This document shows, piece by piece, positions 1-64,000 of a stretch of DNA of 64,000 bases; within the stretch, counting starts at the first letter, position 1, and each line of letters begins with the position of its first letter. The stretch lies in contig JBOEGF010000038.1 of assembly GCA_050633305.1 (NCBI GenBank), positions 97,972 to 161,971 on the forward strand, in the 5' to 3' direction. The translations under genes and the position numbers were made by a program. The notes below the pieces were generated by a model, which saw only the letters and a list, made by a program, of their open reading frames with translations, was not told where the DNA came from and searched no databases. This DNA is from Nannocystales bacterium. GTDB lineage: Bacteria; Myxococcota_A; Polyangia; Nannocystales; Nannocystaceae.

Positions 1-111
1 GCCCGCACCCCTCGTGGTCGCCTTTTTTCTCAACTCGGTGCGCGCTTCGGTGATGGGCCTCGTCGAGTCGGTGGGTGGGCGAGCCGACCGTCCCTCCGGA
101 AAGAAGACAAC

Positions 112-867
112 ATGAAACTCTCCCGAAAACTTGCGATTTACTCCCTGCTTTCCGCCATTTCTGCACCGATGGTCGGCTGCGATGAAGAACCCCTAAAAGG
201 GCCCGAGGTGCAGCGGCTCGACGAAGGGTTTGTCGTGCTCGGCTCAGGGGCCGACGTCTTGCAGCACCGCGATGCCTCGGTGTTCGTGGAGCTCGGCGAT
301 GCCGAGACACAGCCTTGGGAGCCCGGAAACGGCTATTTCCAGCCCAACAGAGACGACCCTGAAGACGCGGTGTACTTCGACACGTGCGACGCTGCGGGAA
401 CGCCAAGTCCCGTCGAGTCCGTCGATCGCATCCTGGTGGACGCGGACAACGAGTCGCTGGCCTGGACAGTCTTGGTGTCGTTCGTACCCGAAGGTGAAGA
501 ACATATCAACGCATCAACAGGGCTTCCCCTCGAGGTGGGCGATGAGTTTGTGACGCGAGAGTGCGAGTTCTCGAGTTCCTACGCTCGGTGTGTCGAGGAA
601 CGTATCTCGTTCGACTTCACGCAGCTTCCGTTTCCGGGCGCGCCCGAAGACGCGCGGCTTGTCGACCGACTCGATGCGCATATGTACTGGGACTATGGCC
701 AGGACCGATTCCGTGTCCTCCGTCATTCGACAGTGGGCTGCGAGGGGGCGGACTGCGACTCGCATCCGTTCGTCCTGACATTCCTGGCCCAGATCGGCGC
801 GGAAGAGTCCTGTGAGTCGATGTCGATGAGCGTGTACGATCGAGTTCCGACGCCGGTCGTCGACTAG
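112..867 (+). CDS. Hypothetical lipoprotein
   Basis: 251-aa ORF; basic N-terminus, hydrophobic stretch and lipobox-like MVGC; acidic body; purine-rich RBS upstream. Confidence 0.75.
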   Translation: MKLSRKLAIYSLLSAISAPMVGCDEEPLKGPEVQRLDEGFVVLGSGADVLQHRDASVFVELGDAETQPWEPGNGYFQPNRDDPEDAVYFDTCDAAGTPSPVESVDRILVDADNESLAWTVLVSFVPEGEEHINASTGLPLEVGDEFVTRECEFSSSYARCVEERISFDFTQLPFPGAPEDARLVDRLDAHMYWDYGQDRFRVLRHSTVGCEGADCDSHPFVLTFLAQIGAEESCESMSMSVYDRVPTPVVD

Positions 868-960
868 GTCTCCATGACCAACGCCCTGCACCCGCTTCGT
901 GGGGCGGTTGTCCAGAATCTGCGCGGTCCCGAGTCCCCGCGTAGATTCTGAGTGAAACAA

Positions 961-1767
961 TCAGAGGTCTTCGGGCGTCGTGTCGTTGGCGGCAAGTGTC
1001 GAGAAACTCATCTCCAGCCGCCCGACGACCGCGTTGATGAGCGACAGCGCGGAGTCTAGTCGAAGGTCGAGCTCCAGTTCGAGCCGCCGACGCGTACCTC
1101 GAAGGACCGTGTCGCGAGCGCGAATCAGCCATCGATCGACTGTCGCTCGGTGAACACCATACAGCTGCGCCAAGTCTTCACTGGTGAGCCGGTCGATGAA
1201 ACGATGTCGGAGCACGTTCTGAAAGCGAACCGGAAGCCCGATGAGCGTTGCTCGAAGTGCTTCCTGAACTCGCTCGCGAGACTCGGCAACTGCAAGCGCA
1301 TGTTCGAGGTCGCCCGACGTCGCGACGAGCTGTTCAGTGATGTCGCTGAGGGGTTCGTACGCTCGGCGGCGTCTCCGAGCGTCGACGGCTTCTCGAGTGG
1401 CGCATATCCTCAACCACGCACTGAGGGGGCCCGAGCCGTGGTACCGATCAAGACGCGCTGCGGTGCCGTCGGGGTCCGCGACAAGGAGTTTGGACCAAAG
1501 GCCTTGCGACGCGTCCGAAACCTCTGGGGCGGTCAGTCCTGCGCGGTTCATGGCTGTGTCGATTAGCCGCTGATGTTGTGTCCGGACGTGCCGGCAGGCA
1601 GGGGGATCGCCTTCGAGCGCGGCGTAGGCGAGGCAGAGGTCCACCCAATGTACCGCGTCCGGACGAGCGCGTGCGTAGGCGTGAAACCCCGCCTCGTCGA
1701 CGTGTATCCCCGGGCAGTCTTCACGAACTGCGGCGAGGGCGGAGGAAACCGATTCTTCGACGGTCAT
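961..1767 (-). CDS. ECF-type RNA polymerase sigma factor (myxobacterial kinase-associated type)
   Basis: Region 2-like PLSAWLRICATREA and region 4 HTH (LAQLYGVHRATVDRWL); start overlaps the kinase stop (ATGA). Confidence 0.85.
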   Translation of the reverse strand: MTVEESVSSALAAVREDCPGIHVDEAGFHAYARARPDAVHWVDLCLAYAALEGDPPACRHVRTQHQRLIDTAMNRAGLTAPEVSDASQGLWSKLLVADPDGTAARLDRYHGSGPLSAWLRICATREAVDARRRRRAYEPLSDITEQLVATSGDLEHALAVAESRERVQEALRATLIGLPVRFQNVLRHRFIDRLTSEDLAQLYGVHRATVDRWLIRARDTVLRGTRRRLELELDLRLDSALSLINAVVGRLEMSFSTLAANDTTPEDL

Positions 1768-4697
1768 CGTTTGTGGCCAGGCTCGAGTAGCTCATCCAGC
1801 TCACGGGAGAGCAGGGGGGAAATGTCGGCAGGGTTTCGACTTCGCAGTTGTACGGCGCGCTCGAGAGTCGCGCGCGCCTCGGACTGGCTGCCCACGAGTC
1901 TCTGCGCCCGGACTAGGTTCATCAGTGTGTGGAGCGTGGCAACACTGTCGGTGCTGTGCATGCTGTCGGTCAACTCCAGGGAATGTTGGTAATGCTCGAT
2001 TGCACGCTCTGGCTCGCCCTGCTTCGAAGCGACGACGCCCAGAAGATCATGAGTCCATGGCATCAGCATCGCGTGTCCATCGTCTTCTTCGAAGATGTCG
2101 AGCGCGTGCTGCCCGAGCCGAGCGGCGTCTTCGAACCGGCCGAGCTCGTACAGCGTCCAGCCCAGCGCGACCTCGGCCGCGGCGCTCAGCGGGTCATCGG
2201 GCCCGACCAACTCATGGAGGATGTCGATGGCTTGCTCTCGAAGCGGGAGGGCAGCTTCGGGGTTCCCTTCGACCGTGTGAATCTGGCTGAGCATCAACAG
2301 ACCATCCGAGAGCGTGCGCCGCCTGACCCTCGGGTGCTGTTCGGCGAGTTCGATCGACTCGGTGAGCAAGGCTCGGGCGCTGTCCAACCGGTCCAGCCGC
2401 GTCTCGAGGTCGCCGAGTGTGACCAAGACGTCCGCGAGAACGCGCGGCGAATGGTTGTTGATGCGGCACTGCTCGAGGACGCCGGCGAGCAGGGTCGAGG
2501 CCTCTTCAAACTTCGGCATGTGCAGCAAGAGGTCGCCGAGAGTGATCGCGTCGAGGGCCACCCGCGGGTGTCCTGGACCGTAGACCTGGGTGTGAAGCTT
2601 CAGGGCGGCTCGGTAGCGCTCGGCTGCGAGGTGAGGCTCGCCGAGTTGGTGGTTGACGGAACCCAGGCGCAGAAAAACCCGGGCTTGTAGCAGCGGGGAC
2701 TCACCCGCGCGTGAACCGAGTTGCGCGAGGGCACGCTCGTAGAACTCCTGGGCGCCCAAGATGTCGGCTTGAGCGAAGCGGGCGGCGCCAGCCACGAGCA
2801 TGGCCTCCGCACGAAGGGGGTCGTCGTCCAGCCCCTCAGAGTCCTTCAGGGCGAGCTCTGCCCATACCTGCCTGTCTGAGCCCACCGCGGCAAGCGAGAG
2901 GAGCGCTTCGGTTCTCGCGGCGTTGCGTCGGTCTGCGAGCCCGCGGAACAACAGGAGGGCCTGCAACAAAGAGTCTCGGGCGACCTCCTTGCCATGCAAG
3001 GTCCGCGCGATCCTGCCTCGTAGTTGCAGGCCTCGTGCCTCGCCCGCAACATCGTCGTGCTCGTGCGCCAGTTGAACCGCGTCCTGGGCCGCAGCGTATG
3101 CGCCCTCAAACCTGCCGGCTTTGCGTAGCGCCTGTGCACGAGCGAGGTGGCCCTCGAGCACGACCGATGACGTACCCTCATCCTTCCAGCGTGAGCGCCC
3201 CGAGGCAGGGAAGACAAGCGGGTCGCATTCGGAGAGGGGAGGGAGGTCGACCGCCAGATCGATCGCACGCGTGACAGTGTCTGGGGCCATCGCTGTGGTC
3301 GCGGCAGCCTCGACCGCAGACAATCCGCGTTGCAAGCACCGAAGGCGACTGGCTGCCTTTGCGGGTCCGGGTCCCCGGGAGCGGGCGTCTTCGCAAACAG
3401 CGATACGCCGTGTCGTCCAGTCGCTGACGTAGTCGCTGATGTGGCCCGAGAATTCGGACGCGCTGTGTCGTGCCATCGGCGTGTCCGTAGATGCCAATGC
3501 CTTTTCGACCTCCGCGCGTCGTTCGGGACTCCAGACCTCCTCCATCCGGGAGTCGACCCCCTCGCAGGGAAGCGGTGCCGTGCTTGCGCCCGCCTGAGCA
3601 CCAAGCACCGCGAGCACGGCCACGCCGCAGGCGAGCAACGGTCCCCGGATTCCCCGCTGCGGTGCGGAGGCTTTCGTCAGAGCATCGCAGAGCTCTGCCA
3701 TCGACGGCCACCGGTCTTCCGCCAGTCGTGCCATCCCCTTGCGAAGGATGGACCACAGTGCACGATGCTTCGCGTGCTTGGGAGGCGGGCAGGGGTTCTG
3801 TGTGAGTACGGCATCGCGCAGGGCCAGGAGCTCCCCAGTGGGGAAGGGTTCTGAGCGCCAAAGGGCCTGGTATGCGGATACGCAGAACGCGAACTGATCG
3901 GTCTTTGCCGAGGCCCGTCCGCCCTCGAAGAGCTCGGGGGCTAGATATCGCGGAGTCCCGCGGAGGACCGTGGGCTCGGTCGGTACCTGCAGACCGGTCT
4001 TCGTACCCGGATCGATCGTAGGGACACGCACCGGTTCACGAACCGTCGACAGCCCAAAGTCGGCCACAAGCGCGGTGGGGTGCAGCGCATCCGGATCCCG
4101 GACGAGAACGTTGGCCGGCTTGAAGTCACGGTGTACGACGCCACAGGCGTGCGCGTCGGCAAGGCCTCGGCCGGCCTGAATCAGAAGGTTCAGAGTCTGG
4201 TCGCGTGCAGAGCCACGTCGCGTCAGCCATGCCCCCAAGCTCACTCCATCGACAGCCTCCATGACGATGTGCACTTCGTCGTCCGCGGTGATCACCTCGA
4301 ACACATCGACGACATGCGCGCTCTGTACCCGGGCCATCGCGCGGGCTTCGTCGAGGATCTTGCTGCGGGCATCGGCAGACGCGTTCAGCTCAAGATGGCG
4401 GGACTTGATCGCGACGAGTCGGCGGAGCTTGGGGTCGAATGCGGCATAGACTGACCCCATGCCACCCGCGCCGAGCTTTCGACGGACGAGATAGCGGCCG
4501 AGTCGGTGGCCCGGACCGATGGCGGAGACTTCGGTGAAGGGCCCCGCGGGTAGCGTGTTCCCACGCACGACTTCGGCCAGAACTTCCCGGCACAAGGAGC
4601 ATTGCGCGATGTGGGCATCCTGAACGTCGATCTCCTGCGGCGAGGCACGACGTTCCACGCGTGCCAGCAGTCGGTCTTCGTCCAGACACCCGCGCAT
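1764..4697 (-). CDS. Ser/Thr protein kinase with N-terminal HxxxCxxC zinc finger, TM segment and C-terminal TPRs
   Basis: LGAGGMGSVY, VAIK, HRDFKPANVL, DFG and GTPRYLAPE motifs; HIAQCSLC at N-terminus; TPR-like helical repeats. Confidence 0.95.
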   Translation of the reverse strand: MRGCLDEDRLLARVERRASPQEIDVQDAHIAQCSLCREVLAEVVRGNTLPAGPFTEVSAIGPGHRLGRYLVRRKLGAGGMGSVYAAFDPKLRRLVAIKSRHLELNASADARSKILDEARAMARVQSAHVVDVFEVITADDEVHIVMEAVDGVSLGAWLTRRGSARDQTLNLLIQAGRGLADAHACGVVHRDFKPANVLVRDPDALHPTALVADFGLSTVREPVRVPTIDPGTKTGLQVPTEPTVLRGTPRYLAPELFEGGRASAKTDQFAFCVSAYQALWRSEPFPTGELLALRDAVLTQNPCPPPKHAKHRALWSILRKGMARLAEDRWPSMAELCDALTKASAPQRGIRGPLLACGVAVLAVLGAQAGASTAPLPCEGVDSRMEEVWSPERRAEVEKALASTDTPMARHSASEFSGHISDYVSDWTTRRIAVCEDARSRGPGPAKAASRLRCLQRGLSAVEAAATTAMAPDTVTRAIDLAVDLPPLSECDPLVFPASGRSRWKDEGTSSVVLEGHLARAQALRKAGRFEGAYAAAQDAVQLAHEHDDVAGEARGLQLRGRIARTLHGKEVARDSLLQALLLFRGLADRRNAARTEALLSLAAVGSDRQVWAELALKDSEGLDDDPLRAEAMLVAGAARFAQADILGAQEFYERALAQLGSRAGESPLLQARVFLRLGSVNHQLGEPHLAAERYRAALKLHTQVYGPGHPRVALDAITLGDLLLHMPKFEEASTLLAGVLEQCRINNHSPRVLADVLVTLGDLETRLDRLDSARALLTESIELAEQHPRVRRRTLSDGLLMLSQIHTVEGNPEAALPLREQAIDILHELVGPDDPLSAAAEVALGWTLYELGRFEDAARLGQHALDIFEEDDGHAMLMPWTHDLLGVVASKQGEPERAIEHYQHSLELTDSMHSTDSVATLHTLMNLVRAQRLVGSQSEARATLERAVQLRSRNPADISPLLSRELDELLEPGHKR

Positions 4698-4958
4698 AGA
4701 CTCCCAAGCCTAACGACGTTGGGTACGGATTCGCCACCTCGTCGGCCGATTCGACGGGGCGTGGGAACGCACTACGTCTACACGTCGCTTTTTCTGCGCG
4801 AGTTGGCCCAGTGTTTCGTCTTGGCGCAGCACCTCAGGATCGTCAGAGAACCGGATCCCGGCTGGGAATTGCTGTGTGAACCGGTCCAAATATACGGCGC
4901 CATGCCGGGGCCTGAAGGTCCCCCGGCGGAGTCGCTCGCTGCCTGCCGAGCCGCGCGA

Positions 4959-5657
4959 CTACGAGCTCGCCGGGGTCGCCCCTGATTGCACCAGACTCGC
5001 CCGAGCGCCGAACAGGGTGTCGAGTTGAGCCTGCATTGGCCCCGGTATTGCCGTCGCGCTCCATCCGGGCTCTTCATCCAACCGCCGCATCCACGCCCGG
5101 ATGTTCGGGTACGGGGCGAGGTCGACTCGGCCGTACCTCGTGATGCCAAGCTGACTCGCCAGCGCAAAGTCGGCGATGGTCACGGACTCGCCGCACACGA
5201 ACGCACGGTCTCGCAACGTGTCATCCAGAACCTGCGCGTAGGGCCCGAACGCCTCGAGAGATCGGCGTACGACATCTTCGTCCGGCTCGCCCGCGCCAGC
5301 AAAGGGTTTGAAGACCCGCTCGAACAACGTGGTCGCGAGATGGTTGCCAAAGTGGGCGAGGTCCCAGCACAGCCAGCGGGTGACGTCGGCGCGAGCGGCT
5401 GGGTCCTCAGGGTACAGCGACGTGCGGCCGTGCTTCGTGCACAGGTACGCCATGATCGCGTCCGACTCCCACAGCCGCAGTTCTCCATCTTCGAGGGCTG
5501 GGACTTTGCCATTGGGGTTGATCTCGAGAAACGCCGGTCGTTTTTGCTCAGCGACCGCCGGGTCGAGCACAACCATCTCCACGTCGAGACCGAGTTGCGC
5601 GATGACGGCAAGGACCTTGCGGCAGTTGGGGCTCCCGTGGGCGATGTGCAGTTTCAT
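4959..5657 (-). CDS. Glutathione S-transferase family protein
   Basis: Start re-called at MKLHIAHGSPNCRKV; NPNGKVPAL, LWESDAIMAYL and TIADFAL motifs. Confidence 0.92.
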   Translation of the reverse strand: MKLHIAHGSPNCRKVLAVIAQLGLDVEMVVLDPAVAEQKRPAFLEINPNGKVPALEDGELRLWESDAIMAYLCTKHGRTSLYPEDPAARADVTRWLCWDLAHFGNHLATTLFERVFKPFAGAGEPDEDVVRRSLEAFGPYAQVLDDTLRDRAFVCGESVTIADFALASQLGITRYGRVDLAPYPNIRAWMRRLDEEPGWSATAIPGPMQAQLDTLFGARASLVQSGATPASS

Positions 5658-5662
5658 GGTGC

Positions 5663-6010
5663 TCACGCGCCTTCCGGTGCTTGCCACAGTGCGATGTTGG
5701 CTCCCGCGGGGTCGACCAGCACTGCGAAGTCCCCTGCGGGACCCCGAGTACGAGCTTTGAGGACAGATGCTCCCAGCGATTCCGCCTTCTCCAGGGCGGC
5801 GTCCAGGTCGTCGACCTTCGCGTAGGGCAACCATCCGGTCGGCACCCCCTCGGCCGGCACCATGCCGGACCAGGGCTTGTCTTCGCCGAACGCAAGCATC
5901 TCCGCGGGGGCCGTCTTGGGTCGCGACCATCCAAGCAGGGTCTCGTAGAACGAGGCGGCTCCGGAAGGGGAGTCGCTTCGATGGTCGAACCAAATGAACG
6001 GTGTCGTCAT
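5663..6010 (-). CDS. VOC/glyoxalase family protein
   Basis: MTTPFIWFD...FYETLLGW...WLPYAKVDDLDAA...DPAGANIALWQ. Confidence 0.88.
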   Translation of the reverse strand: MTTPFIWFDHRSDSPSGAASFYETLLGWSRPKTAPAEMLAFGEDKPWSGMVPAEGVPTGWLPYAKVDDLDAALEKAESLGASVLKARTRGPAGDFAVLVDPAGANIALWQAPEGA

Positions 6011-6144
6011 GCCTCGATGACGAACCGGGGGTCTCGATCCCGACACGCGCCTCCGATTCTTTTCGGCCCTCGTGCTCGAGCGAGACGAGCGGCCCGCGCG
6101 CGCACGGTCTTGACGCTCTGGCGTACCGTCGGCAGGCTGTAGGG

Positions 6145-6714
6145 GTGGATGCGCAACCGAGGATCCGGGCCTCGATCATGCAAGACCACCTCCGGGATCT
6201 CCGAGCCCTACCGGAATGGGCAGAGATCGGGCGGGACTTTGGTCCGCAGAACATCCGGACTGTCGAGGACGCGAGCCGTGTCGGGTGGGTGGCTGGTGAC
6301 GTCAACTTCGCCATGGTGAGGGCGATCCACCATCAAGTGGGGCTCGAGCGCGGGCAGGAGTTCTTCTACAAACGGTTCGCCGCGGCGTGGGACAGCCCGA
6401 TCTTTCAGCCGATTGTCCGGGGTGCGATGCGCATGCTCCGAGCGGACCCCGGTGGTCTGCTGTCGATGATCCCCAAGGGTCACGGTTTGGCATTCCGCGG
6501 ATTCGGTCGGTACGAGGTGGTGGAGAAGACCAGCCACTCCCTCAGCCTTCGACACTTCGAGGTTCCTGCAGAGTGTTTTGTGGACGACGCCGCGTGGATC
6601 AGATTCGCCGGGTTCTCACAGCTGAGCCTCATCGCGCTCGCGGACGGTGAGGGGACCGTCGAGTGGTCCATCGACGCGAGTCGACGCGAAGCTGTGCATC
6701 ACTTCGCCTGGTAG
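6145..6714 (+). CDS. Myxobacterial conserved hypothetical protein (possible V4R/heme-NO-like ligand-binding fold)
   Basis: Coding-like segment of ORF 6001-6714 from GTG 6145; fold call is a guess. Confidence 0.6.
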   Translation: MDAQPRIRASIMQDHLRDLRALPEWAEIGRDFGPQNIRTVEDASRVGWVAGDVNFAMVRAIHHQVGLERGQEFFYKRFAAAWDSPIFQPIVRGAMRMLRADPGGLLSMIPKGHGLAFRGFGRYEVVEKTSHSLSLRHFEVPAECFVDDAAWIRFAGFSQLSLIALADGEGTVEWSIDASRREAVHHFAW

Positions 6715-6766
6715 CGCCCGCGGTGCCCATCCGCTCCTCTCGACGCCGCGAGAGGCATTGACGTCT

Positions 6767-7423
6767 TCAGTCCTCGAGCGTCGGCAGGTATCCGAGCGTC
6801 TCGCGGGTTCGGTTCTGAGACCGAGGCGGCCGCACCGTCCAAGGCACGCAGCGGGGTACGGACTCCGGATCCGGGCTCGGGTCGGCGTCGACCTCGAACT
6901 CGCCGCGGACCCGCCACCCGCAGGGTCGGTCCAGGACCCGCGGAATGGCGCGCTCGGTCCTGGTCTTCCGCGGTGGGAGGCGATGGCTCCGCGTGTCCTC
7001 GGGACGGGTCGCTTCCACGATGGACAGGAGGTCGTTCGTCTGGAGAGGCGTCGGAAGCATGTGCACGCCCGCGGCCGCGATCCGCTCGGCCACCGGGGCC
7101 TCCCGCCCGGAGAGCAACGCAACCCGGCGCGTACTGGGAGCTCTGGCGAGCAGGAGCAGGTCGTTGGTCGCGAACGTTCCCGTGTCGTGGACGAACACCA
7201 AACACGCGGGGCCTCGTTGGAGGTTGCAGACGGCTTGCGCAACGCTGGTCACGAGCTCGACGGAGTAGCCGTGACCACGCAGGGACGTTGCGATCGAGTG
7301 ATCCACGGTTGCGCTGTGGTCGACGATGAGCACCGAGACACGCGCGTCCGCTTCCGAGCTTGCCTGTCCGATGGTCGCTGAACCGCCCCGCTCAACAGAC
7401 TGTCCTTCTCCGGTAAGCTGCAT
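6767..7423 (-). CDS. Degenerate response-regulator receiver domain protein
   Basis: VLIVDHS...LRGHGYSVELV...ALLSG...LPTP resembles a REC fold; the phosphoacceptor Asp and conserved Lys appear altered. Confidence 0.5.
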   Translation of the reverse strand: MQLTGEGQSVERGGSATIGQASSEADARVSVLIVDHSATVDHSIATSLRGHGYSVELVTSVAQAVCNLQRGPACLVFVHDTGTFATNDLLLLARAPSTRRVALLSGREAPVAERIAAAGVHMLPTPLQTNDLLSIVEATRPEDTRSHRLPPRKTRTERAIPRVLDRPCGWRVRGEFEVDADPSPDPESVPRCVPWTVRPPRSQNRTRETLGYLPTLED

Positions 7424-8180
7424 CACGTAAGCCGTTTGCACGTACCGTGCCGTTGGGCCGGTGGTGGGTTGTCGTGTCCTGCGTTGGGTCCGGCTGGACC
7501 TAGGCTGCGCGAACGCCACGGCCCGATCCGGCCGCACGAGACCGATCTGGGGGACTTCGGCTGGTTCGTCGTCCATCGGCGGCGTACCTGCTACGACCGG
7601 ATCATGCCGTCGTCGCGGCGACACCCGTCTCAGCCTGGGACAGCAGTGTCTCCCGACTGTCCACCGGGCGAGACATCGGGTCGGTCTCCGCCTTCCCGCA
7701 GTTCGATCGCCAGTTCGTGTCTTCCGCCCTTTTCGAAGTCGGCGGCGCCTTCTGTGGCGCTACGCGGGGTCGACTTGGACATCGGCGACCTCCACGTTCG
7801 TGAACCCTCCGCACGTCTCGAGCCCGACCAGCTCTCGATCGGTGAGGTCCACTGTTCGCGACTCGCCGTGCGGGACCTGAACGCAGGCGGGGAGCTCCAG
7901 CGTCGTGCCGCTGGCGCAGTGGAACTCCACGGTCCAGCAGGCTTCAACATCGGCTCGGCCCTTCCGATGTGTCGCGGTGCGAGCCCGTGCTGATGTGCAC
8001 GCCTCGAATCTCAGCGCGCTCGATCGCCCCGACACCCCGGTTCTCTTGCAGCGCATGAATCGTTCTCCGTCCGTCATGCCACTCGTTCAACCGCCTCGAG
8101 GCACGGGCTATTGCCTGCCTCTGAGGGGTAGTTGAGCGAGTGGATAGATCGTTCCGAGAAATCTGCGGCGGGGAAGACCG

Positions 8181-8438
8181 TTAGTCCTCGTCCTGCGCGC
8201 CACCCAGGGGAGTCACCCCCTTCTTGGCGCACTTCTTCGTGTAGACCCGTTGCCAATGCGCGTAGCCGCCGAGCGTGCGCTGTTGATGAACGAGCAGTTC
8301 CACGAAGGCTCGGCGGTCACGTTTGGCGAGACGGCCGAACATCTTCTTCTGCGCTTTGGTCATCGAGCAGCCCGTGCAGTGCCCCGCGCGTCTGAACTTG
8401 CAGACGTCGATGCAGGGACTTGGGAGCTTCTTCGCCAT
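8181..8438 (-). CDS. DUF1289 family Cys-rich protein
   Basis: SPCIDVC...CTGCSMT signature. Confidence 0.85.
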   Translation of the reverse strand: MAKKLPSPCIDVCKFRRAGHCTGCSMTKAQKKMFGRLAKRDRRAFVELLVHQQRTLGGYAHWQRVYTKKCAKKGVTPLGGAQDED

Positions 8439-8606
8439 CGGATCTAGGCCTATCAGACTTGGCCGCGTGTCGTCACGGCCACCGGGACGACGCGGCGTGG
8501 CAGGTCCTATGGCGTGACCGTGAGGCGCAGCTCGGCCCCGGATCGAATGTGGACGCCTTCACCTCCGAGACGTTCGCAAGGAGTCTACGTGGTATTCGGT
8601 CCAGAG

Positions 8607-9062
8607 ATGAGACCACGAAAATCGCTGTTCCCCTTTGGGTCCCTCGCTCTTGCGTGCGCGCTGCTGGGTGGGTGCGACGCTGCAGGGACTCGTGTCCATG
8701 TTGCAACAGCGACGCCGGAGGAGCTCCGGGCGGCGTCCGAGGACGACATCGTTTGGTACGAGTTCCGCGAAGGCGACGAGCTGCCGTTCGAGTTCGGTCT
8801 CTTCGGTGACGCAGCCGCAATCGGCGAGCCGACGACGCTCATCGCCCGTCGGCAGTTCTGGTTGATTCTGAGCCGCGACCGACAGATCAAAATCAGCTAC
8901 GACGGGAAGACCTCGACCATGGACGAGATGGAGTTCCTTCTCACCGTCGTTCCCGGGGACGACGGAAAGGCGCGCCTCGTGTGGCTCAACCACCTCGGCA
9001 CGGGGGACGCCGAAGAAGCTTTGCGAGACATCATGGGTCCGGCGAAATCCGAGGCTCCGTAG
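8607..9062 (+). CDS. Hypothetical lipoprotein
   Basis: MRPRKSLF...LLGGC lipobox; typical codon usage. Confidence 0.7.
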   Translation: MRPRKSLFPFGSLALACALLGGCDAAGTRVHVATATPEELRAASEDDIVWYEFREGDELPFEFGLFGDAAAIGEPTTLIARRQFWLILSRDRQIKISYDGKTSTMDEMEFLLTVVPGDDGKARLVWLNHLGTGDAEEALRDIMGPAKSEAP

Positions 9063-9191
9063 ATCCTGCGGTTCCCAGTCCGGCTCGGACGCACTCCGCC
9101 TCCATGCGGACTCCGGAACCCTCACCAAATTGTACTTCGTCTGTAACGAAACGTGCTCGCGCGGAACATCGTCTGCGACGTGGAAAACAGA

Positions 9192-9622
9192 ATGAAGTCA
9201 AAGATCGTCGGGTCCCGTTTCGCTGTGGCAGCCCTCATGGCCTCCTTGGCGGTTGTCGTCCCGCAAGTGCCCAACAACTCACCACCGAGGCGAAGGCTCC
9301 TTCCAGAACGAGGCTAATTCGAGCGTATACGACAGCATTTGCAACGCATTCTACGACGGAGTGCACCACAACCAGTGATGGCACGACAACCTGCGCAACA
9401 GATTTCCCCGATATCGTTCGGAGGTTCCTCGGTCCCGGGGTCGGCCCCGTCCCACTCGTAGACTCCCAGTGCTTCCCGGCGACAGAATCCTGCAGCACGA
9501 ACTGCACATCGGACGAATACACCGACTGCGGCGCGTTTGCGATCGCGTGCGGCAACACTGGGGGGGCCGTAATCCCTCCGAACCCGGGGGCAACTACGAC
9601 GTGCGTACACAGCCCTGACTGA
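9192..9622 (+). pseudogene. Frameshifted secreted Cys/Thr-rich protein (pseudogene or sequencing indel)
   Basis: Signal peptide MKSKIVGSRFAVAALMASLAVVV from ATG 9192 continues as (P)ASAQQLTT... only after a 1-nt shift near 9261. Confidence 0.6.
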
Positions 9623-9750
9623 GCGCATCGCAGACTGAGCCGCCGCGACGCTGTCTGTGACCTCTACTTCAAAGCCCACGGAGGCCGCGGCTACACCACA
9701 TCTCCTGCCGTCGATACGGGTGGCTTGCGAGCGGCGGGATCCTGGTGGGC

Positions 9751-9978
9751 TTACTTCGGAGCGGAGCCCAGAAGCAGCTGCAGCCGAGCTCTGAACTTCG
9801 AGCTCTTCTCCGGCGCGGGAGGCTCGAACCCGACTTCGAGGGGTCTGTTTCCGAACCGCACCTGCGCCCGCTCGACGGCCCAGCTCTCAGACGGGTGGGC
9901 GGCCGAAGCCGGGGTCTCAGGCTTGTCCGCCCCGCAGGCGACCACCGCCAAGAGCCCAAGAGAAACAATCAGACGCAC
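9751..9978 (-). CDS. Small hypothetical lipoprotein
   Basis: GTG start, hydrophobic signal LIVSLGLLAVVAC, 75 aa. Confidence 0.5.
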   Translation of the reverse strand: MRLIVSLGLLAVVACGADKPETPASAAHPSESWAVERAQVRFGNRPLEVGFEPPAPEKSSKFRARLQLLLGSAPK

Positions 9979-10303
9979 CGTCGCTAGAGTGACGCGGCTG
10001 CTCGGTCCGCGTCAAGCTTCGGTGTCCCGACGCGTCGGGCTGCTGTGCGTCACACGACGCAACCGATGCTCGGACACGCTCCGGGCTCGCGTCCGATCGT
10101 GATCGCAAGCGATCTCGGCCCGGATTGACGCGGCCGAAGCCCGTGTCGGGCTACAGCATCGTGCGAGCGATCGCGACGAGTATTGCGCTGACGTTCTTCG
10201 TCGCGACCTGGTTTCGCGCCGCGGGACAGCTGCGCGATATTCAGGCGGAGGCGCCGGTGGTCGGGCCGAGTCCACCGGTCAACGTCCGCGTCGAGCTGCT
10301 CCG

Positions 10304-11003
10304 TCAGACGCCGTCGGGGAGGGCTCGCGAGATCCACTCTAATTCCCTCGCCCAAGCACGACCTCCCAGGCGGGAATCCTGCATGGATTCTCGGAGCCCG
10401 CAGAGGATCTCGCCTTGGTACTCGTAGAGCCCTTCCGGGAACAGAACATGAGGGGCTTCGCAAGTCCGACCTCCCAACATGGTCAACGTGGCAACATCGA
10501 AGATGCTCTCCTCGGAGTGGTCAAGCGACCTCACCCACGGCCGGAGAGCTGCGAGTCTCGGTTCGAGATGTGTGCGATTCGGACAACAGAGAAGAAGGTT
10601 CGCGGCCAACTCGAACTGAACCTGCGCTCCCGCGACGGCGGCATCCGATTCCGGGATGTCGCGCTCGAGTTCGAGAACCTCGACGAGTGAGAGGAACGCC
10701 CCAGCTGGCCTTCCGGTTCGAAACAACGCAACCGCCGGGGTCATCGACGTCAGAAGACCCCAAGTCGGCTCCGTCCGGACGCGGTGTGTCTCCGCTCATC
10801 AACCGCGCCGCCAGAGCAGCCGCCTCGTCAGCCGAAGTTTGAAGGCTCTCGGTGAGCACGGATTCGACTCCGTAGTCACGGGACCACATCGTCTCCGCCT
10901 GCAGACCGAGCGCATGCAGAAGTGACCACTGGGCGCGCAGCATGCACTGCGAGTCGGTATTCGCGTCCGGAAGCTCGGGTCTCATCTCAAGGCTGTCTCC
11001 CAT
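10304..11003 (-). pseudogene. Hypothetical protein split over two overlapping frames
   Basis: The ORF starting at 11003 is coding-like to about 10770, then continues in the 10744-10304 frame (PTWGLLTSMTPAVALF...). Confidence 0.35.
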
Positions 11004-11277
11004 GGAATTGCTCGGACGCTCCGCGGCGCTCCCCCGCCCAACGTCTCTACCGCCCAGAACTCACCCGTCAAGACAGAGCAGCGGAGCCAGCATCCGACCC
11101 CGTTCTCCTGGCCGCGAGCGGCTGCACCGTGCTGCTCTACCACGCGGTCGAGGGCAAGGTCATGGCCGCCGACGGAGTCCGTCGAGATCAACCTGAGCGG
11201 TCGTCTCGTTGTTGAGAAACCTGTGGGTGACCGTTGGCCCCCAGCGGTTAGATCCGGACGCTGGCCCCCGTCCGCAA

Positions 11278-11343
11278 GCAGCCAAGCTCGATGCACTCCG
11301 AGACGCGGGTGTGCACATCGCCGAGACGCCGTCCGACCTGGGC
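11278..11343 (+). pseudogene. sucD: Isolated fragment resembling the C-terminus of succinyl-CoA ligase alpha subunit
   Basis: Translates AAKLDALRDAGVHIAETPSDLG; no upstream sucD sequence recognised. Confidence 0.55.
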
Positions 11344-11378
11344 GGGACCCTTTCTTGTTGGTTGGGCCCCGCTTCCCG

Positions 11379-12620
11379 TCACAGACGCGGACCCGCGATC
11401 CCGACGACCCGCCCGGTACCCGACGTGTCGTTCAGCGCGACCGCCATGTCTTCGTTGGGCAACATGACAAACGATACGCCGCTCGCCTGCATGCCCGTGT
11501 CGGGAAACACCATCGACCAGCCCGGAGCACCCTCGGAATCGAACGCGGACAGCTGCGTGCCTCCGCTGTGGTTGTGCAATACGATGAGCTCGCCGCTGGG
11601 GTGAACCAAGATGTCCGCGGCACTGCCAGCTGGAGTTATATCGGTGATCCACGCAAACTCTGTCTGCGGCGGATTCACCACCCCCACCCAGTGCGTCGGA
11701 CTGAATATACCGATGGCCGCCAGTCGCCCGTCCGGCATCCGGGCGACCTCGCGGAACTCGTCCACCATGGCGCCGTAGGACTCGGTCATAGAGAATAGCG
11801 TTTCCCCTTTACTCCCCAGCACCGCCAAGTACAGACCGTGTTGGGCGGCGTTTCCGGCGACGGCGACTCCTCCGTCCCCCGCAAGGGCGATCGCATTTAC
11901 ATCGGCGACCGACTCGTCCCCCTCCACCGTTCGACTCCAGATTTCAGCCCCATTTGCGCCGTAGCGCGTGATCAGCCGGAACCGTCCGAGGTTCCCGCTC
12001 GCGCTGGAGATGACGACCTCGTCGTCGGGGCTCATCGAGACAGCGGCGCGCGAAGAGTTGAAGCCGTCGTAGCCCAGGTTGCCGTGCCCCCACAGACCGA
12101 CCCCTGCGGTGTCGAAGACGCGCAGCGACGCCACCTCGGGGGAGAGGACGTCCGCCACGGTGATTGCGGCGAATCCCCCGGCTCCGGAGGCGACGCGTAC
12201 GCACACCTCACCCTCCGTATCCAGCGATTCACCGTCCACGGCCGCGACGTCCAGAAGCGTCATTCCGTCTCGGCCACACACCACCACACGCTCACCGATC
12301 GCTGCGAGGTCTTGAACACGCTGCTCTGTATCCCACGTCCAGATGACCGCCCCGGAAACGCGGCAGCGGTCGTCGCAGTCTTCCCCCCCGTCGCACATCT
12401 CCGTGCCCTCCACGACACCGTTGCCGCACTCCCCGGGGAGCGCAGGGTTCCCGGTGCTGGTCTCGTCGAGGCCCGCGACCTCCTCCACTGTGCTTTCGGA
12501 AGAAGAGACGCCCTGGGCCGACCCGCTGCTGTCCCCAGCCGAGGGGGCACGCTCCTCGCCGCACCCGGGGGCGGAGAACAACAGCAAGGAAGCAAGGGTC
12601 GGGACAGTACGCATTCGCAC
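11379..12620 (-). CDS. Lipoprotein with myxobacterial Cys-rich repeat and beta-propeller
   Basis: Lipobox SAPGC, Ser/Thr linker, CGNGVVEGTEMCDGG, propeller-like W-containing repeats. Confidence 0.8.
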   Translation of the reverse strand: MRMRTVPTLASLLLFSAPGCGEERAPSAGDSSGSAQGVSSSESTVEEVAGLDETSTGNPALPGECGNGVVEGTEMCDGGEDCDDRCRVSGAVIWTWDTEQRVQDLAAIGERVVVCGRDGMTLLDVAAVDGESLDTEGEVCVRVASGAGGFAAITVADVLSPEVASLRVFDTAGVGLWGHGNLGYDGFNSSRAAVSMSPDDEVVISSASGNLGRFRLITRYGANGAEIWSRTVEGDESVADVNAIALAGDGGVAVAGNAAQHGLYLAVLGSKGETLFSMTESYGAMVDEFREVARMPDGRLAAIGIFSPTHWVGVVNPPQTEFAWITDITPAGSAADILVHPSGELIVLHNHSGGTQLSAFDSEGAPGWSMVFPDTGMQASGVSFVMLPNEDMAVALNDTSGTGRVVGIAGPRL

Positions 12621-12743
12621 CCAGCGTTTGACGCAGCGCAGTGACGAACGATCACCTTAAAGTGCCGAAATCCTCGCCCCGACACACAGCCGCAACCCAA
12701 GCGCTCGCCCTCTTCATCCCCCACGGCACCCGGACGCGGGTCG

Positions 12744-14192
12744 CTATCCATCGGAGTAGAGTACGAGCACGCGGCCTTCGGCCCCACCACGGGCCCCGAC
12801 TACGATATCTTCGATACCATCGTCGTTGAGATCGGCGACGGCGATATCACGACCATACTCCCCCTCGATCGAAAAGGACTGCTCTTCCTCGAAGGCGTCG
12901 TCTCCGAGGCTCATCAGGACGCCTACCGACCCGAAATAGGGAAGCGCGGAGTTCCCACCGGTCACGACAATGTCGTCGCAACGGTCGTCATCGAGGTCGA
13001 CGCCCGCCATCGACACGACCGGGCTGAGAACGGTGAGTTGCTGTAGGGGCGCGAACCCGCGTTGACCGTCACCGGCGTAGACTTCGACGACGGCATCCGT
13101 GCTGATGGCAACGTCGAGCAACAAGTCTCCGTTGAAGTCGCCTATTGCGGTGGCTCGGCTGGGAAGCGCGCCCAACGCGGTGGGCCCATCGAGGCCGCCA
13201 TTGCCCGTTCCCCACCAAACGAAGCCGCCATCGAGCGTTGGCACGAGCACATCGACGAATCCGTCGGTGTCGAGGTCGGCGGTGGATATCTCGAATGCCC
13301 AGGGCGACTCGTACCGAATCGGGGTATCGAATGCCTCGGCGGCGTTCCCGAGATGCACTTCGATGCTGGTGCTTGCGCTCGTGATCGCGTCTAGGCGATT
13401 GTCCCCGTTGAGGTCCGCGAGGGCAATGTCCTGGCCGGAGGGGGTCATCGTGAAGTCCGACGCAGGGCCAAAGCTCCCGTTTCCTAGACCCCGCCAGCGC
13501 CGCACCACGCTGGCGGTCGTGGCGGAGTTCGGTCGCGTAAACGACACGAGATCAGGCTGCGCGTCCGCGATCGGGCCGATAGCGAGCGAAGGCGAGTACG
13601 AGTCCATGCTGGTGACCGTCCCAAAATCGCCGCCGATCTGTCCCAGAAGCGTTCGAATGACCTGGGAGCTGAGGTCCGACACGACGAGGTCTGGCTGGTC
13701 GTCGCCGTTGAGGTCGCCAAGCGCAATACTGTCGACGGTTCCCCAGGCGCCGACCTGATCGAACCCGTTGTAGGGGACCGCATTCGTCGGGAACCGACCG
13801 GTCCCGCACTCGGGAAGCTGGATCCCGGTCGAGCTCGATGATTCGCCTACGCCTGAAGTCCGCTCGCTGGTCGTCGTGCTTCCGGTGGACGGCTCCGGAC
13901 CCGATGTCGCCGCGTCGGAGGTGGATGAGTTCGGCGCCGTCGTCGTTCCCTCATCCCCCCCGGCCGATGAATCGACTCGCGAGGTCGAAACCTCAGCGTC
14001 GGTCTCGCTGGTCGGTCCCACTTGTATGTTCGAGGTGGGAGAGAAGCAGCCGGGCAGCAGGGATGTGACGAGGAGAGTAGAGGTGACAGCCCGACGAGGT
14101 CGTCGTGTGGACGACTCGTGGAGGCAAGGGGGAAATATGACGTGGGCGCGTCGATCGCGTGGCACGTGGGCGCGTGTTGCATGCGGTTGCAT
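12744..14192 (-). CDS. FG-GAP/VCBS repeat lipoprotein
   Basis: LLPGC lipobox, Ser/Thr linker, repeated (G/A)DLNGD..D(L/I)(V/A) motifs; start uncertain. Confidence 0.85.
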   Translation of the reverse strand: MQPHATRAHVPRDRRAHVIFPPCLHESSTRRPRRAVTSTLLVTSLLPGCFSPTSNIQVGPTSETDAEVSTSRVDSSAGGDEGTTTAPNSSTSDAATSGPEPSTGSTTTSERTSGVGESSSSTGIQLPECGTGRFPTNAVPYNGFDQVGAWGTVDSIALGDLNGDDQPDLVVSDLSSQVIRTLLGQIGGDFGTVTSMDSYSPSLAIGPIADAQPDLVSFTRPNSATTASVVRRWRGLGNGSFGPASDFTMTPSGQDIALADLNGDNRLDAITSASTSIEVHLGNAAEAFDTPIRYESPWAFEISTADLDTDGFVDVLVPTLDGGFVWWGTGNGGLDGPTALGALPSRATAIGDFNGDLLLDVAISTDAVVEVYAGDGQRGFAPLQQLTVLSPVVSMAGVDLDDDRCDDIVVTGGNSALPYFGSVGVLMSLGDDAFEEEQSFSIEGEYGRDIAVADLNDDGIEDIVVGARGGAEGRVLVLYSDG

Positions 14193-14536
14193 GGTGAGTC
14201 TCGCTAGGGCAGAGGCCGCCTCGCCGAGGATGTGACAGGGGGTGAGGAAAAACTCCGAGGGTTTGGAGTCGCGACATGCGGTGTCGACGCGCGTTCTACG
14301 CCGAGATCCGAAACCGGCTGCCTGGCTCAGAGTGTGCCCACCTTCGGCCGGCGGAGCGGTGCACGCAGGCAAGCCTCACGGACAGGTCGACGAAACGCGG
14401 CCGCCACCGGCGCGTTCGGTGTGCCCGACAAACCGCTGACGGCCGGCAGCCTAGGCGACGACGTATTGCCCGACCCTCGCCGTCTCGAAATCATGAGGAC
14501 CCGAAGTGTCCCGTAGTTCGCCCCGGGGCTCGAGGC

Positions 14537-15739
14537 TCACTCGTCTTGCTCGTCCGCGGCGGCGTGGGCAACCGACGCTTCGTCCGTCGGCACGTAGTAC
14601 CCGGTGACACGGAGAGCCGCGTTCCCCATTCTCGGAATGTCGAAGACGAGCGTCTCGGCTTCGCCCTGTCTCAAGATGAGCGGGTTGCCGGCATCGCCAC
14701 ACCCCGGCGAAGGGCGCGCACTCGAAACGGCACATCGGAGGGGTTGGAGTTCTTCGTTGTCGACACGCACAACGATCCTAGAGACTCGCGTGACCTCCGG
14801 CTTTCGTTCTTGCAGTTCAACCTCCAATCTCCCAGGCTCCACAATCCCGAGGTCGGTCGGCTGGGTCGCCGCCAGGCTCGCGTCACGCAAGTTGGTGAGA
14901 GTCTCTCCCAGCTCCTCTCCGTCGACCCGGACGAAAGGGCATGCTGCGAACCCGCAACGGGTGTGAGAATCGAGAGTTCGCTTCATGCGGACCTTGGCGA
15001 TTTCCTCGACCTCCGGTATCCAGCGATAGGATTCGACCGCTCTCGACTCGACCCCGTTTCGGGCCTCAGGGGGGTCTGCATCGCGCATGCACTCCGTCCA
15101 CACCACCTGGAACCGCCCCTTGCCTGTGAATGAGGGCCGAGCCCCGTGGGGAGTCATCAGAGACTCCTGCCCTTCGAGGATATTGGACAGCACTCCGTCG
15201 CGGATCGAGAATATCTGATGCTCGCGAGGCGGGTCTTCGGCCCCACCGTAGGGAAGCGTCACCAGGAGAGCGTGTTGCTTTGCGTCGAGATCGATCTCGA
15301 CGATTTCGTAGTCCTCTTCCGGCCCAGAAAGATCGACGGGAGGCAACTTGACGAGTTGCTGCTCATAACGGAGGTATCCGTGCTCGGTGAGGTTCACCTC
15401 CTCCAAGACCCCATCACCGTCGAGGTCTGAGTGAAGCGAGCGCACCGAGGCCCCAGGCCCCGTAGGCGACTCGGAAGCGTCAAGAGAGCCAGGATCAGAA
15501 TCCGGGGCTGTCGGCTGGGGACATTGGGTCTCGGGTTTCGAACCCTCGATTCGAGGGCAGACAGGACAAGGTGTACCGGATGCCACGATGTGCTCGGACA
15601 TACCCCCATTGCACGCCGCTCCCGACATCAAAGCAAGCAAGCCGCTCCTTGCTCCGAGCCTCGCTGGCCACGGACTCAGCGTCCTTCTCAGGACCATCCG
15701 CAGAAGCAATAACGATGTCGATAGCGTGCTCAGGTTCAT
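14537..15739 (-). CDS. Hypothetical lipoprotein
   Basis: 400-aa ORF, LMSGAAC lipobox-like, DLDGDG motif, CGFAACPF; start uncertain. Confidence 0.65.
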   Translation of the reverse strand: MNLSTLSTSLLLLRMVLRRTLSPWPARLGARSGLLALMSGAACNGGMSEHIVASGTPCPVCPRIEGSKPETQCPQPTAPDSDPGSLDASESPTGPGASVRSLHSDLDGDGVLEEVNLTEHGYLRYEQQLVKLPPVDLSGPEEDYEIVEIDLDAKQHALLVTLPYGGAEDPPREHQIFSIRDGVLSNILEGQESLMTPHGARPSFTGKGRFQVVWTECMRDADPPEARNGVESRAVESYRWIPEVEEIAKVRMKRTLDSHTRCGFAACPFVRVDGEELGETLTNLRDASLAATQPTDLGIVEPGRLEVELQERKPEVTRVSRIVVRVDNEELQPLRCAVSSARPSPGCGDAGNPLILRQGEAETLVFDIPRMGNAALRVTGYYVPTDEASVAHAAADEQDE

Positions 15740-16095
15740 CTCGATACTGCGCTCCTCACCACAAACGCTTCGAATGCACGACCGCTTTCATCGTCACGGG
15801 CGAGTTAGACTCGCAAAAATGCGACTTCTGCAAGATCCTTCAGTGCTTACGCGAACGAACGCGTTTCGCGTCCGAACCCTGCGAGAACGACGACCCTCCG
15901 GGCCCTGCCGCAGATCTTCTGCGGAACAAACCGCTCCGCCTGGACGTCAAGGACCGCATGCCTGGGAATCGGTTTATCGCCCACGTCCTCGTGCTGTCCG
16001 CCTCCATGCATGCGTGGGTCCCCTGGGGACAGGTGCCAACGCCTCGGACTTCCGATGGCAACGCGGGCAGTCGCCGCGACTTGGCTTGAACACTT

Positions 16096-16896
16096 TCAGG
16101 GGCCGTGTTCCGCCTCAAGGGTCTTGAGCATCGAGAACAGGAGCTCGTGCAGTCCCGCGCTGATCCCGTTCGCGAAAGGCGTTGCTCGGACCAGCGTCAG
16201 GCGGGCTTGCCATGGGTCGCCACGGTCGTTGAGGACGGGGAGCGCTGGGCCGCGCCGCGCTGCGGGCATGACTTCGCGAAAACTCGCGCATTGGCGACAC
16301 ACACCGTCCTTGTTGATCAGCGAACACAATCCATCGAACGTCGCTTCCATCGCGCGACGGCCTTTGCTCAGCTCCCCGCGAAACACCGACTCGCTGAGGC
16401 TGAGTATGTTGGCGGCCTCTTTGTTGGTGAGGCCGACGACCTCGCGCAATACGATGGCCGCTGCCCGGGTGGGTACCAAGGAACGGCCAACACAGGAGAA
16501 GCAGAACGAGACGTGCTCGCGAACGTCAAACGCGAACCCAGGATCCCGGGTCGCGTCCACGACCTGTTGGCGCCGCTCGTCGTCGGCTTCGCATTCCTCT
16601 TCGAGGTAGCGTTGACTGTAGGGCCGCCAGCGTTCCTGTTTGCGGAGGTGGTCGAGGCAGGTGCGGGTTGCGATCGTCAACAACCAGCCGCGAAAAGCAC
16701 CCTCGTCGCGGAGTGTCGCGAAGCGTTCGAAGGCCTTCAACGTTGTCGCCTGGACGAGGTCCTCGGCGTCGGCCGCATGCCCGATGAGCCGTCGGACGTA
16801 CGCTCGAAGCAACTCGTCGTGGGGCCGCAACAGTACGTCGAAGCGCTCGCGAGCCTCGCGGGGAGGGCGGATGGGCTGTTCGTTGTGCTGCGACAT
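16096..16896 (-). CDS. ECF sigma factor with Cys-containing insert and C-terminal extension
   Basis: DAEDLVQAT, FRGWLLTIA, region 4 HTH; CFSC and CSLINKDGVCRQC. Confidence 0.9.
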   Translation of the reverse strand: MSQHNEQPIRPPREARERFDVLLRPHDELLRAYVRRLIGHAADAEDLVQATTLKAFERFATLRDEGAFRGWLLTIATRTCLDHLRKQERWRPYSQRYLEEECEADDERRQQVVDATRDPGFAFDVREHVSFCFSCVGRSLVPTRAAAIVLREVVGLTNKEAANILSLSESVFRGELSKGRRAMEATFDGLCSLINKDGVCRQCASFREVMPAARRGPALPVLNDRGDPWQARLTLVRATPFANGISAGLHELLFSMLKTLEAEHGP

Positions 16897-16964
16897 CGAT
16901 CTTTGTAGAAGTCGTTTTAACTCATGTGCTTAGCGGATCTCTGGCGCTCGCGCGTCTTAGGGAC

Positions 16965-17408
16965 ATGAACAACCAAACGTTTTCCATCAAGCATCGGATC
17001 GAGCTCGACGTCAAGCCCGCCAGCGTCTACGACGCGGTCTCGACCCAAGCCGGCCTCGCGTCGTGGTGGACCACGATGGTCGAGACCAGTGGCGAGCTCG
17101 GCTCGCTGGCGGCGTTCCGATTCGGGGACGGGGAGCACGGCGCGGACATGCGGATCGATACCCTGACCGAAGGCATGCTCGTCCGGTGGCACTGCGTCGA
17201 CGGGCCCTGGAAGGGCCTCGACTTCACGTTCGACATCCAGCCACACGAGCGAGGCTCCGTACTACGGTTTGAGAACTCGGGGTGGCCCGAGACCGGAGAC
17301 TTCTACATGCACTGCAACGCCAAGTGGGGCTTCTTCCTGGCCGTGAGCTTGAAGCAACTTCTCGAGACCGGGGCCGGCGTGCCTCACCCCGACGACCCCC
17401 GGATCTAG
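16965..17408 (+). CDS. SRPBCC/AHA1-like domain protein
   Basis: VYDAVSTQAGLASWWT...VRWHCVDGPW...CNAKWGFFL..SLKQLLETG. Confidence 0.88.
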   Translation: MNNQTFSIKHRIELDVKPASVYDAVSTQAGLASWWTTMVETSGELGSLAAFRFGDGEHGADMRIDTLTEGMLVRWHCVDGPWKGLDFTFDIQPHERGSVLRFENSGWPETGDFYMHCNAKWGFFLAVSLKQLLETGAGVPHPDDPRI

Positions 17409-17701
17409 TGGGCACTGTCCCTCGAACCGCCGGGCCGTCGATGCCGAGGTCCGGTGCCGTGGGCATCGCGGAGGCGGGCCCGCACTGAACATGCTGGCTA
17501 TGCTGCGACGCCGAGAACCGGTCCTCTACTGCGATTCACCGAACAATGTATCGCCATCGAGTGGGTCTAAGGCGGCCGAACAAGATGACTGGGTCTCTCC
17601 AACGAATCACCGCCGAGCGAAGCAATCCGCAGGATTCGTCCCTGGATATGTAACGTCTTCGTCTGATCTGCGTAGGCGGGGGCCAGAGGATTCAGATTAC
17701 C

Positions 17702-18310
17702 GTGAAAACCGATTTGCGTTCCATTCTCGAAGCAGCCGCACTCGCGGCCGCAACCCTCGTGTTCCCGGCCTGCGATAGTGAGGCCGGCGACGACACTCCG
17801 TCTGGTACCGCGGGCACAGAAGCCGGCTGCCCGGCTGCGACCGGTACTGACGCGGGCTGCCCCGGTTCGAGCTCGGGTTGCCCCGGCACGACGGCCGGTT
17901 GCCCTGCTGCCGAGCGCCCCGACGAAGTCGAAGACGTGCTCGCGGCGATCGAAGACGACAGCTACACCGGCTGGGAAGCCGAGTCCGCGGCACACCCACC
18001 GGTCGGAACCTCGCCCCACCCCGGAGAAGTCCGAACGTTTTTTAATCCGGAGCTGGCCGAGTCCATGGGCGCCGGTAACACCGAACACCCGCTGGGCTCA
18101 GCAGCGATCAAGGAGTCGTGGATGGACGGTGAGCTCGCCGGGTGGTTCATCGAGGTCAAGGTGGCTGAAGGCACTGGCCCCGAGACCTGGTACTGGTGGT
18201 CCGACCTTGCGGGCGTCGACGCGCTCGGCGGCGATGCCTCGGTGATGGGGTGTGTCGGTTGCCATGCCGCGGGTACCGACTACGTCACGACGGCGTACCC
18301 GCTCGAGTAG
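17702..18310 (+). CDS. Cytochrome P460-like c-type cytochrome lipoprotein
   Basis: Lipobox VFPAC; VRTFFN...GSAAIKE...WYWW...CVGCH near C-terminus; four GCP repeats in the linker. Confidence 0.75.
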   Translation: MKTDLRSILEAAALAAATLVFPACDSEAGDDTPSGTAGTEAGCPAATGTDAGCPGSSSGCPGTTAGCPAAERPDEVEDVLAAIEDDSYTGWEAESAAHPPVGTSPHPGEVRTFFNPELAESMGAGNTEHPLGSAAIKESWMDGELAGWFIEVKVAEGTGPETWYWWSDLAGVDALGGDASVMGCVGCHAAGTDYVTTAYPLE

Positions 18311-18438
18311 GCGTCGCGACCCGAGCGCCTGGGCCACGCTGGGCCAGGAATCTGTCGTGCGAAGCAAGAGGGAACTCGCGCTGCGGCGGACAGCCCCAAC
18401 GGGGCTGCCGCAGTTCGCCCCCGAGTCGCGCATTTCGG

Positions 18439-18909
18439 TCATGTGCGATCCTGCGGGTCACGTTCAGGCCGTACGTCCACCGATGAGCCTGCCGTTCGTT
18501 GGCCTCGTCGAGATGGCTCGAACCGCGCGTTTGCATCGAAGAGGTGCGGCATCGTCTTGCGTAGGTCACCCAGCCTCTCGTCGAAGGTCATCGTGTAGCG
18601 CCCGGGGATGGGCCCCGTGTCCAGGAGCGGCGCGCAAGGGATCATGACGTGGTAGCCGGAGCCATCGCGCTCGAGAGGGCGCTGGTAGACGTAGAGGCGG
18701 TCTCGGTCAGCGTCTTGGATGAACAACACGGTCGCTGTGCACGCGTCGTAGTTCTCCAGCCACAACGTGCCAGCGCGTCGCAGTCGGGCTTGCCGTTCGC
18801 GTTCGTCGGCGAGGTCGCGAGGACACAGCAGTGGGGCTTGCCAGACGTGGTGGCGCGGTAGTGAAGATGGAAGCTCGGTCACGGGGCGCATGTAGAAAAT
18901 CTCAGACAT
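18439..18909 (-). CDS. Hypothetical protein, possible MNIO partner (weakly MbnC-like)
   Basis: Overlaps the end of the MbnB-like gene; AGTLWLENYDACTATVL recalls a segment of MbnC as remembered, not aligned. Confidence 0.6.
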   Translation of the reverse strand: MSEIFYMRPVTELPSSLPRHHVWQAPLLCPRDLADERERQARLRRAGTLWLENYDACTATVLFIQDADRDRLYVYQRPLERDGSGYHVMIPCAPLLDTGPIPGRYTMTFDERLGDLRKTMPHLFDANARFEPSRRGQRTAGSSVDVRPERDPQDRT

Positions 18910-19777
18910 CGCGGAGCTCCGGGGCGGGTCGAGTTTCGGCCGGTGGCCGTGTCAGGGCTTGGTTTAGGCGACGGAGGTCGTCGGCGACGTCGCTGGCAGT
19001 CTTCTCTTTCTCCCGTTCGAGGCAGATCGACCGCAGTTGGCCCTGTCGGCCAAGAAGCGCGACCAGGTCCAGGCTCGCTGGGCTCAGTGGATCTCCGTGT
19101 GAGTCCCGCAGTTTGCCGTCGTGAGGGTCGAGGCGGTAACCGCCTACGTGAGCGTGGACTGGCGCCTGGCTGAGCAGCGAACTCCAGGCGTGCACCGGGT
19201 CTCCCCCGTTGGTTTCGGCGACGATCGCATTGGAGACATCGAAGAGCAGCCCGGCTCCTGTTCGTCGGAGTACCTCACCGGCAAAGTCGGCCTGGCCCAC
19301 TCCCTGTGGGCCAGCAGAGGCGATGTTCTCCAGCAACAGGCGACGGCCGGTGGCCTCTTGGTATCGCTGGACTCGCCGGCACGTCTGTTCGAGGTCTGCC
19401 TCATAGTCGAGGTCCTCCGGCTGCGCCAGGTAGCGGTCGCCGGCCACGGTACGCAGCAGGTGGTCGGAGACGTAGACGGGATCCAAGGCACGAATGTGCG
19501 TGGACATGCAGTCGAGAATCCGGTCGAGGCGTTCGGCGGAGGTGTGGACGAATCCGGTCCACATGACGTGTAGTGCGACCCGTGGGGCGAGCGCCTCGAA
19601 GCTTCGAGCAATGACGTCGGGATCGAGGTGGAGGTAGTTGTCCCAGAGAATCTCGACGAACGTCAGTGCGTCCTGACGGCCGGCCATGGCCACCGCATCG
19701 GCGTACAGGCTGAAGTCGGTGAGGTTATTGACGCTCAGGGTTGCTTCGGTCGGCGAGGATGCGCTGAACTCGTTCAT
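18902..19777 (-). CDS. DUF692/MNIO multinuclear non-heme iron oxidase, MbnB-like
   Basis: EILWDNYLHL, ALHVM, YVSDHL, LLLEN, TGAGLLFDVSNA, HAHVGGY, DSH and LER: full iron-ligand set and MbnB-type wording. Confidence 0.9.
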   Translation of the reverse strand: MNEFSASSPTEATLSVNNLTDFSLYADAVAMAGRQDALTFVEILWDNYLHLDPDVIARSFEALAPRVALHVMWTGFVHTSAERLDRILDCMSTHIRALDPVYVSDHLLRTVAGDRYLAQPEDLDYEADLEQTCRRVQRYQEATGRRLLLENIASAGPQGVGQADFAGEVLRRTGAGLLFDVSNAIVAETNGGDPVHAWSSLLSQAPVHAHVGGYRLDPHDGKLRDSHGDPLSPASLDLVALLGRQGQLRSICLEREKEKTASDVADDLRRLNQALTRPPAETRPAPELRDV

Positions 19778-20867
19778 GGACGTAGTTTCGGAAGCTGTGC
19801 AGGGGATCGACGATGCTCGCTCCGGCTCGAGCCAAGGCGTGCTCCCCGAAGCTCGGGATCTCGTGCGGCGCAGCTTTGCGCTCGAGGATGAATTGGTCTG
19901 CCCACTCACCCACGATGCTGCGAAAGAGCGACGGACCCAGCAGAGCGTGCAGCTGTGGTTCTCTGCGGGCGAAGATCAAGTTGTTCAGCAGACCCACCGC
20001 GACTCGCTCCTCGTCGACCTCAACTGGGGTTCGTCGTCGCGTGTTGGCCACCAACTCGGCGACACGGTCGAACTCGGCGCGATAGCCTTCGGGTCGTTCG
20101 GCCCACACGGGGTCGGTGTGCTCGACGACCACGGTCAGTGGCTGGTCCGCCACGCGGAGCACGGCGCATAGCAACTCGAGGACCTCTTCGGCTAGGGGCT
20201 CACCATGGGCGTCATGCCAGACGCCTCGACGGTCCTTCTTCACCCCGGACAAGTGGATGCAACTGACAAGGTCGAGGTCGACGAAGCCGAGCATCATGGT
20301 CGACGAGATGCCGCAGTTGCGGGCGTGAACACACAGGTGGGCGAGATCGAGGACCATGGAGATGCCCTCGGTGGCACACAACGCGTTGGCCAAAGCCCAG
20401 GCACGTCGAATCGCACCCAGGTCCACGTCGTAGAAGTTTGCGTTCTCGATCAGAATCGGCCACGGCAAGCGTTCACGGGCCGTGTCGAAAAACCGCCGGG
20501 CGGCGCGATCGTTGTCCTCGGTCGAGACATACGCGGGCCCAGCTCCAAGCCAGCCCATGCCCGAACGGTATGGACCGCACAGGTGCACGCCGATGGAGTC
20601 TACGCATGGCGGCGCGCGCTCCAACACGTCGTCGAGGAAGGCGTCTTGAATGGGTGGTCGTTCGCAGACGGGCGCTCGGGACAGGTGCACAGAGCGGTGT
20701 TTGATGGAGGCGAGAGCCTGGCCCTTCTCACAGCCGATCGCGTTCCACCCCGCTTCGAGATGTTCGACATACGGCGGCAAGTCGAGATGACCGTCGACGA
20801 TGGCCGGGGTGTAGCCACAGCCAATGCGGTGTGTGACCGATTGGGAGAAAGGGGCGGGCATGGGCAA
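19725..20867 (-). CDS. DUF692/MNIO iron enzyme with about 100-aa C-terminal extension
   Basis: SVHL, GVHL, ILIEN, LDLAH, IHLSG, HDAH and VVEH ligands; extension PQLHALLGPSLF recalls DUF2063-type partner domains. Confidence 0.88.
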   Translation of the reverse strand: MPMPAPFSQSVTHRIGCGYTPAIVDGHLDLPPYVEHLEAGWNAIGCEKGQALASIKHRSVHLSRAPVCERPPIQDAFLDDVLERAPPCVDSIGVHLCGPYRSGMGWLGAGPAYVSTEDNDRAARRFFDTARERLPWPILIENANFYDVDLGAIRRAWALANALCATEGISMVLDLAHLCVHARNCGISSTMMLGFVDLDLVSCIHLSGVKKDRRGVWHDAHGEPLAEEVLELLCAVLRVADQPLTVVVEHTDPVWAERPEGYRAEFDRVAELVANTRRRTPVEVDEERVAVGLLNNLIFARREPQLHALLGPSLFRSIVGEWADQFILERKAAPHEIPSFGEHALARAGASIVDPLHSFRNYVHERVQRILADRSNPERQ

Positions 20868-20893
20868 CTCTGCGATACAGGCGGGGGGGCGCA

Positions 20894-20913
20894 GGACGCT
20901 CGGGCGAGCGTCC
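20894..20913. promoter_or_regulatory. Perfect GC-rich stem-loop between precursor and first enzyme gene
   Basis: GGACGCTC-gggc-GAGCGTCC, an 8-bp inverted repeat with no clear U-tract. Confidence 0.55.
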
Positions 20914-20935
20914 CACGCGGTCGTCGCGGTAGGGC

Positions 20936-21112
20936 CTACGCGACCGTGATGATGTAGTCGCCGCAGGTTGCAGGAGCCGACACGGGGACCGCTGGCGCTG
21001 CCGCTCTGGCACCCCCGACCACGGCCTGGAGCACTGCGGTGTCGAGAGAGTCGAGCGTCCGGGTTTGACGGTCGTCGTTGCGGGGGCTCTTGTTATTGTT
21101 CTTGTTGGTCAT
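20936..21112 (-). CDS. RiPP precursor peptide, 58 aa, double-glycine leader
   Basis: Manual translation: MTNKNNNKSPRNDDRQTRTLDSLDTAVLQAVVGG-ARAAAPAVPVSAPATCGDYIITVA*; GAAGAG upstream of the ATG; shorter than any ORF in the track. Confidence 0.85.
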   Translation of the reverse strand: MTNKNNNKSPRNDDRQTRTLDSLDTAVLQAVVGGARAAAPAVPVSAPATCGDYIITVA

Positions 21113-21139
21113 CGTTGTTGCTCTTCGTTTGTTGTTGGT

Positions 21140-21640
21140 TCAGGGAGTGAGCAGCCGCTTGGATAGCCACAGCTCGTCGTGGAATTTTCCGCCCAGCATG
21201 AGCGCGTCGCAGCGCCGCCCCTCGACCTCGAACCCCAGGCCGCGGTACAGCTCCAGGGCGCGTAGGTTGTCTTCGCGGACGGTCAGCTCGACCCGTCGGA
21301 TTCCGTTGCGAGTGGCATGGGCCAGCGCGGTCTCGAACAGCCGCCGCCCGATGCCGAATCCCCAGTGCTGCTGGAGCACGCCGATCCACGCGCGCGCCAC
21401 GTGGGCGTTGCGCTGCAATCCGCCCCGCTGCATTCCGCAGAGCGCGACGATGTGGCACCCGTCGAGGGCAACGAACGTCCACGCCGTGGAATGCTCCAGC
21501 ATGCTGCGTGTGCTGGTCTCCGAGACCTCCTCTGGGGCAGGGAGGAGGAGGTCCGTCTGTCGAGCCAGAGCCTGGCGCAACTCGAAGATGGGCAGTGTCT
21601 CTGCCGAGTTGGCGAGTCGGTATTCGAAACTGGGCGTCAT
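21140..21640 (-). CDS. GNAT family N-acetyltransferase
   Basis: IGVLQQHWGFGIGRRL acetyl-CoA motif; VELTVREDNLRALELYRGLGF. Confidence 0.9.
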   Translation of the reverse strand: MTPSFEYRLANSAETLPIFELRQALARQTDLLLPAPEEVSETSTRSMLEHSTAWTFVALDGCHIVALCGMQRGGLQRNAHVARAWIGVLQQHWGFGIGRRLFETALAHATRNGIRRVELTVREDNLRALELYRGLGFEVEGRRCDALMLGGKFHDELWLSKRLLTP

Positions 21641-22059
21641 GGGTTCTTGCGGGCGGGCATAGAGGCCCTCTACGTCCACGCTCGAACTTCTGACGCGGCA
21701 AATCGACGAAGCGCAGCCTGCGACAGGTGGTAGGCGATCGTAGACGCGGTGGCGCAAAGCAAGCGCCGCCGGCTGAGGATGGCGGCGTCGCTCAAGGCAA
21801 ACGCATCCCTCGCTACGCTCTGCATCGACCGCACCGGGGGGAGCGACGGTGGGGCGAAGTCTGTTGGAGGCTGGCCCGGTGTTTTGGTGCCACGGCCCCA
21901 GACCCTCCGAGATGTGTGTACCCGCGAACTGCACTGCGCGACGCAGTGGTCCCGGGTGCAAGCGTTTCGACCGGCTGTTCTCGGCGCGAGAACGACGGGT
22001 TCTCAATCTGTGGCGTTGTCCACGTCCCCTCCTGGGCTCAACCTGGAACGGAGGTCGAG

Positions 22060-22584
22060 ATGAACAGCGAATCGAACAACGAGTTTCCAGTGCAGCCCAT
22101 CCGGGGCAAACATCGGATCGAGGCGTCCATTGAGGTCGACGCGCCCATCGAGGCGGCGTGGGCAGTGATCGCCGACTTCAACGACATCTACCTGTGGGCG
22201 CCCTCCGTCGAGGACTCCCGCGGTATCACGGCATCGCAACGCTGCGTGGGGGCAGGACGGCAGTGCACGATCAAGGGGTTCGGAAAGATCGACGAGGTCA
22301 TCACCGATTGGAAGGAAGGCCGCGAGTTCACCTACGCCGTGGGGGCCCTCGGACCGTTCAAGGGGTCGCGCAGCCGCTGGCAGCTGGAGAGCCTGAGTCC
22401 AACCCGGAGCCGCCTGACGCTACAGCTCTCGTACGACATGCGAATGGGATTCCTGGGGGACGCGATGAACGCCCTCGTGATGCGTCGGAAGCTGCAACAG
22501 TCGCTGGACGGGATCTTGGAGCCGTTCAAGCGCCGGGTCGAGACCGGTGAGGTTCTGCGCCCCGTTCGCTCCGCGGCGGCCTGA
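22060..22584 (+). CDS. SRPBCC (polyketide cyclase 2-like) family protein
   Basis: IEVDAPIEAAWAVIADF...W.P; GGAGG RBS upstream. Confidence 0.85.
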   Translation: MNSESNNEFPVQPIRGKHRIEASIEVDAPIEAAWAVIADFNDIYLWAPSVEDSRGITASQRCVGAGRQCTIKGFGKIDEVITDWKEGREFTYAVGALGPFKGSRSRWQLESLSPTRSRLTLQLSYDMRMGFLGDAMNALVMRRKLQQSLDGILEPFKRRVETGEVLRPVRSAAA

Positions 22585-22790
22585 AACGGGGAGCTGATGA
22601 TGCGACGGAACACGGCGATGACCGAGGGGCAGGGCTCGGACACGACAATGGCGACGGTCTATCGAGATGCGGTCGCTGGCACGCTCGAGCGTGTGATCGA
22701 CGCGCAGGTCAGGGCGCTCTCGGACGACCTCGTTTGAAACGTCGGGCAGGCACGCGCGTTGCTTCGCCCAACCCCACCCAACTCAGGCCC

Positions 22791-23564
22791 ATGCGACCTC
22801 CCCATCTCAGTCTCTCGCCAGCCATCACCGCTTTCGTCTCGGCGATGGCCTGCAGCAGCCCCTCCCCCGAAGATCCCTTGGTGACGACGCAGCAGCCGAC
22901 GGCTTCGCCCAACGCCATCGAGCACAATCGTGTTCCACAGGATGCGCAGCGAGACGCGCTTCGACACCCCGAGGTGTTCATGGACTTCGCTGGTGTGGCT
23001 CCCGGCCACCAGGTTCTCGAGCTCGGCGGAGGCGACGGCTACACCTCGATGCACATTGCACGGCGCGCGGGCCCTTCGGGCGGCGTGTTGGCGGTCAACC
23101 CCCCGCAGTGGAGCACGTTCATGCGGCCCTACATCGCAGCCCGGTTGGCAAACGGGCCCGTCGCTGGCCTCACCTTCGCCGAGCGGCCGTTCGACGACCC
23201 CGTGCCACCGGGGCATGTGCCTTTGGACCTCGTCGTCTGCGTGCTCATCTACCACGACATCCTCTACATCGACGTCGACCGCGCACGGATGAACGAACGC
23301 CTGTTTGCCGCCCTCGAGCCGGGAGGGAAACTTCTCATCATCGATCACGCCGCTGGGGACCCGAACGACCTCTCGGTCGGGGGAACGCTGCACCGGATCG
23401 GCAAGGACGCCGTGATCGACGAGGTCACGGCGGCCGGCTTCTCGTTGGTGAACGAATCGGACGCGCTCAGCATGCCCGAAGACCCACATACCGGGCTTGC
23501 ATGGACCGACCCGCAACCCCGTACCGACCGCTTCGTGCTGTTGTTTGAGAAGCCGAAACGCTGA
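22791..23564 (+). CDS. Class I SAM-dependent methyltransferase, lipoprotein-like
   Basis: RDALRHPE, VLELGGGDGY, ALEPGGKLLIIDH, LHRI and TDRFVL motifs; SAMAC lipobox-like. Confidence 0.85.
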   Translation: MRPPHLSLSPAITAFVSAMACSSPSPEDPLVTTQQPTASPNAIEHNRVPQDAQRDALRHPEVFMDFAGVAPGHQVLELGGGDGYTSMHIARRAGPSGGVLAVNPPQWSTFMRPYIAARLANGPVAGLTFAERPFDDPVPPGHVPLDLVVCVLIYHDILYIDVDRARMNERLFAALEPGGKLLIIDHAAGDPNDLSVGGTLHRIGKDAVIDEVTAAGFSLVNESDALSMPEDPHTGLAWTDPQPRTDRFVLLFEKPKR

Positions 23565-23789
23565 GGTCGCGCAACACCGCGACGATTCGTCGGTCCCGGC
23601 CAAGATGCGCTGCTAGGCACAACCTGGCGTACATCGGCCCACCCGAGTTGGGGACGGCCCCTAGACCGTCTTTGCCGTTCCCGCGTTCCTCTGCAGGTCG
23701 GCTTGACGCTCCCACGCTCTCCAGTACGTTGAGTCCGCGTTCGATGAACGCTCTGGCACCACAAACGCCGTCTTCGCCGAGGTATCGAC

Positions 23790-24557
23790 ATGACCCAAGC
23801 TCTCGTTCCCACCACGGAGTCCCCCAAGCGGGGTCCTCTTCGCGAACTGCTTGTCGCCGCGGGCGCAACCTGCATCGCCCTCGCGCTGCCCAGCGCGCTG
23901 ATCACCAACCACTCCAACGACGGCTGGCCACTCATGGTTGCGATGTCGATGCTTGCCTTCGCGTCGTACCCGATGTCGCGTGCCTCCAACCTCTTCGCGC
24001 AACTCTTCGCTCGCGCAATCTGGTGGCAAGCCCTCGCTTTCGGTCTCGTGCTCGGCCTCGGTCATGCGCTGGGCGAAATCAACGGGTCCATTTCGAGCGC
24101 GGTCCCCATGTATCTGTTGGGCGGTGCCCTCACACTCGGCGCAGCTGGCAAGGTTGGTCTCGACTTTGAGTCCGCGTATTTCGTCCCGAACGAGTTTCGG
24201 CGCAGCCTCACCGCCTCGCTGGTGATGGCGATGGCCGACACCATCGCTCTGCTGTTCTACGCTGGCATTGTCCTCGTCGATGGCTCGGTGCGCGGGTCAG
24301 TGCTCCTCGACGTTGCGGAGTTCACCGGTGCGGCGCTCGTGATGGTCGTGGCGCTGGTCGGGTTGTACCGAATTAAGGTGTGGGGCCTCGTTCTCAACAT
24401 CGGTGCCAACATCCTCATCGCGACCCTCGCGGTGACGGGCGTGTTCGACATCCCCCCGGTCATCGCGTTCGGGCTCGCGGCCACAGCCCTCGCCCAGCTG
24501 TTCCTGCCGATCCCCCTGCTGGTCCGCGCGGCCCGAAGCAGGCGCGACGCAGCCTAG
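23790..24557 (+). CDS. Integral membrane protein
   Basis: About eight hydrophobic segments; GAGG RBS. Confidence 0.8.
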   Translation: MTQALVPTTESPKRGPLRELLVAAGATCIALALPSALITNHSNDGWPLMVAMSMLAFASYPMSRASNLFAQLFARAIWWQALAFGLVLGLGHALGEINGSISSAVPMYLLGGALTLGAAGKVGLDFESAYFVPNEFRRSLTASLVMAMADTIALLFYAGIVLVDGSVRGSVLLDVAEFTGAALVMVVALVGLYRIKVWGLVLNIGANILIATLAVTGVFDIPPVIAFGLAATALAQLFLPIPLLVRAARSRRDAA

Positions 24558-24608
24558 GGGGGACGACGGCCGTACCTGCACCCAGGCCTCCGAGACCCGT
24601 ACCGTTCG

Positions 24609-25244
24609 TCACGATGCGACCGGGTCGCGAGGGGCCGACGACGGTCGCGCGTACACACGCTCTACGGGAACCCGAAGGGCTTCAAGCGCCCCACGATGCG
24701 TCCGTTGCTCGCGTACGAAGTCACTGATGTCCTCGATCGACAGGGTCTCCTCGGACACGAATCGACGCAGCATCGTCCCACGCAACCCGAGCTGAACCGC
24801 GCGTCTGGCCAGCTTGCCACCGGTCGGACCATGGTCGGGATCCCACTGAAGCCGGACCTCTGACCTCCGCAGCGCACGCTTCCAGGCGTCGCGGCTTTCG
24901 AGACCGGACGCGCCGAAGCTGGAAGCGACGGCCGTGTCGAGCAGTGTGTCGAAGAAGGCCCGCCGCACGCGAATCGCCAGCACGCGGGCCTGTTCGTCGT
25001 CAGCTTGCAGCCAGTCGCAGCGGTACATCATCCACATGAAGTTGGGCTTGATCCAGCTCATGCGATCCAGCGAGTACCGCGGGCCTCCGAGTTGTTGGTG
25101 CTCCACGGCGTGCGCTGCCGTGACGGCATTGAAGGCCTGGTACACCACGATCGAGTCGCGGTCGTACTGCGCCAACACAACCTGCCCGGAGGCGGGCCAA
25201 GTATCACGGAGCGAGAGATACGGGGCGATGTCGAGTTCGATCAC
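24609..25244 (-). CDS. DUF4291 family protein
   Basis: IVVYQAFN, RMSWIKPNFMWMMYR, VRLQWDPDH and RRAVQLGLRG motifs. Confidence 0.9.
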   Translation of the reverse strand: MIELDIAPYLSLRDTWPASGQVVLAQYDRDSIVVYQAFNAVTAAHAVEHQQLGGPRYSLDRMSWIKPNFMWMMYRCDWLQADDEQARVLAIRVRRAFFDTLLDTAVASSFGASGLESRDAWKRALRRSEVRLQWDPDHGPTGGKLARRAVQLGLRGTMLRRFVSEETLSIEDISDFVREQRTHRGALEALRVPVERVYARPSSAPRDPVAS

Positions 25245-25375
25245 GGAGCGGAACCTGCGTCGTGCAAGTCCCACCATGACCGTTCGCTGGCTCGTGTCCA
25301 GGCGACAAAGCAAAAAAATGAGACCTACAGCCAAGCCGGTTCATCGTCGTTCCAGCGCACGAAGGCCATTCGCGC

Positions 25376-26434
25376 TCAGGGATCCGAGGCGCTCGGGAGC
25401 GTGGCGATCCACGAGGCGGTGTGCGTCCCGATTGCGGTCGGCTGCACCTCCTGCAGGTAGTGAAGGCCCGACCCGACATCGATCGTCTTCATGCGCGGGA
25501 GGTCCCGCTCGAGCTCGGGGCGCGTCTTCTTGGTCCAGATCATGCCCGGGTCTGCGTAGAGCATCAGCAACGGCGTGGACGAAGAGCGAAGCCACGCGTA
25601 GTTGGCAGCGATGCGTGTCGCGTTGTCCGCTGGCTCCTCGTCCAACGGGATCTCCCGCGGCCATTGGGCCACAGGTCGGCGGGATTCGACGGTCGGGTAC
25701 GGCTCGCGATACGCCGCCATCTCAGTGTCCGTCAGCGTCCGTCCCGACATCATGGGCAGGAGCTTTTCGACGAAGTAGTTGTCCTCCGCGAGCAACTCGT
25801 GCCCCTGGTCCGGGTCTCGTAGGCGCTTGAAGAGGAAACGGCTGGGTGCGTCGGCATCCTCGAGCGACATGGGTTTCAAGACCGCCTCGAAGTGCGCAAT
25901 TCCGCGGACGTTGTCCGCGTGCCGAGCGGCGTAGTCGATCGCGACTCCGCCTCCCCAGTCGTGTGCGACCAGGACGACGTCATGGAGGTCGAGCTTGGCG
26001 ATGAAGGCATCAAAGTACGCCGCGTGGTCTTCGAACCGGTAGTCGAGATCTGGCTTCCCACTCTTGCCCATCCCAATCAGATCCACTGCGATGACTCGCC
26101 CCGAGCTCTCGAGATGCGGAATGACGTTTCGCCACAGGTAGGCGCTCGTCGGATTGCCATGCACGAGCACGATCGGGGGCCCCTGCGGGTCTCCGGCCTC
26201 GACGTAGGCCATCTCGCTGTCCAACACCTCGACGGTCTCGTACTCGAAGGGGAAGTCCCCGCTGATGCCGGGCTCCACCTTCTTGGCTTTGGGCGCCATC
26301 GCGGGCATCACGGCCAGACAGCCTGTGGCCAGCCACCCCGACATCGCTGCGAAGATTCCGCCCGCTCGGGCTGGCCCGCTCCCTTTCCGACGCGTCTCAC
26401 TCGGGTTCGCTTGTGGAGGATGTGTGTTCGGCAC
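25376..26434 (-). CDS. Haloalkane dehalogenase (DhaA/LinB-like) with lipoprotein-like N-terminus
   Basis: HGNPTSAYLWRN, DLIGMGKSGKP, HDWGG, FEA, WPREIP, GLHYLQE; LATGC upstream of the catalytic domain. Confidence 0.9.
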   Translation of the reverse strand: MPNTHPPQANPSETRRKGSGPARAGGIFAAMSGWLATGCLAVMPAMAPKAKKVEPGISGDFPFEYETVEVLDSEMAYVEAGDPQGPPIVLVHGNPTSAYLWRNVIPHLESSGRVIAVDLIGMGKSGKPDLDYRFEDHAAYFDAFIAKLDLHDVVLVAHDWGGGVAIDYAARHADNVRGIAHFEAVLKPMSLEDADAPSRFLFKRLRDPDQGHELLAEDNYFVEKLLPMMSGRTLTDTEMAAYREPYPTVESRRPVAQWPREIPLDEEPADNATRIAANYAWLRSSSTPLLMLYADPGMIWTKKTRPELERDLPRMKTIDVGSGLHYLQEVQPTAIGTHTASWIATLPSASDP

Positions 26435-26485
26435 CCCGAAACCTTGAACATGCCGACGGCGTTTCGGTAGGCACACAAACGCCCA

Positions 26486-27394
26486 ATGGATGACCAAGAA
26501 TCGCCAGCACCGTTCGACTGGGATGACGCTCGCGTCTTCTTGGCCGCGTATCGGTGCGGCTCGTCCCTGGGTGCAGCTCAGCGGCTCTCGGTCAGCCACT
26601 CCACGGTTCGGCGCCGCCTCGCGGGGCTGGAGCGAGCCTTGAACGCTCGGCTGTTCACGGCAACTCCGGATGGCCTGCACCCCACCCAAGCCGCAGAAGC
26701 AGCGCTCCCGGCCGCCGAGGCCTTGGAGCGAGCGGCATCGACATTCGTTCATCAGCTCCAGGGGGGAAGCCGAGCCCTGCAAGGCTCACTGCTGGTGACG
26801 ACGCTCCATGGGCTCGCCGGACTCATCGCACCGAGCGTCAAGCGATTCACTGAACGATATCCCCAGGTCGCTCTCACGCTGCGGTGCGAAAACCAGATCA
26901 AGGACCTCGCGCGTCAAGAGGCCGACATCGCGATCCGCCTCGTCAACACGCCCGACGAGACACTGTTCGGTCGGAGAATTGGGCGGGTTGGCTTCGGCGC
27001 ATATGCGGCCCCCTCGCTGATCGCTCGCTACGGCCGCGACATGACTGCGCTGCCATGGATCCTCTGGGACACCAGGGCTGGCGCGGAGCAGACCGAGCGC
27101 TGGTACGCCGAGCGCTCCAACGGTCGGGCGCCCGTCCTGCGGGTCACCGACGTTTCGGCCATGCTCGGTCTGGCTCGCAACGGAGTCGGCGGAGCCGTCC
27201 TCCCCATCCCGTTGGTTTCCGGGAGCGGGCTCGAGCCCGTCGAAGCGCGAATCGCCGGGTTCGACACCGACATCTGGTGTCTGTGCCACCGTGATGCTCG
27301 GAACTCCGAGCGGGTGCGAGCGTTCATGCACGAAGCCTCGACGACTGGCGCCCGGATTGCCGCGGCGCATGCGTCCGAAGAGGGGGAAGCCTAG
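26486..27394 (+). CDS. LysR family transcriptional regulator
   Basis: WDDARVFLA...SHSTVRRRLAGLE HTH; EADIAIR; divergent from the dehalogenase. Confidence 0.93.
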   Translation: MDDQESPAPFDWDDARVFLAAYRCGSSLGAAQRLSVSHSTVRRRLAGLERALNARLFTATPDGLHPTQAAEAALPAAEALERAASTFVHQLQGGSRALQGSLLVTTLHGLAGLIAPSVKRFTERYPQVALTLRCENQIKDLARQEADIAIRLVNTPDETLFGRRIGRVGFGAYAAPSLIARYGRDMTALPWILWDTRAGAEQTERWYAERSNGRAPVLRVTDVSAMLGLARNGVGGAVLPIPLVSGSGLEPVEARIAGFDTDIWCLCHRDARNSERVRAFMHEASTTGARIAAAHASEEGEA

Positions 27395-27435
27395 GGGCCG
27401 TGCGACCCGCACGGCCTCCCACACTGCCCGAGTCC

Positions 27436-28713
27436 CTACTCGCAGGTCTCGCCGCCGAGCAACAGGTACGTGGAGCAGACGCCCTCGCCTGAGCACCACA
27501 TGTTGCCGATGGCGTCCTGGGGAGCGATACCGGCTGCGATGGCCTCGTCCTCACAGTCCTGAGCGGTCTCACACGTTCCCGTGCAGGCGGTGTAGTAGCA
27601 GAAGTAGCCATCCCAGGTCGTCGTGCACATACCGCTCTCGCAGGCCGAGCCTCCCTGTCCCAGGCAGTCAGCGCCAAACGGCAGCAACCCGGAATCCACG
27701 CACGCCCCATCTTGAATCATCGTGCCCGCCGGGCACTCGAAGTCGCGCAGGCGGGTGAGGGCGCTGGGGCCGACCCAATACAGAGCGGCAAGATCGGCCA
27801 AGGTGGCGAGTGGTCGGTTGTTGACAATGCTGGTCGCCGCCCATACGTGCAGCGGGACCACATCGTCGAGAAACTCGAAGCTCGCCTCGTTCGCCAGCTC
27901 CAGTGTTGCCAACGCTTGCGCGTCGGTGAAGGTCACGCCTTCGATCGTGCCGCCCAGGGAAGTGCCGTAGAGAAGCTCCAGTGGGGCGGTGGGGACCCGA
28001 TACTCGACGACGCCTCCGCCGTACAACGCCGTGGTGATCTCCTGTTCGGCGGCGGGGTTCCCCAGTGGTGTGGTGTCCTCCGCCCGGATTTGGACGGTGT
28101 GGTAGCCGGAGATGAACGGTCCGACGTTCGGGCAGCTTCCGCTGGTGTTCTGGGTCTCGACCAACCCGATGGTCTCTCCCGCATCGGTCTCCACGAACAC
28201 GACACACGCATCGCCGACCCCGGTGAAGGTTCCGGTGCCGCCGTTGTCATAGGTGCCACCCCAGAGCCACTCGGTGAGCGGCCCGGTGAGCGTGTAGTAG
28301 TCGACGGCGCGGCCGCTGGCTTGGTCGAACGTGACCGCCAAGTTCTGCAGCGCGTTCGAGTCGGTGATGGGCGTCGCGTCGGCATCGTTCCACTCGAGCA
28401 GGCGATCGTCGCCGCTGAGGAACGGGGTCAGCTGTTGGCAGTGGGGCAGCTCGTCGTTGTCGAACGACACGACCAACGCGGCCCACGGGCTTTGCCCTGG
28501 GGCGGGATCCTCCCGGTACGTGTGCAGCACGCAGATGTCCCCGAGCGGGAAGATGCCATCGGTGTTGCCCTCGACCGCGAACCCGCGCGTTGAGGAGGTG
28601 AGCCCACTCCGGGTCTGAACGTCTCCCTCGGGGCCGAGGTCTTCGGCCGCACATGCGGTGACGAGCAGCAGGGGCAAGGCGAGGAGGGCGGGGGCAGTTT
28701 GAATGGCTCGCAT
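27436..28713 (-). CDS. Lipoprotein with duplicated domain, helix-hairpin-helix module and Cys-rich tail
   Basis: LVTAC lipobox; LANEASFEFLDD...LAALYWVGPSAL HhH-like; Cys-rich C-terminus. Confidence 0.8.
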   Translation of the reverse strand: MRAIQTAPALLALPLLLVTACAAEDLGPEGDVQTRSGLTSSTRGFAVEGNTDGIFPLGDICVLHTYREDPAPGQSPWAALVVSFDNDELPHCQQLTPFLSGDDRLLEWNDADATPITDSNALQNLAVTFDQASGRAVDYYTLTGPLTEWLWGGTYDNGGTGTFTGVGDACVVFVETDAGETIGLVETQNTSGSCPNVGPFISGYHTVQIRAEDTTPLGNPAAEQEITTALYGGGVVEYRVPTAPLELLYGTSLGGTIEGVTFTDAQALATLELANEASFEFLDDVVPLHVWAATSIVNNRPLATLADLAALYWVGPSALTRLRDFECPAGTMIQDGACVDSGLLPFGADCLGQGGSACESGMCTTTWDGYFCYYTACTGTCETAQDCEDEAIAAGIAPQDAIGNMWCSGEGVCSTYLLLGGETCE

Positions 28714-29036
28714 GTCGATCTCCTTGAAGGCGGTGGAACTCGGGTCATTCGACCCGGCCACGCGCGAAACGAGCGTCGTCTATCACGAGCTGTCGGGTTC
28801 AGATACGAGGGAATGCGGTCTTCACTCAATCGTTGTCCTACTGTTGCGAATGCGCGGGGTGGTCGCTTGAATGAAACGGGGGGCGGCCCTCGGGTCGGGT
28901 CAATGGTGACCGGCCGGGCGTATTGTGAGGATGTCTCCGCTCACACTTTTGCCGTCGCGTCTCCCTTTCTGTGCCGGTCCTCTGGCAGACTCCCTCCGGG
29001 TTCTGCAGTGTGGGCGCCTTCGGCTTGGGCGGCGCC

Positions 29037-29990
29037 TCAGAACAGCGAATCAACGCAAGCGACGGCGACGCGTGGTGCGGCCAATCCGTGACAAGGAGCG
29101 TCGAATCCGTGAGGGGTCATGTCCACGTCTCCGGTCATGGGATCGAGACTCCACATGCGGCCCTGTGCGTCGCAGGTCAACACATCGTCGTCGAGCGGGG
29201 AGGACGTGAGTCCCCCGGGCTCATTGAGCGCGCGTGACAGGGGAATGTCGGTTCCGAGTGTCCCCGCGTTGGTGTCGAGGGTCCGGATGCGGAACTCGCC
29301 GACATCGGTGAGGGCATGGAACTGTGTGGCAGCAGCGCCGCTGGCCAGACCGACGACAGTCCCGATGCCGACGAGATCCAGACTCGCGACGATGGCCGGC
29401 TGCGCGAGGTCTACCCGCAACAACGCCTGCCGCATCTCATCGACACCCTCGATGGTGTCGTCCCCTGCGGTAGCGATGGAGTGAAACATGGCGGGAGGGT
29501 CGAGCGGATCGAGCGGCGACGTTTCGCACGTGCACGGGTCGAGGGTCCACAGGGCAACGGGGTCGGTGGAGCTGCCGACGAGAAGACCGCTGGGCAGCCA
29601 GGTGAGTGCGTCCGGATCTGCCATCGGTTGGTCGCACACCTCGAGCATGTGGCCGCTCGTGAGGTCGAGCGCGAGGAGTCGTGATTCTGGACCACCGACG
29701 GTGGCCACCCACGGCGGAGCTTCGGAAGTGGATCCGGTCGTCGAGCTGCTGCCGATGCCGCTCGAATCGGCAGACTCGAGCATACCTGTCGTGGTGTCCG
29801 CAGCCGCGGCGGTACCGACAGTCGTGGCGTCCGGGGCCGTCGTGGTGGTCTGGGGGAGTGGGCCGCTGCTGGCGTCTTGCCCTTCGTCCGAGGTCCAGCC
29901 GCCCACGGTCCCCGCAGGCGGGTTGCAGCAAGCCAGAGCGAGAGCGAGAAGCGAAGGATGGGCTCCGCGTCCGTGGGACGGGGTCGTCAT
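29037..29990 (-). CDS. Lipoprotein, Ser/Thr linker plus beta-propeller
   Basis: LALACC lipobox, low-complexity linker, propeller-like repeats. Confidence 0.75.
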   Translation of the reverse strand: MTTPSHGRGAHPSLLALALACCNPPAGTVGGWTSDEGQDASSGPLPQTTTTAPDATTVGTAAAADTTTGMLESADSSGIGSSSTTGSTSEAPPWVATVGGPESRLLALDLTSGHMLEVCDQPMADPDALTWLPSGLLVGSSTDPVALWTLDPCTCETSPLDPLDPPAMFHSIATAGDDTIEGVDEMRQALLRVDLAQPAIVASLDLVGIGTVVGLASGAAATQFHALTDVGEFRIRTLDTNAGTLGTDIPLSRALNEPGGLTSSPLDDDVLTCDAQGRMWSLDPMTGDVDMTPHGFDAPCHGLAAPRVAVACVDSLF

Positions 29991-30769
29991 TGCGACGCGG
30001 TACAGGCCCGCCGGATCCGTTGAGTGTGAAGGGAATCGGGGTAGCGGTCCTCGAACGCGGCGACTGCTTTGTGCCCCTGGCCTGGCGAGACCTCGCACCC
30101 AAGCAGTGCGCGACCAACCTCTCGTAGCTCGACCAGAGCGCCTTTGGGGAACCGTCGGGCGTGGTCGTCGAACGTTCTTTGAGCGGCGTCGTGGCGACCT
30201 GCTCGCAACGCGGCGTTGGCCGATCGGAGCAGCCGAACTTCCTCGTCGACAAGCTGGGCGGACGGGGGCGGAGGGGTAGGGGGCGCCTCGCGGTGCTCTT
30301 TTGGGTGCCGCTGCGCGCGGGGACCCGGCCGGGTCGTGATGGGTTTCCGACCCCGCCGAGGTGCATCAGCAAGCGGTGCGTCCGGCGATTCGATCGCGGC
30401 CACCGTCGGGGGCAGGCTGTGTTTCGCAGGGGGGGCAGGCGCGCTGGCGGGGTCGGGAGTTGCAGGCTCGAGCACCGCCACGGGAACCGAAGTGGGCGTG
30501 TTGGGGGCTGCGGCTCGCTGGGGATTGGCGTTGGGCCGAGGCCACACCGCAAGGCCGACTGCGGCCGCGACGACTGCTGCGATGAGCACCCACCACCCGG
30601 ATGCCATGCCCGGAGCCGGCGTGGCAGGAATGCCGCCGTCGGGCGGGCCACCGAGATCCAGCCGCCGCTCGACCCCCGCGAGGAGCGTTGCACGCTGCGT
30701 TGCAGACGGTCCGATCGCGTCGCGGTATCTCGCGATCGCGTCACGACCTTGCTTCGTCGAATCGCTCAT
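29987..30769 (-). CDS. Putative anti-sigma membrane protein with C-terminal TPR-like domain
   Basis: Single TM, Pro-rich linker, EEVRLLRSANAALRAG...RFPKGALVELRE; coupled to the ECF gene. Confidence 0.75.
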   Translation of the reverse strand: MSDSTKQGRDAIARYRDAIGPSATQRATLLAGVERRLDLGGPPDGGIPATPAPGMASGWWVLIAAVVAAAVGLAVWPRPNANPQRAAAPNTPTSVPVAVLEPATPDPASAPAPPAKHSLPPTVAAIESPDAPLADAPRRGRKPITTRPGPRAQRHPKEHREAPPTPPPPSAQLVDEEVRLLRSANAALRAGRHDAAQRTFDDHARRFPKGALVELREVGRALLGCEVSPGQGHKAVAAFEDRYPDSLHTQRIRRACTASQ

Positions 30770-31290
30770 GTCGTCCCCCCTCGTCGCTCGAGGTACGCCG
30801 CGAACAAGAGCCGAGCCCGACGCAGCCGTGAGTATACGGTGTTGAGTTTGAGCTCCAGGCTCGCGCCCACTTCGGGTGCGGACCAGCCTTCGACCTCGCA
30901 AAGGTAGAAGACCAGTCGGCGAGGCTCGTCCAAGGTCTCGAGGAAGGCGTCCAGGAACGCTCGAGCCTCGCGGCGCGCCATCTGTTCCTCGAGGTTGAGG
31001 CCGTCCGGCACAGCTTCGAGGGCGACCGATGGTTCGCTTCTCGTCTGTCGGCGGAGGTTGGCTGCGACCCGGCGGCTGATCGCGAACAACCAGGCCCGTG
31101 CGAAGCCGCGCTCCTCGTACCGATGCCAGCTTCGGTACGCGATGAGGAAGACGTCCTGGGCGGCGTCCTCGATGCTGGCCGCAGGCACCCCCAGCGCGTG
31201 CAGGCCGCGCCACACCGAGTCCCCGTGGGCTTGCACGAACTCGACGAACGCTGCTCGCCCCTCGGGGGCAGCTTTGGAGGGCGCACTCAT
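30766..31290 (-). CDS. ECF sigma factor
   Basis: IEDAAQDVFL, RAWLFAI, EGWSAPEV...NTVYSRLRRAR. Confidence 0.93.
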   Translation of the reverse strand: MSAPSKAAPEGRAAFVEFVQAHGDSVWRGLHALGVPAASIEDAAQDVFLIAYRSWHRYEERGFARAWLFAISRRVAANLRRQTRSEPSVALEAVPDGLNLEEQMARREARAFLDAFLETLDEPRRLVFYLCEVEGWSAPEVGASLELKLNTVYSRLRRARLLFAAYLERRGGTT

Positions 31291-32291
31291 CTCGCTTCGG
31301 ACATGTCGGCAGGACGTGGTTTCCGTCCCGAAAATTCGAACTCGATGCGGATTGCACCTCCGACCCCGATGCGGGGAGCGCGGAAGACCTCCCCGACGCC
31401 GTCGATGCGCACTCCGGGCCGAACGAGTGTGACACGGAGCCAGGGCGCCACAGAGACGGCGAAACGCGGGCCTAGCGAAAGCTCCGCCCGGGGCAGCAAC
31501 ACCGCGGCAAGCAGCGGCTCGTGGGTTCTTCGGGGGCCTTCGAGGCCAACACCCCTTGCGTGAAGCGCACCGATCTCGACTCCACCACATGCGGCGAGGG
31601 CGAAGCGGTTTCGCCCCCAACGCCCGCAGCCGTCGAGCGTGACCGATGATGCGGACAGCTGGCTGCCGACGTTCGACTCGCCCGGCACCGAAACGAAACC
31701 TCCCGGCCAGTGTGAGACGTCGACGTCGACAGCGAAACCAGTGCCGAGAAGCGTCGCGCCCAGAGTCGGGGCAGCGAAGGTCTCCGCGGCGACTCCGGAC
31801 CCGGCCAGAATGCCGGCCCGAACCCGCCATCGCACACGCGGAGGGGGTGTTGGGGGCTCGGAGTGATCCGTCGTCGCGGGCGCGGGGCTGGCCCTCTGCC
31901 GGGGCTCGAACCCGAGATCGGGACTGGGCTCGGGCTCGGGCTCGGGGTTGGGCTTGGGCTCGGATTCAGCCTCGAGGAGTAGTGCGACCTCGATCGCGAC
32001 CGCATCGACGAGCGAGTCGCACCGCGCCGCGTGGAGCTCTCTGCGCTGCTCTGCGTCGCCCCACGCCAGTCCCATCGTCAGGGTGAAAACCTCGTCGTGT
32101 TTCACCACGGTGGCGTCGAGCTTGGGGCGGGAATCGCTGCGAACGTGCGGCGGGGTCATGCCCGCGATCTTGGCGAGAACTGCCGCCGCCTTCGGGCACT
32201 CAACGGGGGCGTCCCACTGAAGATCGACCACCGTTGTCGGGTCTGGGTCGGGCGCGGTCGCGGCCAACACGCTCGCCAACGCGAACATCAT
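31287..32291 (-). CDS. Exported hypothetical protein with C-terminal beta-strand (possibly outer-membrane) domain
   Basis: Short signal, WDAPVECP, PEPEP linker, amphipathic strands; first gene of a translationally coupled four-gene operon. Confidence 0.7.
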   Translation of the reverse strand: MMFALASVLAATAPDPDPTTVVDLQWDAPVECPKAAAVLAKIAGMTPPHVRSDSRPKLDATVVKHDEVFTLTMGLAWGDAEQRRELHAARCDSLVDAVAIEVALLLEAESEPKPNPEPEPEPSPDLGFEPRQRASPAPATTDHSEPPTPPPRVRWRVRAGILAGSGVAAETFAAPTLGATLLGTGFAVDVDVSHWPGGFVSVPGESNVGSQLSASSVTLDGCGRWGRNRFALAACGGVEIGALHARGVGLEGPRRTHEPLLAAVLLPRAELSLGPRFAVSVAPWLRVTLVRPGVRIDGVGEVFRAPRIGVGGAIRIEFEFSGRKPRPADMSEAR

Positions 32292-32364
32292 CCGAGCCGA
32301 CCCTACCAGGGCCACCGTGTCGCGGGGTCGGGACGGATTCTGCCCTGTTCCTACATGACGGGGT

Positions 32365-33924
32365 GTGACTCGTCCTTGCTCGCGGCTCTTGGCTTCGCTT
32401 TTCATCCTTTGCACCGGGTGTTCCGATGACCCTGGCGCATCCTCTTCCGGTACCGATGGGGCCGCCTCGAGCGGGACCGGAGGCGCAAGCGGTCTCACGT
32501 CTGGCCAGGGGGACAGCGCGGACACCGAGTCTGGGAGCGTCGGCACCAGCGGTGCCGAGGAGACCGGTGGCGGAACGACAAGCACGGACACCAGCGACAC
32601 CGGGAGCCCCACCGACCCTCCACCGAACGACGGGCTTCCATGGGATCCCGAGCAGCTCGCGCGGGTCTGCGAGCGGGGCAACCAGGACCCTGTTGCGCTG
32701 CGGCTATGCAGCGCCGACCCCGGCCAGGTCACCAGTCTAGCCTCGCTCTACAGCGTCCTCGGACTGACCATCTCCCCTGCTCAGGTGGCGCTACTCGGCA
32801 ACTCGATGGCCGTCAGCGCTCGGAAGGTGTCCGCGATCAACCCGCGCGTGTTGATCAACTTTCCGTTCGACGACAACACCATTGGGGCCGTGGGTTACTC
32901 GCGCGGGGAGCAGATGGTGGAGCTGGTCGGGTACGACCCCGTCGCGGACCAGATCAACCTGTATGCGCTGCCGTTTTTTCAAGATTGCAACGACGATGTG
33001 TGCTCCTTGGCTGACCTCTACACCGAAACCGTGGAGTCGGGTTGGAACGCGTGGACGCTCTACCAAGACGTCGACATGGAGAACACCGCCTTCGACTGCT
33101 TGACGTGCCACGAGCCCAACGGGCCCGGTTCGGAGCGGCTCTTGCTCAACCGACAACCGACGTCCCCGTGGATGCACTGGTTCCCCACGAGTTTCTCGTT
33201 CGAGGCCGACGGCCCCACGCAATCGACCCTCGCGCTCATGCCCCTGTTCGAGGCGATGCATGGCAGCGAGTCGCACTACGGCGGCATTCCCATCGAGGAA
33301 CTCGTGCCGCCGGCGACCTCAGCCGCCGGTATCGTCGGGGAGCAACTCCTCATCAACTACTGGTTCAACTTACTGGGCGGGGTGGCGCCGGGCTTGAACC
33401 AGAGCGGACAACAGCACCCGTTTGACACGCTCGCGATCGAGGCCGACATCGCAGCCGGGTCCACCGAAACATGGGACGCGTACTACGCCCAAGTGTTGGC
33501 TGGGGAGCGCCTCCCGATCCCCTACCACCATCATGACATCACCGACCCGGGCAGGAGAGATGCCGTCATCGAATCCTACACCGGCGTGCTCGCAGGGGCG
33601 CCGCCGGAGTCCTTGCTCGACCCCTCCGACGTGCTCAGCGAAGAGGCCGAGGCCGCGCTCAGTTTCCGTCCTCGCGCTGATGCGTCGGCGGAGGAAATCC
33701 TCCATCACATCTGTCAGCGCTGCCACAACGACAGCCTCGACCAGACCTTGTCTCGGGCCAACTTCAACGCGCAGCACCCCGAGGACCTGACCACATTGCA
33801 AAAGCAGGCAGCGATAGCCCGACTGATGATGGACGACCACGCGCCCGGGAAGATGCCACCGCACCGGGCCGCCACCCTCGATGACGAGGCGCGTCAGACC
33901 CTGGTCGACTTCCTCTCGGAGTGA
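32365..33924 (+). CDS. Di-heme c-type cytochrome lipoprotein
   Basis: LCTGC lipobox; CLTCH and CQRCH; distal MPP motif near C-terminus. Confidence 0.8.
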   Translation: MTRPCSRLLASLFILCTGCSDDPGASSSGTDGAASSGTGGASGLTSGQGDSADTESGSVGTSGAEETGGGTTSTDTSDTGSPTDPPPNDGLPWDPEQLARVCERGNQDPVALRLCSADPGQVTSLASLYSVLGLTISPAQVALLGNSMAVSARKVSAINPRVLINFPFDDNTIGAVGYSRGEQMVELVGYDPVADQINLYALPFFQDCNDDVCSLADLYTETVESGWNAWTLYQDVDMENTAFDCLTCHEPNGPGSERLLLNRQPTSPWMHWFPTSFSFEADGPTQSTLALMPLFEAMHGSESHYGGIPIEELVPPATSAAGIVGEQLLINYWFNLLGGVAPGLNQSGQQHPFDTLAIEADIAAGSTETWDAYYAQVLAGERLPIPYHHHDITDPGRRDAVIESYTGVLAGAPPESLLDPSDVLSEEAEAALSFRPRADASAEEILHHICQRCHNDSLDQTLSRANFNAQHPEDLTTLQKQAAIARLMMDDHAPGKMPPHRAATLDDEARQTLVDFLSE

Positions 33925-33969
33925 TCGAGGGGGGCGGTCATCTTCGATCCGAACTCCAACAACTCCAGT

Positions 33970-35226
33970 TTGATGCACGATGTGTATGACCTTCAGGGAC
34001 GGCTTGAGGCGCAGGGCGTGACTGCAGGGGATCCCTACCTCGCGATCTCGAGTCTCGCTCTGTTGCTCACCCGAGATCGAATCCATAAAGCTGCGACGCC
34101 GCCGTCTCGAGAGTCACAGCTCGCCACTCGAGTCCTCACTCACCTCGGTAGGCTCAACCATCAACTGGCTGCAGAGATCAGAACGAGCCAAGGAGAACAG
34201 GCGCCGCCGGTGGTCAATGGCGACATAGATGGCTGTGGCGCAGAACCCCATGCGCCTTGCACCAACTGGTATCAACGCGAGTACATTTTTCCCGAGCAGA
34301 CCCTGTGACTTGAGTGTCAGGAGGTTAGGGACGGCTCGGGCAGATGGCATGCCCAGTGTTCTATTGTTGGGAATGGGGCGCAGCAAGCAAGCTGGTCGAA
34401 CGATGGCCCGCTTCACGGAGCAAGTCCAAGTTTTGACGGCTTGGCGGCGGGGATGCGCGCGTCGTTGCAAAGCGAATGGTCAAAATATAGCTTTGGGCAG
34501 CTCGACAAGTCAGCGTTCTACGGTGCCGAGGTTGTCGCTCCTTGGTTACAGCTCGCGCCCTCCCCCATTCCGATTTGCGACAATTGTAGGGATATCGCTA
34601 GTCGTGAGGGCTGCCGACAGCGACCGATCCAAGGCGGAGGCGACCGGCTCGAGGCAAACCTCTACAACGTCGGGCCGTGGGAAGCGATCGAGCAGGTCGA
34701 GTTTGAAGATGGCCGAGTTGCGCTCCGATCAGCGAACAGTTGCCAGTTTTTGAAGACCCAAGGCAATGGACAACCCGTGCGCGCGGTCGCGCATCAGGCT
34801 CCCGAGTCAGAGCGACTCAACATGGTGGCCTACAACGACCGAACCGTCTTTCGCACCACCAACGGTCGGTATCTGGGGATTCGAGCTACATCCTCCAACA
34901 CCCTCTTCGCCGACTTCGACCGCCCATCCAGCCCCGAAACACAGTTCGAAGTCCTGGGGCCCTACAACGCTCTGGTCGAGTCCTGCGAGTTTGAAAAAAA
35001 GCATGGTCGCTGGCATTCCTCGTGCGACCTCCCAGCCGTGAGCACTCCCAAACTCTTTGTGGGCGACTGCAGATGCGACGGCCGAGTACTTCAACACCGC
35101 TCAACAGGTCGCTACCTCTGCGAGGCGCTGCCCGAAACCTGCGGCGGAGTGTCTTTTGGGGACACTCTTGGGCGGTCGCCCAATATGAGTCGGTACTCTG
35201 TCGCGATCGGAGCACCTGTGCTGTGA
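33970..35226 (+). pseudogene. Fascin/beta-trefoil-like domain protein interrupted by one in-frame TGA
   Basis: ORFs 33970-34308 and 34441-35226 share a frame, separated only by TGA at 34306-34308; VALRSAN..FL and FRTTNGRYL motifs. Confidence 0.65.
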
Positions 35227-35972
35227 CGTCGTCCTTGCAATGAAGTAGGGGAAAACAGGTGAAACGCCTCGGACAACCGAGGTGGACGGGCATCCCCTTG
35301 GTCGCTCTCGCCTTGGTGCGGCGTCCGCTGCACGACCGCGCGAAGGCGGTTGCAGCGGAGGGACACGGCGTGGTGGACGCCATCGCGATCCACCTACTTT
35401 GAAGCCCTCGAAGAGAATCGTGCACGTGAAGAGCAGGATCGAGCAGGACGCGGCCGTGCACGGTGTTCATCTGCGGGCGAGGACCGAACCGCGCCAGCTA
35501 CCGGGCCTTGGCGTCGCTCGCCCAGCTTCACGAGGTCGCCCGGGAAGCCAACTTCGAGGCCATCGTCTGCGACCTGCAGAACTTCGCCGGCGTCAAAGCT
35601 GCGATCATGCGCTCATCGACGCGTTTCACGGCTTCACGACACCTGATAGAGAGGAGGGGAGCGGTCATAGCTCGGTTCAACGGCGCTGTTGGCGAGCGGA
35701 AACAGGGGCTGCGGCCGCAGGGACGAGATACACACCGTCGCTAGTCCCCGCATTCGACGGTTCACGCCCGACCGATACTCCTCGCTCCGCTGCTCAAGGG
35801 CGTGTTCCGCAAGTCAATACGAGATTACTTGCTCTTGACCCTCCATCATCTGTGCACCCGGGGAGGTGGGCGAGCGCAAACAGATCAAGGCGATCCGGGC
35901 CGCGAGTACGTCGCGGCGCATGATACTGGCTGACCGACGAGGCAACGAAGGCTGGCTTCGCGAGGCCCCGGC

Positions 35973-36440
35973 TTACGGCTCTTCGGCCCAGGTTCGGAGC
36001 TTGCGCTTGAGCTTCTCGCCCACCTTCTGCTCGACCTCGTCCCAGTCCTCGTCGGGCTCGGCCTCCGCCCAGGCGCGAAGCTTGCGGCGGACCTTCGCCT
36101 CGACCTTGCCCGCGACCTCTTGCCACTCTTCGTCGTTGCGACGGCGACGGGCGCGTCGGTGGGCTTCCGAACCGCCTCCGCCCGAGATGCACAGGATGCC
36201 CAGCATGAAGCCGACGTCGTACCAGGTGCCCACGTTGTCACGTTCGTAGATCTCGACTGAGTCGAAGAAGAACCCGACGACCAGCGCGACGAGCGAGATG
36301 ATGCCGTGCCAGAGCCCGGCCCAGAACCCAGCTGGGGCATCGAGGGAGTACTTGGGATCTCCGGCCGCACACGCTGCGAGGAGCACGATGGCGAGCAGCG
36401 CGATGGCTTTGGTCGTCGAGCCGAGACGTCGAGTCTGCAT
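35973..36440 (-). CDS. Conserved membrane lipoprotein
   Basis: LLAAC lipobox; PAGFWAGLWHG...IYE..N.G.WYDVGF; duplicated WxEVxxKV helix in tail. Confidence 0.8.
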   Translation of the reverse strand: MQTRRLGSTTKAIALLAIVLLAACAAGDPKYSLDAPAGFWAGLWHGIISLVALVVGFFFDSVEIYERDNVGTWYDVGFMLGILCISGGGGSEAHRRARRRRNDEEWQEVAGKVEAKVRRKLRAWAEAEPDEDWDEVEQKVGEKLKRKLRTWAEEP

Positions 36441-36528
36441 GGTCTGCGAGTGCGGTTGGGGGTCGTCGCACTCGCGGCAAGTGCTTCGGGCAGGCTCACC
36501 GACCCGCGCACGGGCTGCGCGCGCTCGC

Positions 36529-37065
36529 TCACAGTTGCTCGATGTCGATCCGAAGGTCGCTATCGTCGGGCCCCTTGCCGAACGAGCCATCGTCCCACCT
36601 CACGGACATGGTCACGTCCCAGTCGACGGTGACCGCTTCACCAGGCTCGAGCGATTCCACCGAGAACTGCACCGCCTCGGGGTCGGCACAGCGCTCGCCG
36701 CTGCCTTTCCACATGGCATTCGCGACGAGAGAGAAGCCGGTTTCGACCTCATCGGCGCCAGAGAGGTCGAGCTCTCGGACGTGAACGCCATCCTCCTCCT
36801 CCTCGGGTCGCTCGAGGGACTCCACACGCAGTGTGACGTCGCGGCCTGTGTTGGTCGTGGCCGCGACGTTCACCCGTCCGTGCACGAAGAGCTTCTTCGG
36901 ATCGGGCCCGTTCAAACACATCGTGACGTCGAACGCCTCGATCGGAGACTCGCCCGTCAGTGTGAAGGATGGGCCCGACGCGGTCCGGGTCTGCTCGGGC
37001 AACGAGCAGCCACTGACGAGCAGGCCGAGGGAAACGAGCGAAGCGAGTCGGGTCATCCAGGTCAT
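36529..37065 (-). CDS. Hypothetical lipoprotein
   Basis: LVSGC lipobox; GAGGAG RBS. Confidence 0.75.
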   Translation of the reverse strand: MTWMTRLASLVSLGLLVSGCSLPEQTRTASGPSFTLTGESPIEAFDVTMCLNGPDPKKLFVHGRVNVAATTNTGRDVTLRVESLERPEEEEDGVHVRELDLSGADEVETGFSLVANAMWKGSGERCADPEAVQFSVESLEPGEAVTVDWDVTMSVRWDDGSFGKGPDDSDLRIDIEQL

Positions 37066-37149
37066 GGCTCCTCGATAGTGCTCACCGCTTACCAAACGAT
37101 CATTCAAAACCCCTAGATTTCAAGGTGTTGCGTTCTGCAACGCCGGCGT

Positions 37150-37587
37150 TTGCGACCGTTCGCAACATGCAGGTCCGCGGTCTTTGCGTCTGCAACTGAG
37201 CTTCGTTGGCCCGTGATAGCGTCTGTGGGCGTGGGGAATTCTGCGGCCGGGGTCGAGGTGGATACAGGGCTGCGCGGTCTCGTAGCCTCGTTGCCAGAGG
37301 TCATCACGATGGAGGCGATCGCCGAGCTCGAAGCACGGTTGTCGGAACACCAGTCGGACCCCTGGGACTGCATTCTGCTCGACACGAACCAGCACGCGTT
37401 CGAGTCGATTGCTTGCATCAAGGCGCTGCGCCGCACGTTGGAGGGGGCGCGGCTCGCCGAGCGAGGGACCCTCGTGGCGTTCGTGGCCCCGGCGGCATGC
37501 AGACCACCGGAGATCGTGTCGTCGCAGGAGGCGTACTTCAGCGACGTGGACGCGGCCCGGTCGTGGCTGGAGGAGTCGCTTCGGTAG
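37150..37587 (+). CDS. Hypothetical protein, STAS/SpoIIAA-like
   Basis: ILLDT...VAFV...YFSDVDAARSWL pattern; start uncertain. Confidence 0.5.
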   Translation: MRPFATCRSAVFASATELRWPVIASVGVGNSAAGVEVDTGLRGLVASLPEVITMEAIAELEARLSEHQSDPWDCILLDTNQHAFESIACIKALRRTLEGARLAERGTLVAFVAPAACRPPEIVSSQEAYFSDVDAARSWLEESLR

Positions 37588-37626
37588 ACGCGCCGCCCAC
37601 TCGAGGGGTGGGTGTTTGGGAAGTGG

Positions 37627-38541
37627 CTACGCGAGGAAGACCTTCCACCACCGCGAGTAGCCGACCGCCTCATCCAGCGGAACAAAAAACAACGGCGCGG
37701 TCACAACCATGAGTCCCGTATGCAATGCCGTGGCGATCGGGCGGGGGAGCTCCCACGGCACCCGCGACACGAGCACGACGCCGAGCCCGTGGAGGATGAA
37801 GAACATCAGCATCCACCCGGTGTAGCTGCCGAAGCCATGCCCGCAGGCGACGACCAGGTACTCGTGCATGAGTCCACTGATGGCGAACACGAGTATCGTG
37901 GCCCTCACAGGTCTCCTGCGCCCGCCGGCGGGAACGAATACGTTGGAGAAGGCCCACCGCGTGACGAAGCGATTCCAACGTCGCCCCCAGAAGTCCGAGG
38001 ACGAGCGCGCCAACATCGGGGCCTCGAAGCTCTCGCTCATATGCAGGCCGGTCAGCATGAGCAGACCGGTGAGCCCATCGGCGATGGCCGAGATCAGGGC
38101 GTAGAGGTAGAGCATCGACCAGACCGTGAATCCGAGCCCAAGGGCGGTGATGTCTGCGACCGTCCGGTTGAAGAGCACCAAGGAGACGACGACGGCGGTC
38201 TTGGGCACGATACGAGCGAGGCGAGTCCAACCCTGGCGTCGATTCAGGGCTGCTTGCTCAGCATCGTGGGGGAGTCGTGCGTCTGCCGGAACCAACCACC
38301 ACAACCAAAAACGCCAAGGCTTCGAGCCGAGATCGGGGTCGCGACCACGCGAGCGCTCCCAGACTCTGGCGGCCCATACGACGGCCAAAGCGGAGAGCAC
38401 CAGGCGGCCCCATTGCGGCGAGGTCGGAGTCAGAAACGGTAGGGACGCGACAGCTACGACACCGAGCGGTCCAGGCACGCGGCGCTTTCGGACGAGCAAC
38501 GTCAGCACGAGGGCAAGCAGGCACGATGGGATCCAGGCCAC
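37627..38541 (-). CDS. MBOAT family O-acyltransferase (wax-synthase-like)
   Basis: FEAPMLARSSSDFWGRRWN and FAISGLMHEY motifs; multiple TMs. Confidence 0.88.
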   Translation of the reverse strand: MAWIPSCLLALVLTLLVRKRRVPGPLGVVAVASLPFLTPTSPQWGRLVLSALAVVWAARVWERSRGRDPDLGSKPWRFWLWWLVPADARLPHDAEQAALNRRQGWTRLARIVPKTAVVVSLVLFNRTVADITALGLGFTVWSMLYLYALISAIADGLTGLLMLTGLHMSESFEAPMLARSSSDFWGRRWNRFVTRWAFSNVFVPAGGRRRPVRATILVFAISGLMHEYLVVACGHGFGSYTGWMLMFFILHGLGVVLVSRVPWELPRPIATALHTGLMVVTAPLFFVPLDEAVGYSRWWKVFLA

Positions 38542-38608
38542 GCGAACTCGCAAGCTATCACGCAAGATCCAGGGCTGGGACTCAGTTGCAACACTCGAGG
38601 TCGTGGCC

Positions 38609-39520
38609 CTACGGCGTCGGCTTCGTGGGCGGTCCAAAGAAGCGGGCGGCGTATTCGATGAACACCCGAACCTGCGGCGCTTGGTGCTTGCGGTCGACGT
38701 ATACGAGGCTCAGGGGTGCCGGTGCGCTGATCTTCCCGGAAAGCACTTGGACGAGTCGGCCCGAGTTGATGTGGGGCTCGACCAAGCCAAAGGGGGCCAG
38801 AGCGATGCCCAGGCCGGCGAGTGCCCATTCGATGCGAAGCCTCATGTCACTGCTGGCGAGGGCGTGCGGCACCGTGACCTCTCCGCCCCGCGTCAGCGGC
38901 CATGTTTGGCTGGGCACATGCCCGCCGCGGAACCCGACGATCACGTCGTGGTCGGCCAGATCCTTGGGACTCCGAGGCACACCCCTACGCTCGAGATAGT
39001 CGGCGCAGGCACATGCAACCGTGGTGTCGCTCGAGAGACGCCGAACGATCAAGTCCGAGTCCGGGATCGGGCCCCCGCGGATGGCGACGTCGATGCCCTC
39101 GGCGACGAGGTCGACATGGCGTTGGGTGGCGGAGACCTCGAGTCGGACCTCGGGAAAGTCCTTCGCGAACGCGGCGAACAGCACGCGGGCGCGTTGGCTG
39201 AAGTGGGTCGAAACTCGAAGGGGACCCCGCGGCTTGTCATCGAGTCGGCGGAGGGCCGCCCATGTTTCGTCGGTCTCGGTGACGATTCTACGCGCACGGG
39301 CAAAGAGCTGCTCCCCCGCATCGGTCGCGACGAGCCGTCGCGTTTCGCGATGCAAGAGACGAACGCCCAGCGACGACTCGAGGGCCGAGAGTCGACGGCT
39401 CAACGTGGCTCGCGGGATGTCGAGTCGGCGCGCGGCGGCCGAGATGCTGCCTTGCTCGAGTACGACGACGAACTCGCGGAGCCGATCCGCGCTCGGACGA
39501 CCTGTGATCTCAGTGGACAC
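38609..39520 (-). CDS. LysR family transcriptional regulator
   Basis: GSISAAARRL...LSRRLSALESSLGVRLLHR; DLVAEGIDVAIR. Confidence 0.93.
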   Translation of the reverse strand: MSTEITGRPSADRLREFVVVLEQGSISAAARRLDIPRATLSRRLSALESSLGVRLLHRETRRLVATDAGEQLFARARRIVTETDETWAALRRLDDKPRGPLRVSTHFSQRARVLFAAFAKDFPEVRLEVSATQRHVDLVAEGIDVAIRGGPIPDSDLIVRRLSSDTTVACACADYLERRGVPRSPKDLADHDVIVGFRGGHVPSQTWPLTRGGEVTVPHALASSDMRLRIEWALAGLGIALAPFGLVEPHINSGRLVQVLSGKISAPAPLSLVYVDRKHQAPQVRVFIEYAARFFGPPTKPTP

Positions 39521-39594
39521 TAGATGGACGATGAAGGCTACTTGTGCTGCCTACGGATCGGAAGCAACTTCTGGTGAATCACGGAGAACACGCC

Positions 39595-40140
39595 ATGAAC
39601 GTCCGGAAATGCCTATGTATGGGCGAAATCTCAGCTTCTTTGGTCGCTCTTACCCTGCTTGGCTGCGCGCATGGCGTGCCTGACCGACCCGACCACTCGA
39701 AAGCCACGACGATGACCACTCCCGCGCCCTTCGACCCCGCCGAGCACGTGACGGATGCCACCGCTGTGCTTCGAGATTACGAGGCCGCTGTCAATCTGGC
39801 GGACGTTGAAGCTGTGCTCGGGCTGTATCGCGAGGACGCGGTCTTCATGGCGCAGCACCGCAGTCCGGCCGTGGGTCGCGAGGCCATCGCGCGCGCGTAC
39901 GAGGAGATCTTCGGGATGATTCGGCTCGCCATCGAGTTCGAGATCGACGAGGTCGTCGTCGTATCGCCCACGGTGGCCTATGCTCGAACCCGAAGCGTCG
40001 GAACGACGACCATCGTGGCGAACGGTGCGAAGCTCGCCGAATCCAACCAAGAGCTGTTTGTCCTCGTCCGCAGCGGTGGGGCCGGGCCTTGGAAAATCGG
40101 CCGCTACATCTTCTCGACGAGCAATCCGCCACGCGGCTAG
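39595..40140 (+). CDS. SnoaL/NTF2-like (YybH/DUF4440) protein
   Basis: LYREDAVFM...AYARTRS...NQELFVL...WKIGRYIFS; LLGC lipobox-like. Confidence 0.85.
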   Translation: MNVRKCLCMGEISASLVALTLLGCAHGVPDRPDHSKATTMTTPAPFDPAEHVTDATAVLRDYEAAVNLADVEAVLGLYREDAVFMAQHRSPAVGREAIARAYEEIFGMIRLAIEFEIDEVVVVSPTVAYARTRSVGTTTIVANGAKLAESNQELFVLVRSGGAGPWKIGRYIFSTSNPPRG

Positions 40141-40150
40141 ATCCGGGTGC

Positions 40151-40700
40151 CATGACGGAGGGTACGCGGAGGACACCTTGGTCCCGGCGTCCAGCGTCAT
40201 TCCCGTGGCTACCGATCTCGACTGGCACCAGCTCGGTGCCTTGCCCCAGGTCCTGCAGACGGCCTGGGGCTCGATGACCGTGGGTATGGACCTGCCCCCA
40301 GGGGGGACGGTGCTGATCAGGGGCGGGACGTCCTCGGTCGGTCTGATGACCGCGGTCCTGGCGAAACGACGCGGGGCGACAGTGTTGTCCACGACCCGGC
40401 GCCCCGACCGTGCCGCCGCGCTGTGCCGTATTGGTGTCGACCATGTGCTCATCGATGACGGCAACGTGACGGACGCGGTGCGGGAAATCGTGGCTGAGGG
40501 GGTGGACGGAGCGATCGAGTTGGTCGGCGCCCGACGCTCCAAGACACGCTCCGCGCCTGTCGACCGGGCGGTACGACGTGTTTCACGGGGATCGTTCATC
40601 CCCTCGGGCGTGAGACTCACGGCCAGGTCACGCGGGCGCACGACGACATGGAACACAACCGGGTCACCGCCAAGCAGGTGGTCCTCACCAAGGGCCATTC
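40151..40700 (+). pseudogene. Degraded NADPH:quinone reductase / MDR dehydrogenase
   Basis: Starts mid-domain (DGGYAE), keeps LIRGGTSSVGL, shifts frame near 40530 (TLQDTLRACRPGGTTCFTG) and shows internal deletions. Confidence 0.8.
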
Positions 40701-40751
40701 TCGGCCCCTCAAACTGACCGAGTCAGGGCACACCCCATCGAGGACTGAACC

Positions 40752-42011
40752 ATGAACCACCTGAACGAAGCCGGCAATGCGTTGGACCTGCAGCGACCGG
40801 GCGAGGCCCTCGAGCACCTCGGTCAAGCTTTGGCCTTGGGGCGAGCGACCGGAGATGTTCTCGCCGAGGAAACCGCGATCAGCCTGCGGAACTACTGCGC
40901 GTGGCTCATCGGTGACTGGACCGACATGGAGTCGATCGTCGGTGACTTTCGCCGCGCTCGAGAGCTGAAGGCGGCGCGCGCTTCCGCGGACCCGTCACGG
41001 CCGACAATGAGAGCCGCCGTTGCTCGCGAGCCCGGCGAGCTCGAGTTGGCCGACGTCCTCGAGCCCGAGCCGTTGGCAGGCTTTGTGAAAATTCGCGTTC
41101 GCGCCGTGGGACTCAACCGCACCGAGAAACGCCTCGCGGACGGCGGCTGGCCCGTCACTGCGCTTTCGCCAGTTGCCCCGCTCATCAATGGGGTCGAGTG
41201 CGCGGGCGAAGTCGTCAGCAGCGGCGACTCGCTCGGATCTCTCCCTGTACTGCCCAACGGAACACGCGTGTTGGCCTGTGCCAGCGCGCTCGGCCGCGGC
41301 ATTGATGGCACCCACGCTCAATATGTCGTCGTCCCGCGCTGGGGGGTGGTGCCGGTTCCCGACAACGGCGAGGCGCTCTCGTGGCGCGAGCTGGCGGCGA
41401 TCCCGTTGTCCTACGGTACCGCCGCCGGGTCGCTCGATGCGATGGACTGCGACCCCGGCGACACGGTGCTGGTGCGAGGTGGGACGAGTGCACTGGGGCT
41501 CGCAACGATTGCGCTCGCCAAGCACACGCTCCAGTGCGTCGTGATTGCGACCTCTCGACGTTCGAGCGCCGACGCACGACTGCGGGCTGCGGGCGCGGAC
41601 ATCGTGCTCATCGAGCCCAACATACGGGCCCAGGTCCGCGAACGGTTCCCCGACGGTGTGGACTGTGCGCTCGAGGGCATCGGCGAGACCACCCTCAAGG
41701 ACACCATGCACTGCGTACGACGAGGCGGGGTGATGTGCCAAACGGGCGCCCTGACGGACGTCGAAGGCTTTGGACTACACCTGCTCGGCGAGGTGCCCTC
41801 AGCGGTCAAGGTGACTTGTTTCGAATCGGACGGGTTGACCCACCACGTGATGGCGCCCCTGGTCGGCCGGTTGATCGACGCCCTCACCGCCGGGGCCCTC
41901 CAACCGTCGATCGACCCGACGGAGTTCAGCCTCGAGGAGTACGGGCAGGCTCTCGACTTCCTCGACTCCCCCGACCGCGAGGGCAAGGTCGTTGTCAGTC
42001 TTCCCGGATGA
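40752..42011 (+). CDS. MDR-family NADPH:quinone reductase with about 85-aa N-terminal extension
   Basis: VRAVGLNR, GVECAGEV, LVRGGTSALG and GKVVV motifs. Confidence 0.88.
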   Translation: MNHLNEAGNALDLQRPGEALEHLGQALALGRATGDVLAEETAISLRNYCAWLIGDWTDMESIVGDFRRARELKAARASADPSRPTMRAAVAREPGELELADVLEPEPLAGFVKIRVRAVGLNRTEKRLADGGWPVTALSPVAPLINGVECAGEVVSSGDSLGSLPVLPNGTRVLACASALGRGIDGTHAQYVVVPRWGVVPVPDNGEALSWRELAAIPLSYGTAAGSLDAMDCDPGDTVLVRGGTSALGLATIALAKHTLQCVVIATSRRSSADARLRAAGADIVLIEPNIRAQVRERFPDGVDCALEGIGETTLKDTMHCVRRGGVMCQTGALTDVEGFGLHLLGEVPSAVKVTCFESDGLTHHVMAPLVGRLIDALTAGALQPSIDPTEFSLEEYGQALDFLDSPDREGKVVVSLPG

Positions 42012-42166
42012 GGCACCACGACGGCACCGCGTGCGTCCTCGAGTTCGACCTCACGCCGGTCACACCCCTCGAGTTCGCCGTGGGGGACCTAACGGTGACG
42101 GGCGCTACGAGGTCGAGCTGCGTGGGCTCTAGCAAAGGGCCGTCCCCTCGCACCACGGGCTGCTCG

Positions 42167-43162
42167 CTAGTGGGCGGCTCGCCACGCCGGCCCCGCCCTC
42201 GAATCGAGGTACTGATCCCGCAAGGCTGCTGCGTCGTGTTGAAACATCGAGGCGGTCCAGTCTTCGTATGTCTGACTGACCTGCCCCGCGCTTGCGCGGC
42301 CCTCTACAAACGCGGTGACCAGGTGGGCCGCATACATGCCGGTCATCAACGCTCGCATGACGCCGTGGGACGAAGACGGGTCGAGCCGGAGCGCGGCGTC
42401 GCCGATGCTCGAGTACCCAGGACCCCCGCGCTGCCTTCGGAGTGTCCAGGTCTGGTCGATGCCACCAGGGTCGGACCCGATACGCAGTTGGACCCACGCC
42501 TCGCGATTTTCGGAGACCGATGCGGACCAGTCCCAGCCGTGTTCGCTGAACCGGAAGGACGGTCCGGGTTGCTCGCGCTCGCGGGCGGTTGCGGGGTCCG
42601 GCGTGTGCCACCCGAAGCGCGCCATGAGCGTCGGGGAACGGACGTCGACCGGAATACCCAACTGCTGGGAAAGCCAGCCGCGATGCCCACTCGCATCCAT
42701 GGTCCAGCGCGCTGGGTAGGTCTTGAGCGCCGAAGCCACGCCCTCGACCTTCCCGCCGTTGGTGAGGACCCGGACGGGCTCGACACCCCGTTCGACTGCA
42801 ACGCCGAGCGCCTCCGCACGCGCCAACAGCAACCCATGCAGAACCGCTCGGTCGACCTGGAACCCCTCCCACGGACCCTCGGGATCTGCGCCATAGGCCT
42901 GAAACCTCCAGCGGCTGGGCTCTTCGACCCAAACGCCGCGATGGCGCGGAAACCCGGCACGATGCACGGCCTCGGCGACGCCGAGCGTGCTGAGTAGGGG
43001 TTCGACCCCCGGGTGTAGGGTTTCTCCGGGGACCCGGGCGTTCCGTCGTCGCTTCTCGAGCAGGCGAACGCTGAGCCCGGCCTGTGCTGCCGAGATCGCG
43101 GCTGCAGTCCCCGCGGGACCGCCCCCGAGCACGAGAACATCACAGGTCATGTCTGCTCTCAC
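42167..43162 (-). CDS. FAD-dependent oxidoreductase (LodB/halogenase-like flavoprotein)
   Basis: VLGGGPAG, PGETL, DASG and IGDAA..LDPSSSHG motifs; start overlaps the upstream stop. Confidence 0.88.
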   Translation of the reverse strand: MRADMTCDVLVLGGGPAGTAAAISAAQAGLSVRLLEKRRRNARVPGETLHPGVEPLLSTLGVAEAVHRAGFPRHRGVWVEEPSRWRFQAYGADPEGPWEGFQVDRAVLHGLLLARAEALGVAVERGVEPVRVLTNGGKVEGVASALKTYPARWTMDASGHRGWLSQQLGIPVDVRSPTLMARFGWHTPDPATAREREQPGPSFRFSEHGWDWSASVSENREAWVQLRIGSDPGGIDQTWTLRRQRGGPGYSSIGDAALRLDPSSSHGVMRALMTGMYAAHLVTAFVEGRASAGQVSQTYEDWTASMFQHDAAALRDQYLDSRAGPAWRAAH

Positions 43163-45429
43163 GCCTCAGGCCGGAAGACAGGAGGCGCGCCATCGATTTG
43201 GACAGAGATGCCGTTTGGGGCCACGGCGCAGGTGATTCGTTGGCGAAGGGGCCGGCGGACACGACCCACTTCGGCCGACGCTTGTACGCCACCGGAGAAC
43301 ACGGCGAACTCGGCGAGGTAGCCACCGCCGGTGAGTTCCGGCGCGGGCCAGTTCTTGACCTTGCGGAAGACGACGAGGCAAGTCGCGCTCGAGGGCAGCT
43401 CCGGGAGCGCGGCGCAGCGGTTGATCGCCTCGTTGCGAGCGATGAGCTCGGCGCTTTGAACCTCGGCTGTCAGGTCCACCCGAATGCGGTTGGCGAGCGC
43501 GTGGTTGATGTAGTCCGAACGTTCGATCGGGACGAAGTTGACGAACCGGACCCCGCCGACCTCCTCGAAGAACGGGCCATACTCTCCATCCCACCCCCTG
43601 TAACTGGACGTGGCTTCCGCACCGACCTCGTCGTGGTCAGGATGAAAACCCAGCTCCTCATCGAGCATCGGAACTTGGTTGGGCCACGGGTTGCCGAACG
43701 TACGGGCGTTGTCGGGCGCCACGGCGGGCCAAAAAGACGAGAGTGCTGCACAGAGTTTGGCGTCCTCGGGGAACGGCGAGCCGAGCCCGGCGCTGGTGAG
43801 GTAGCTGCCCCGCGAATCCTGAATCGAGCTGCGACTTCGAGAGGCGTCCCAGCCAGGCGCGAAGACGTTGGAGGCGCTGTCCGGTAGGGAGCTGACCATT
43901 CGATTGCCCGAGATCCGGACACCGGCGGGGTCGCCCGAGGACGGGCTGCCGACAATTGCGGTGACCGTAGTGTCGTCTCGGTCGAACGCGGGAGGACGTT
44001 GCGGAGCGTTGAAGTCCGGCAAGGTCGGATTGACGGGCAGCCGTCCGAACGAGAGCGGTTCGGAGCGGCGAAGTCGGCCCTGTGCCTCGACCTCAACCTG
44101 GTCCGCGAGCGGCATGAAGTCTGGCGCCGACACGAGCGAGAAGGCAGGCTGGGCTTCGGGAGCGAACGCTCCGCCGTGAACCACGGCGCCGACGTATCCG
44201 TCGCAGGAGTCGTCGACGTAGTGCAACGCATCGTAGCCGCCGAGCGCCATCGCCTGCTCGAACTGAGGCGATGGCAACAGGTTGAGGTCCTGCGGCGGGG
44301 CGGTGGGCGCGGCCGCCGGGTCGATACGGTGCCGCATGTGGACGTACTCCGGCGCAATCCGGTCCCGACCGTACGCGGGGATCTGAAACGACGAGTCGAC
44401 GAAGCGGTTGCCTCGGCCTGACCTCAACGTGGGATCCTCGGCTGGCACTCGGAAGTAGATTCGTTCGGTGCGGGCGCGTACGGTGTTGTGTTGGTCCATC
44501 GTGCGGATCAGCGCGGGGCCGGGTACGGGCGTGAGTAGAGCGCTCGCGCCTGCGGACCGCACCGTCACCAAGTTGCCGCCGTTCCGGGAGTCCCGCACGT
44601 AGGGAAACGCTCGGTGGTCGAAGCCCGCGGGGGTGGGCAATCCGCCTTCGGACACGGGAAGCTCATGTGCACGACGGAGTTTCTCGTTGCGGTGATACTC
44701 GGAGAAGTCGATGTTCAGCGCGCACCCACTCAAGCACTCCTCACCCTCGAAGAGCTTGTGAACGGGAAAGAGGTAGTCGTCGTCGAGCGCACCGCGGTGG
44801 CCCCCTTGCACCGTGCCTATTTGGCCAGGCTTGCCGCGACGAGCCAGGAACACACCGTAGCGAGCCGGCAGTACGCAAACGCCCGGCGCACCGTCGGCGG
44901 GCGTCACCCAGAAGCTGCGGCGCCCCGGGTCGTATTCCGAGGCGCGGGTCCCAACCCTCGCGACCCCGGTCCGTGAAAAGGCGAGGTCCGCGTGTACACG
45001 GTGACTCGTGCGCTGGGCTGTCCGGTACTGATAGGCGAATACCGCGACGACTGTGCCACCCAGGTCGGTGCGGTCTGCGACCAGACTGTAGATATAGTTC
45101 TCCAGGGTGTCGAGTTCATCAAGTGTGGCGTAGTCCTCGGGCACGGACTGCTCGAGCGGCTTCGGGTGCACGCTGGGAGAGGCGAGCACGTGGTACAGCA
45201 GGCTCCGCGCGGGTTGTCCTGGGGTCACGCCTCTCGTCCCACGGGTCGAGAAGTCGGCGAGACCGTCCTTGCGCACCACACTGAGTTCAGCCCGAAGGGC
45301 GCCATCGAGGGCGGCTGTATCGGGCTGAGCGATATCCAGTTGGCCCCCAGTTGCGCTCTTGAGGAGGTCTCCCCAGCCTCGGGGGGCGAGCCGATCACAG
45401 AGCTTCTTGACGTCGTCGATGAGTGCCAT
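43159..45429 (-). CDS. Large conserved hypothetical protein, remotely LodA/GoxA-like
   Basis: 756-aa ORF; DDSCDGYV, SAPDFMP, FAPGWD and CAALSSFWPAVAPD segments. Confidence 0.75.
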   Translation of the reverse strand: MALIDDVKKLCDRLAPRGWGDLLKSATGGQLDIAQPDTAALDGALRAELSVVRKDGLADFSTRGTRGVTPGQPARSLLYHVLASPSVHPKPLEQSVPEDYATLDELDTLENYIYSLVADRTDLGGTVVAVFAYQYRTAQRTSHRVHADLAFSRTGVARVGTRASEYDPGRRSFWVTPADGAPGVCVLPARYGVFLARRGKPGQIGTVQGGHRGALDDDYLFPVHKLFEGEECLSGCALNIDFSEYHRNEKLRRAHELPVSEGGLPTPAGFDHRAFPYVRDSRNGGNLVTVRSAGASALLTPVPGPALIRTMDQHNTVRARTERIYFRVPAEDPTLRSGRGNRFVDSSFQIPAYGRDRIAPEYVHMRHRIDPAAAPTAPPQDLNLLPSPQFEQAMALGGYDALHYVDDSCDGYVGAVVHGGAFAPEAQPAFSLVSAPDFMPLADQVEVEAQGRLRRSEPLSFGRLPVNPTLPDFNAPQRPPAFDRDDTTVTAIVGSPSSGDPAGVRISGNRMVSSLPDSASNVFAPGWDASRSRSSIQDSRGSYLTSAGLGSPFPEDAKLCAALSSFWPAVAPDNARTFGNPWPNQVPMLDEELGFHPDHDEVGAEATSSYRGWDGEYGPFFEEVGGVRFVNFVPIERSDYINHALANRIRVDLTAEVQSAELIARNEAINRCAALPELPSSATCLVVFRKVKNWPAPELTGGGYLAEFAVFSGGVQASAEVGRVRRPLRQRITCAVAPNGISVQIDGAPPVFRPEA

Positions 45430-45433
45430 TTGC

Positions 45434-46423
45434 CTAGAGAACCTTCTGCAAGGTGTTGATGGAAACGTGGGGCCAGCGGATGAGGCCTTGCCCGTCGGGT
45501 CGGTTGAAGAAATCGAGCATCACCAGCTGCGAGTACTGCAGCTGAAGCCGGGTGGTATCACCGTCATTGATCTCGGAGATCCAAAACGTGGACCGCATCG
45601 TCGTCGCATTGGCTTGTTTGGTGACGAAGGGAATGTTCACGACACCACCGGTAGGGGTATCGGAGTCGACATGCAGCGTCGTCGTGCGCGCTACGTCGAG
45701 GCCGTTGTTGGCCAGTCGCAGAAGCGCGTTGAGGTCGGTGGGGTGAAACCCGGGGAAGCCCGCTGCATTCTCGGTTCCGACAAAGGGATGATCTTCGTAG
45801 TGCTTGTACGGCGATAGATAGGCGGAATCGAGATCCGGCGGGACGCCCACTGGCAGTCCATTGAGCACAGGGATGCATGGTGGACCATCGTGTTCCTCGC
45901 TCTTCCCCAGCGCGAGGACCGAGTCCCCGTGGGGGACCGTGGCCAAGCGGGCGATATCCAGGTCGTTGGTACGTTCGTCGAGCATGTGCAGCCACAGACC
46001 CGGCTCGTGGTGAATCCCATCTCCGACTTTGCCGCGCTTGTGGCCGCCTGAGCCGTCGTCGCTGGACGGAAAATCGTCCACGGCCACCTGGTTGACCAGT
46101 TGTTGGTAGTCGAGCGCGATCAGGGTCTGGTCGGTATCGACGACTCCCCCTGCTGAGCGTGCAATGCCTCGGTTTGGAACGCCCTTGCTGACCACCGTGA
46201 AGCTCAGCGTTTCGTCGTACTGGTTCATCAGTATCCGGTAGTTGAACCCCGCCGGTGGCGGATCTGTGGCGAACGGCAGCGCGATGATGTTCCAGCCTCG
46301 GCCCTGGCTCTTCCAGGTACCCGGGAGCAGCTGCAGTGGACCCAAATCCGGATCGTCGGGGCGCGCCGGGCCGATCGAGCGGGGGCGTGATTTGTCGTAC
46401 TGGCTTTGAATGGAGGCTGCCAT
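45434..46423 (-). CDS. FMP-type heme-binding peroxidase
   Basis: LGPLQLLPGTW, HHEPGLWL, ARLATVPHGDS, LQYSQ.V.LDF and WPHVSINTL motifs; alternative start 46543. Confidence 0.8.
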   Translation of the reverse strand: MAASIQSQYDKSRPRSIGPARPDDPDLGPLQLLPGTWKSQGRGWNIIALPFATDPPPAGFNYRILMNQYDETLSFTVVSKGVPNRGIARSAGGVVDTDQTLIALDYQQLVNQVAVDDFPSSDDGSGGHKRGKVGDGIHHEPGLWLHMLDERTNDLDIARLATVPHGDSVLALGKSEEHDGPPCIPVLNGLPVGVPPDLDSAYLSPYKHYEDHPFVGTENAAGFPGFHPTDLNALLRLANNGLDVARTTTLHVDSDTPTGGVVNIPFVTKQANATTMRSTFWISEINDGDTTRLQLQYSQLVMLDFFNRPDGQGLIRWPHVSINTLQKVL

Positions 46424-46653
46424 CAGTGTTTCGTCCGTGTTGCAATCGAGACACTGCACCCGCCAGCCGGCAGTACCGGATGCGTCCGTCCCAACCAAGT
46501 AGTGACGACCGAGCCCCGAACCGTCAGTGCTTTCTTCAAACATGCCGGAGCGGGTGACAACATCACCAGCTGGCCGGTCGTCGGCTCACGAGTCGGCAAG
46601 GAGGCGATGCTTGGACGGACGTGGGGAGCGTCTTCGCGTAGCCTCCTGAACGC

Positions 46654-49600
46654 TCAGTCTGCACCGCTGAGTTCGGCCCAGGTCGCTGCTTTGAGGCGGA
46701 AGCTGATCAGCTCACCGCCGTGGGTTGCGACGATGAGTTCCGGTGCCCCGTCCCCGTCGAGGTCCGCGAGCTGTGGGTGCCCCTCCACCTGTGCGCCTGC
46801 GCTCGAGCGCCACAGACTCTCCCCCGAGACCGCATGCACGATGCTGAGGGCACCACCCTCGGACGAAACGACGACGACGCGTGGTCCGTCTGTGGAGAGC
46901 TGGCCGCCGACCAAGGGGGCGGTGGCACGCGGACCGTCGCTGGAAGCTGCCACCACCCGGGTCCAGGCGGGGCGGCTCCAGTCGCCCTGGAACCGACGAA
47001 TCTTCCCGTGGGCGTCCGCCGCATAGACTTCGAGGTTCCCATCCGAATCGCCGTCGAAGCCGAGCGGGGTCGAAGCCCGGCTTCCCCACCCTGCGTGGCG
47101 CTCGAGTACCTCACCGTCGGTCGCACGGACGAAGATCAGGTGGTCCTCCGCGTCGGCGCCACCCATCGTTGTTAGTGCGATGACACGATCCGAAGCCGGT
47201 CCTCCGACGGCGCCCGCGTAGTTGATCCGTGCCCCGACGTCCGCACGCCAGAGCCGGGTCCAGTTCTGGTTCGGTGCGAACGCCTCGACAATACCCTCGA
47301 GTCCGAAGACCACGATCTCGGTGTCCCCGTCCCCGTCGAGGTCGGCTGGCAGCGCACGCGCCCATGTGAAGTTGGACATCGGGACCTCTCGCTCCGCCCG
47401 GTCGAGGGCAGCGGTCAGGACGACGAGACGCGGTGCTCCTTCGTCGCTGAACGTACCGATGAGCACTTCGTCCTCACCGTCGCCATCCACGTCGGCCACT
47501 GTGGGGGTGGCGTAGACGGCGGTCTTCAGCTCGAAGGAGGCGGTGCGGCTGCCATCGGCCGCCGTGTGGCGATGCACAGCCTGGCCGGCGCTGAAGTACA
47601 GATGCGCGCCATCCGAGCCTCCGAGGCCAGCTTCGCGGTGTAGATCCGGCCTGACGCGGTCCAAACCCCGAAACACCGTCCCGTCGCGGCCGCGCACGCG
47701 GGTCAGAGTTCGTCGGCCCTCGTGTTCCATGGACGCAACGACGTACGGTTCGCCGTCGAGCTCTACGACCGACGGGGCCTCTCGCACACCCGCTTGCGAC
47801 TGGACGGCCCAGCGGCGCGAAGGTCCCTTGACCAGCAGCACCCCGGAGTTGTTCTGCATCAAGAGGTCGGCCGCGCCGTCTCGATCGGCATCTCGGACCG
47901 AACGAACCACGTTGACCGAACGATCGAGCTCGAGAGTCGCGAGCGGCTCGAGGTCGTCATCGAAGAACCGCAGTACGCCATCGTGTTCGCGCGCGACCCA
48001 CTCCCGTATCCCATCCCCGTTGAAGTCTCCGACGCTCAGGCGCTTCGGAGCGATCGCCGACAGCGTTCGGGTGGGTCCGCGTCCGTCGATGGGTTCGAGC
48101 ACGGTGTCTTCTCCGCGACCGACCGCCACGAACGCGCGTTCATCCAGCGCGACCGGGTTGAACGACTGCCCGTCGAAGCGCTGCAGTTCGTGGCCCGTGG
48201 GTCCGAAGAGGACTGCGCCGTCGGGGCTTCGAGCCAAGTAGCCATGGAGGGCAGGGCCGGCCACGATCGGCTCGATCGAAATGAGTGAGGGGTCCGCGAA
48301 CCGCACGATGGACTGACCCGTGGCTCCGCTACGCACGGTCCAAGAGCCAGCGCGATCGGTAGACGACACATCGCTGACGCCGTCACCGTCGACGTCGTCT
48401 ACCACGGATGCGCGACCCGCCGCCTCCACTCCCCACGCCACCGTACCCGAAGGCAACACGCATCGAATCCCCTCCGCATCCGAGACGATGACGCGTGAGC
48501 CGAGGGCCTGCATGGAGGCATCGAGGCCGGCGGGGAGTATCCACTCGGGGGTGCCGTCTTCGGCTCGATTGCCGATCACGGACGCGCCGTCGAGGGCGAC
48601 CACGACCGCTGGGATGTCCTGTTGGTGGATCACGCCGAGTCTGTCGCGCACCGGGGCAACTCCGGCCAGCTCCGCTCCCCAGCGCTCGTTCCCCATCGTT
48701 GACGCCGACAGACTCCACGAGGCGAGCCTTCGCCCCCCTTCCGCCACAGCGAACGAGAACAGCTCGGGCATCCCGTCGGCGTCGGCGTCAGCGACGACGG
48801 TCTCCCATTCCATTCCATGGGCCACGGAGAACTCTCCAAGCCGTTGATCACGCCACGGGTCGAGGACTCGGATCGTTCCCGCCCGGTCGACGAGAACCTC
48901 ATCGCGGAGGTCGCCATCGAGGTCCGGAAGCCAACGCACGTGGCGGACCAGGTCGGGGGCTGGGTGGCTCCACGTCTCGACCGGGGTCAGGCCCACGTGC
49001 GCCTGTTGGGAGTGCCCGCGGGTGACGGACCAGCGAAACCGCTTGGCAAAGTGCCCCGCCAACCGCACGTCGAATACGTGCAGCCCGGTCGGGAGTTGGG
49101 TTTCCCGTACGCGCGAGCCGTGGTCGACGCCATCGATGTAGATCCGTGCCGCGCCCGGGGAGGCCGTGATGTCGACTGTGCCGCGGTGCCTGGGCAGGTC
49201 GAACGTCAACACCGCAGACGACCCGGGGCTCACATCCACCGAACGCGCAGCGGGGTCGTGATTCTCCGCCGAAACCTCCACGACATGCAGGCCAGGCGAG
49301 AGCCGCACCGTACGGCTCTCCGTTTGCCCGTCGACCACGACCTCGATACCCGACAGCGCGGCGCCAGTGTCGCTCGATGCGAGGACCTCGATCGTGCCGG
49401 GTTCGAAGCGGTTGTAGACAGCCATGCCCACGCCGAGCAGCGCCAGGGGGCCGAGTACCCAGCGGGACGACGCCCGTCGTCGCTCGCCCGGTGAGGTCCG
49501 CAACCGAGACAACAATGCCTCCATCGACTCGAAGCGGTCACTCTGGGATGCATTCAAGCCACGTTCGACGACGCTACGAACCCATCGGGGGGCACCACAT

Positions 49601-50526
49601 GCGGCGGGCCACGGACGACGGTCGCCGCTGTGTTTCTTGGCGAGGAGTCCCGCGAGCGAAGTCGACTCGAATGCCTGCTGACCGGTCAGCGCCAGGTAGA
49701 GCGAGGCGCAGAACGCAAACTGGTCGGCGCTGGGGCCCGCCTGCCTGCCCTGGTGCTGTTCGGGCGCCATGAATGGCGGGGTGCCCAACGTGGTGCCTGT
49801 CCGCGTCAGGGTCCGACCGGTATCGCGGAAAGAGTCGACGACGGACGGGTCCGTATCGGTTTGTCTTGCGACCCCTTCGGCTGCATCCACGACGGTCGCC
49901 AGACCGAAGTCCGCGACCTTGACGGCGCCATCGTGGCCGATGAGCACGTTGCTCGGCTTGAAGTCGCGGTGAACGATGCCCGCCGCGTGCGCAGCCGCCA
50001 GCCCCCGTCCGGCCTGGACGAAGACTCGAACGACTTCTTTCCACGGGCGCGCCTGAGCCTCGAGCCACTCGGCGAGGTTGCAGCCGTCGACCAGTTCCAT
50101 GACGATGTACAGGACTTCGTCGGGCCCATCCTCGCGCGCGAGCTCGGCGGGGGCCACTGCGGTGCCGGCATCGAACACGGCGGCGACCTCCGCCGCTTGC
50201 ACCGAACTCAGCGCTCTCGCCTCGCGGAAGAACCGCATGCGGACCGTCTGCGAGAGTTCGATACCGGGGCGAAGGACCTTCAGCGCGACTCGGCGGTCGA
50301 GCTGTGGGTCGTAGCCGAGATAGACGACGCCGAATGCCCCTTCGCCAAGTCGCCGCTGGAGCTCGTACCGTCCGAGCACCGAGCGCGCCACCGGCGTGCC
50401 GAAGAGCGCCGCGCTGACGTGCGCGAGCATCGTCCGCGCCTCGACACGATCATCGACCACGCCCCGCCCGAGCCGGGCGGTGCCCGGGCTGCCGCGAGTT
50501 GTGGCTTCGAGGTCGCGCTCGGACAC
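46654..50526 (-). CDS. Membrane Ser/Thr kinase with PEGA and FG-GAP/PQQ-type propeller domains
   Basis: LGEGAFGVVY, HRDFKPSN, DFG, GTPPFMAPE; TM; PEGA-like repeats; many DxDGDG motifs. Confidence 0.95.
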   Translation of the reverse strand: MSERDLEATTRGSPGTARLGRGVVDDRVEARTMLAHVSAALFGTPVARSVLGRYELQRRLGEGAFGVVYLGYDPQLDRRVALKVLRPGIELSQTVRMRFFREARALSSVQAAEVAAVFDAGTAVAPAELAREDGPDEVLYIVMELVDGCNLAEWLEAQARPWKEVVRVFVQAGRGLAAAHAAGIVHRDFKPSNVLIGHDGAVKVADFGLATVVDAAEGVARQTDTDPSVVDSFRDTGRTLTRTGTTLGTPPFMAPEQHQGRQAGPSADQFAFCASLYLALTGQQAFESTSLAGLLAKKHSGDRRPWPAACGAPRWVRSVVERGLNASQSDRFESMEALLSRLRTSPGERRRASSRWVLGPLALLGVGMAVYNRFEPGTIEVLASSDTGAALSGIEVVVDGQTESRTVRLSPGLHVVEVSAENHDPAARSVDVSPGSSAVLTFDLPRHRGTVDITASPGAARIYIDGVDHGSRVRETQLPTGLHVFDVRLAGHFAKRFRWSVTRGHSQQAHVGLTPVETWSHPAPDLVRHVRWLPDLDGDLRDEVLVDRAGTIRVLDPWRDQRLGEFSVAHGMEWETVVADADADGMPELFSFAVAEGGRRLASWSLSASTMGNERWGAELAGVAPVRDRLGVIHQQDIPAVVVALDGASVIGNRAEDGTPEWILPAGLDASMQALGSRVIVSDAEGIRCVLPSGTVAWGVEAAGRASVVDDVDGDGVSDVSSTDRAGSWTVRSGATGQSIVRFADPSLISIEPIVAGPALHGYLARSPDGAVLFGPTGHELQRFDGQSFNPVALDERAFVAVGRGEDTVLEPIDGRGPTRTLSAIAPKRLSVGDFNGDGIREWVAREHDGVLRFFDDDLEPLATLELDRSVNVVRSVRDADRDGAADLLMQNNSGVLLVKGPSRRWAVQSQAGVREAPSVVELDGEPYVVASMEHEGRRTLTRVRGRDGTVFRGLDRVRPDLHREAGLGGSDGAHLYFSAGQAVHRHTAADGSRTASFELKTAVYATPTVADVDGDGEDEVLIGTFSDEGAPRLVVLTAALDRAEREVPMSNFTWARALPADLDGDGDTEIVVFGLEGIVEAFAPNQNWTRLWRADVGARINYAGAVGGPASDRVIALTTMGGADAEDHLIFVRATDGEVLERHAGWGSRASTPLGFDGDSDGNLEVYAADAHGKIRRFQGDWSRPAWTRVVAASSDGPRATAPLVGGQLSTDGPRVVVVSSEGGALSIVHAVSGESLWRSSAGAQVEGHPQLADLDGDGAPELIVATHGGELISFRLKAATWAELSGAD

Positions 50527-50584
50527 CTGCGACCGAGTCTACTCGCCACTATCGCCGCGGGTTCGTCGCTGATAGCGTTTTCCC

Positions 50585-51190
50585 ATGGATGCTCGCGACG
50601 ACGGGACGCTCCTGAGCGCATGGGCCGAGGGCGATCGAGCCGCCGGAGCCAAGCTCCTCGAGCGGCACCACGAGATTCTATATCGATTCTTTCGCAACAA
50701 GGTGTCGTCGGGTGTGGAGGACCTCATGCAACAGACGATGCTGGCCTGCACCAAGGCGGTTGGCCGGTTCCGGGGGGAGTCGGGGTTTCGCGCGTTCCTG
50801 CTTGGGATTGCGCGACGAGAGTTCCTGCATTATCTCCGAACTCGCTCACGAAAACAGGCACCGCTGCAGCCTTTGGTCGCCTCCGTCGCGGCGTTGATGG
50901 AGTCGCCGAGTCAGGTGGCGGCCCTGCGCAGCGAGCAGGAGATGGTCGCGGCGGGGATGCGCCACCTCCCCGTGGATCTGCAGGTCACCCTCGAGCTGTT
51001 CTATTGGGAAGACTTCTCCGTCGCCGAGGTGGCGGAGGCCACAGAGGTGGCCGCGGGGACGGTGAAGAGTCGGCTTCACCGGGGGCGTGCCCAACTGCGC
51101 ACGTGGATCGAGAAACAAGAGGCCGTCGCCCCGGGCTTGCGCTCATCCACCCTGGCCCGAATATCATCGGAGATGGCCGCAGAACCCTGA
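50585..51190 (+). CDS. ECF sigma factor, divergent from kinase
   Basis: LLSAWAEGD, VEDLMQQT, FRAFLLGIAR, GTVKSRLHRGR. Confidence 0.93.
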   Translation: MDARDDGTLLSAWAEGDRAAGAKLLERHHEILYRFFRNKVSSGVEDLMQQTMLACTKAVGRFRGESGFRAFLLGIARREFLHYLRTRSRKQAPLQPLVASVAALMESPSQVAALRSEQEMVAAGMRHLPVDLQVTLELFYWEDFSVAEVAEATEVAAGTVKSRLHRGRAQLRTWIEKQEAVAPGLRSSTLARISSEMAAEP

Positions 51191-51238
51191 ATCGACTCCG
51201 CATGGAACCGACTGGGCCGCTCCGGCAGCTGAGGGGGC

Positions 51239-51808
51239 ATGAAGCGGATCACGGTACTAGCAGCGGTCTTGGCGAGTGCGCTTGTCGCTTGTGCGAGGGG
51301 AGACAACGACGGTCCGGTCGCATCGCCGTTTGCCGGGTCGGGGGCGATGGGTACGGCAAGCACGGGGCATGCCGAGTCGAGCAGCAGCAGCCCTGCGCCC
51401 GACAACGACCTCCCCCCGATCGACTGGGACACCGACTCGACGACGACCACGGGAGCTGATGAGTCCGGCGAGGACTCATCCACCGGTTCGGGAGCCGAGA
51501 TCGTGCACCCATGCGACGTCGACTTCACACGGGTGGTACCCGCCACGCCGACGCTGGATCCGTTCTATGTGGAGGTGAGCAATCCGGTCCCGTTGGTGTA
51601 CGTCGGCATGAACATGGAAGGACCCACCACCGTCGAGGGGAGCTACCTCGACGTGGTCGAGAGCAATCCCTGGGTGTGGCGCTTTGCTTTCGAAGGCCAC
51701 GTCCCGGGGACCTACGTGCTCGAGTTTTCGAGTGCTGAGGAACCTGGGGGTCCGCGGACGACGTGGTCCACGTGCACGCTGGTGATCGAGACCGCCGACG
51801 TCCCGTGA
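51239..51808 (+). CDS. Hypothetical lipoprotein
   Basis: LVAC lipobox, Ser/Thr linker, Ig-like C-terminus. Confidence 0.75.
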   Translation: MKRITVLAAVLASALVACARGDNDGPVASPFAGSGAMGTASTGHAESSSSSPAPDNDLPPIDWDTDSTTTTGADESGEDSSTGSGAEIVHPCDVDFTRVVPATPTLDPFYVEVSNPVPLVYVGMNMEGPTTVEGSYLDVVESNPWVWRFAFEGHVPGTYVLEFSSAEEPGGPRTTWSTCTLVIETADVP

Positions 51809-51923
51809 GCTTGGGCGGCGCCGCGAGGAGCGTGAACGATGAGCGAGACACGGTGCCGGGTCCCACCAAGCTTCATCCAAGGAATCTCGGAACCAATCGT
51901 CGGTCGCCGGTCGCTCTGTATGT

Positions 51924-53132
51924 ATGACTCAACGAATCTTCGCTGTTCTCTTCGCTCTCGGTACATTGACGGGCTGCGAGGCGACAGACTCCGGCCGGGC
52001 TTCCATGGGCGAACTTGTCGATGATGAACTCGATGCTCCCGAGCCCACGACAGAAGCGATCGTCAACGCACAGGTCCGGCCGGTGTTGTTCGTCCCCCAG
52101 GGGGCCTCGATTTCGGGCGCGGAGCAGGCCGTCCTCGACGCGGCAATGAACGACGTCCGAGGGTGGTACACACGCGAGCTGGGCCGCGCGGGCCGAGATA
52201 TCCGTTGGGCCGACGATTACATCGTCGTCAAGGGCGAGCACACCGCGGCGTACTACCTCGCGCCAGATAAGATGGGCGATGCTGTCGTCGAAGTCGAGAC
52301 CGCGATTGGAGACACTGTCTGGGAGAGTGGCCACATCGAGTTCATCCTCGGTGTGGACTTTGGAGGTTGGGCTGGCGGCTCGGGCAACGGCGTGGGCGGC
52401 TATGCGTTACTCGGGCTCGATCCCCTGATCAATCCGGGTGCATGTGCAGGCGAGTGGTGGTGCGACACGACCATCTGGCGGGGGGCCGCGGTGCACGAAC
52501 TGGGGCACACGTTTACGCTTGGTCACAGCGCCGACCCGTCGATCATGGGGTTTCACGGGGAGTACGAGAGCCGCTTCTTCTTCGAGACGGCCACGTTCCC
52601 CGAGCTCTCCACCGTGGCCAGCATGCCGTACGTGCGTGAAGTCCAGGGCCGCAACTGGACCTGGGCTGAGTGCACCCGCGACGTCTGCCCGATCTCGATG
52701 GGGCACTCGACGGACGGTGCGTGGTCCGGGCTTGGCACCGTGCCCCAAGGAACACGCATGGGGGTCTTCGTCGAGGACGGAGATGCGCTGGTTGTCAGCT
52801 ACCCGATGGCTGATCGGGATCGTCGCGTTCAACTCGTGAACCGTGACGACTTTCGGGCGGTGGTACTCCCGCACGGTCCCCCTCCTGTCACCGACCTGCG
52901 CTCGGCCAGTCGTTTCTGCGCTCAGGATTCTTGCAATGTCTACGTGAAGCAGAACCTGGCGGACGTGGGGGAGCAGATTCTTGGCCAAGTCCCGTGTGGT
53001 ACCGAGATGGGTGTGTTCGTGACTTCGGCCGATTGGGCCGTCGTCAGTTACCCGATGGAAGATCGCGCCCGTGCGGTTCAGGTCGTACCGCAGCAGGGCG
53101 GGGAGTGGGTGGACAGCGCTCCTGCGTGTTGA
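51924..53132 (+). CDS. Metzincin zinc metalloprotease lipoprotein with two C-terminal repeats
   Basis: LTGC lipobox; HELGHTFTLGH plus SIM Met-turn. Confidence 0.88.
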   Translation: MTQRIFAVLFALGTLTGCEATDSGRASMGELVDDELDAPEPTTEAIVNAQVRPVLFVPQGASISGAEQAVLDAAMNDVRGWYTRELGRAGRDIRWADDYIVVKGEHTAAYYLAPDKMGDAVVEVETAIGDTVWESGHIEFILGVDFGGWAGGSGNGVGGYALLGLDPLINPGACAGEWWCDTTIWRGAAVHELGHTFTLGHSADPSIMGFHGEYESRFFFETATFPELSTVASMPYVREVQGRNWTWAECTRDVCPISMGHSTDGAWSGLGTVPQGTRMGVFVEDGDALVVSYPMADRDRRVQLVNRDDFRAVVLPHGPPPVTDLRSASRFCAQDSCNVYVKQNLADVGEQILGQVPCGTEMGVFVTSADWAVVSYPMEDRARAVQVVPQQGGEWVDSAPAC

Positions 53133-53262
53133 GCGGGGCCGGGCGTAGGTCTTCGAGTTCACCAGCCAGCTAGCCCACGGGGCCCGACCGGTGGCCTCGT
53201 CGTGAAGACCGAACCCGCAAGGCGTGGCTCAGCCTGCCGGGGGCTGGTATGAGAGGTCTGCG

Positions 53263-54024
53263 ATGAGCGATGAGCCTACGCTGCGCCAAGCGGTTTTGGA
53301 CGATCCTGACGCGGAGGCCCCGCGAGTCGACTACGCCGCGTGGTGTGACCAGCAGCCGGATGTGGCTACGCAGGCACGCGGTGAGTTTATCCGGCTGCAG
53401 ATCGGACTGGAAAAATACACACCAGGCGGCACGAGCCGTGGTGATCAGCGGCTGCGGATGTTCGAGCTTTCCGACCGCTTCGCCAACACTTGGGCTCAGC
53501 CTCTGGCGCCCTGGGTGTCCAAGCGCGAGTTCCACCGCGGCTTCGTCGAGTACGTGACACTGTCGGCCGCGAATTTCTTGGCGCACGCCAAAGACTTGTT
53601 CGCGCTGGCGCCGATCCGCCATGTCGACCTCACCGACGTCCGCAACGTCAATGAGTCCCTGTTTGCATCGCCGTGGCTTGCGACGCTGCGTTCGCTCGGT
53701 ATGGACGCCGTGGGTTTGCACGACATCCACATGCAGCTCCTGGGCGCGAGCCCCCATGCCGCGCAGCTCGGATGGCTGTCCGCCGAAGACAACCACCTCA
53801 CGACAAACTCATACGCGGCACTGGCAGCTTCGACGACCCTGCCGCGTCTGCGGTTTGCCCGCTTCAGTGGCAACACGGTCGATCCCGTCGAGCAGCTGGG
53901 GATGGATGGGGAAGAGGTCGTCGCGGTGCACATGCCGGACGAGGGCGTCGCCCTGGAGCAGCAGCACGGCCACCTGGAGTGGCTCCACCGCGACGGAAAG
54001 TCGGAGAGTCGTTTCGCGTACTGA
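53263..54024 (+). CDS. TIGR02996-type domain protein with LRR-like repeats
   Basis: AVLDDPDAEAPRVDYAAW...RGEFIRLQ...FHRGFVE. Confidence 0.85.
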   Translation: MSDEPTLRQAVLDDPDAEAPRVDYAAWCDQQPDVATQARGEFIRLQIGLEKYTPGGTSRGDQRLRMFELSDRFANTWAQPLAPWVSKREFHRGFVEYVTLSAANFLAHAKDLFALAPIRHVDLTDVRNVNESLFASPWLATLRSLGMDAVGLHDIHMQLLGASPHAAQLGWLSAEDNHLTTNSYAALAASTTLPRLRFARFSGNTVDPVEQLGMDGEEVVAVHMPDEGVALEQQHGHLEWLHRDGKSESRFAY

Positions 54025-54036
54025 GGGGCGCTACCC

Positions 54037-55998
54037 CTACTCGATCGCTGGGTAGCCGTACACGATGGCGGCCGTGATGGCCTCCCGGTCCAGTAAGGTG
54101 AGTACGGTCGGATGTCGGGCCTGATTGACCGCAGCCTCGAGTTCCGCGTAGTCGCGGTAGCCGTTACTCACGTTGCGCTTCGCCACGATCGCATCGACGA
54201 TCGTGTCCCGGTCGGGGAGCGCAGCGGTGAGTTCCGCCTTGGTCATCGTATTGACGTTGGTATTGGGATGGGCGTCGAAGTAGCCGTTGGCCGTGGCGAT
54301 GTTGACACCACTGAGGATCAAGCCGTCGGGCACCGTTGAGACAGGCAACCCCTCACGGTACGCCCACATCTTGTCCTTGGCGGCCGTGCTGGTGGGCTCC
54401 CACGTGCCGACCGCATAGCCATTGTAGACCTGGGCGGCGGCGCCCAACAGACGGATTCGGCCATCGCCGCTTTGCAGCCCGAGCATGCGTCCGTCAGCGG
54501 CGGCATCGACGGTTGTCAGCCCCTCGATGGTCGTGTACTTGCGCGGCTGGCCCAACATGTTGGGACTCTGGCCGTTGGGGATGAAGAGGCGGTCGTACTC
54601 CTCGGCCGGCCACTCTGGGTTGTGTGCCGCCTCCAGGTAGGCGGCGGTGCACTCCCACGTCGTACCGGTGAGGGTGTTGTCGACCCGGTTGTGATCGACC
54701 AGCAGTGGTGGCGGACCGCCGTTCTTGCTCGCCTTGAGCTTGACGACGGCGTGCGTGTCGGTCGTAGTCACACGGTCCAGCGAAGCCAACTTGCCGTAGC
54801 GCAGCTTGATGTGCGTGGGGTACAGCGGAATCTTGTCTCGCTCGACATCCCTGGCCGCTTCGTACGCTTCCTTTTTTGCCTTTTCGGTGTCGTAGGGCTC
54901 GCCGAGGGCGGCCAGGCGATCGCCCTCCTCGGCAGCGGCAAACAGAGCGGGGTTGAGCTCACCGACTGCCATGGCCTCGCGCCTCTCGGCGTGCTCGAGG
55001 AAGGTCTGGTTTCGGGGGTTGTCGAACGTATTGACCAACGTGGTACGCCCGAACCAGTCCAGCCAGCAGCCTTTCTTTTGCGACTTCTCCGCGCAATTGA
55101 GCCCCACGCCACCGCCCGCGGTCACGCAGATGCGCTCATTGTTGGAGAGTGCAACCTCGTCGACGATCGCATCAACCCCGTTGAGGACGCGGCGGTTCTT
55201 CAGCGCGTCGTCCCAGTTCTCCGGGGCGAGCCAGGGGGCGGTCTTACCCTGGTCCCGAGCATCGCCTCCGCCGAAAATATTCGGCCGACCTGGACCCGAA
55301 CAAAAATCGATATGCGACGCGTAGTACGGCAGGATCGTCGGTTCGTCGTCGACGAGCACGAGCACGCGGTACTCCGCCGCGTCAGGCCAGTCGTTCTCCC
55401 GGTTCGCCGCCTCGATCGCAGTCCCGAGGGCGGCGTAGATCTCGGGTCCGCCTGCCTCCGGGGTGAAGTCCTCTTCGACAGGCTTGGTGTCATCGGCGCC
55501 CTTCTTCTGGATCCACACGACCCAACCCGGCCGCTCGACCACGCCGTTGTCTGTGACGAGCTTGGCGAGCTGTACGTCGATGGCGGCGCCGAACTCTCGC
55601 GAGTCCAATCCGCCGTCGACCTCGGTACCGGTGGCGTTGGGTTGGGCGGCAAACCCGGGGAGGGTGAGCAGGTACCCAGGCTGCCCCATCCCGTGCTTCA
55701 GATAGGTCGGCCATGGATTCTTGAAACCGACCTGGAGAACCCTCCGCCCGTCGAGCCGCTCGAGGCCCTTGGCACAGCCAAACAGCGTCGTGCAATTTGT
55801 GACACCTGCGGGGCCGCGACCGATGATGACGTAGAACACCTCCGGGGGTGGTACGTCGACGCTGTTGACCGCGACCTCGGATGACGAGGTGCTCAGTGAG
55901 ACGGTGACTTGCCTGAGCAACGGCTCACGCTCAACAGAGTCGGCCAGCTCGCGGCTGCTCGCCGTCTGCTGTTTCTTACTGAAGCAACAACATCCCAT
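54037..55998 (-). CDS. Flavoprotein-like hypothetical protein with N-terminal MGCCCFSKK and C-terminal HhH
   Basis: YVIIGRGPAG and VTAGGGVG Rossmann-like motifs; NVNTMTKAEL...DAIVAKR HhH-like tail. Confidence 0.75.
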   Translation of the reverse strand: MGCCCFSKKQQTASSRELADSVEREPLLRQVTVSLSTSSSEVAVNSVDVPPPEVFYVIIGRGPAGVTNCTTLFGCAKGLERLDGRRVLQVGFKNPWPTYLKHGMGQPGYLLTLPGFAAQPNATGTEVDGGLDSREFGAAIDVQLAKLVTDNGVVERPGWVVWIQKKGADDTKPVEEDFTPEAGGPEIYAALGTAIEAANRENDWPDAAEYRVLVLVDDEPTILPYYASHIDFCSGPGRPNIFGGGDARDQGKTAPWLAPENWDDALKNRRVLNGVDAIVDEVALSNNERICVTAGGGVGLNCAEKSQKKGCWLDWFGRTTLVNTFDNPRNQTFLEHAERREAMAVGELNPALFAAAEEGDRLAALGEPYDTEKAKKEAYEAARDVERDKIPLYPTHIKLRYGKLASLDRVTTTDTHAVVKLKASKNGGPPPLLVDHNRVDNTLTGTTWECTAAYLEAAHNPEWPAEEYDRLFIPNGQSPNMLGQPRKYTTIEGLTTVDAAADGRMLGLQSGDGRIRLLGAAAQVYNGYAVGTWEPTSTAAKDKMWAYREGLPVSTVPDGLILSGVNIATANGYFDAHPNTNVNTMTKAELTAALPDRDTIVDAIVAKRNVSNGYRDYAELEAAVNQARHPTVLTLLDREAITAAIVYGYPAIE

Positions 55999-56004
55999 CC
56001 TACG

Positions 56005-56802
56005 TCATGTCCTGCGGCTGTGTGCCGCCGTAATCCTGTCGAGACTGAGGTGGCGTTCCAGCTCGCGCAACGCACAGCTGTGAAAGCGCTCTGCGGGGAC
56101 ATCGGTGTCGCGAGATTCCTTCAATGCGGGCTGAGTCCAAGGGTGGAACGGGTCGTCCGCGAACCCCGTACCCAGGAGGATCATCAGCGCCGTCACGACC
56201 AGTGTCCCCTCTGGACCTGCGACTCCGAAATGCTCCGCCGCCGTCCGTGCCCGTTGGTGGAGTTCCGTGACGCGCTCGGCCCCAAGCTCCGCGTATCTCG
56301 GTGGCAAGAGGTCACGGACGAAGTCGTGCAGCCCCTGGTCACCGCGGCCAACGTAGTCGGTCGACAGGGTCGCGAACGACTTGGAGCGCGCCCAGAGCAT
56401 GGCCCGACGGTAGTGTTCGCCGTCGTCCCCCACGCTCTTGGCCAGCTCGTCTGCGGCACGCGCTTGCAGCCGCGACATCGCCTGCTTCTGGGGAAGGGGG
56501 CGGTTCTTTTTCAGTGTCTCGCTCGCCCAGGGAAGCAGCGGGTCCTCGTCGAAGCGGTGCCCCAGAAACACCATCAGCGTCGTGTATACGGCGACTGCGG
56601 CGAACTCCGTGACGCCGTGGTGCGCGGCGCGGGCGATCGCTGTCTCGACGAACCGCCGGGTCTGCGGATCCGTCAACAGAACGCAGTGCTGGGGGAACTC
56701 CACCCAAAGGTGATGAAGCAAGTCCTCCCGGAGTCGGACGGCTTGGCCTTGCCGGCGTACCGTCAGTCGACGCATGGCCGGGGTCATCTCGCCGGTGGCC
56801 AT
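56005..56802 (-). CDS. Hypothetical protein with duplicated helical domain (possible effector adaptor)
   Basis: Two copies of A..(H/F)G......LM..LG..F..DP..PW; TAATG coupling to the upstream gene. Confidence 0.7.
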   Translation of the reverse strand: MATGEMTPAMRRLTVRRQGQAVRLREDLLHHLWVEFPQHCVLLTDPQTRRFVETAIARAAHHGVTEFAAVAVYTTLMVFLGHRFDEDPLLPWASETLKKNRPLPQKQAMSRLQARAADELAKSVGDDGEHYRRAMLWARSKSFATLSTDYVGRGDQGLHDFVRDLLPPRYAELGAERVTELHQRARTAAEHFGVAGPEGTLVVTALMILLGTGFADDPFHPWTQPALKESRDTDVPAERFHSCALRELERHLSLDRITAAHSRRT

Positions 56803-57485
56803 TACGCGGAGGCCCCGGTATCGCTGTCGTCTTGGCCCAGCGTATCGTCGGCGACCGCGTCGTGGAGCTCGTCGAGCCGAGCGCGCGTTGCATCGTCGAG
56901 TTCGCCTGTTGCCTCCAGATGCGCGTCCTGAGCTCGCTGGAAGGCCACAAGGGCGTCTTCGGTTCTCGGCCCCATCTTTCCGTCCGCGCGCCCGCACGGG
57001 TACCCAAGGTTGGCCAGTCGTTGCTGCACCCCGGAGAGTTCGCAGAGCGGGTCGAGGTGGCCGAATGCGAGCTGAACCACGAACCTGTCCTCGCCGATTG
57101 TCAGCACACCCGACGTGGCCCCGGCGGGTAAGGCTGTCTTGACCACGCCGTCCGCGTCGGACTTTCCTTCGATCGTCGTGCCGCCAACTTCAAGCGTGTA
57201 ATCCTGGTCCGCCCGGGGTTCGCCGAAGTCGTACAGCTGGATCCTGAAGTGGGCCGGGATCCCCTTGCGACGGAACGTGTGCAGTTTGCCCGTGGGCGCC
57301 GTCACCTCCTTGACCCGCAACTCGGGGATGAACAGCTCGTCGCCCGGCAGGAGCGTGTTCATGTTCGGCCGCGCCGCCTTCAGGGCAGCGTTCTCAGGTG
57401 CCGCCCAGATCGTGTCGGCGTACAGGCCGTAGTCCTCCGACAGGCTGATGACGCTTTCCCCAGCTTTGACGATGTGGGTCGGCAC
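56802..57485 (-). CDS. LysM-like and peptidoglycan-binding domain protein
   Basis: HIVKAGES...LLPGDELFIP; VQQRLANLGY...DGKMGPRTEDALVAFQ PG-binding motif. Confidence 0.88.
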   Translation of the reverse strand: MPTHIVKAGESVISLSEDYGLYADTIWAAPENAALKAARPNMNTLLPGDELFIPELRVKEVTAPTGKLHTFRRKGIPAHFRIQLYDFGEPRADQDYTLEVGGTTIEGKSDADGVVKTALPAGATSGVLTIGEDRFVVQLAFGHLDPLCELSGVQQRLANLGYPCGRADGKMGPRTEDALVAFQRAQDAHLEATGELDDATRARLDELHDAVADDTLGQDDSDTGASA

Positions 57486-57741
57486 GACCACAAGAGTATA
57501 GGTGGGCTCGTTCTCCGAAAGCGACCGCCTTTCCCAGAGGCCCGTTGTGTCGGCACAGCCCTCGTCGGACACCATCCGCACGCCGGTCCACCAACCCTTG
57601 GGAGTGCCTGGGTTGTCGGTCGGCTGTTCGGCCGCCCGTGAGGTCGCCGTGTGATTGTGTTTAGGCGAAATGAGCCCGGGGAAATAGGTCATTTGACCGA
57701 CTCGTCGTGACGGGCCAGCCCGATAGGTTCTCGAGCAACCG

Positions 57742-58635
57742 ATGACGACGCCACGCCGACGCTCTTGGATCACCCGCCTGTTGAACACCGTGCTCGGGCT
57801 CGGGCTCGGATCTGGTTGTGCCACCACCGCGAGCCACATTCCTTCCGGCGCCCCCGCTGCGACTCCGACCAAGACCATCGTGCTGGTGCACGGGATGTTT
57901 GTGACGCCAACGTGCTGGAGTCGGTGGGAGCCATACCTGGAGTCCAAGGGCTACCGGGTGTTGGCGCCGGCGTGGCCACAGCATGACCGTCCTGCGGCGG
58001 AGGCCCGCGCTGCTCACCCCGACGCCGCGCTGGCGGCGGTCGACTTGGCCGCGGTGGTCGACCACTACCGCGGTGTCGTGGCGGAGCTGGACAGTCCTCC
58101 GATTCTGATCGGGCATTCGATGGGCGGCTTGGTCGTGCAGGTCCTGCTCTCGGAGGGTGTTGGATCGGCTGGAGTCGCGATTGACTCCGCGCCCCCCAAA
58201 GGGGTCACGTCGCTGAGCCCAGCGTTCCTCAAGAGCAACGCACGGATTCTCCGCGGGTCGCTGGACGAGCCGTTGGACATGTCACCGGAGCGTTTCGCCT
58301 ACATGTTCGTGAACACCCAGCCTCCGGAGCGACAGAAGGCCCTGTGGGAAACCCACGCGCAGCCGGAGTCGCGTCGGGTTGGGCGCGACGCGAGCCAGGA
58401 CCCGGGGCGCGTTGACTTCGGGCGCAGTCGGCCCCCGCTGCTGCTGATCGCTGGGGAATACGACCACGCGGTCCCGCCGGTGATCGGTCGCAAGACGTTC
58501 CGCCGCTACCGAAAAGCGACTGCGATCACCGAGTACCGCGAGGTGGCCGGCGTCGACCATTGGCTGATCGGAGGTGAGCAATGGCAAGAGGTTGCGGACC
58601 TGACGCTCGAGTGGCTCGCGGAACAGGGAACCTAG
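57742..58635 (+). CDS. Alpha/beta hydrolase
   Basis: VLVHGMF, GHSMGG, AGEYDH and DHW motifs. Confidence 0.9.
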   Translation: MTTPRRRSWITRLLNTVLGLGLGSGCATTASHIPSGAPAATPTKTIVLVHGMFVTPTCWSRWEPYLESKGYRVLAPAWPQHDRPAAEARAAHPDAALAAVDLAAVVDHYRGVVAELDSPPILIGHSMGGLVVQVLLSEGVGSAGVAIDSAPPKGVTSLSPAFLKSNARILRGSLDEPLDMSPERFAYMFVNTQPPERQKALWETHAQPESRRVGRDASQDPGRVDFGRSRPPLLLIAGEYDHAVPPVIGRKTFRRYRKATAITEYREVAGVDHWLIGGEQWQEVADLTLEWLAEQGT

Positions 58636-58693
58636 CGGCGCGATACGGGAGGGCAGCGCGTGCGCAACGGAAGTCCGGCGCTGCAGAAGTCGC

Positions 58694-59308
58694 TCAATCC
58701 GGTTGTCGGGGCAGGCCAGCGAGCGAACTCCAGTAGCTGCGCAGGCTGGTCTCGGTCGACTCAACATCGACGGGGTTCGCGATGAGTTTTTCTATGACCC
58801 GTTGGAGCCGCTGCCGTACACGATGGAGTCGCCCGCTGATCACATTGAGGGGGACGTCGAAGACTTCGGCGAGTTCTCGACGCTTCATGGCTTCGTAGCC
58901 ACTGAGTTGCAGAAGGATCTGGTCGTCGACAGAGAGGCTTCGCAATGCCGCGATCACAATGTCGCGGTTCGACTTGCTCACGAGGATGGCGGAGGCGGGT
59001 GGCGCCTCCCCTGCGAGGCGCGCTTCGAGCTCCTCGCCTAGGGGGGCGGTCCTCCGTTTGCGGCCTCGCTCGAGCAGCTTCCGACGTGCGATGCCGAACG
59101 CGAATGAACGAAAACTGCAGTAGGATCGAATTCGCGCCCTCGCTTCGACGAGGGTGAGCAAGGTGTCCTGAACCATATCGGCGACCTCGCTGGGCGGCAC
59201 TCGGTCGCGGAAGAATGCTGTAAGCGCGCGGCGATGCTTTCGAACGAGCGCCGCACCGGCCTCGGAGTTCCCGTCACGCCACTGCGCGAGCAGTTGTTCA
59301 TCGCCCAC
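58694..59308 (-). CDS. ECF sigma factor, divergent from kinase
   Basis: DEQLLAQWRDG, ADMVQDT, FRSFAFGIAR, ISGRLHRVR. Confidence 0.9.
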   Translation of the reverse strand: MGDEQLLAQWRDGNSEAGAALVRKHRRALTAFFRDRVPPSEVADMVQDTLLTLVEARARIRSYCSFRSFAFGIARRKLLERGRKRRTAPLGEELEARLAGEAPPASAILVSKSNRDIVIAALRSLSVDDQILLQLSGYEAMKRRELAEVFDVPLNVISGRLHRVRQRLQRVIEKLIANPVDVESTETSLRSYWSSLAGLPRQPD

Positions 59309-59338
59309 CTCGCAGAGTATAGAAACGCCTGCAGGAGG

Positions 59339-60718
59339 ATGGAAAGCTCTGGCTCGATTGGAACGCTGACCCGGCGGCAACTTGCTCTTCTTAGCGACCT
59401 GGCCCGTGAGCCGCAATGCGGGGCGGCGGCCGATGAGTTTCGAGAGCTCCCTTTGCTACTCGGCCGCTACGAGGTCCGCGAGCCCATCGGCATGGGCGGT
59501 ATGGGTACTGTCTTCAAAGGCTGGGACCGCCGCCTCGAAGCCCACGTTGCAGTGAAGATCGCCCGCCCTGGCGGCGGGGAACGGAACCGCAGCAGCTTGC
59601 TACGAGAGGCTCGGGCTGCCGCGGCTGTCCACCACGAGTACGTCGTTGGGATTCGGGATGTGGGAGAAGCCGAAGACGGCACTCCATTCGTGGTGATGGA
59701 CTTCCTTGAGGGCGAACCACTCTCGGCTTCCCTGGCCGAGCGGGGGCGGCTCCCGTTGTCATTCGCGCTCCCCCTGCTCGAACAAGTTGCGCATGGCCTT
59801 CAAGCCGCTCACGAGGCCGGGATCGTTCACCGGGACCTCAAGCCCAGCAACATCTTCGTCAACGAGAGAGAAACCGGCATCCGCTGCACTCTCATCGACT
59901 TTGGGCTCGCCCGAGCGTTCGATGTCGATGGGGACTCCCGCTCACTCACCAAGGATGGGCAACTCGTTGGGACACCGCGCTACATGAGCCCAGAGCAGAT
60001 CACGGGCGGTCATCCGGTGGGCCCGGCTTCGGACATCTACGCATGGGGCTGCGTCGCGTACAACGTGCTCCGCGGGGCACCGCCGTTCGGAGGAACGCTC
60101 CATCAACTGTTGCACAAGCATGTGCATGAGGAACCGCCCAGGCTCGAGAAGGTTCCGCCCCCAATTCAGAAACTCGTACGACGCTGCATGGACAAGGACC
60201 CCGCAAGGCGTCCGTCATCGGCTCTCGAACTACGGGCTGTCTTGGCGGCTCCCAGACGTTCCACCGCACCCGCTCGTAGTGATAGGCTGAGCACGCGGGT
60301 CGCGGCGGCCGTTGCCAGTGTCCTCGTCGCAGCGTACATCGGTTGGGCGTTCGGGCGAAACACGGCAAGTCCCCATCTCATATCGCACATCGCGCCCCCT
60401 GCGATGTTGGTGGAGGCCGACGGGTGCCCTCCCTCTGGCGAGAGCGCACCCTCGGTAATTCACGAACCGGGGAGTGAACCTAAAGAGAGTGAGCCTAAAG
60501 AGAGTGAGCCTAAAGAGAGTGAGCCTAAAGAGAGCGAACCCGAGCCTGCAACGAAAGTGAAACCGAAAGTGAAACCGAAAGTGAAACATTCACGACCGCG
60601 GGCTGGTTCAGGGAAGACGACTCCTGACGAACTCAACCGCGAGGGAGCGACGGAGCCCCCTGTGGTGCAAGGTCGATCACGCGCCGAGATTCTCGAGGAG
60701 CTTGATGAGCTGGACTGA
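59339..60718 (+). CDS. Ser/Thr protein kinase with TM and low-complexity tail
   Basis: IGMGGMGTVF, HRDLKPSN, DFG, GTPRYMSPE. Confidence 0.95.
   Translation: MESSGSIGTLTRRQLALLSDLAREPQCGAAADEFRELPLLLGRYEVREPIGMGGMGTVFKGWDRRLEAHVAVKIARPGGGERNRSSLLREARAAAAVHHEYVVGIRDVGEAEDGTPFVVMDFLEGEPLSASLAERGRLPLSFALPLLEQVAHGLQAAHEAGIVHRDLKPSNIFVNERETGIRCTLIDFGLARAFDVDGDSRSLTKDGQLVGTPRYMSPEQITGGHPVGPASDIYAWGCVAYNVLRGAPPFGGTLHQLLHKHVHEEPPRLEKVPPPIQKLVRRCMDKDPARRPSSALELRAVLAAPRRSTAPARSDRLSTRVAAAVASVLVAAYIGWAFGRNTASPHLISHIAPPAMLVEADGCPPSGESAPSVIHEPGSEPKESEPKESEPKESEPKESEPEPATKVKPKVKPKVKHSRPRAGSGKTTPDELNREGATEPPVVQGRSRAEILEELDELD
60473..60587 (+). repeat. Coding tandem repeats: 15-bp unit x4 (SEPKE) and 12-bp unit x3 (KVKP)
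   Basis: AGTGAGCCTAAAGAG and GAAAGTGAAACC units read directly. Confidence 0.9.
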
Positions 60719-61505
60719 ACTTGGGGCAGTGGCTTGGCTGGCCTTCGCACCCGCGGAGGCGGCCACGCAACGGAAGGTGCGCCTGCTCGATGAGCTGTAC
60801 GCGCTCACCGAGCAAGAGTGCTCAGAGCACGACGAACTCGTACAGCGCTATGAACTCGCGCGGAGCGAGGCGGAGGCAGCTGGGGGCGACGGCTTGTTCG
60901 AGTTACGGCTCGGCCTCGTGCGGGCCAAACTACTGCGCCGGGCTCAGACGGGACGCCGAACCGACGACGAGAAGATCACCCGAGAGCTCGATGCACTTGC
61001 TCTCGAAGCCTCCCGCGGCCCGCGTGCTGAATCGCTTGCCGAGCTACGCGACTCGCTCGCCGAGGATGTTCGCAACCCATGTGCTACTTCCGTCACGCCG
61101 AGTCCGGTGCTCTCTCCATCCCCCTTGCCTGCGACGCGTCGAGAGGAGACGCCGCCGGCTAGCCCGGAGACAGCGCTCAACCCCGACCCCAATCCCGAAT
61201 CCAAACCCGACTTCGTTCTCCCACCGAGCCGATGGACTCGAGCCGAGGGAAGGATGGTTGCGAGCGGGTCCGTCGTGGGTGCCGCCGGTGTGCTCTCGGT
61301 GGCGTACGGCATCGCCGGTCCTTTTCTGGCCAACGCCCGAATCTCCGGCGAACCCAACGGTGCACAGCGCGAGTTCCTCATCAGCGTCGTTCCTCGCCGT
61401 GCGGGAGCCTGGGTTGGTGTCGGTAGTGTGCTCACGGGCGTTGGCACCGGGCTCGTTGTCTACGGCTTGACTCATCGTCGGTGCCGCAAGCGTCGGTGCA
61501 GGTGA
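60702..61505 (+). CDS. Hypothetical exported/membrane protein
   Basis: Helical N-terminus, Pro linker, two C-terminal TMs; overlaps the kinase stop. Confidence 0.7.
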   Translation: MMSWTELGAVAWLAFAPAEAATQRKVRLLDELYALTEQECSEHDELVQRYELARSEAEAAGGDGLFELRLGLVRAKLLRRAQTGRRTDDEKITRELDALALEASRGPRAESLAELRDSLAEDVRNPCATSVTPSPVLSPSPLPATRREETPPASPETALNPDPNPESKPDFVLPPSRWTRAEGRMVASGSVVGAAGVLSVAYGIAGPFLANARISGEPNGAQREFLISVVPRRAGAWVGVGSVLTGVGTGLVVYGLTHRRCRKRRCR

Positions 61506-61611
61506 GTCCGCCACGACGCGTCGGCGTGCCCACGGCAGCCGACAGTAGGAGTCTCTCGAGGGGAGTCTCGCGAAATTCTCGCAGCGCAGCGCCAGGCAAT
61601 TGGGACCCCGG

Positions 61612-62325
61612 CTATCGCTTCGCCTCCACCGAGATTGTCACTGTGGCAGCACGTGGGACTTCGCTGTAACAAACCAGTTTGTAGGCCCCGCTAGGGACTA
61701 CGGACGGACTCAACTCCAGCGGAATCGAAGTCTCAATGCCGGTGTACTGAAGAAGCGTCGTTGCCGGCTGCGCGACCTTCGCATAGTCGCCACCGTTTTG
61801 GTCCGTCACACCACAAACAAGCGGATCTCCCGACGTATCAGAAATAAGCGTAAACGACCCATCGTAGACAAGATCAGGACACGGGAGTTCGAAGAATGTG
61901 CCGTAGTATGTGGCCTCGGCTCCGATCGCCCAATTGAAGTCGACGATAAAACTCGCGGGTGAGAACTGGCACGGGCTCGTCGTTCCGTTGACATGATCGT
62001 TCGCAGGGGCGAAGGGCTGGCTCGAGCAGATCCCATCGCTCGGCGGCATGCACCTGCGGTCGGCGTCCGTCGACGAGGACGACGTCGCGGTCTCCCCCGC
62101 ATCCCCCGTCGAGGACGCGTCGGTCGTGCTCGAGGAGCTGGAGGCCTCGGCTCGCCCGCTAGATGTCGCGTCCGCGCCGGTCACCGCCATCGTTGAAGAG
62201 CTGGTCAGCGCTGTTCCCGTTCCCGTGCCCGCTTCGTTGTCAGAACCGTCTGGGGGGGGAATGAAGCAACTTGCCGCGACCGACAGGGTCAAGCACGTTC
62301 CCAGAGTGATTCTCACTGGATTCAC
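61612..62325 (-). CDS. Hypothetical lipoprotein (paralog 1)
   Basis: AASC lipobox, Ser/Thr linker, Cys-containing C-terminal domain. Confidence 0.8.
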   Translation of the reverse strand: MNPVRITLGTCLTLSVAASCFIPPPDGSDNEAGTGTGTALTSSSTMAVTGADATSSGRAEASSSSSTTDASSTGDAGETATSSSSTDADRRCMPPSDGICSSQPFAPANDHVNGTTSPCQFSPASFIVDFNWAIGAEATYYGTFFELPCPDLVYDGSFTLISDTSGDPLVCGVTDQNGGDYAKVAQPATTLLQYTGIETSIPLELSPSVVPSGAYKLVCYSEVPRAATVTISVEAKR

Positions 62326-62370
62326 CTAGCGGATGTGCCATCGGCTGGCAAGTCCTCGCTCACTTGAGGG

Positions 62371-63108
62371 TTATCGGACGACCGCCTCTGTGGAAATCGT
62401 GACTCGCGCTTCCCGTTCGACGGCGCTGAAACAGACAAGCTTATAGGCTCCGCTTTGAACGACCTCCGGGTCCAGAAACAGGTCCGTAGTGGTCTTCACA
62501 CCGATGAAGTTGAGAGGAGTGGTTGTCTCGTCGGCCGGATCGGCGTAGTCGCCACCGTCCTGGGCGGTGATCCCACATACCAACTGGCCGGATTCGACCG
62601 AAGACTCAAGCGTAAAACTTCCCGAGTACGGCACATCAGCGCACGGAAGGTCGAAGAAGACTCCGAAGTAGGTCTGGGCGGCCCCTCCTGTCCAATCGAA
62701 GTCGACGATGTATTCGTTTGGAGTGAAGTCGCACGGCTCCGTGACCCCTCCGATGTGGTCGTTGAAAGGGACGAAGGGCTGGCCGACGCAAGCCTCTTCG
62801 AATGGCGGCATGCACTCATCACCGTCTGCGGTGGTCGATGACGAAGCGCTGCTGGTGCTGGTGCTGGTGCTGCCCTGCTCTGAGGTGCTGCTGGTTGGTA
62901 CGCCGGATCCGGTCGAAGGTCCCGCAGAGGATCCGCTGGGACCTGCGGTCTCCCCGCTCTCCGCAAGGCTGGAGGTGGAACCCGTACTGAGGTCATGGGA
63001 CGTCGTGGACACCACCGACGTCGATGACGAATCCGTGTCGGACGGATTGCCCGTGCCGGAGAAGCAGGCGGAGGCGATACACGTGAATAGGGCGAGAGCG
63101 TGTTTCAT
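62371..63108 (-). CDS. Hypothetical lipoprotein (paralog 2)
   Basis: ASAC lipobox; C-terminal domain closely parallels that of 61612-62325. Confidence 0.8.
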   Translation of the reverse strand: MKHALALFTCIASACFSGTGNPSDTDSSSTSVVSTTSHDLSTGSTSSLAESGETAGPSGSSAGPSTGSGVPTSSTSEQGSTSTSTSSASSSTTADGDECMPPFEEACVGQPFVPFNDHIGGVTEPCDFTPNEYIVDFDWTGGAAQTYFGVFFDLPCADVPYSGSFTLESSVESGQLVCGITAQDGGDYADPADETTTPLNFIGVKTTTDLFLDPEVVQSGAYKLVCFSAVEREARVTISTEAVVR

Positions 63109-63471
63109 GGAATCGGGCGCGAGGTTGTAAGAGGCGCGCGCACCTCCCCAAGTGACGTTCGAATCGAAAAACGTCGGCGAGCCCCCAAAAAAGTCGCGGG
63201 TTGTTCTGCCGCGACGGGCCACGAGGCAGGTTCCGCTGCCCCCTACCTCATCGGATCGCCCTCCCGGGGCAGGGGGAGGCAGACACGCCCCCCGGATGTC
63301 GGGAGTCGGTGTGCATCGAACAGGTGTGTGCCGTTGGCCAGCGCGAAGGCGCCGCGTGCAACGGCGGCTGCGGTGTTCAGCTCAGCTGCGACACCGCCTC
63401 CGAAACCTGCGTTCGCGACCCATACGTGTGTCAGCAGTTCTAGCAGGGTGAGAAAAAAGTCCCACGCAGTG

Positions 63472-63563
63472 TCATCTGGCTACCCGACCCTCATCTGGCT
63501 ACCCGACCCAGGGTGTGGCTACCCTGGCTGGCTACCCGCTACCCTGGCTACCCGACCCAGGGT
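63472..63563. repeat. Cluster of GCTACCC-core direct repeats
   Basis: TCATCTGGCTACCCGACCC twice in tandem; six GCTACCC cores within 92 bp. Confidence 0.85.
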
Positions 63564-64000
63564 TGTTGACCAGTGGGGCGGAAGATCGGCGCGAGGGTGG
63601 GGTAACGAACGGCCTGAGGAAAGGTGAACTCCGCAGCAAGGACCGGAGAATCGGGGCCGGGCGGGGTGTTTCGTCGGCCACGTCCGGCGAGGAACCAGCA
63701 CCCGCGGACGAGCACTGGGCTCGCCTTCTGCGCCTGAAACCGCGAGGGCTCAGTTTTTCGTGACGTCGACGGCGACGCCGAAGCGCTGGACCATCAGGTA
63801 CGTACCGAGAGGAAAGACGACATTCCGCTTCCCGCCTTCGAACAGCAAGCGTGCTTGCTCGTGTGCCTCGAGGAAGGCCTCGTTGCGCTGTAGCGCTTCG
63901 ATGCGGGCCCACTTGTTCTTGCCAGCCACGGTCGGTCGAATGCCGCGCCGCGGAGCCCGGGTCGAGGGGGAACTATCGGTGGGCTGCCGGCGAACACGCC

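Follow-up and report, generated by a model that had tools for sequence, protein, structure and literature searches.

Introduction

The nearest described relatives of the locus analysed here are the mov systems, in which, according to the primary Mov paper, the precursor is reportedly a 23-residue peptide with a Thr-Cys dyad and a penultimate Asn. The layout was published by Kenney & Rosenzweig in 2013 as the Group V methanobactin operon and was later named mov (MovA/X/B/C); in Vibrio caribbenthicus and Photorhabdus luminescens it is described as a precursor gene, an extra DUF692-like gene, MbnB and MbnC, having only one Cys, lacking a TonB-dependent importer and carrying a MATE protein that is dissimilar (PMC3621798). 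The MbnABC complex of Group V has been solved (7DZ9), the N-terminal helical domain of MbnC is described as packing between two MbnB loops in the solved complexes, and modified VcMbnA is reported to bind Cu2+ (PMC8888699). The heterocycle of MovA is disputed, being either an oxazolone-thioamide or a thiooxazole (PMC13097082). Under the name MovX the additional MNIO has itself been characterised, and these accounts present it as partner-independent, bearing an additional extension of RRE-like or wHTH type, and acting on Asn (PMC12452194, Table 1; PMC12912966; PMC11252979); in the characterised Mov peptides it is described as cutting the N-Cα bond of Asn, leaving a C-terminal amide. MNIOs of other pathways are listed as hydroxylating Asp and Phe (PMC13060819; PMC12452194, Table 1).

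Here we compare with these systems a gene cluster in the window, the 64,000-nucleotide stretch of Nannocystales DNA that was analysed, from a host genome of 11.0 Mb in 90 contigs. Vibrio already has the two-MNIO layout of this cluster; the novelty lies in a clade whose peptide lacks the Asn that MovX cuts.

Results

Layout of the cluster

A sequence-only reading of this DNA had placed five co-oriented, tightly packed genes here, the last three overlapping, and we find them at the same coordinates, all on the minus strand. The GNAT N-acetyltransferase (21140..21640; 166 aa from an ATG at 21640, in a frame open up to 22006) is followed after 27 nt by the gene for the 58-aa precursor peptide (20936..21112) and, after a further 68 nt, by MNIO-1, of MovX type (19725..20867, with a TTG start and an ATG at 20861). 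MNIO-1 overlaps by 53 nt with MNIO-2, of MbnB/MovB type (18902..19777; 291 aa from an ATG at 19777), and this in turn by 8 nt with the gene for a 156-aa partner protein (18439..18909). A 13-bp stem-loop (20889..20918, minus strand) sits in the RNA of the spacer that separates the precursor gene from MNIO-1, as a weak folding signal: the 79-nt spacer with the stem-loop reaches −33.1 kcal/mol (z −2.43), and 5 of 200 shuffles are equally stable. It has no T-run behind it and is not among the terminators called by the scan.

The G+C content near the cluster is about 65%. There are no exporter or protease genes within approximately 7 kb on either side, and the 13 flanking ORFs scanned (11379 to 30098) include neither a MATE exporter nor genes for MbnM, MbnT, MbnN, MbnPH, regulation or an aminotransferase. 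The absence of the methanobactin transport and aminotransferase genes had been remarked on before, and rightly so as regards the flanks; it does not set the cluster apart, being normal for Group V.

The precursor peptide

The peptide reads as a 34-aa leader ending in VVGG, followed by a 24-aa core ending SAPATCGDYIITVA, much as the GG-leader precursor that had been proposed. The Gly-Gly leader is a motif reading, with the double-glycine leader model PF10439 (cut-off 27.1 bits) scoring 13.4 bits, and the peptide matches no curated family in Pfam or NCBIfam. Against NF050127 (MbnA_like_MovA, cut-off 33 bits) it has no match at E up to 10. This model is narrow: only two of the precursors from the nine related genome loci described below pass it (L014 with 42.9 and L015 with 56.9 bits), while L016 reaches 31.3 bits and the long-leader peptides 0–19 bits.

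The core has a single cysteine, Cys50, in a Thr49-Cys50 dyad, then Gly-Asp-Tyr53, and at position 54 an Ile where its relatives have Asn. When the peptide is aligned with the precursors of the nine loci, T, C and Y are invariant (10/10) and the Asn after Tyr is found in all but one (9/10), the sole exception being the window peptide; each of the nine loci encodes a peptide ending T-C-[GA]-x-Y-N. Among the 11 precursor-profile matches fetched, Asn is present in nine, and the two without it, P0056 and P0063, are members of the clade that includes the window. Seven of 14 profile matches, from Vibrio and Xenorhabdus, bear the NCBI name “methanobactin-like peptide MovA”, which is also the name given to the 23-aa gammaproteobacterial peptides. 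The missing Asn, the truly unusual feature of the locus, was not remarked on in the sequence-only reading.

The clade comprises the window and three metagenomic relatives, with three distinct peptides that are 46–53% identical. P0009 is a near-identical copy of the window peptide, differing only by Q29E, and since it has the same C-terminus on a separate contig of 941 nt, the odd C-terminus is no sequencing slip. The window peptide is matched at 46% and 53% identity by P0056 and P0063, which share with it LDxxLLxx[IV]VGGA[RK] and APATCGDYI[IM]T; the longest contig of P0063 measures 7878 nt, equal to that of P0003, an MNIO-1 homologue (58% identical). All clade peptides have a double-glycine leader, with L-x-x-x-x-L-x-x-[IV]-V-G-G kept in 3/3 distinct precursors, the ending APATCGDYI[IM]T..., Ile in place of Asn, and a tail of 5–6 residues after it. 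That the core without Asn and the Gly-Gly leader are both kept in peptides of such low identity indicates selection, and the comparison of these peptides argues that the variant is conserved, not accidental.

The two MNIOs

Both enzymes had been taken for MNIOs (DUF692), and a PF05114 search (cut-off 25 bits) bears this out, with 57.3 bits for MNIO-1, over residues 127–250 only, and 88.9 bits for MNIO-2. The AF2 model of MNIO-1 (pLDDT 90.0) has a TIM barrel at about residues 1–273 and a helical C-terminal extension of ≈ 100 aa (284–372), and its best Foldseek matches are TglH (6e-12), MbnB (2e-9) and the DUF692 entry 3bww. Fourteen H/D/E/N columns are invariant in 12/12 family members (H59, H93, E139, N140, N142, D172, H175, N182, H203, H216, D217, H219, E247 and H248), and the C-terminal extension can be aligned across the family, with W320 invariant. 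Changes specific to the clade are G218A, between D217 and H219; A61S, after H59; and Y291L in the C-terminal domain.

In the tree, the X proteins, including MNIO-1 and the X protein of L014, form one clade against the B proteins with support 100/100. MNIO-1 shares only 25–28% identity with its X counterparts at the Xenorhabdus, Chlamydiales and Bdellovibrionaceae loci. Judged by sequence, it belongs to the MovX lineage, to which it is linked through Xenorhabdus and other loci encoding MovA-type peptides. Its best NCBIfam match is ApyH, at 57.1 bits far under the cut-off of 400, and genuine X proteins from mov loci score just as weakly with this model.

The start of MNIO-2 is well placed, since alignments with homologues begin at residue 8–10 and no later start fits. 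The enzyme matches the MbnB chains in the PDB with E from 7e-30 to 3e-28, and 159.5 bits against the MbnB equivalog model TIGR04159 leave it under the cut-off of 325; the Xenorhabdus mov locus encodes a B protein that also falls below it (212.3 bits), and the model therefore does not cover Group V. All eight VcMbnB iron ligands are kept: H70, H106, E150, D180, N183, H210, D225 and E254 of MNIO-2 correspond to H55, H91, E135, D165, N168, H194, D209 and E238. The catalytic base D240 of VcMbnB is Glu256 in MNIO-2; the D242E mutant of RrMbnB is reported to have retained activity (PMC8888699).

The partner protein

The 156-aa protein matches neither Pfam nor NCBIfam families, TIGR04160 included; the long partners of L011 and L014 match TIGR04160 with 81.3 and 28.9 bits. 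The profile of the short partner type has no match to MbnC in the PDB, and hhalign gives a probability of 0.03 between the short type and the long type, that of the proteobacterial loci. When the AF2 model, which is weak (pLDDT 57.5), is compared with 988 chains, the top four are all MbnC (Z 7.2, 6.3, 6.2 and 6.0; the next is 4.4), Z values of 6–7 lying within the range that the aligner gives for common arrangements. These alignments, with an rmsd of 3.8–4.1 Å over 90–92 residues, cover only the C-terminal β-sheet domain of MbnC; the N-terminal helical domain is lacking in the window protein. The gene sits in the position of MbnC, after the MbnB-like gene, and there are two natural fusions of an MbnB-like MNIO to a domain of the partner type (P0016 and P0018). 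Position, modelled fold and fusions together suggest that the protein is indeed the partner it had been proposed to be.

Related loci

We find nine related genome loci with the MNIO-1 family, spanning at least six phyla, with one from an unclassified uncultured bacterium. The X gene is present in all nine, and an MbnB-like gene lies directly downstream of it in seven; in the other two, L013 is cut by the contig end and L015 is decayed, with its X gene in pieces and the B gene missing. L016 has an X gene that is split across two frames. A MatE match above the cut-off follows the partner gene in 4/9 loci. The shared A-X-B-C order and T-C-G-x-Y core speak for the RiPP cluster that the sequence-only reading had proposed. 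Its statement that the architecture was unrecognised does not hold: this is the Group V layout described in print in 2013 (PMC3621798), it recurs in the nine loci, and NCBI already uses the name MovA. Its idea of a methanobactin-related pathway, with one core worked on by two MNIOs, stands as regards the relation to MbnB and Group V and the presence of two distinct MNIOs beside one peptide; that both would act on this peptide is suggested by analogy.

The GNAT

The GNAT scores 52.3 bits with PF00583 (cut-off 20.7), and the acetyl-CoA loop Q-x-x-G-x-G is present as QHWGFG. GNATs are found in 3/9 related loci, and their place varies between upstream of A, behind the MATE gene and the other strand. 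Those beside the L012 (Chlamydiales) and L013 (Legionella) clusters match the window GNAT in tblastn (E 4.8e-14 and 2.7e-5) and nothing else in the whole 11-Mb genome; that of L008 is of a different type. Because the same type of GNAT is found beside two other clusters of the family, the window GNAT, on this sequence comparison, appears to be more than a chance neighbour. All clusters with a GNAT have precursors of at least 48 aa (window 58, L012 52, L013 48, L008 115 aa), while none of the four clusters with 23–27-aa precursors has one, in keeping with a GNAT that acts on the N-terminus uncovered when the leader comes off.

Discussion

A proposed pathway

Firmly established are the family assignment and the fact that metal ligands and precursor motif are conserved. 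On this basis, the cluster is probably a divergent member of the mov/Group V methanobactin-like RiPPs (GNAT-A-X-B-C), with the following pathway. The 58-aa precursor would be bound via its leader, and MNIO-2 with its short MbnC-like partner would carry out a four-electron oxidation of Cys50, which with the Thr49 carbonyl would give one oxazolone-thioamide or the isomeric 5-thiooxazole; a heterocycle at Thr-Cys is the step that we regard as highly probable. MNIO-1, recruited through its own C-terminal extension, would work on the residues after Tyr53, and that it acts on the tail at all is fairly likely. More tentative and rather less likely than not, drawn by analogy with MovX at Asn, is the specific reaction: an oxidative N-Cα scission at Ile54, which would leave ...TCGDY-NH2 and free the 5-residue tail as an α-keto-acyl peptide. 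The leader may be cut after the conserved Gly-Gly by a C39-peptidase ABC exporter encoded elsewhere, for which the genome has five candidate ORFs (741–971 aa), all on other contigs; we judge the chances of this to be even. Acetylation of the new N-terminus by the GNAT is conceivable, at odds slightly below that. By analogy with modified VcMbnA, which binds copper, the product is likely a small metal-binding (copper) peptide.

Counting against this pathway, the Asn that is the reported MovX target is replaced by Ile, and processing of Ile by an X enzyme is a proposal only; in addition, the peptide fails NF050127, partner and MbnC have no sequence similarity, the partner is without the MbnC N-terminal domain and its model is weak, the Gly-Gly leader is a motif reading, and no exporter or protease is nearby.

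Alternative readings

Could the cluster be a RiPP architecture of a new kind, with two MNIOs working on a single core and no relation to the described systems? MNIO-1 is rare: of 5.8 billion clusters, 8000 candidates that share words with it were scored, and eight proteins among these reach E ≤ 0.001; in 401 genomes of the same phylum only the window's own genome matched, two further matches (1e-11 to 1e-12) being other MNIOs. Together with a peptide outside all curated families this might suggest isolation, yet the syntenic loci in at least six phyla, the MovA names of related peptides and the layout in print refute the idea as regards layout and leave it with scarcely any probability. That the cluster is instead a decaying remnant, which lost its Asn and its exporter and makes no product, is only slightly less improbable: there is no MATE gene and decayed relatives do exist (L015, L016), but all five frames are intact, both enzymes keep every metal-ligand column, and the clade peptides look selected.

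The tail presents a more serious challenge. With Asn replaced in 3/3 distinct clade precursors, MNIO-1 may have changed its chemistry in the clade, modifying the tail or its neighbour without a backbone cut (by hydroxylation of Ile, Asp or Tyr, or a cross-link), so that the mature peptide keeps ...DYIITVA. The conservation of the I-[IM]-T tail itself would be easier to explain if it were part of the product; hydroxylating MNIOs are known elsewhere, and G218A and A61S adjoin ligand columns, with Y291L in the C-terminal domain. A tail that serves for recognition and is then removed would be expected to be conserved just as well, however, and the observations favour neither reading directly; with all ligand columns kept and the clade nested within the X family we consider changed chemistry rather unlikely. 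We hold it unlikely to a similar degree that the GNAT is an immunity or housekeeping acetyltransferase travelling with the cluster: its patchy occurrence, its variable position and the other type in L008 would fit such a role, but the L012 and L013 proteins single out the window GNAT in an entire genome, and the restriction to long precursors would be left over. Returning to the divergent mov member with a working MNIO-1, one may tentatively go further and see in the clade a sub-family of MovX-type enzymes that no longer uses Asn, and either cuts the backbone at Ile, freeing a conserved follower of 5–6 residues, or performs a reaction new to MNIOs on I-[IM]-T; the product would be N-acetylated, ≈ 19–24 residues long and bear the heterocycle, with a bacteriocin-type exporter replacing the MATE pump. 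This broader reading we rate somewhat below even. If true, it would mean a MovX-type enzyme that cuts at a branched aliphatic residue, or a chemistry so far undescribed among MNIOs.

Comparison with known systems

ApyH, the aminopyruvatide MNIO that acts at a C-terminal Asp, is described as working, like MovX, on the C-terminus rather than on Cys; the window peptide has no C-terminal Asp, and the cluster neither a P450 nor a partner of ApyI type. With the canonical methanobactins (Groups I–IV) the cluster has in common an MbnB-type MNIO (solved chains E ~1e-29), a partner with an MbnC-like C-terminal fold, in the window taken from a weak model, and, by analogy, Cys-centred heterocycle chemistry. 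Unlike them it has a single Cys where they have at least two, an additional MNIO, a TIGR04159 score of 159.5 against 325, and none of MbnM, MbnT, MbnN and the like.

The likeness to mov/Group V is much closer: the order of peptide, X-MNIO with C-terminal extension, MbnB-like MNIO and partner is the same, as is the Thr-Cys dyad, which holds the only Cys and after which come G/A, x and an aromatic residue; there is no TonB-dependent importer or aminotransferase, and all MbnB iron ligands are kept. In mov, however, the aromatic residue is followed by Asn and 1–2 further residues, in the window by Ile and a 5-residue tail, and the mov peptide has 23 aa against 58 aa with a 34-aa Gly-Gly leader. 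The window further differs in its partner, which lacks the MbnC N-terminal domain and any sequence match to MbnC, in having a GNAT but no MATE exporter, and in failing NF050127.

Two uncharacterised mov-like clusters with long leaders come from MAGs of Halothece (L008) and Acidimicrobiales (L009). Their peptides still end Y-N-(I)L and have no Gly-Gly before the core, and in L009 the precursor gene comes after the partner gene, followed by Asn-synthase-like and NlpC/P60 genes. Like the window, though, both have the short partner type (31–32% identical) and long precursors (101–115 aa), L008 with a GNAT as well; they hold the genome-encoded X (31–37%) and B (40–42%) proteins closest to those of the window among the loci found, and the B proteins group together with support 95/82.

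Gene layout and genomic setting

The cluster is made up of five intact, co-oriented reading frames on the minus strand, which confirms what the sequence-only reading had observed. A GNAT gene (21140–21640; PF00583, 52.3 bits) is followed after 27 nt by the gene for the 58-aa precursor peptide (20936–21112), which has a 34-aa leader ending in VVGG and a 24-aa core, and after a further 68 nt by MNIO-1 (19725–20867); this overlaps MNIO-2 (18902–19777) by 53 nt, and MNIO-2 overlaps the gene for the 156-aa partner (18439–18909) by 8 nt. The assignment of both enzymes held in the PF05114 search: MNIO-2 scores 88.9 bits, and MNIO-1 57.3 bits with a match confined to residues 127–250. The partner has no match in Pfam or NCBIfam. 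The start of MNIO-2 was settled at 19777 because the homologue alignments begin at residue 8–10.

The spacer between the peptide gene and MNIO-1 holds a 13-bp stem-loop of weak signal (z −2.43); the promoter and terminator scan returned no promoter-like site and a single site resembling a terminator, which lay on the wrong strand; chance alone would give 2.1. The cluster is real, and it is almost certainly functional. Near-identical contigs carrying the locus, at a depth of ~2–4, are found by the sequencing-run search in one microbial-mat metagenome DNA run, which may be the sample behind the genome assembly; the listed runs carrying the locus include no RNA sequencing run. In a synteny check of four same-family genomes, no counterpart of the flanking SRPBCC protein is found, and the flanking sigma factor has paralogues only, at ~30% identity.

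Two plus-strand frames nearby, both lacking a Pfam match at 1e-3, have lipoprotein-like starts. The 202-aa frame at 17702–18310, convergent on the partner gene, has an N-terminus that is Ala-rich and then has a Cys, together with a C-terminal CxxCH haem-binding-type motif (GCVGCH), and could be a small c-type cytochrome. The 276-aa frame at 22734–23564 contains a glycine-rich VLELGGGDG resembling a SAM-methyltransferase motif; this frame is probably unrelated to the cluster because the divergently transcribed SRPBCC gene intervenes. Elsewhere, the genome has five more PF05114 loci (L001–L004 and L006, on contigs C32, C7, C11, C15, and C67), and the organism therefore has several MNIO systems; three of these loci score 322–329 bits, a range typical of the large bufferin/HvfB-like group.

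Related loci

Among genomes sampled at one per species, nine related loci were found: in a Halothece MAG, an Acidimicrobiales MAG, Bdellovibrionaceae, Chlamydiales, Legionella, two Xenorhabdus species, Sororendozoicomonas, and one uncultured bacterium. The gene order of the window cluster recurs: an MbnB-like gene stands directly after the MNIO-1 homologue (here “X”) in seven of the nine, the Legionella locus being cut by a contig end and the Sororendozoicomonas locus decayed, and all nine have a small peptide in which T-C-[GA]-x-Y-N is followed by a last one or two residues. The peptide gene lies directly upstream of X in seven loci; in Halothece a GNAT gene stands in between, and in Acidimicrobiales the peptide gene comes after the partner gene. 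A MatE exporter follows the partner in four of the nine.

This is the methanobactin operon layout of Group V, found in Vibrio caribbenthicus as well as in Photorhabdus luminescens; the operon has a single-Cys MbnA-like peptide, a gene of unknown function that weakly resembles DUF692 and lies between MbnA and MbnB, and a MATE that is dissimilar, and it lacks a TonB-dependent importer (PMC3621798). The crystal structure 7DZ9 is a Group V MbnABC complex, whose VcMbnA has 23 residues and ends in MTCGAFNK (PMC8888699). The extra MNIO, MovX, is described as partner-independent, with an RRE-like or wHTH extension, and as cutting the N–Cα bond at Asn to leave a C-terminal amide (PMC12452194, PMC12912966, PMC11252979). 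Already described as Group V, as the 7DZ9 complex, and as the MovX system, and present in the related loci, the layout makes the cluster a member of a described family, and the claim of an unrecognised architecture therefore falls. The primary Mov study reportedly describes a precursor of 23 residues that is accompanied by two MNIOs, an RRE protein, and a transporter, with a Thr-Cys heterocycle and a cut at the penultimate Asn, all of which agrees with the present results.

Several of these loci have features of their own. Two mov clusters are decaying: in Sororendozoicomonas (L015, 7836–9243), X is in pieces and B, the MbnB-like gene, is absent, with the MovA peptide, partner, and MATE persisting; in Xenorhabdus lircayensis (L016, 294–3258), X is divided between two frames, with a fragmentary MATE. 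The Acidimicrobiales locus (L009, 3850–7157) has the order X-B-C-A (C, partner; A, precursor), followed by an asparagine-synthase-like ORF and an NlpC/P60 ORF; an asparagine-synthase-like enzyme beside a C-terminally modified peptide recalls the amidation/nitrile enzymes in the abstract of PMC13060819. Just upstream of the mov-type precursor of locus L011 (7021–7623), several reading frames give the same repeated peptide words (...LLPHRQLRN...), so that a short stretch of DNA must recur at regular spacing; it may be a CRISPR-like array.

The precursor and a clade without the hallmark asparagine

The window core has a single Cys and ends in SAPATCGDYIITVA. Thr, Cys, and Tyr are invariant in all ten aligned precursors (the window and nine loci), and Asn follows the Tyr in nine; the window alone differs, having Ile. 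A near-identical peptide, P0009 (Q29E, C-terminus unchanged), is recorded from a separate short contig. The profile built from the ten precursors matched 14 peptides, seven of them named “methanobactin-like peptide MovA” by NCBI (Vibrio fluvialis, V. cholerae, V. chagasii, and Xenorhabdus). Asn follows the aromatic residue in 9 of the 11 matches fetched, the exceptions being two peptides whose identity with that of the window is 46% (P0056, 69 aa) and 53% (P0063, 57 aa). These two share with it the leader L-D-x-x-L-L-x-x-[IV]-V-G-G followed by A-[RK], and all three cores end in APATCGDYI[IM]T plus 2–3 residues. The longest contigs of P0063 and of P0003, a 58%-identical MNIO-1 homologue, are both 7878 nt.

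The clade is thus defined by a combination of traits: a double-glycine-type leader, Ile for the MovX substrate residue, a longer conserved tail, and a short partner. The curated MovA model, NF050127 (cut-off 33 bits), passes two of the nine locus peptides, those of L014 (42.9 bits) and Sororendozoicomonas (56.9 bits); the window peptide and all long-leader members fail. The window cluster represents a conserved, undescribed mov variant without the hallmark Asn; no mention of it turned up in the full-text searches, whose coverage did not extend to the original Mov publication with its supplement, which may bear on the point. In the window leader (21040–21112, minus strand), AAC, AAG, and AAT abound among the first 13 codons (M-T-N-K-N-N-N-K...), the G+C of the region being ~65%, and Lys/Asn-rich leader starts are found in the two clade relatives too.

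The two MNIO enzymes

Against MbnB chains of solved structure, MNIO-2 gives E-values from 7e-30 to 3e-28. In the alignment to 7DZ9, its H70, H106, E150, D180, N183, H210, D225, and E254 correspond to H55, H91, E135, D165, N168, H194, D209, and E238 of VcMbnB, the eight iron ligands (PMC8888699), and its H227 is aligned with H211. At the position of the catalytic base D240 it has Glu256; in RrMbnB, the D242E variant retained activity (PMC8888699). The score of MNIO-2 against the MbnB equivalog, 159.5 bits, is below the cut-off of 325, and that of a bona fide mov B protein likewise (212.3 bits). In a tree of 19 rows, X and B proteins split at 100/100, the window B joins its Halothece and Acidimicrobiales counterparts and that of a metagenome locus (95/82), and the window X joins its homologues P0002–P0004 (100/100).

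MNIO-1 is rare: eight proteins reach E ≤ 0.001 among 8000 word-sharing candidates scored from 5.8 billion clusters, and among the 401 genomes searched of the window's phylum its own genome is the sole carrier. Two further matches in that phylum (1e-11 to 1e-12) are other MNIOs. Apart from the seed genome, no carrier of an X-family member turned up among 201 genomes from the family of the Xenorhabdus genome or among 401 sampled from the Acidimicrobiales genome's phylum, and a metagenome scan with the MNIO-1 alignment gave 217 pattern matches and zero relatives. The best curated match is a weak one to ApyH (57.1 bits; cut-off 400), from a library that included no MovX model; X proteins of canonical loci show the weak ApyH-type pattern too. 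By sequence, nothing in the PDB matches MNIO-1. Its AlphaFold model (pLDDT 90.0) has a TIM barrel (~residues 1–273) and a helical C-terminal domain (284–372), and the best structural matches are TglH (6e-12) and MbnB (2e-9). Across 12 aligned members of the family, 14 His/Asp/Glu/Asn columns are invariant. A218, between D217 and H219 and Gly elsewhere, is clade-specific, as are S61 and L291; the alignment makes these three candidate specificity determinants.

A short partner protein

The partner proteins fall into two types. The window's resembles the same-position ORFs of Halothece and Acidimicrobiales (31–32% identity) and is unlike the 176–184-aa partners of other loci (hhalign probability 0.03). 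A profile including a long-type partner matched the Vibrio MbnC chain 7dz9_D at 2.3e-28, and the long partners of L011 and L014 match TIGR04160; by sequence, the long type is MbnC. The profile of short types only did not match MbnC, and every sequence-level comparison of the window partner with MbnC was negative.

Structure gives a different picture, albeit from a poor model (pLDDT 57.5): the best three Foldseek rows of 350,542 chains are MbnC (E 0.055–0.5), and, once realigned, MbnC chains occupy the first four places among 988, with Z of 7.2, 6.3, 6.2, and 6.0, the next being 4.4. These realignments cover 90–92 residues, in the C-terminal beta-sheet domain of MbnC only. The full-database profile search found 43 relatives of the short partner; two of these, P0016 (403 aa) and P0018 (419 aa), are natural single-chain fusions of an MbnB-like MNIO (TIGR04159, ~131 bits) with a C-terminal short-partner domain. 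From the modelled fold, we read the 156-aa partner as a short MbnC without the N-terminal helical domain, which in the crystal structures packs between two MbnB loops (PMC8888699).

A metagenome scan with the short-partner alignment yielded four loci (L024–L027), each with an MbnB-like gene and a short partner and none with an X gene or a T-C-G-x-Y peptide, and so uninformative on the window's clade. Just upstream in L025 (4380–6387), a 238-aa protein is encoded that carries an HExxH-like motif and has a C-terminus rich in Cys (...CCDTYSSCSYDPNGCTP); this protein may be a large precursor of a different MbnB/short-MbnC system.

GNAT and export

GNATs occur in three of the nine related loci. Searched against the whole 11-Mb genome, those of Chlamydiales (E 4.8e-14) and Legionella (E 2.7e-5) have the window GNAT as their sole match; Halothece has a GNAT of a different type. 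GNATs are confined to clusters with a precursor of at least 48 aa, and none of the four loci with 23–27-aa peptides has one, a distribution that fits acetylation of the N-terminus that is freed once the leader is removed. No exporter or protease is among the 13 ORFs scanned on the flanks of the window cluster; the genome has five C39-peptidase ORFs (741–971 aa), all on other contigs.

Proposed pathway

MNIO-2 and the short MbnC would bind the leader and oxidise Cys50 with the Thr49 carbonyl, giving one heterocycle–thioamide unit. The MovA heterocycle has been assigned as an oxazolone–thioamide; it has been argued that such assignments may be 5-thiooxazole (PMC13097082). MNIO-1 would then work on the tail. 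Here we tentatively prefer, at less than even odds, a MovX reaction shifted to Ile54, which would give a Tyr-amide and a released tail; the main rival, that MNIO-1 performs a different oxidation and the tail is kept, we rate as almost equally probable. The clade retains the X enzyme but has Ile for Asn, and it is therefore a natural test of what determines where, and whether, such enzymes cut. To our knowledge, MovX is the only MNIO that forms a C-terminal amide via N–Cα scission, and it has been described on Asn only. To finish the product, a C39 ABC transporter encoded elsewhere would cleave after Gly-Gly and export the peptide, and the GNAT would acetylate its N-terminus.

Comparison with known systems

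The bulbicupramide system, with one MNIO and a DUF2063 protein, is unlike the window cluster and was set aside as not relevant. The mov family extends well past the 23-residue gammaproteobacterial peptides recognised by the curated MovA model, with long-leader forms in Cyanobacteria, Actinobacteria, Chlamydiae, and the window's genome; a dedicated GNAT recurs within it; and a “half-size” MbnC, as we read the short partner, would exist without the domain seen clamping MbnB in crystal structures. The broad picture of MNIO RiPPs is unchanged, and the gain is a well-defined, testable variant of the mov system.

Follow-up and report, generated by a model that had tools for sequence, protein, structure and literature searches.

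A conserved N-terminal Cys tag on a candidate T6SS effector encoded in a four-gene cassette of a Nannocystales bacterium

We looked at a 64,000-nucleotide stretch of DNA from a Nannocystales bacterium, called the window hereafter, and found that it encodes a member of an uncharacterised protein family, which we define here by 288 representatives, the absence of a Pfam model, and a conserved four-gene cassette linked to the T6SS. The protein is an effector candidate that opens with three cysteines directly after Met-Gly, and the place of its gene in the cassette is new here. From its gene neighbourhood, the protein is likely to be secreted as a T6SS cargo effector. The whole explanation that we put forward, in which such a cargo effector is lipid-anchored through its Cys tag once inside a eukaryotic cell, is a possible one that we hold tentatively. 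The family was studied with sets of 23 homologs, 288 cluster representatives, and 119 full-length representatives. Its members come from Acidobacteriota and from myxobacteria of soil and sea, and every named member seen is annotated as 'hypothetical protein'. In an evenly drawn sample of 300 other genomes of the phylum, none matched at E 1e-20; the distribution is thus patchy, as is typical of mobile effector cassettes.

Start codon and the Cys tag

The features of the gene and of its 5' end are as follows.
54037..55998, minus strand: effector candidate, 653 aa, with an N-terminal Cys tag, a disordered leader, a two-Rossmann flavoprotein-like core, and an HhH tail (ORF, homologs, and AF2 model)
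56010..56013, minus strand: AGGA Shine-Dalgarno-like element, 11 nt 5' of the ATG (read from the sequence)
55972..55998, minus strand: conserved N-terminal Cys tag MGCCCFSKK, codons 1-9 (mean pairwise identity of residues 1-5, 0.69)
55849..55971, minus strand: variable, mostly disordered leader, residues 10-50, ending in the semi-conserved VSL...N.V..P (alignment A1 and AF2)

The ORF starts with ATG GGA TGT TGT TGC TTC AGT AAG AAA (M-G-C-C-C-F-S-K-K), and the TGA of the upstream gene (56005-56007) ends 6 nt ahead of this ATG. The first-pass annotation, made from the letters alone, had taken MGCCCFSKK as the beginning of the protein and proposed that homologs be used to confirm the start codon. 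Comparison of the homologous loci bears this start out. Cys-rich starts recur in the homologs, and an in-frame stop lies 6 codons 5' of the MG..C ATG in L011 and 11 codons 5' of it in L016 and L017. Moreover, Shine-Dalgarno elements stronger than the AGGA of the window occupy the same place in three loci, 6-7 nt ahead of the MG..C ATG (AGGAGG in L013, GAGAGG in L014, and GGAGGG in L012). As judged from these sequences, the ATG is the true start of the 653-aa ORF and the start does not lie downstream. The public gene call (P0001, 627 aa) begins at the TTG codon 27, as does the Atlas entry; because this call begins 26 codons too late, the Cys tag was overlooked by the automatic annotation of the genome.

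In alignment A1, 15 of the 22 close homologs have a Cys-rich N-terminus (e.g., MGCCCFDG, MGCCDFSQ, MGCCCGTD, and MTCCCGTD), and the remaining seven carry a long E/K-rich N-terminal extension. The Cys-rich start is retained in relatives of only 35-48% identity, so the N-terminus is not an unconserved one, a possibility that the first reading had raised. Pairwise identity within the 16 Cys-type rows averaged 0.69 for residues 1-5, 0.15 for residues 9-30, and 0.64 for residues 51-110, the first Rossmann region. Conservation of residues 1-5 of the tag is therefore on a par with that of the Rossmann cores and catalytic motifs, and is lost over the next 20 or so residues. Across residues 1-50, the AF2 model of the effector has a pLDDT of 39-52. 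In a quick tree, all Cys-type starts fell within one clade of 30 rows, 25 of which keep a Cys at residues 2-6 over branch paths of more than one change per site.

Among the full-length representatives, an MG start was found in 35 of 119, with a Cys at residues 3-6 in 22 of those 35; as a crude genome background, Gly2 occurs in 252 of 3505 ORFs. The cysteines are kept without Gly2 in five relatives, only one Cys is present in several members (MGLCDF, MGNCLG, and MGACNK), and MGCCCFGRKK, of the same type as the window tag, is present in L016 and L017. Other members begin with MG and a polybasic stretch (n = 7) or with an N-terminal transmembrane helix (P0059 and P0092). These polybasic and transmembrane sister N-termini suggest that membrane binding may be a theme common to the N-termini of the family. 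When 21 diverse members of the family were searched with Pfam, no N-terminal domain was detected. A paralog in the same genome starts with MGQANPLNIF, which holds no cysteines, and keeps the adaptor-like gene described below. Two crude scans of the 11-Mb genome gave no further ATG-started ORF of the MGC type. A larger genomic set of MGC-started proteins was also considered and given up, 12 of the 13 other candidates being GTG pseudo-starts and the thirteenth (ATG, MGTCV...) not being of the MGC type. A Sec/lipobox (Lgt/Lsp) lipoprotein signal was likewise rejected: the cysteines at residues 3-5 come directly after Met-Gly, which leaves no h-region, and the protein has no signal peptide.

Flavoprotein-like core, HhH tail, and the T6SS-linked cassette

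The motifs of the core and the tail are located as follows.
55801..55830, minus strand: first dinucleotide-binding motif VIIGRGPAGV, residues 57-66, with G60, G62, and P63 invariant (alignment A1 and FAD-domain fold match)
55282..55308, minus strand: DFCSGPGRP motif with Cys233, at the ATG-motif position (alignment)
55087..55125, minus strand: second dinucleotide-binding motif VTAGGGVGLNCAE, residues 292-304, with T293-E304 nearly all invariant (alignment A1)
54079..54264, minus strand: C-terminal HhH tail, about residues 579-640, ComEA/EEPD1-like (Pfam and PDB profile matches)

The AF2 model of the effector (pLDDT 77.8, pTM 0.81) and the structural matches show that the body has a predicted two-Rossmann fold of the FAD/NAD(P)H flavoprotein type. 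When residues 52-573 were searched by VIA, YpdA, TrxR, FMO, PvdA, and SidA were matched with Z scores from 18.4 to 14.3. The best match was YpdA/Bdr (Z 18.4, 307 residues aligned), and TrxR (Z 17), CoADR and NADH peroxidase (Z 15), and PvdA and SidA (Z 14-15) followed. Foldseek aligned the model with SidA at E 3e-13, and the fold of the first Rossmann domain is that of the FAD domains of TrxR, YpdA, FMO, and SidA. The two Rossmann-like motifs noticed in the first reading were both found in invariant columns. Cys233 is kept in 100% of the Cys-type members and in 98% of the other family members; a core Cys co-varying with the N-terminal cysteines was looked for among family members and none was found. 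At E <= 0.1, the effector matched no family of Pfam or NCBIfam beyond the hint of an HhH, and an ESM Atlas search with the effector gave no usable match (pLDDT of the Atlas model, 0.33). The HhH tail, which the first-pass annotation had also recognised, is backed by a Pfam T2SSK match on residues 581-629 (E 0.012, 16.4 bits against a cut-off of 24.2) and by a PDB profile match to the HhH region of EEPD1 (E 4.4e-4; ComEA, E 0.61). HHH_3 was matched in three homologs (E 1e-4 to 3e-3, 18-23 bits against a cut-off of 27).

The effector gene is the third of a conserved four-gene cassette, in the order LysM/PG_binding_1 protein, helical protein, effector, and TIGR02996 partner. The three partners lie in the window as follows.
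56802..57575, minus strand: LysM-like/PG_binding_1 protein, first gene of the operon, start uncertain (PG_binding_1, E 1.1e-11; LysM, E 0.061)
56005..56802, minus strand: all-helical protein of 265 aa (A2) with two internal repeats, like the C-terminal lobe of Tap (DUF4123) (AF2 and VIA)
53263..54024, plus strand: TIGR02996-domain protein, its C-terminal half repeat-like, encoded convergently to the effector (TIGR02996, E 7.7e-7)

The full cassette is conserved in the window and in L002, L006-L009, and L011-L015; the sequences of L016 and L017 end short. The LysM/PG_binding_1 gene, whose homologous part starts near residue 158 of a long ORF (56802..57947), is present in all loci with enough flank, and in P0108 a peptidoglycan-binding domain is fused to the effector core (E 2e-19). 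This partner, and its fusion in P0108, would point to the bacterial envelope. The ATG of the helical gene overlaps the LysM/PG_binding_1 stop by 1 nt. The model of the helical protein (AF2, pLDDT 88.9) matched residues 199-302 of Tap3 in a wide VIA search (Z 11.1, rmsd 3.0, 104 residues; next match, Z 6.3), a match that only this search returned, Foldseek giving no PDB match at E <= 0.001. NCBIfam gave no match for this protein. In the Atlas, it resembles (TM 0.80) a cluster in which 75% of the members have DUF4123, and look-alikes of it were found fused to DUF4123. All Cys-clade loci carry the helical, adaptor-like gene; in the sister coiled-coil loci it is missing (L005) or replaced by an unrelated 530-aa gene (L004), and the leader may thus serve loading. 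Complex prediction for the effector and the helical protein, run without controls, gave scores on either side of the 0.32 mark (0.01, 0.42, and 0.31). As for the TIGR02996 partner, its ORF opens at 53224 with the ATG at 53263 as the likely start, and its gene adjoins the effector wherever flank is available. Only two TIGR02996 genes of this kind exist in the genome, one per cassette copy, and this strict 1:1 pairing suggests that the partner is probably an immunity protein or an inhibitor/obligate partner. None of the four cassette proteins was matched in PADLOC, and PHROGs gave endolysin-type matches to the PG-binding domain only.

In the fetched flanks, VgrG, PAAR, DUF4123, or DUF2169 genes stand beside the cassette in 7 of 14 related loci.
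L005: VgrG and DUF4123 in the flank
L006, L007 (from Sorangium cellulosum So ce56), and L009: DUF2169 and Tox-PAAR-like in the flank
L011: DUF2169 and DUF6484 in the flank
L013: PAAR protein in the flank
L017: DUF4123 immediately upstream

The source genome itself has nine VgrG genes, TssC at two to three places, one DUF4123 gene, and four DUF2169 genes, and no T6SS gene adjoins either of its cassette copies (the window and the paralog locus). Altogether, the cassette beside T6SS markers in half of these loci and the T6SS of the genome support the protein as a secreted effector. The LysM gene was also considered as the mark of an extracellular contractile injection system, an idea that was dropped, no such genes being found in the window from 36 to 64 kb.

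Possible roles of the tag

In the mechanism that we propose, the adaptor-like helical protein would load the effector onto a VgrG/PAAR spike, and the effector would act in the cytoplasm of the recipient. There, the two-Rossmann oxidoreductase might catalyse a redox reaction or consume NAD(P)H, perhaps at or close to DNA, with the HhH tail as a putative non-specific DNA-binding module, and the TIGR02996 partner would neutralise the effector as an immunity protein or inhibitor. The (M)G-C-C-C at the tip of a disordered leader of about 50 residues would be an address tag working after delivery: palmitoyl-transferases of the recipient would S-acylate its cysteines, and the lipid would hold the protein at a membrane. 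This lipid-anchor step would need a eukaryotic recipient such as an amoeba, a fungus, or another micro-eukaryote. The sister N-termini (MG with a polybasic stretch, amphipathic, or transmembrane helix) might then be alternative membrane addresses on one catalytic core.

N-myristoyltransferase (NMT) follows a PROSITE-type rule after Met1, G-{EDRKHPFYW}-x(2)-[STAGCN]-{P}. The window tag has the Gly2 that this rule first requires; at position 6, where a small residue (S, T, A, G, C, or N) is needed, it has Phe. The first-pass annotation had correctly remarked that residue 6 is not the canonical Ser, and with Phe6 the likeness to a myristoylation signal that it had drawn breaks down for the window tag. 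Twelve of the 35 MG-start representatives satisfy the pattern and 23 fail it, as do 10 of the 22 with MG and a Cys; the MGCCCGT type, including that of three Sorangium genomes, satisfies it. The window tag also has features of the S-palmitoylation type, with C3, C4, and C5 near F6, K8, and K9. Therefore, S-palmitoylation alone, without N-myristoylation, is plausible from the sequence, as is N-myristoylation of Gly2 restricted to the MGCCCGT subgroup, as in Sorangium; with Phe6 followed by Lys-Lys, the window protein would belong to the palmitoylation-only type. In the genome (92% complete), no DHHC gene was detected and no PF01233 (NMT) match was found; for the latter, the control genomes gave none either, so that there was no positive control.

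The extreme N-terminal position of the tag, the enrichment of Gly2, and the polybasic or transmembrane sister N-termini favour a lipid anchor. On the other side stand Phe6, the Gly2-less relatives that keep the cysteines, the peptidoglycan-binding partner, and the immunity-like partner, and the leader after the tag is acidic in many members (alignment A1), which is unusual beside a membrane anchor. That the tag is a lipid anchor acquired in a eukaryotic recipient by host acylation is somewhat doubtful in our estimate. We would say the same, in the fuller form of the idea, of a T6SS-delivered flavoenzyme toxin that exploits the acyl-transferases of the recipient, its cysteines being S-palmitoylated and, in the MGCCCGT subgroup, its Gly2 also N-myristoylated. 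The first-pass annotation had proposed an effector aimed at eukaryotic membranes; its effector part stands, with the T6SS-linked cassette and the Tap-like neighbour, and its eukaryotic part is weakened by Phe6 and by the peptidoglycan-binding and immunity-like partners.

The peptidoglycan-binding partner and the strictly 1:1 immunity-like partner fit a bacterial target no less well than a eukaryotic one. The protein might then be an antibacterial T6SS effector with a Cys tag that works in a bacterial setting, a reading that we rate as rather unlikely overall. The tag could lie within a leader recognised for loading by the Tap-lobe-like protein, PAAR, or VgrG; or it could be a membrane- or periplasm-reactive element for crossing the inner membrane of the prey, through periplasmic disulfides or membrane contact. 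The conservation of the peptidoglycan-binding partner in every locus and the occurrence of the adaptor-like gene with the short-leader clade agree with an antibacterial effector, and the N-terminal transmembrane helix found at the place of the tag in two family members fits the second form. Loading accounts less well for a tag of only 5-8 residues at the extreme N-terminus with a preference for Gly2, and we know of no T6SS loading motif of such a short, extreme N-terminal, Gly2-preferring form. Furthermore, the MGCCC tag was seen with three loading contexts (DUF2169/PAAR-like, PAAR, and DUF4123), and DUF4123 also goes with the coiled-coil type, indicating that the tag is independent of the adaptor type; Cys-less members of the same clade, including the paralog, retain the adaptor-like gene.

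Alternatively, the G-C-C-C-G tail on its flexible leader could be a mobile thiol or metal centre that shuttles electrons or metal to the flavin site containing Cys233. Such a tail would require no foreign enzyme, the top VIA matches of the core are thiol-disulfide reductases, Cys233 is nearly invariant, and the vicinal cysteines are flanked by small residues (G, S, and T) in most members. However, the cysteines are dispensable in relatives whose core is equally conserved (the same-genome paralog, the coiled-coil sister clade, and the polybasic clade), members with a single Cys exist, no core Cys was found to co-vary with the tail, and AF2 leaves the tail undocked, making this reading improbable. 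Finally, a non-secreted, cytoplasmic oxidoreductase attached to the inner membrane by N-terminal cysteines acylated through some unknown bacterial route would agree with the distance of both genome copies from T6SS genes and with the true transmembrane helix of some relatives, but is very improbable given the lack of a signal peptide and lipobox context, the DHHC and NMT genes not found in the genome, the VgrG/PAAR/adaptor linkage with its Tap-lobe-like neighbour, and the patchy distribution.

If the tag of our preferred reading is indeed a host-acylation signal, it would extend a trick of T3SS effectors to the T6SS and to free-living soil predators, and anti-eukaryotic T6SS effectors could then be recognised by a simple sequence marker. 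The protein would then be the first host-lipidated T6SS effector and would be evidence that myxobacteria and Acidobacteriota aim the T6SS at amoebae, fungi, and other micro-eukaryotes. A redox or loading tail would instead be an element of a kind new to T6SS effectors. Under any reading, the putative combination of a reductase- or monooxygenase-like core with a DNA-binding tail would be a new T6SS toxin chemistry. Judged by titles and abstracts, the papers found on the T6SS with palmitoylation or myristoylation describe no host-lipidated T6SS effector, and nothing relevant was found on myxobacterial myristoylated effectors, 'MGCCC', or 'TIGR02996'.

Comparison with known systems

With TrxR, YpdA, SidA, and PvdA, the effector shares the predicted fold and the motif order GxGP..A, ATG-like motif, and GGGxGxNxAE. 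It differs from low-Mr TrxR, YpdA, SidA, and PvdA in being only 11-18% identical to them and in its large insertions, HhH tail, and N-terminal leader, and its cofactor binding is putative. The tail has the C-terminal NxNTxT...R...NGY motif in common with the HhH modules of ComEA and EEPD1; unlike these, it is joined to an oxidoreductase core, and its Pfam matches all lie below the curated cut-offs. High-Mr thioredoxin reductases have terminal vicinal Cys/Sec tails, and mercuric reductase has a Cys-Cys tail and a tethered NmerA; these terminal Cys tails are the model for a redox role of the tag. Among eukaryotic N-terminal acylation motifs, the GAP-43 type consists of Cys-Cys with hydrophobic and basic residues, and the Src-family and G-alpha motifs are of the MGC type. 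Like them, the window tag has cysteines (residues 3-5) right behind Met-Gly, and then a hydrophobic residue and Lys-Lys; those motifs are eukaryotic, whereas the tag belongs to a bacterial gene, and the two resemble each other in pattern alone.

The Tke5-Tap3 pair of Pseudomonas putida (PDB 9R8G) has the same order of an adaptor(-like) gene, an effector, and a small partner, near VgrG/PAAR. The C-terminal lobe of Tap3, for which the consulted part of PMC12909789 describes a proposed role in effector recognition, has five helices and superposes on the first repeat of the helical neighbour. This neighbour differs from Tap3 in that it has no DUF4123 N-terminal domain and that its helical lobe is duplicated. 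The effector, compared with Tke5, lacks a MIX domain and would be an enzyme of flavoprotein-like build instead of a pore former, and the cassette has an extra LysM/PG_binding_1 gene. N-terminal TMDs of T6SS effectors have been implicated in translocation across target membranes (PMC7773334, in an extract), and in an antibacterial effector the tag would have an analogous translocation role.

The closest parallel for the lipid anchor comes from T3SS effectors. According to a portion of PMC5599653, HopF2 and AvrPto1 are N-myristoylated and SseI and SspH2 are N-terminally palmitoylated by the host; their short acylation-type motif likewise stands at the extreme N-terminus, serves no purpose in the producing bacterium, and lets the effectors reach membranes once host enzymes have modified it. 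Those effectors belong to the T3SS of plant or animal pathogens, whereas the genes of the present family are found in a T6SS setting, in Acidobacteriota and in myxobacteria of soil and sea. Unlike them, the window protein has Phe at position 6 and a cassette with peptidoglycan-binding and immunity-like partners, and its acylation is putative.

Start codon and conservation of the N-terminal tag

The target protein begins MGCCCFSKK, its first five residues (Met-Gly-Cys-Cys-Cys) being called the tag below. The ATG lies 6 nt past the TGA of the upstream gene, which encodes a helical protein, and an AGGA stands 11 nt 5' of it. The public annotation (P0001, 627 aa) starts at a TTG 26 codons downstream.

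54037..55998, minus strand: target ORF, 653 aa, ATG GGA TGT TGT TGC TTC AGT AAG AAA = MGCCCFSKK
55918-55920, minus strand: TTG start of the public gene call, codon 27 of the target ORF; also the ESM Atlas start, 627 aa

Because both records begin at the TTG, the Cys tag is not visible in databases. The representative P0049 is apparently truncated in the same way, with its tag cut off.

The first-pass annotation had proposed the MGCCCFSKK start, and the homologs bear it out. In an alignment of the target with 22 close homologs (A1), 15 of the 22 (35-48% identity) have a Cys-rich N-terminus: MGCCCFDG, MGCCGLDK, MGLCDFSE, MGCCDFSK, MGSCCGID, MCCCSGTD and MCNYFGTA once each, MGCCDFSQ twice, MGCCCGT. 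four times and MTCCCGT. twice. An E/K-rich extension of 100-170 residues replaces this start in the other seven. In metagenome loci, an in-frame stop precedes the MG..C ATG by 6 codons (L011) or 11 codons (L016, L017), strong Shine-Dalgarno elements stand at the correct spacing to it in L012-L014, and three Sorangium genomes, S. cellulosum So ce56 among them, have an MGCCCGT start. Comparison with homologs settles the ATG as the start.

That the N-terminus might prove unconserved had also been considered. Mean pairwise identity among the 16 Cys-type rows is 0.69 over residues 1-5, 0.64-0.65 over the Rossmann regions and 0.15 over residues 9-30, so the tag is conserved, and the first and last values argue that it is under selection while the rest of the leader (variable, mostly disordered residues up to about 50) evolves fast. 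The 11.0-Mb genome (65.9% GC), scanned twice in a crude way, gave no further ATG-started ORF of MGC type; of 13 other candidates inspected, 12 were GTG pseudo-starts and the last was an ATG start, MGTCV..., not of MGC type. RpoB identity is 98% with a Nannocystaceae MAG, 88% with Paraliomyxa and 84% with Nannocystis, which places the organism in the Nannocystaceae.

Protein core and N-terminal types of the family

Searches against Pfam, NCBIfam, PADLOC and PHROGs returned no family match except a sub-threshold HhH, and by these profiles the target appears to lie outside every curated family. For an AF2 model built from A1 (pLDDT 77.8, pTM 0.81; residues 1-50 disordered), the top Foldseek matches were SidA and PvdA, two ornithine N-hydroxylases (E 3e-13, 11-13% identity). 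VIA-align gave the highest rank to low-Mr thiol-disulfide reductases and enzymes of FMO type, with YpdA/Bdr at Z 18.4 (307 residues aligned), TrxR at about Z 17, and PvdA and SidA at Z 14-15, all over residues 52-573. Three motifs are invariant in A1, in the usual order of flavoproteins with two dinucleotide-binding domains: G60-x-G62-P63; D231-x-C233-T-G-P-G-R-P239; and T293-A-G-G-G-V-G-L-N-x-A-E304. The second is of ATG type and includes a universal cysteine, Cys233, which 100% of Cys-type and 98% of other members retain. The last 70 residues resemble ComEA/EEPD1 HhH modules. The two Rossmann-like motifs noted at first pass are real, as is the HhH-like tail.

A profile search against 1.84 billion representatives gathered 288 family members, 110 of them with E <= 1e-30; the few that are named, all "hypothetical protein", come from Pseudenhygromyxa, Nannocystaceae, Sorangium, Bryobacteraceae and Acetobacteraceae. 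Among 119 full-length representatives, 35 start with MG (22 of these with a Cys within residues 3-6), seven combine MG with a conserved polybasic stretch and seven have the Cys without Gly2; the Gly2 background, by a crude genome estimate, is 252 of 3505 ORFs. An N-terminal transmembrane helix is present in two representatives (P0059, P0092), and members of the Acidobacteriota group carry long coiled coils. A more distant subfamily (P0097-P0155), including an Acetobacteraceae MAG protein, has a different N-terminal pattern in common (MP..P.FLL/WLV...P rich), which may be one more type of address attached to this core.

In a quick ML tree of the core (69 rows, leaving out those below 560 aa, without initial M or without the Rossmann pattern), every Cys-type start fell inside one 30-row clade (SH-aLRT 94), and a Cys within residues 2-6 persists in 25 of its rows. 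This clade has the coiled-coil group as sister; polybasic types belong to the other main clade. The tag seems to have been present at the base of a deep clade and to have been kept since.

The cassette and its link to type VI secretion

The target gene closes a three-gene operon, after a gene for a LysM-like/PG_binding_1 protein (PG_binding_1 E 1e-11) and the helical-protein gene (265 aa), whose ATG overlaps the previous stop by 1 base. A gene for a TIGR02996-domain protein is convergent with the target, 13 nt past its stop. Further features of the window are:

46654-50526, minus strand: 1290-aa Ser/Thr kinase with PEGA and FG-GAP repeats
50585-51190: ECF sigma factor gene
51924-53132, plus strand: 402-aa protein just upstream of the TIGR02996 gene, with a duplicated C-terminal domain and a weak zinc-metallopeptidase HExxH-type match (PF12044, E 1e-4)
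59234-60718: another kinase

Both kinases are typical myxobacterial context, with no relation to the findings here.

A second full cassette lies in the same genome (contig C5:434696-439525, locus L002); its enzyme (770 aa) has a Cys-free start, MGQANPLNIF. There are exactly two TIGR02996 genes in the genome, one adjoining each copy. The flanks of L002 (L019, L020) carry Peptidase_M2, Peptidase_M3 and a Rieske/TPP enzyme, and L002 is syntenic with the metagenome locus L015, whose enzyme starts MGNCLGLL. By tblastn, the four-gene order recurs in L006-L009 and L011-L015, and also in L016 and L017, which are cut. The helical gene is found in all Cys-clade loci; of two Acidobacteriota loci of the sister coiled-coil type, L005 has none and in L004 its position is taken by an unrelated 530-aa gene. 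In the metagenome protein P0108 (770 aa) a LysM/PG_binding-like module (residues 3-215) is naturally fused to the enzyme core (E 2e-19), which suggests that the two proteins act together physically. A gene of 160-180 aa without Pfam family, absent from the window, often stands just 5' of the LysM/PGB gene and could be a fifth member of the cassette; between L005 and L008 the copies show weak similarity (E 8e-7).

L005:3805-4350, small gene
L008:3624-4103, small gene
L017:1487-1966, small gene
L019:562-1104, small gene

Of the 14 family loci with usable flanks, 7 showed T6SS hallmarks in the flanking sequence fetched.

T6SS hallmarks in the flanks of family loci
L005: VgrG, then DUF4123
L006, L007, L009 (Sorangium): DUF2169, then a 795-aa Tox-PAAR-like protein
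L011: DUF6484 and DUF2169
L013: a PAAR protein
L017: DUF4123 immediately upstream of the LysM/PGB gene

With the three near-copy Sorangium loci counted once, about 5 of 12 loci give independent support. No hallmark was found in the flanks of the window, L002, L004, L008, L012, L014 or L015, and both cassettes of this genome are "orphans" away from T6SS genes. In L013, a 277-aa PAAR-motif protein (L013:12644-13477) lies in the same orientation as the TIGR02996 gene and directly 5' of it, and adjoins a 964-aa protein with an eCIS_core (PF13699) domain (L013:14009-16903); the TIGR02996 protein might thus be tied to the PAAR protein instead of, or besides, the flavoenzyme.

The helical-protein model (pLDDT 88.9) had one outstanding match among 48,161 PDB representatives, the T6SS adaptor Tap3 (9R8G, chain B; Z 11.1, rmsd 3.0, 104 residues aligned; next match Z 6.3). 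Its residues 9-119 superpose on Tap3 residues 199-302, described in PMC12909789 as the five-helix C-terminal domain of this DUF4123 adaptor, the variable C-lobe of such adaptors being proposed there to recognise the effector. In the Atlas, the fold (TM 0.80) falls in a cluster with DUF4123 on 75% of members. The genome encodes 9 VgrG, 2-3 TssC, 1 DUF4123 and 4 DUF2169, and PMC7714669 notes that T6SS adaptor genes are most numerous in myxobacteria. The effector role proposed at first pass gains support from the cassette context, the Tap3-like neighbour and these T6SS genes, from which we read the target as a probable T6SS cargo effector.

Possible roles of the tag

A tentative possibility is that the tag becomes a lipid anchor after delivery into a eukaryotic recipient. 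It sits at the extreme N-terminus, Gly2 is favoured, one to three cysteines are enough, and the alternative N-termini of the family likewise hint at membrane binding. An identical MGCCC is seen in three different loading contexts and hence is not tied to the adaptor. NMT and DHHC genes were not found in the producer genome, which is 92% complete (NMT search without positive control). N-myristoylation, suggested at first pass, fits poorly, as Phe6 violates the NMT consensus rule, which only 12 of the 35 MG-start representatives satisfy. For the target S-palmitoylation alone seems plausible, of the Cys-Cys, hydrophobic, Lys-Lys type. Against an anchor, leaders are acidic in many members, and the helical adaptor-like gene accompanies all Cys-clade loci while missing from L005 and replaced in L004. 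The peptidoglycan-binding partner and the 1:1 immunity-like TIGR02996 partner also speak against it and fit an antibacterial effector, whose tag would serve loading, translocation or a periplasmic role; we hold this reading doubtful too, at slightly lower odds than the anchor. That the tag is a flexible terminal G-C-C-C-G tail, a mobile thiol or metal centre of the enzyme, as in high-Mr thioredoxin reductases or mercuric reductase, is suggested by the core fold; it is unlikely, as close relatives with an equally conserved core are without the tail and no core Cys co-varies with it. That the target is not secreted is very improbable given the T6SS link, and what probability remains belongs to none of these readings.

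Titles and abstracts on T6SS with palmitoylation or myristoylation yielded no host-lipidated T6SS effector. What emerges is a so far uncharacterised family of probable T6SS-linked effectors, built on a new enzyme core and bearing an unusual, strongly conserved N-terminal Cys tag. Its closest working likeness is to Tap-dependent T6SS cargo effectors, and the tag itself looks most like the motifs of T3SS effectors acylated by the host, a precedent documented in PMC5599653.
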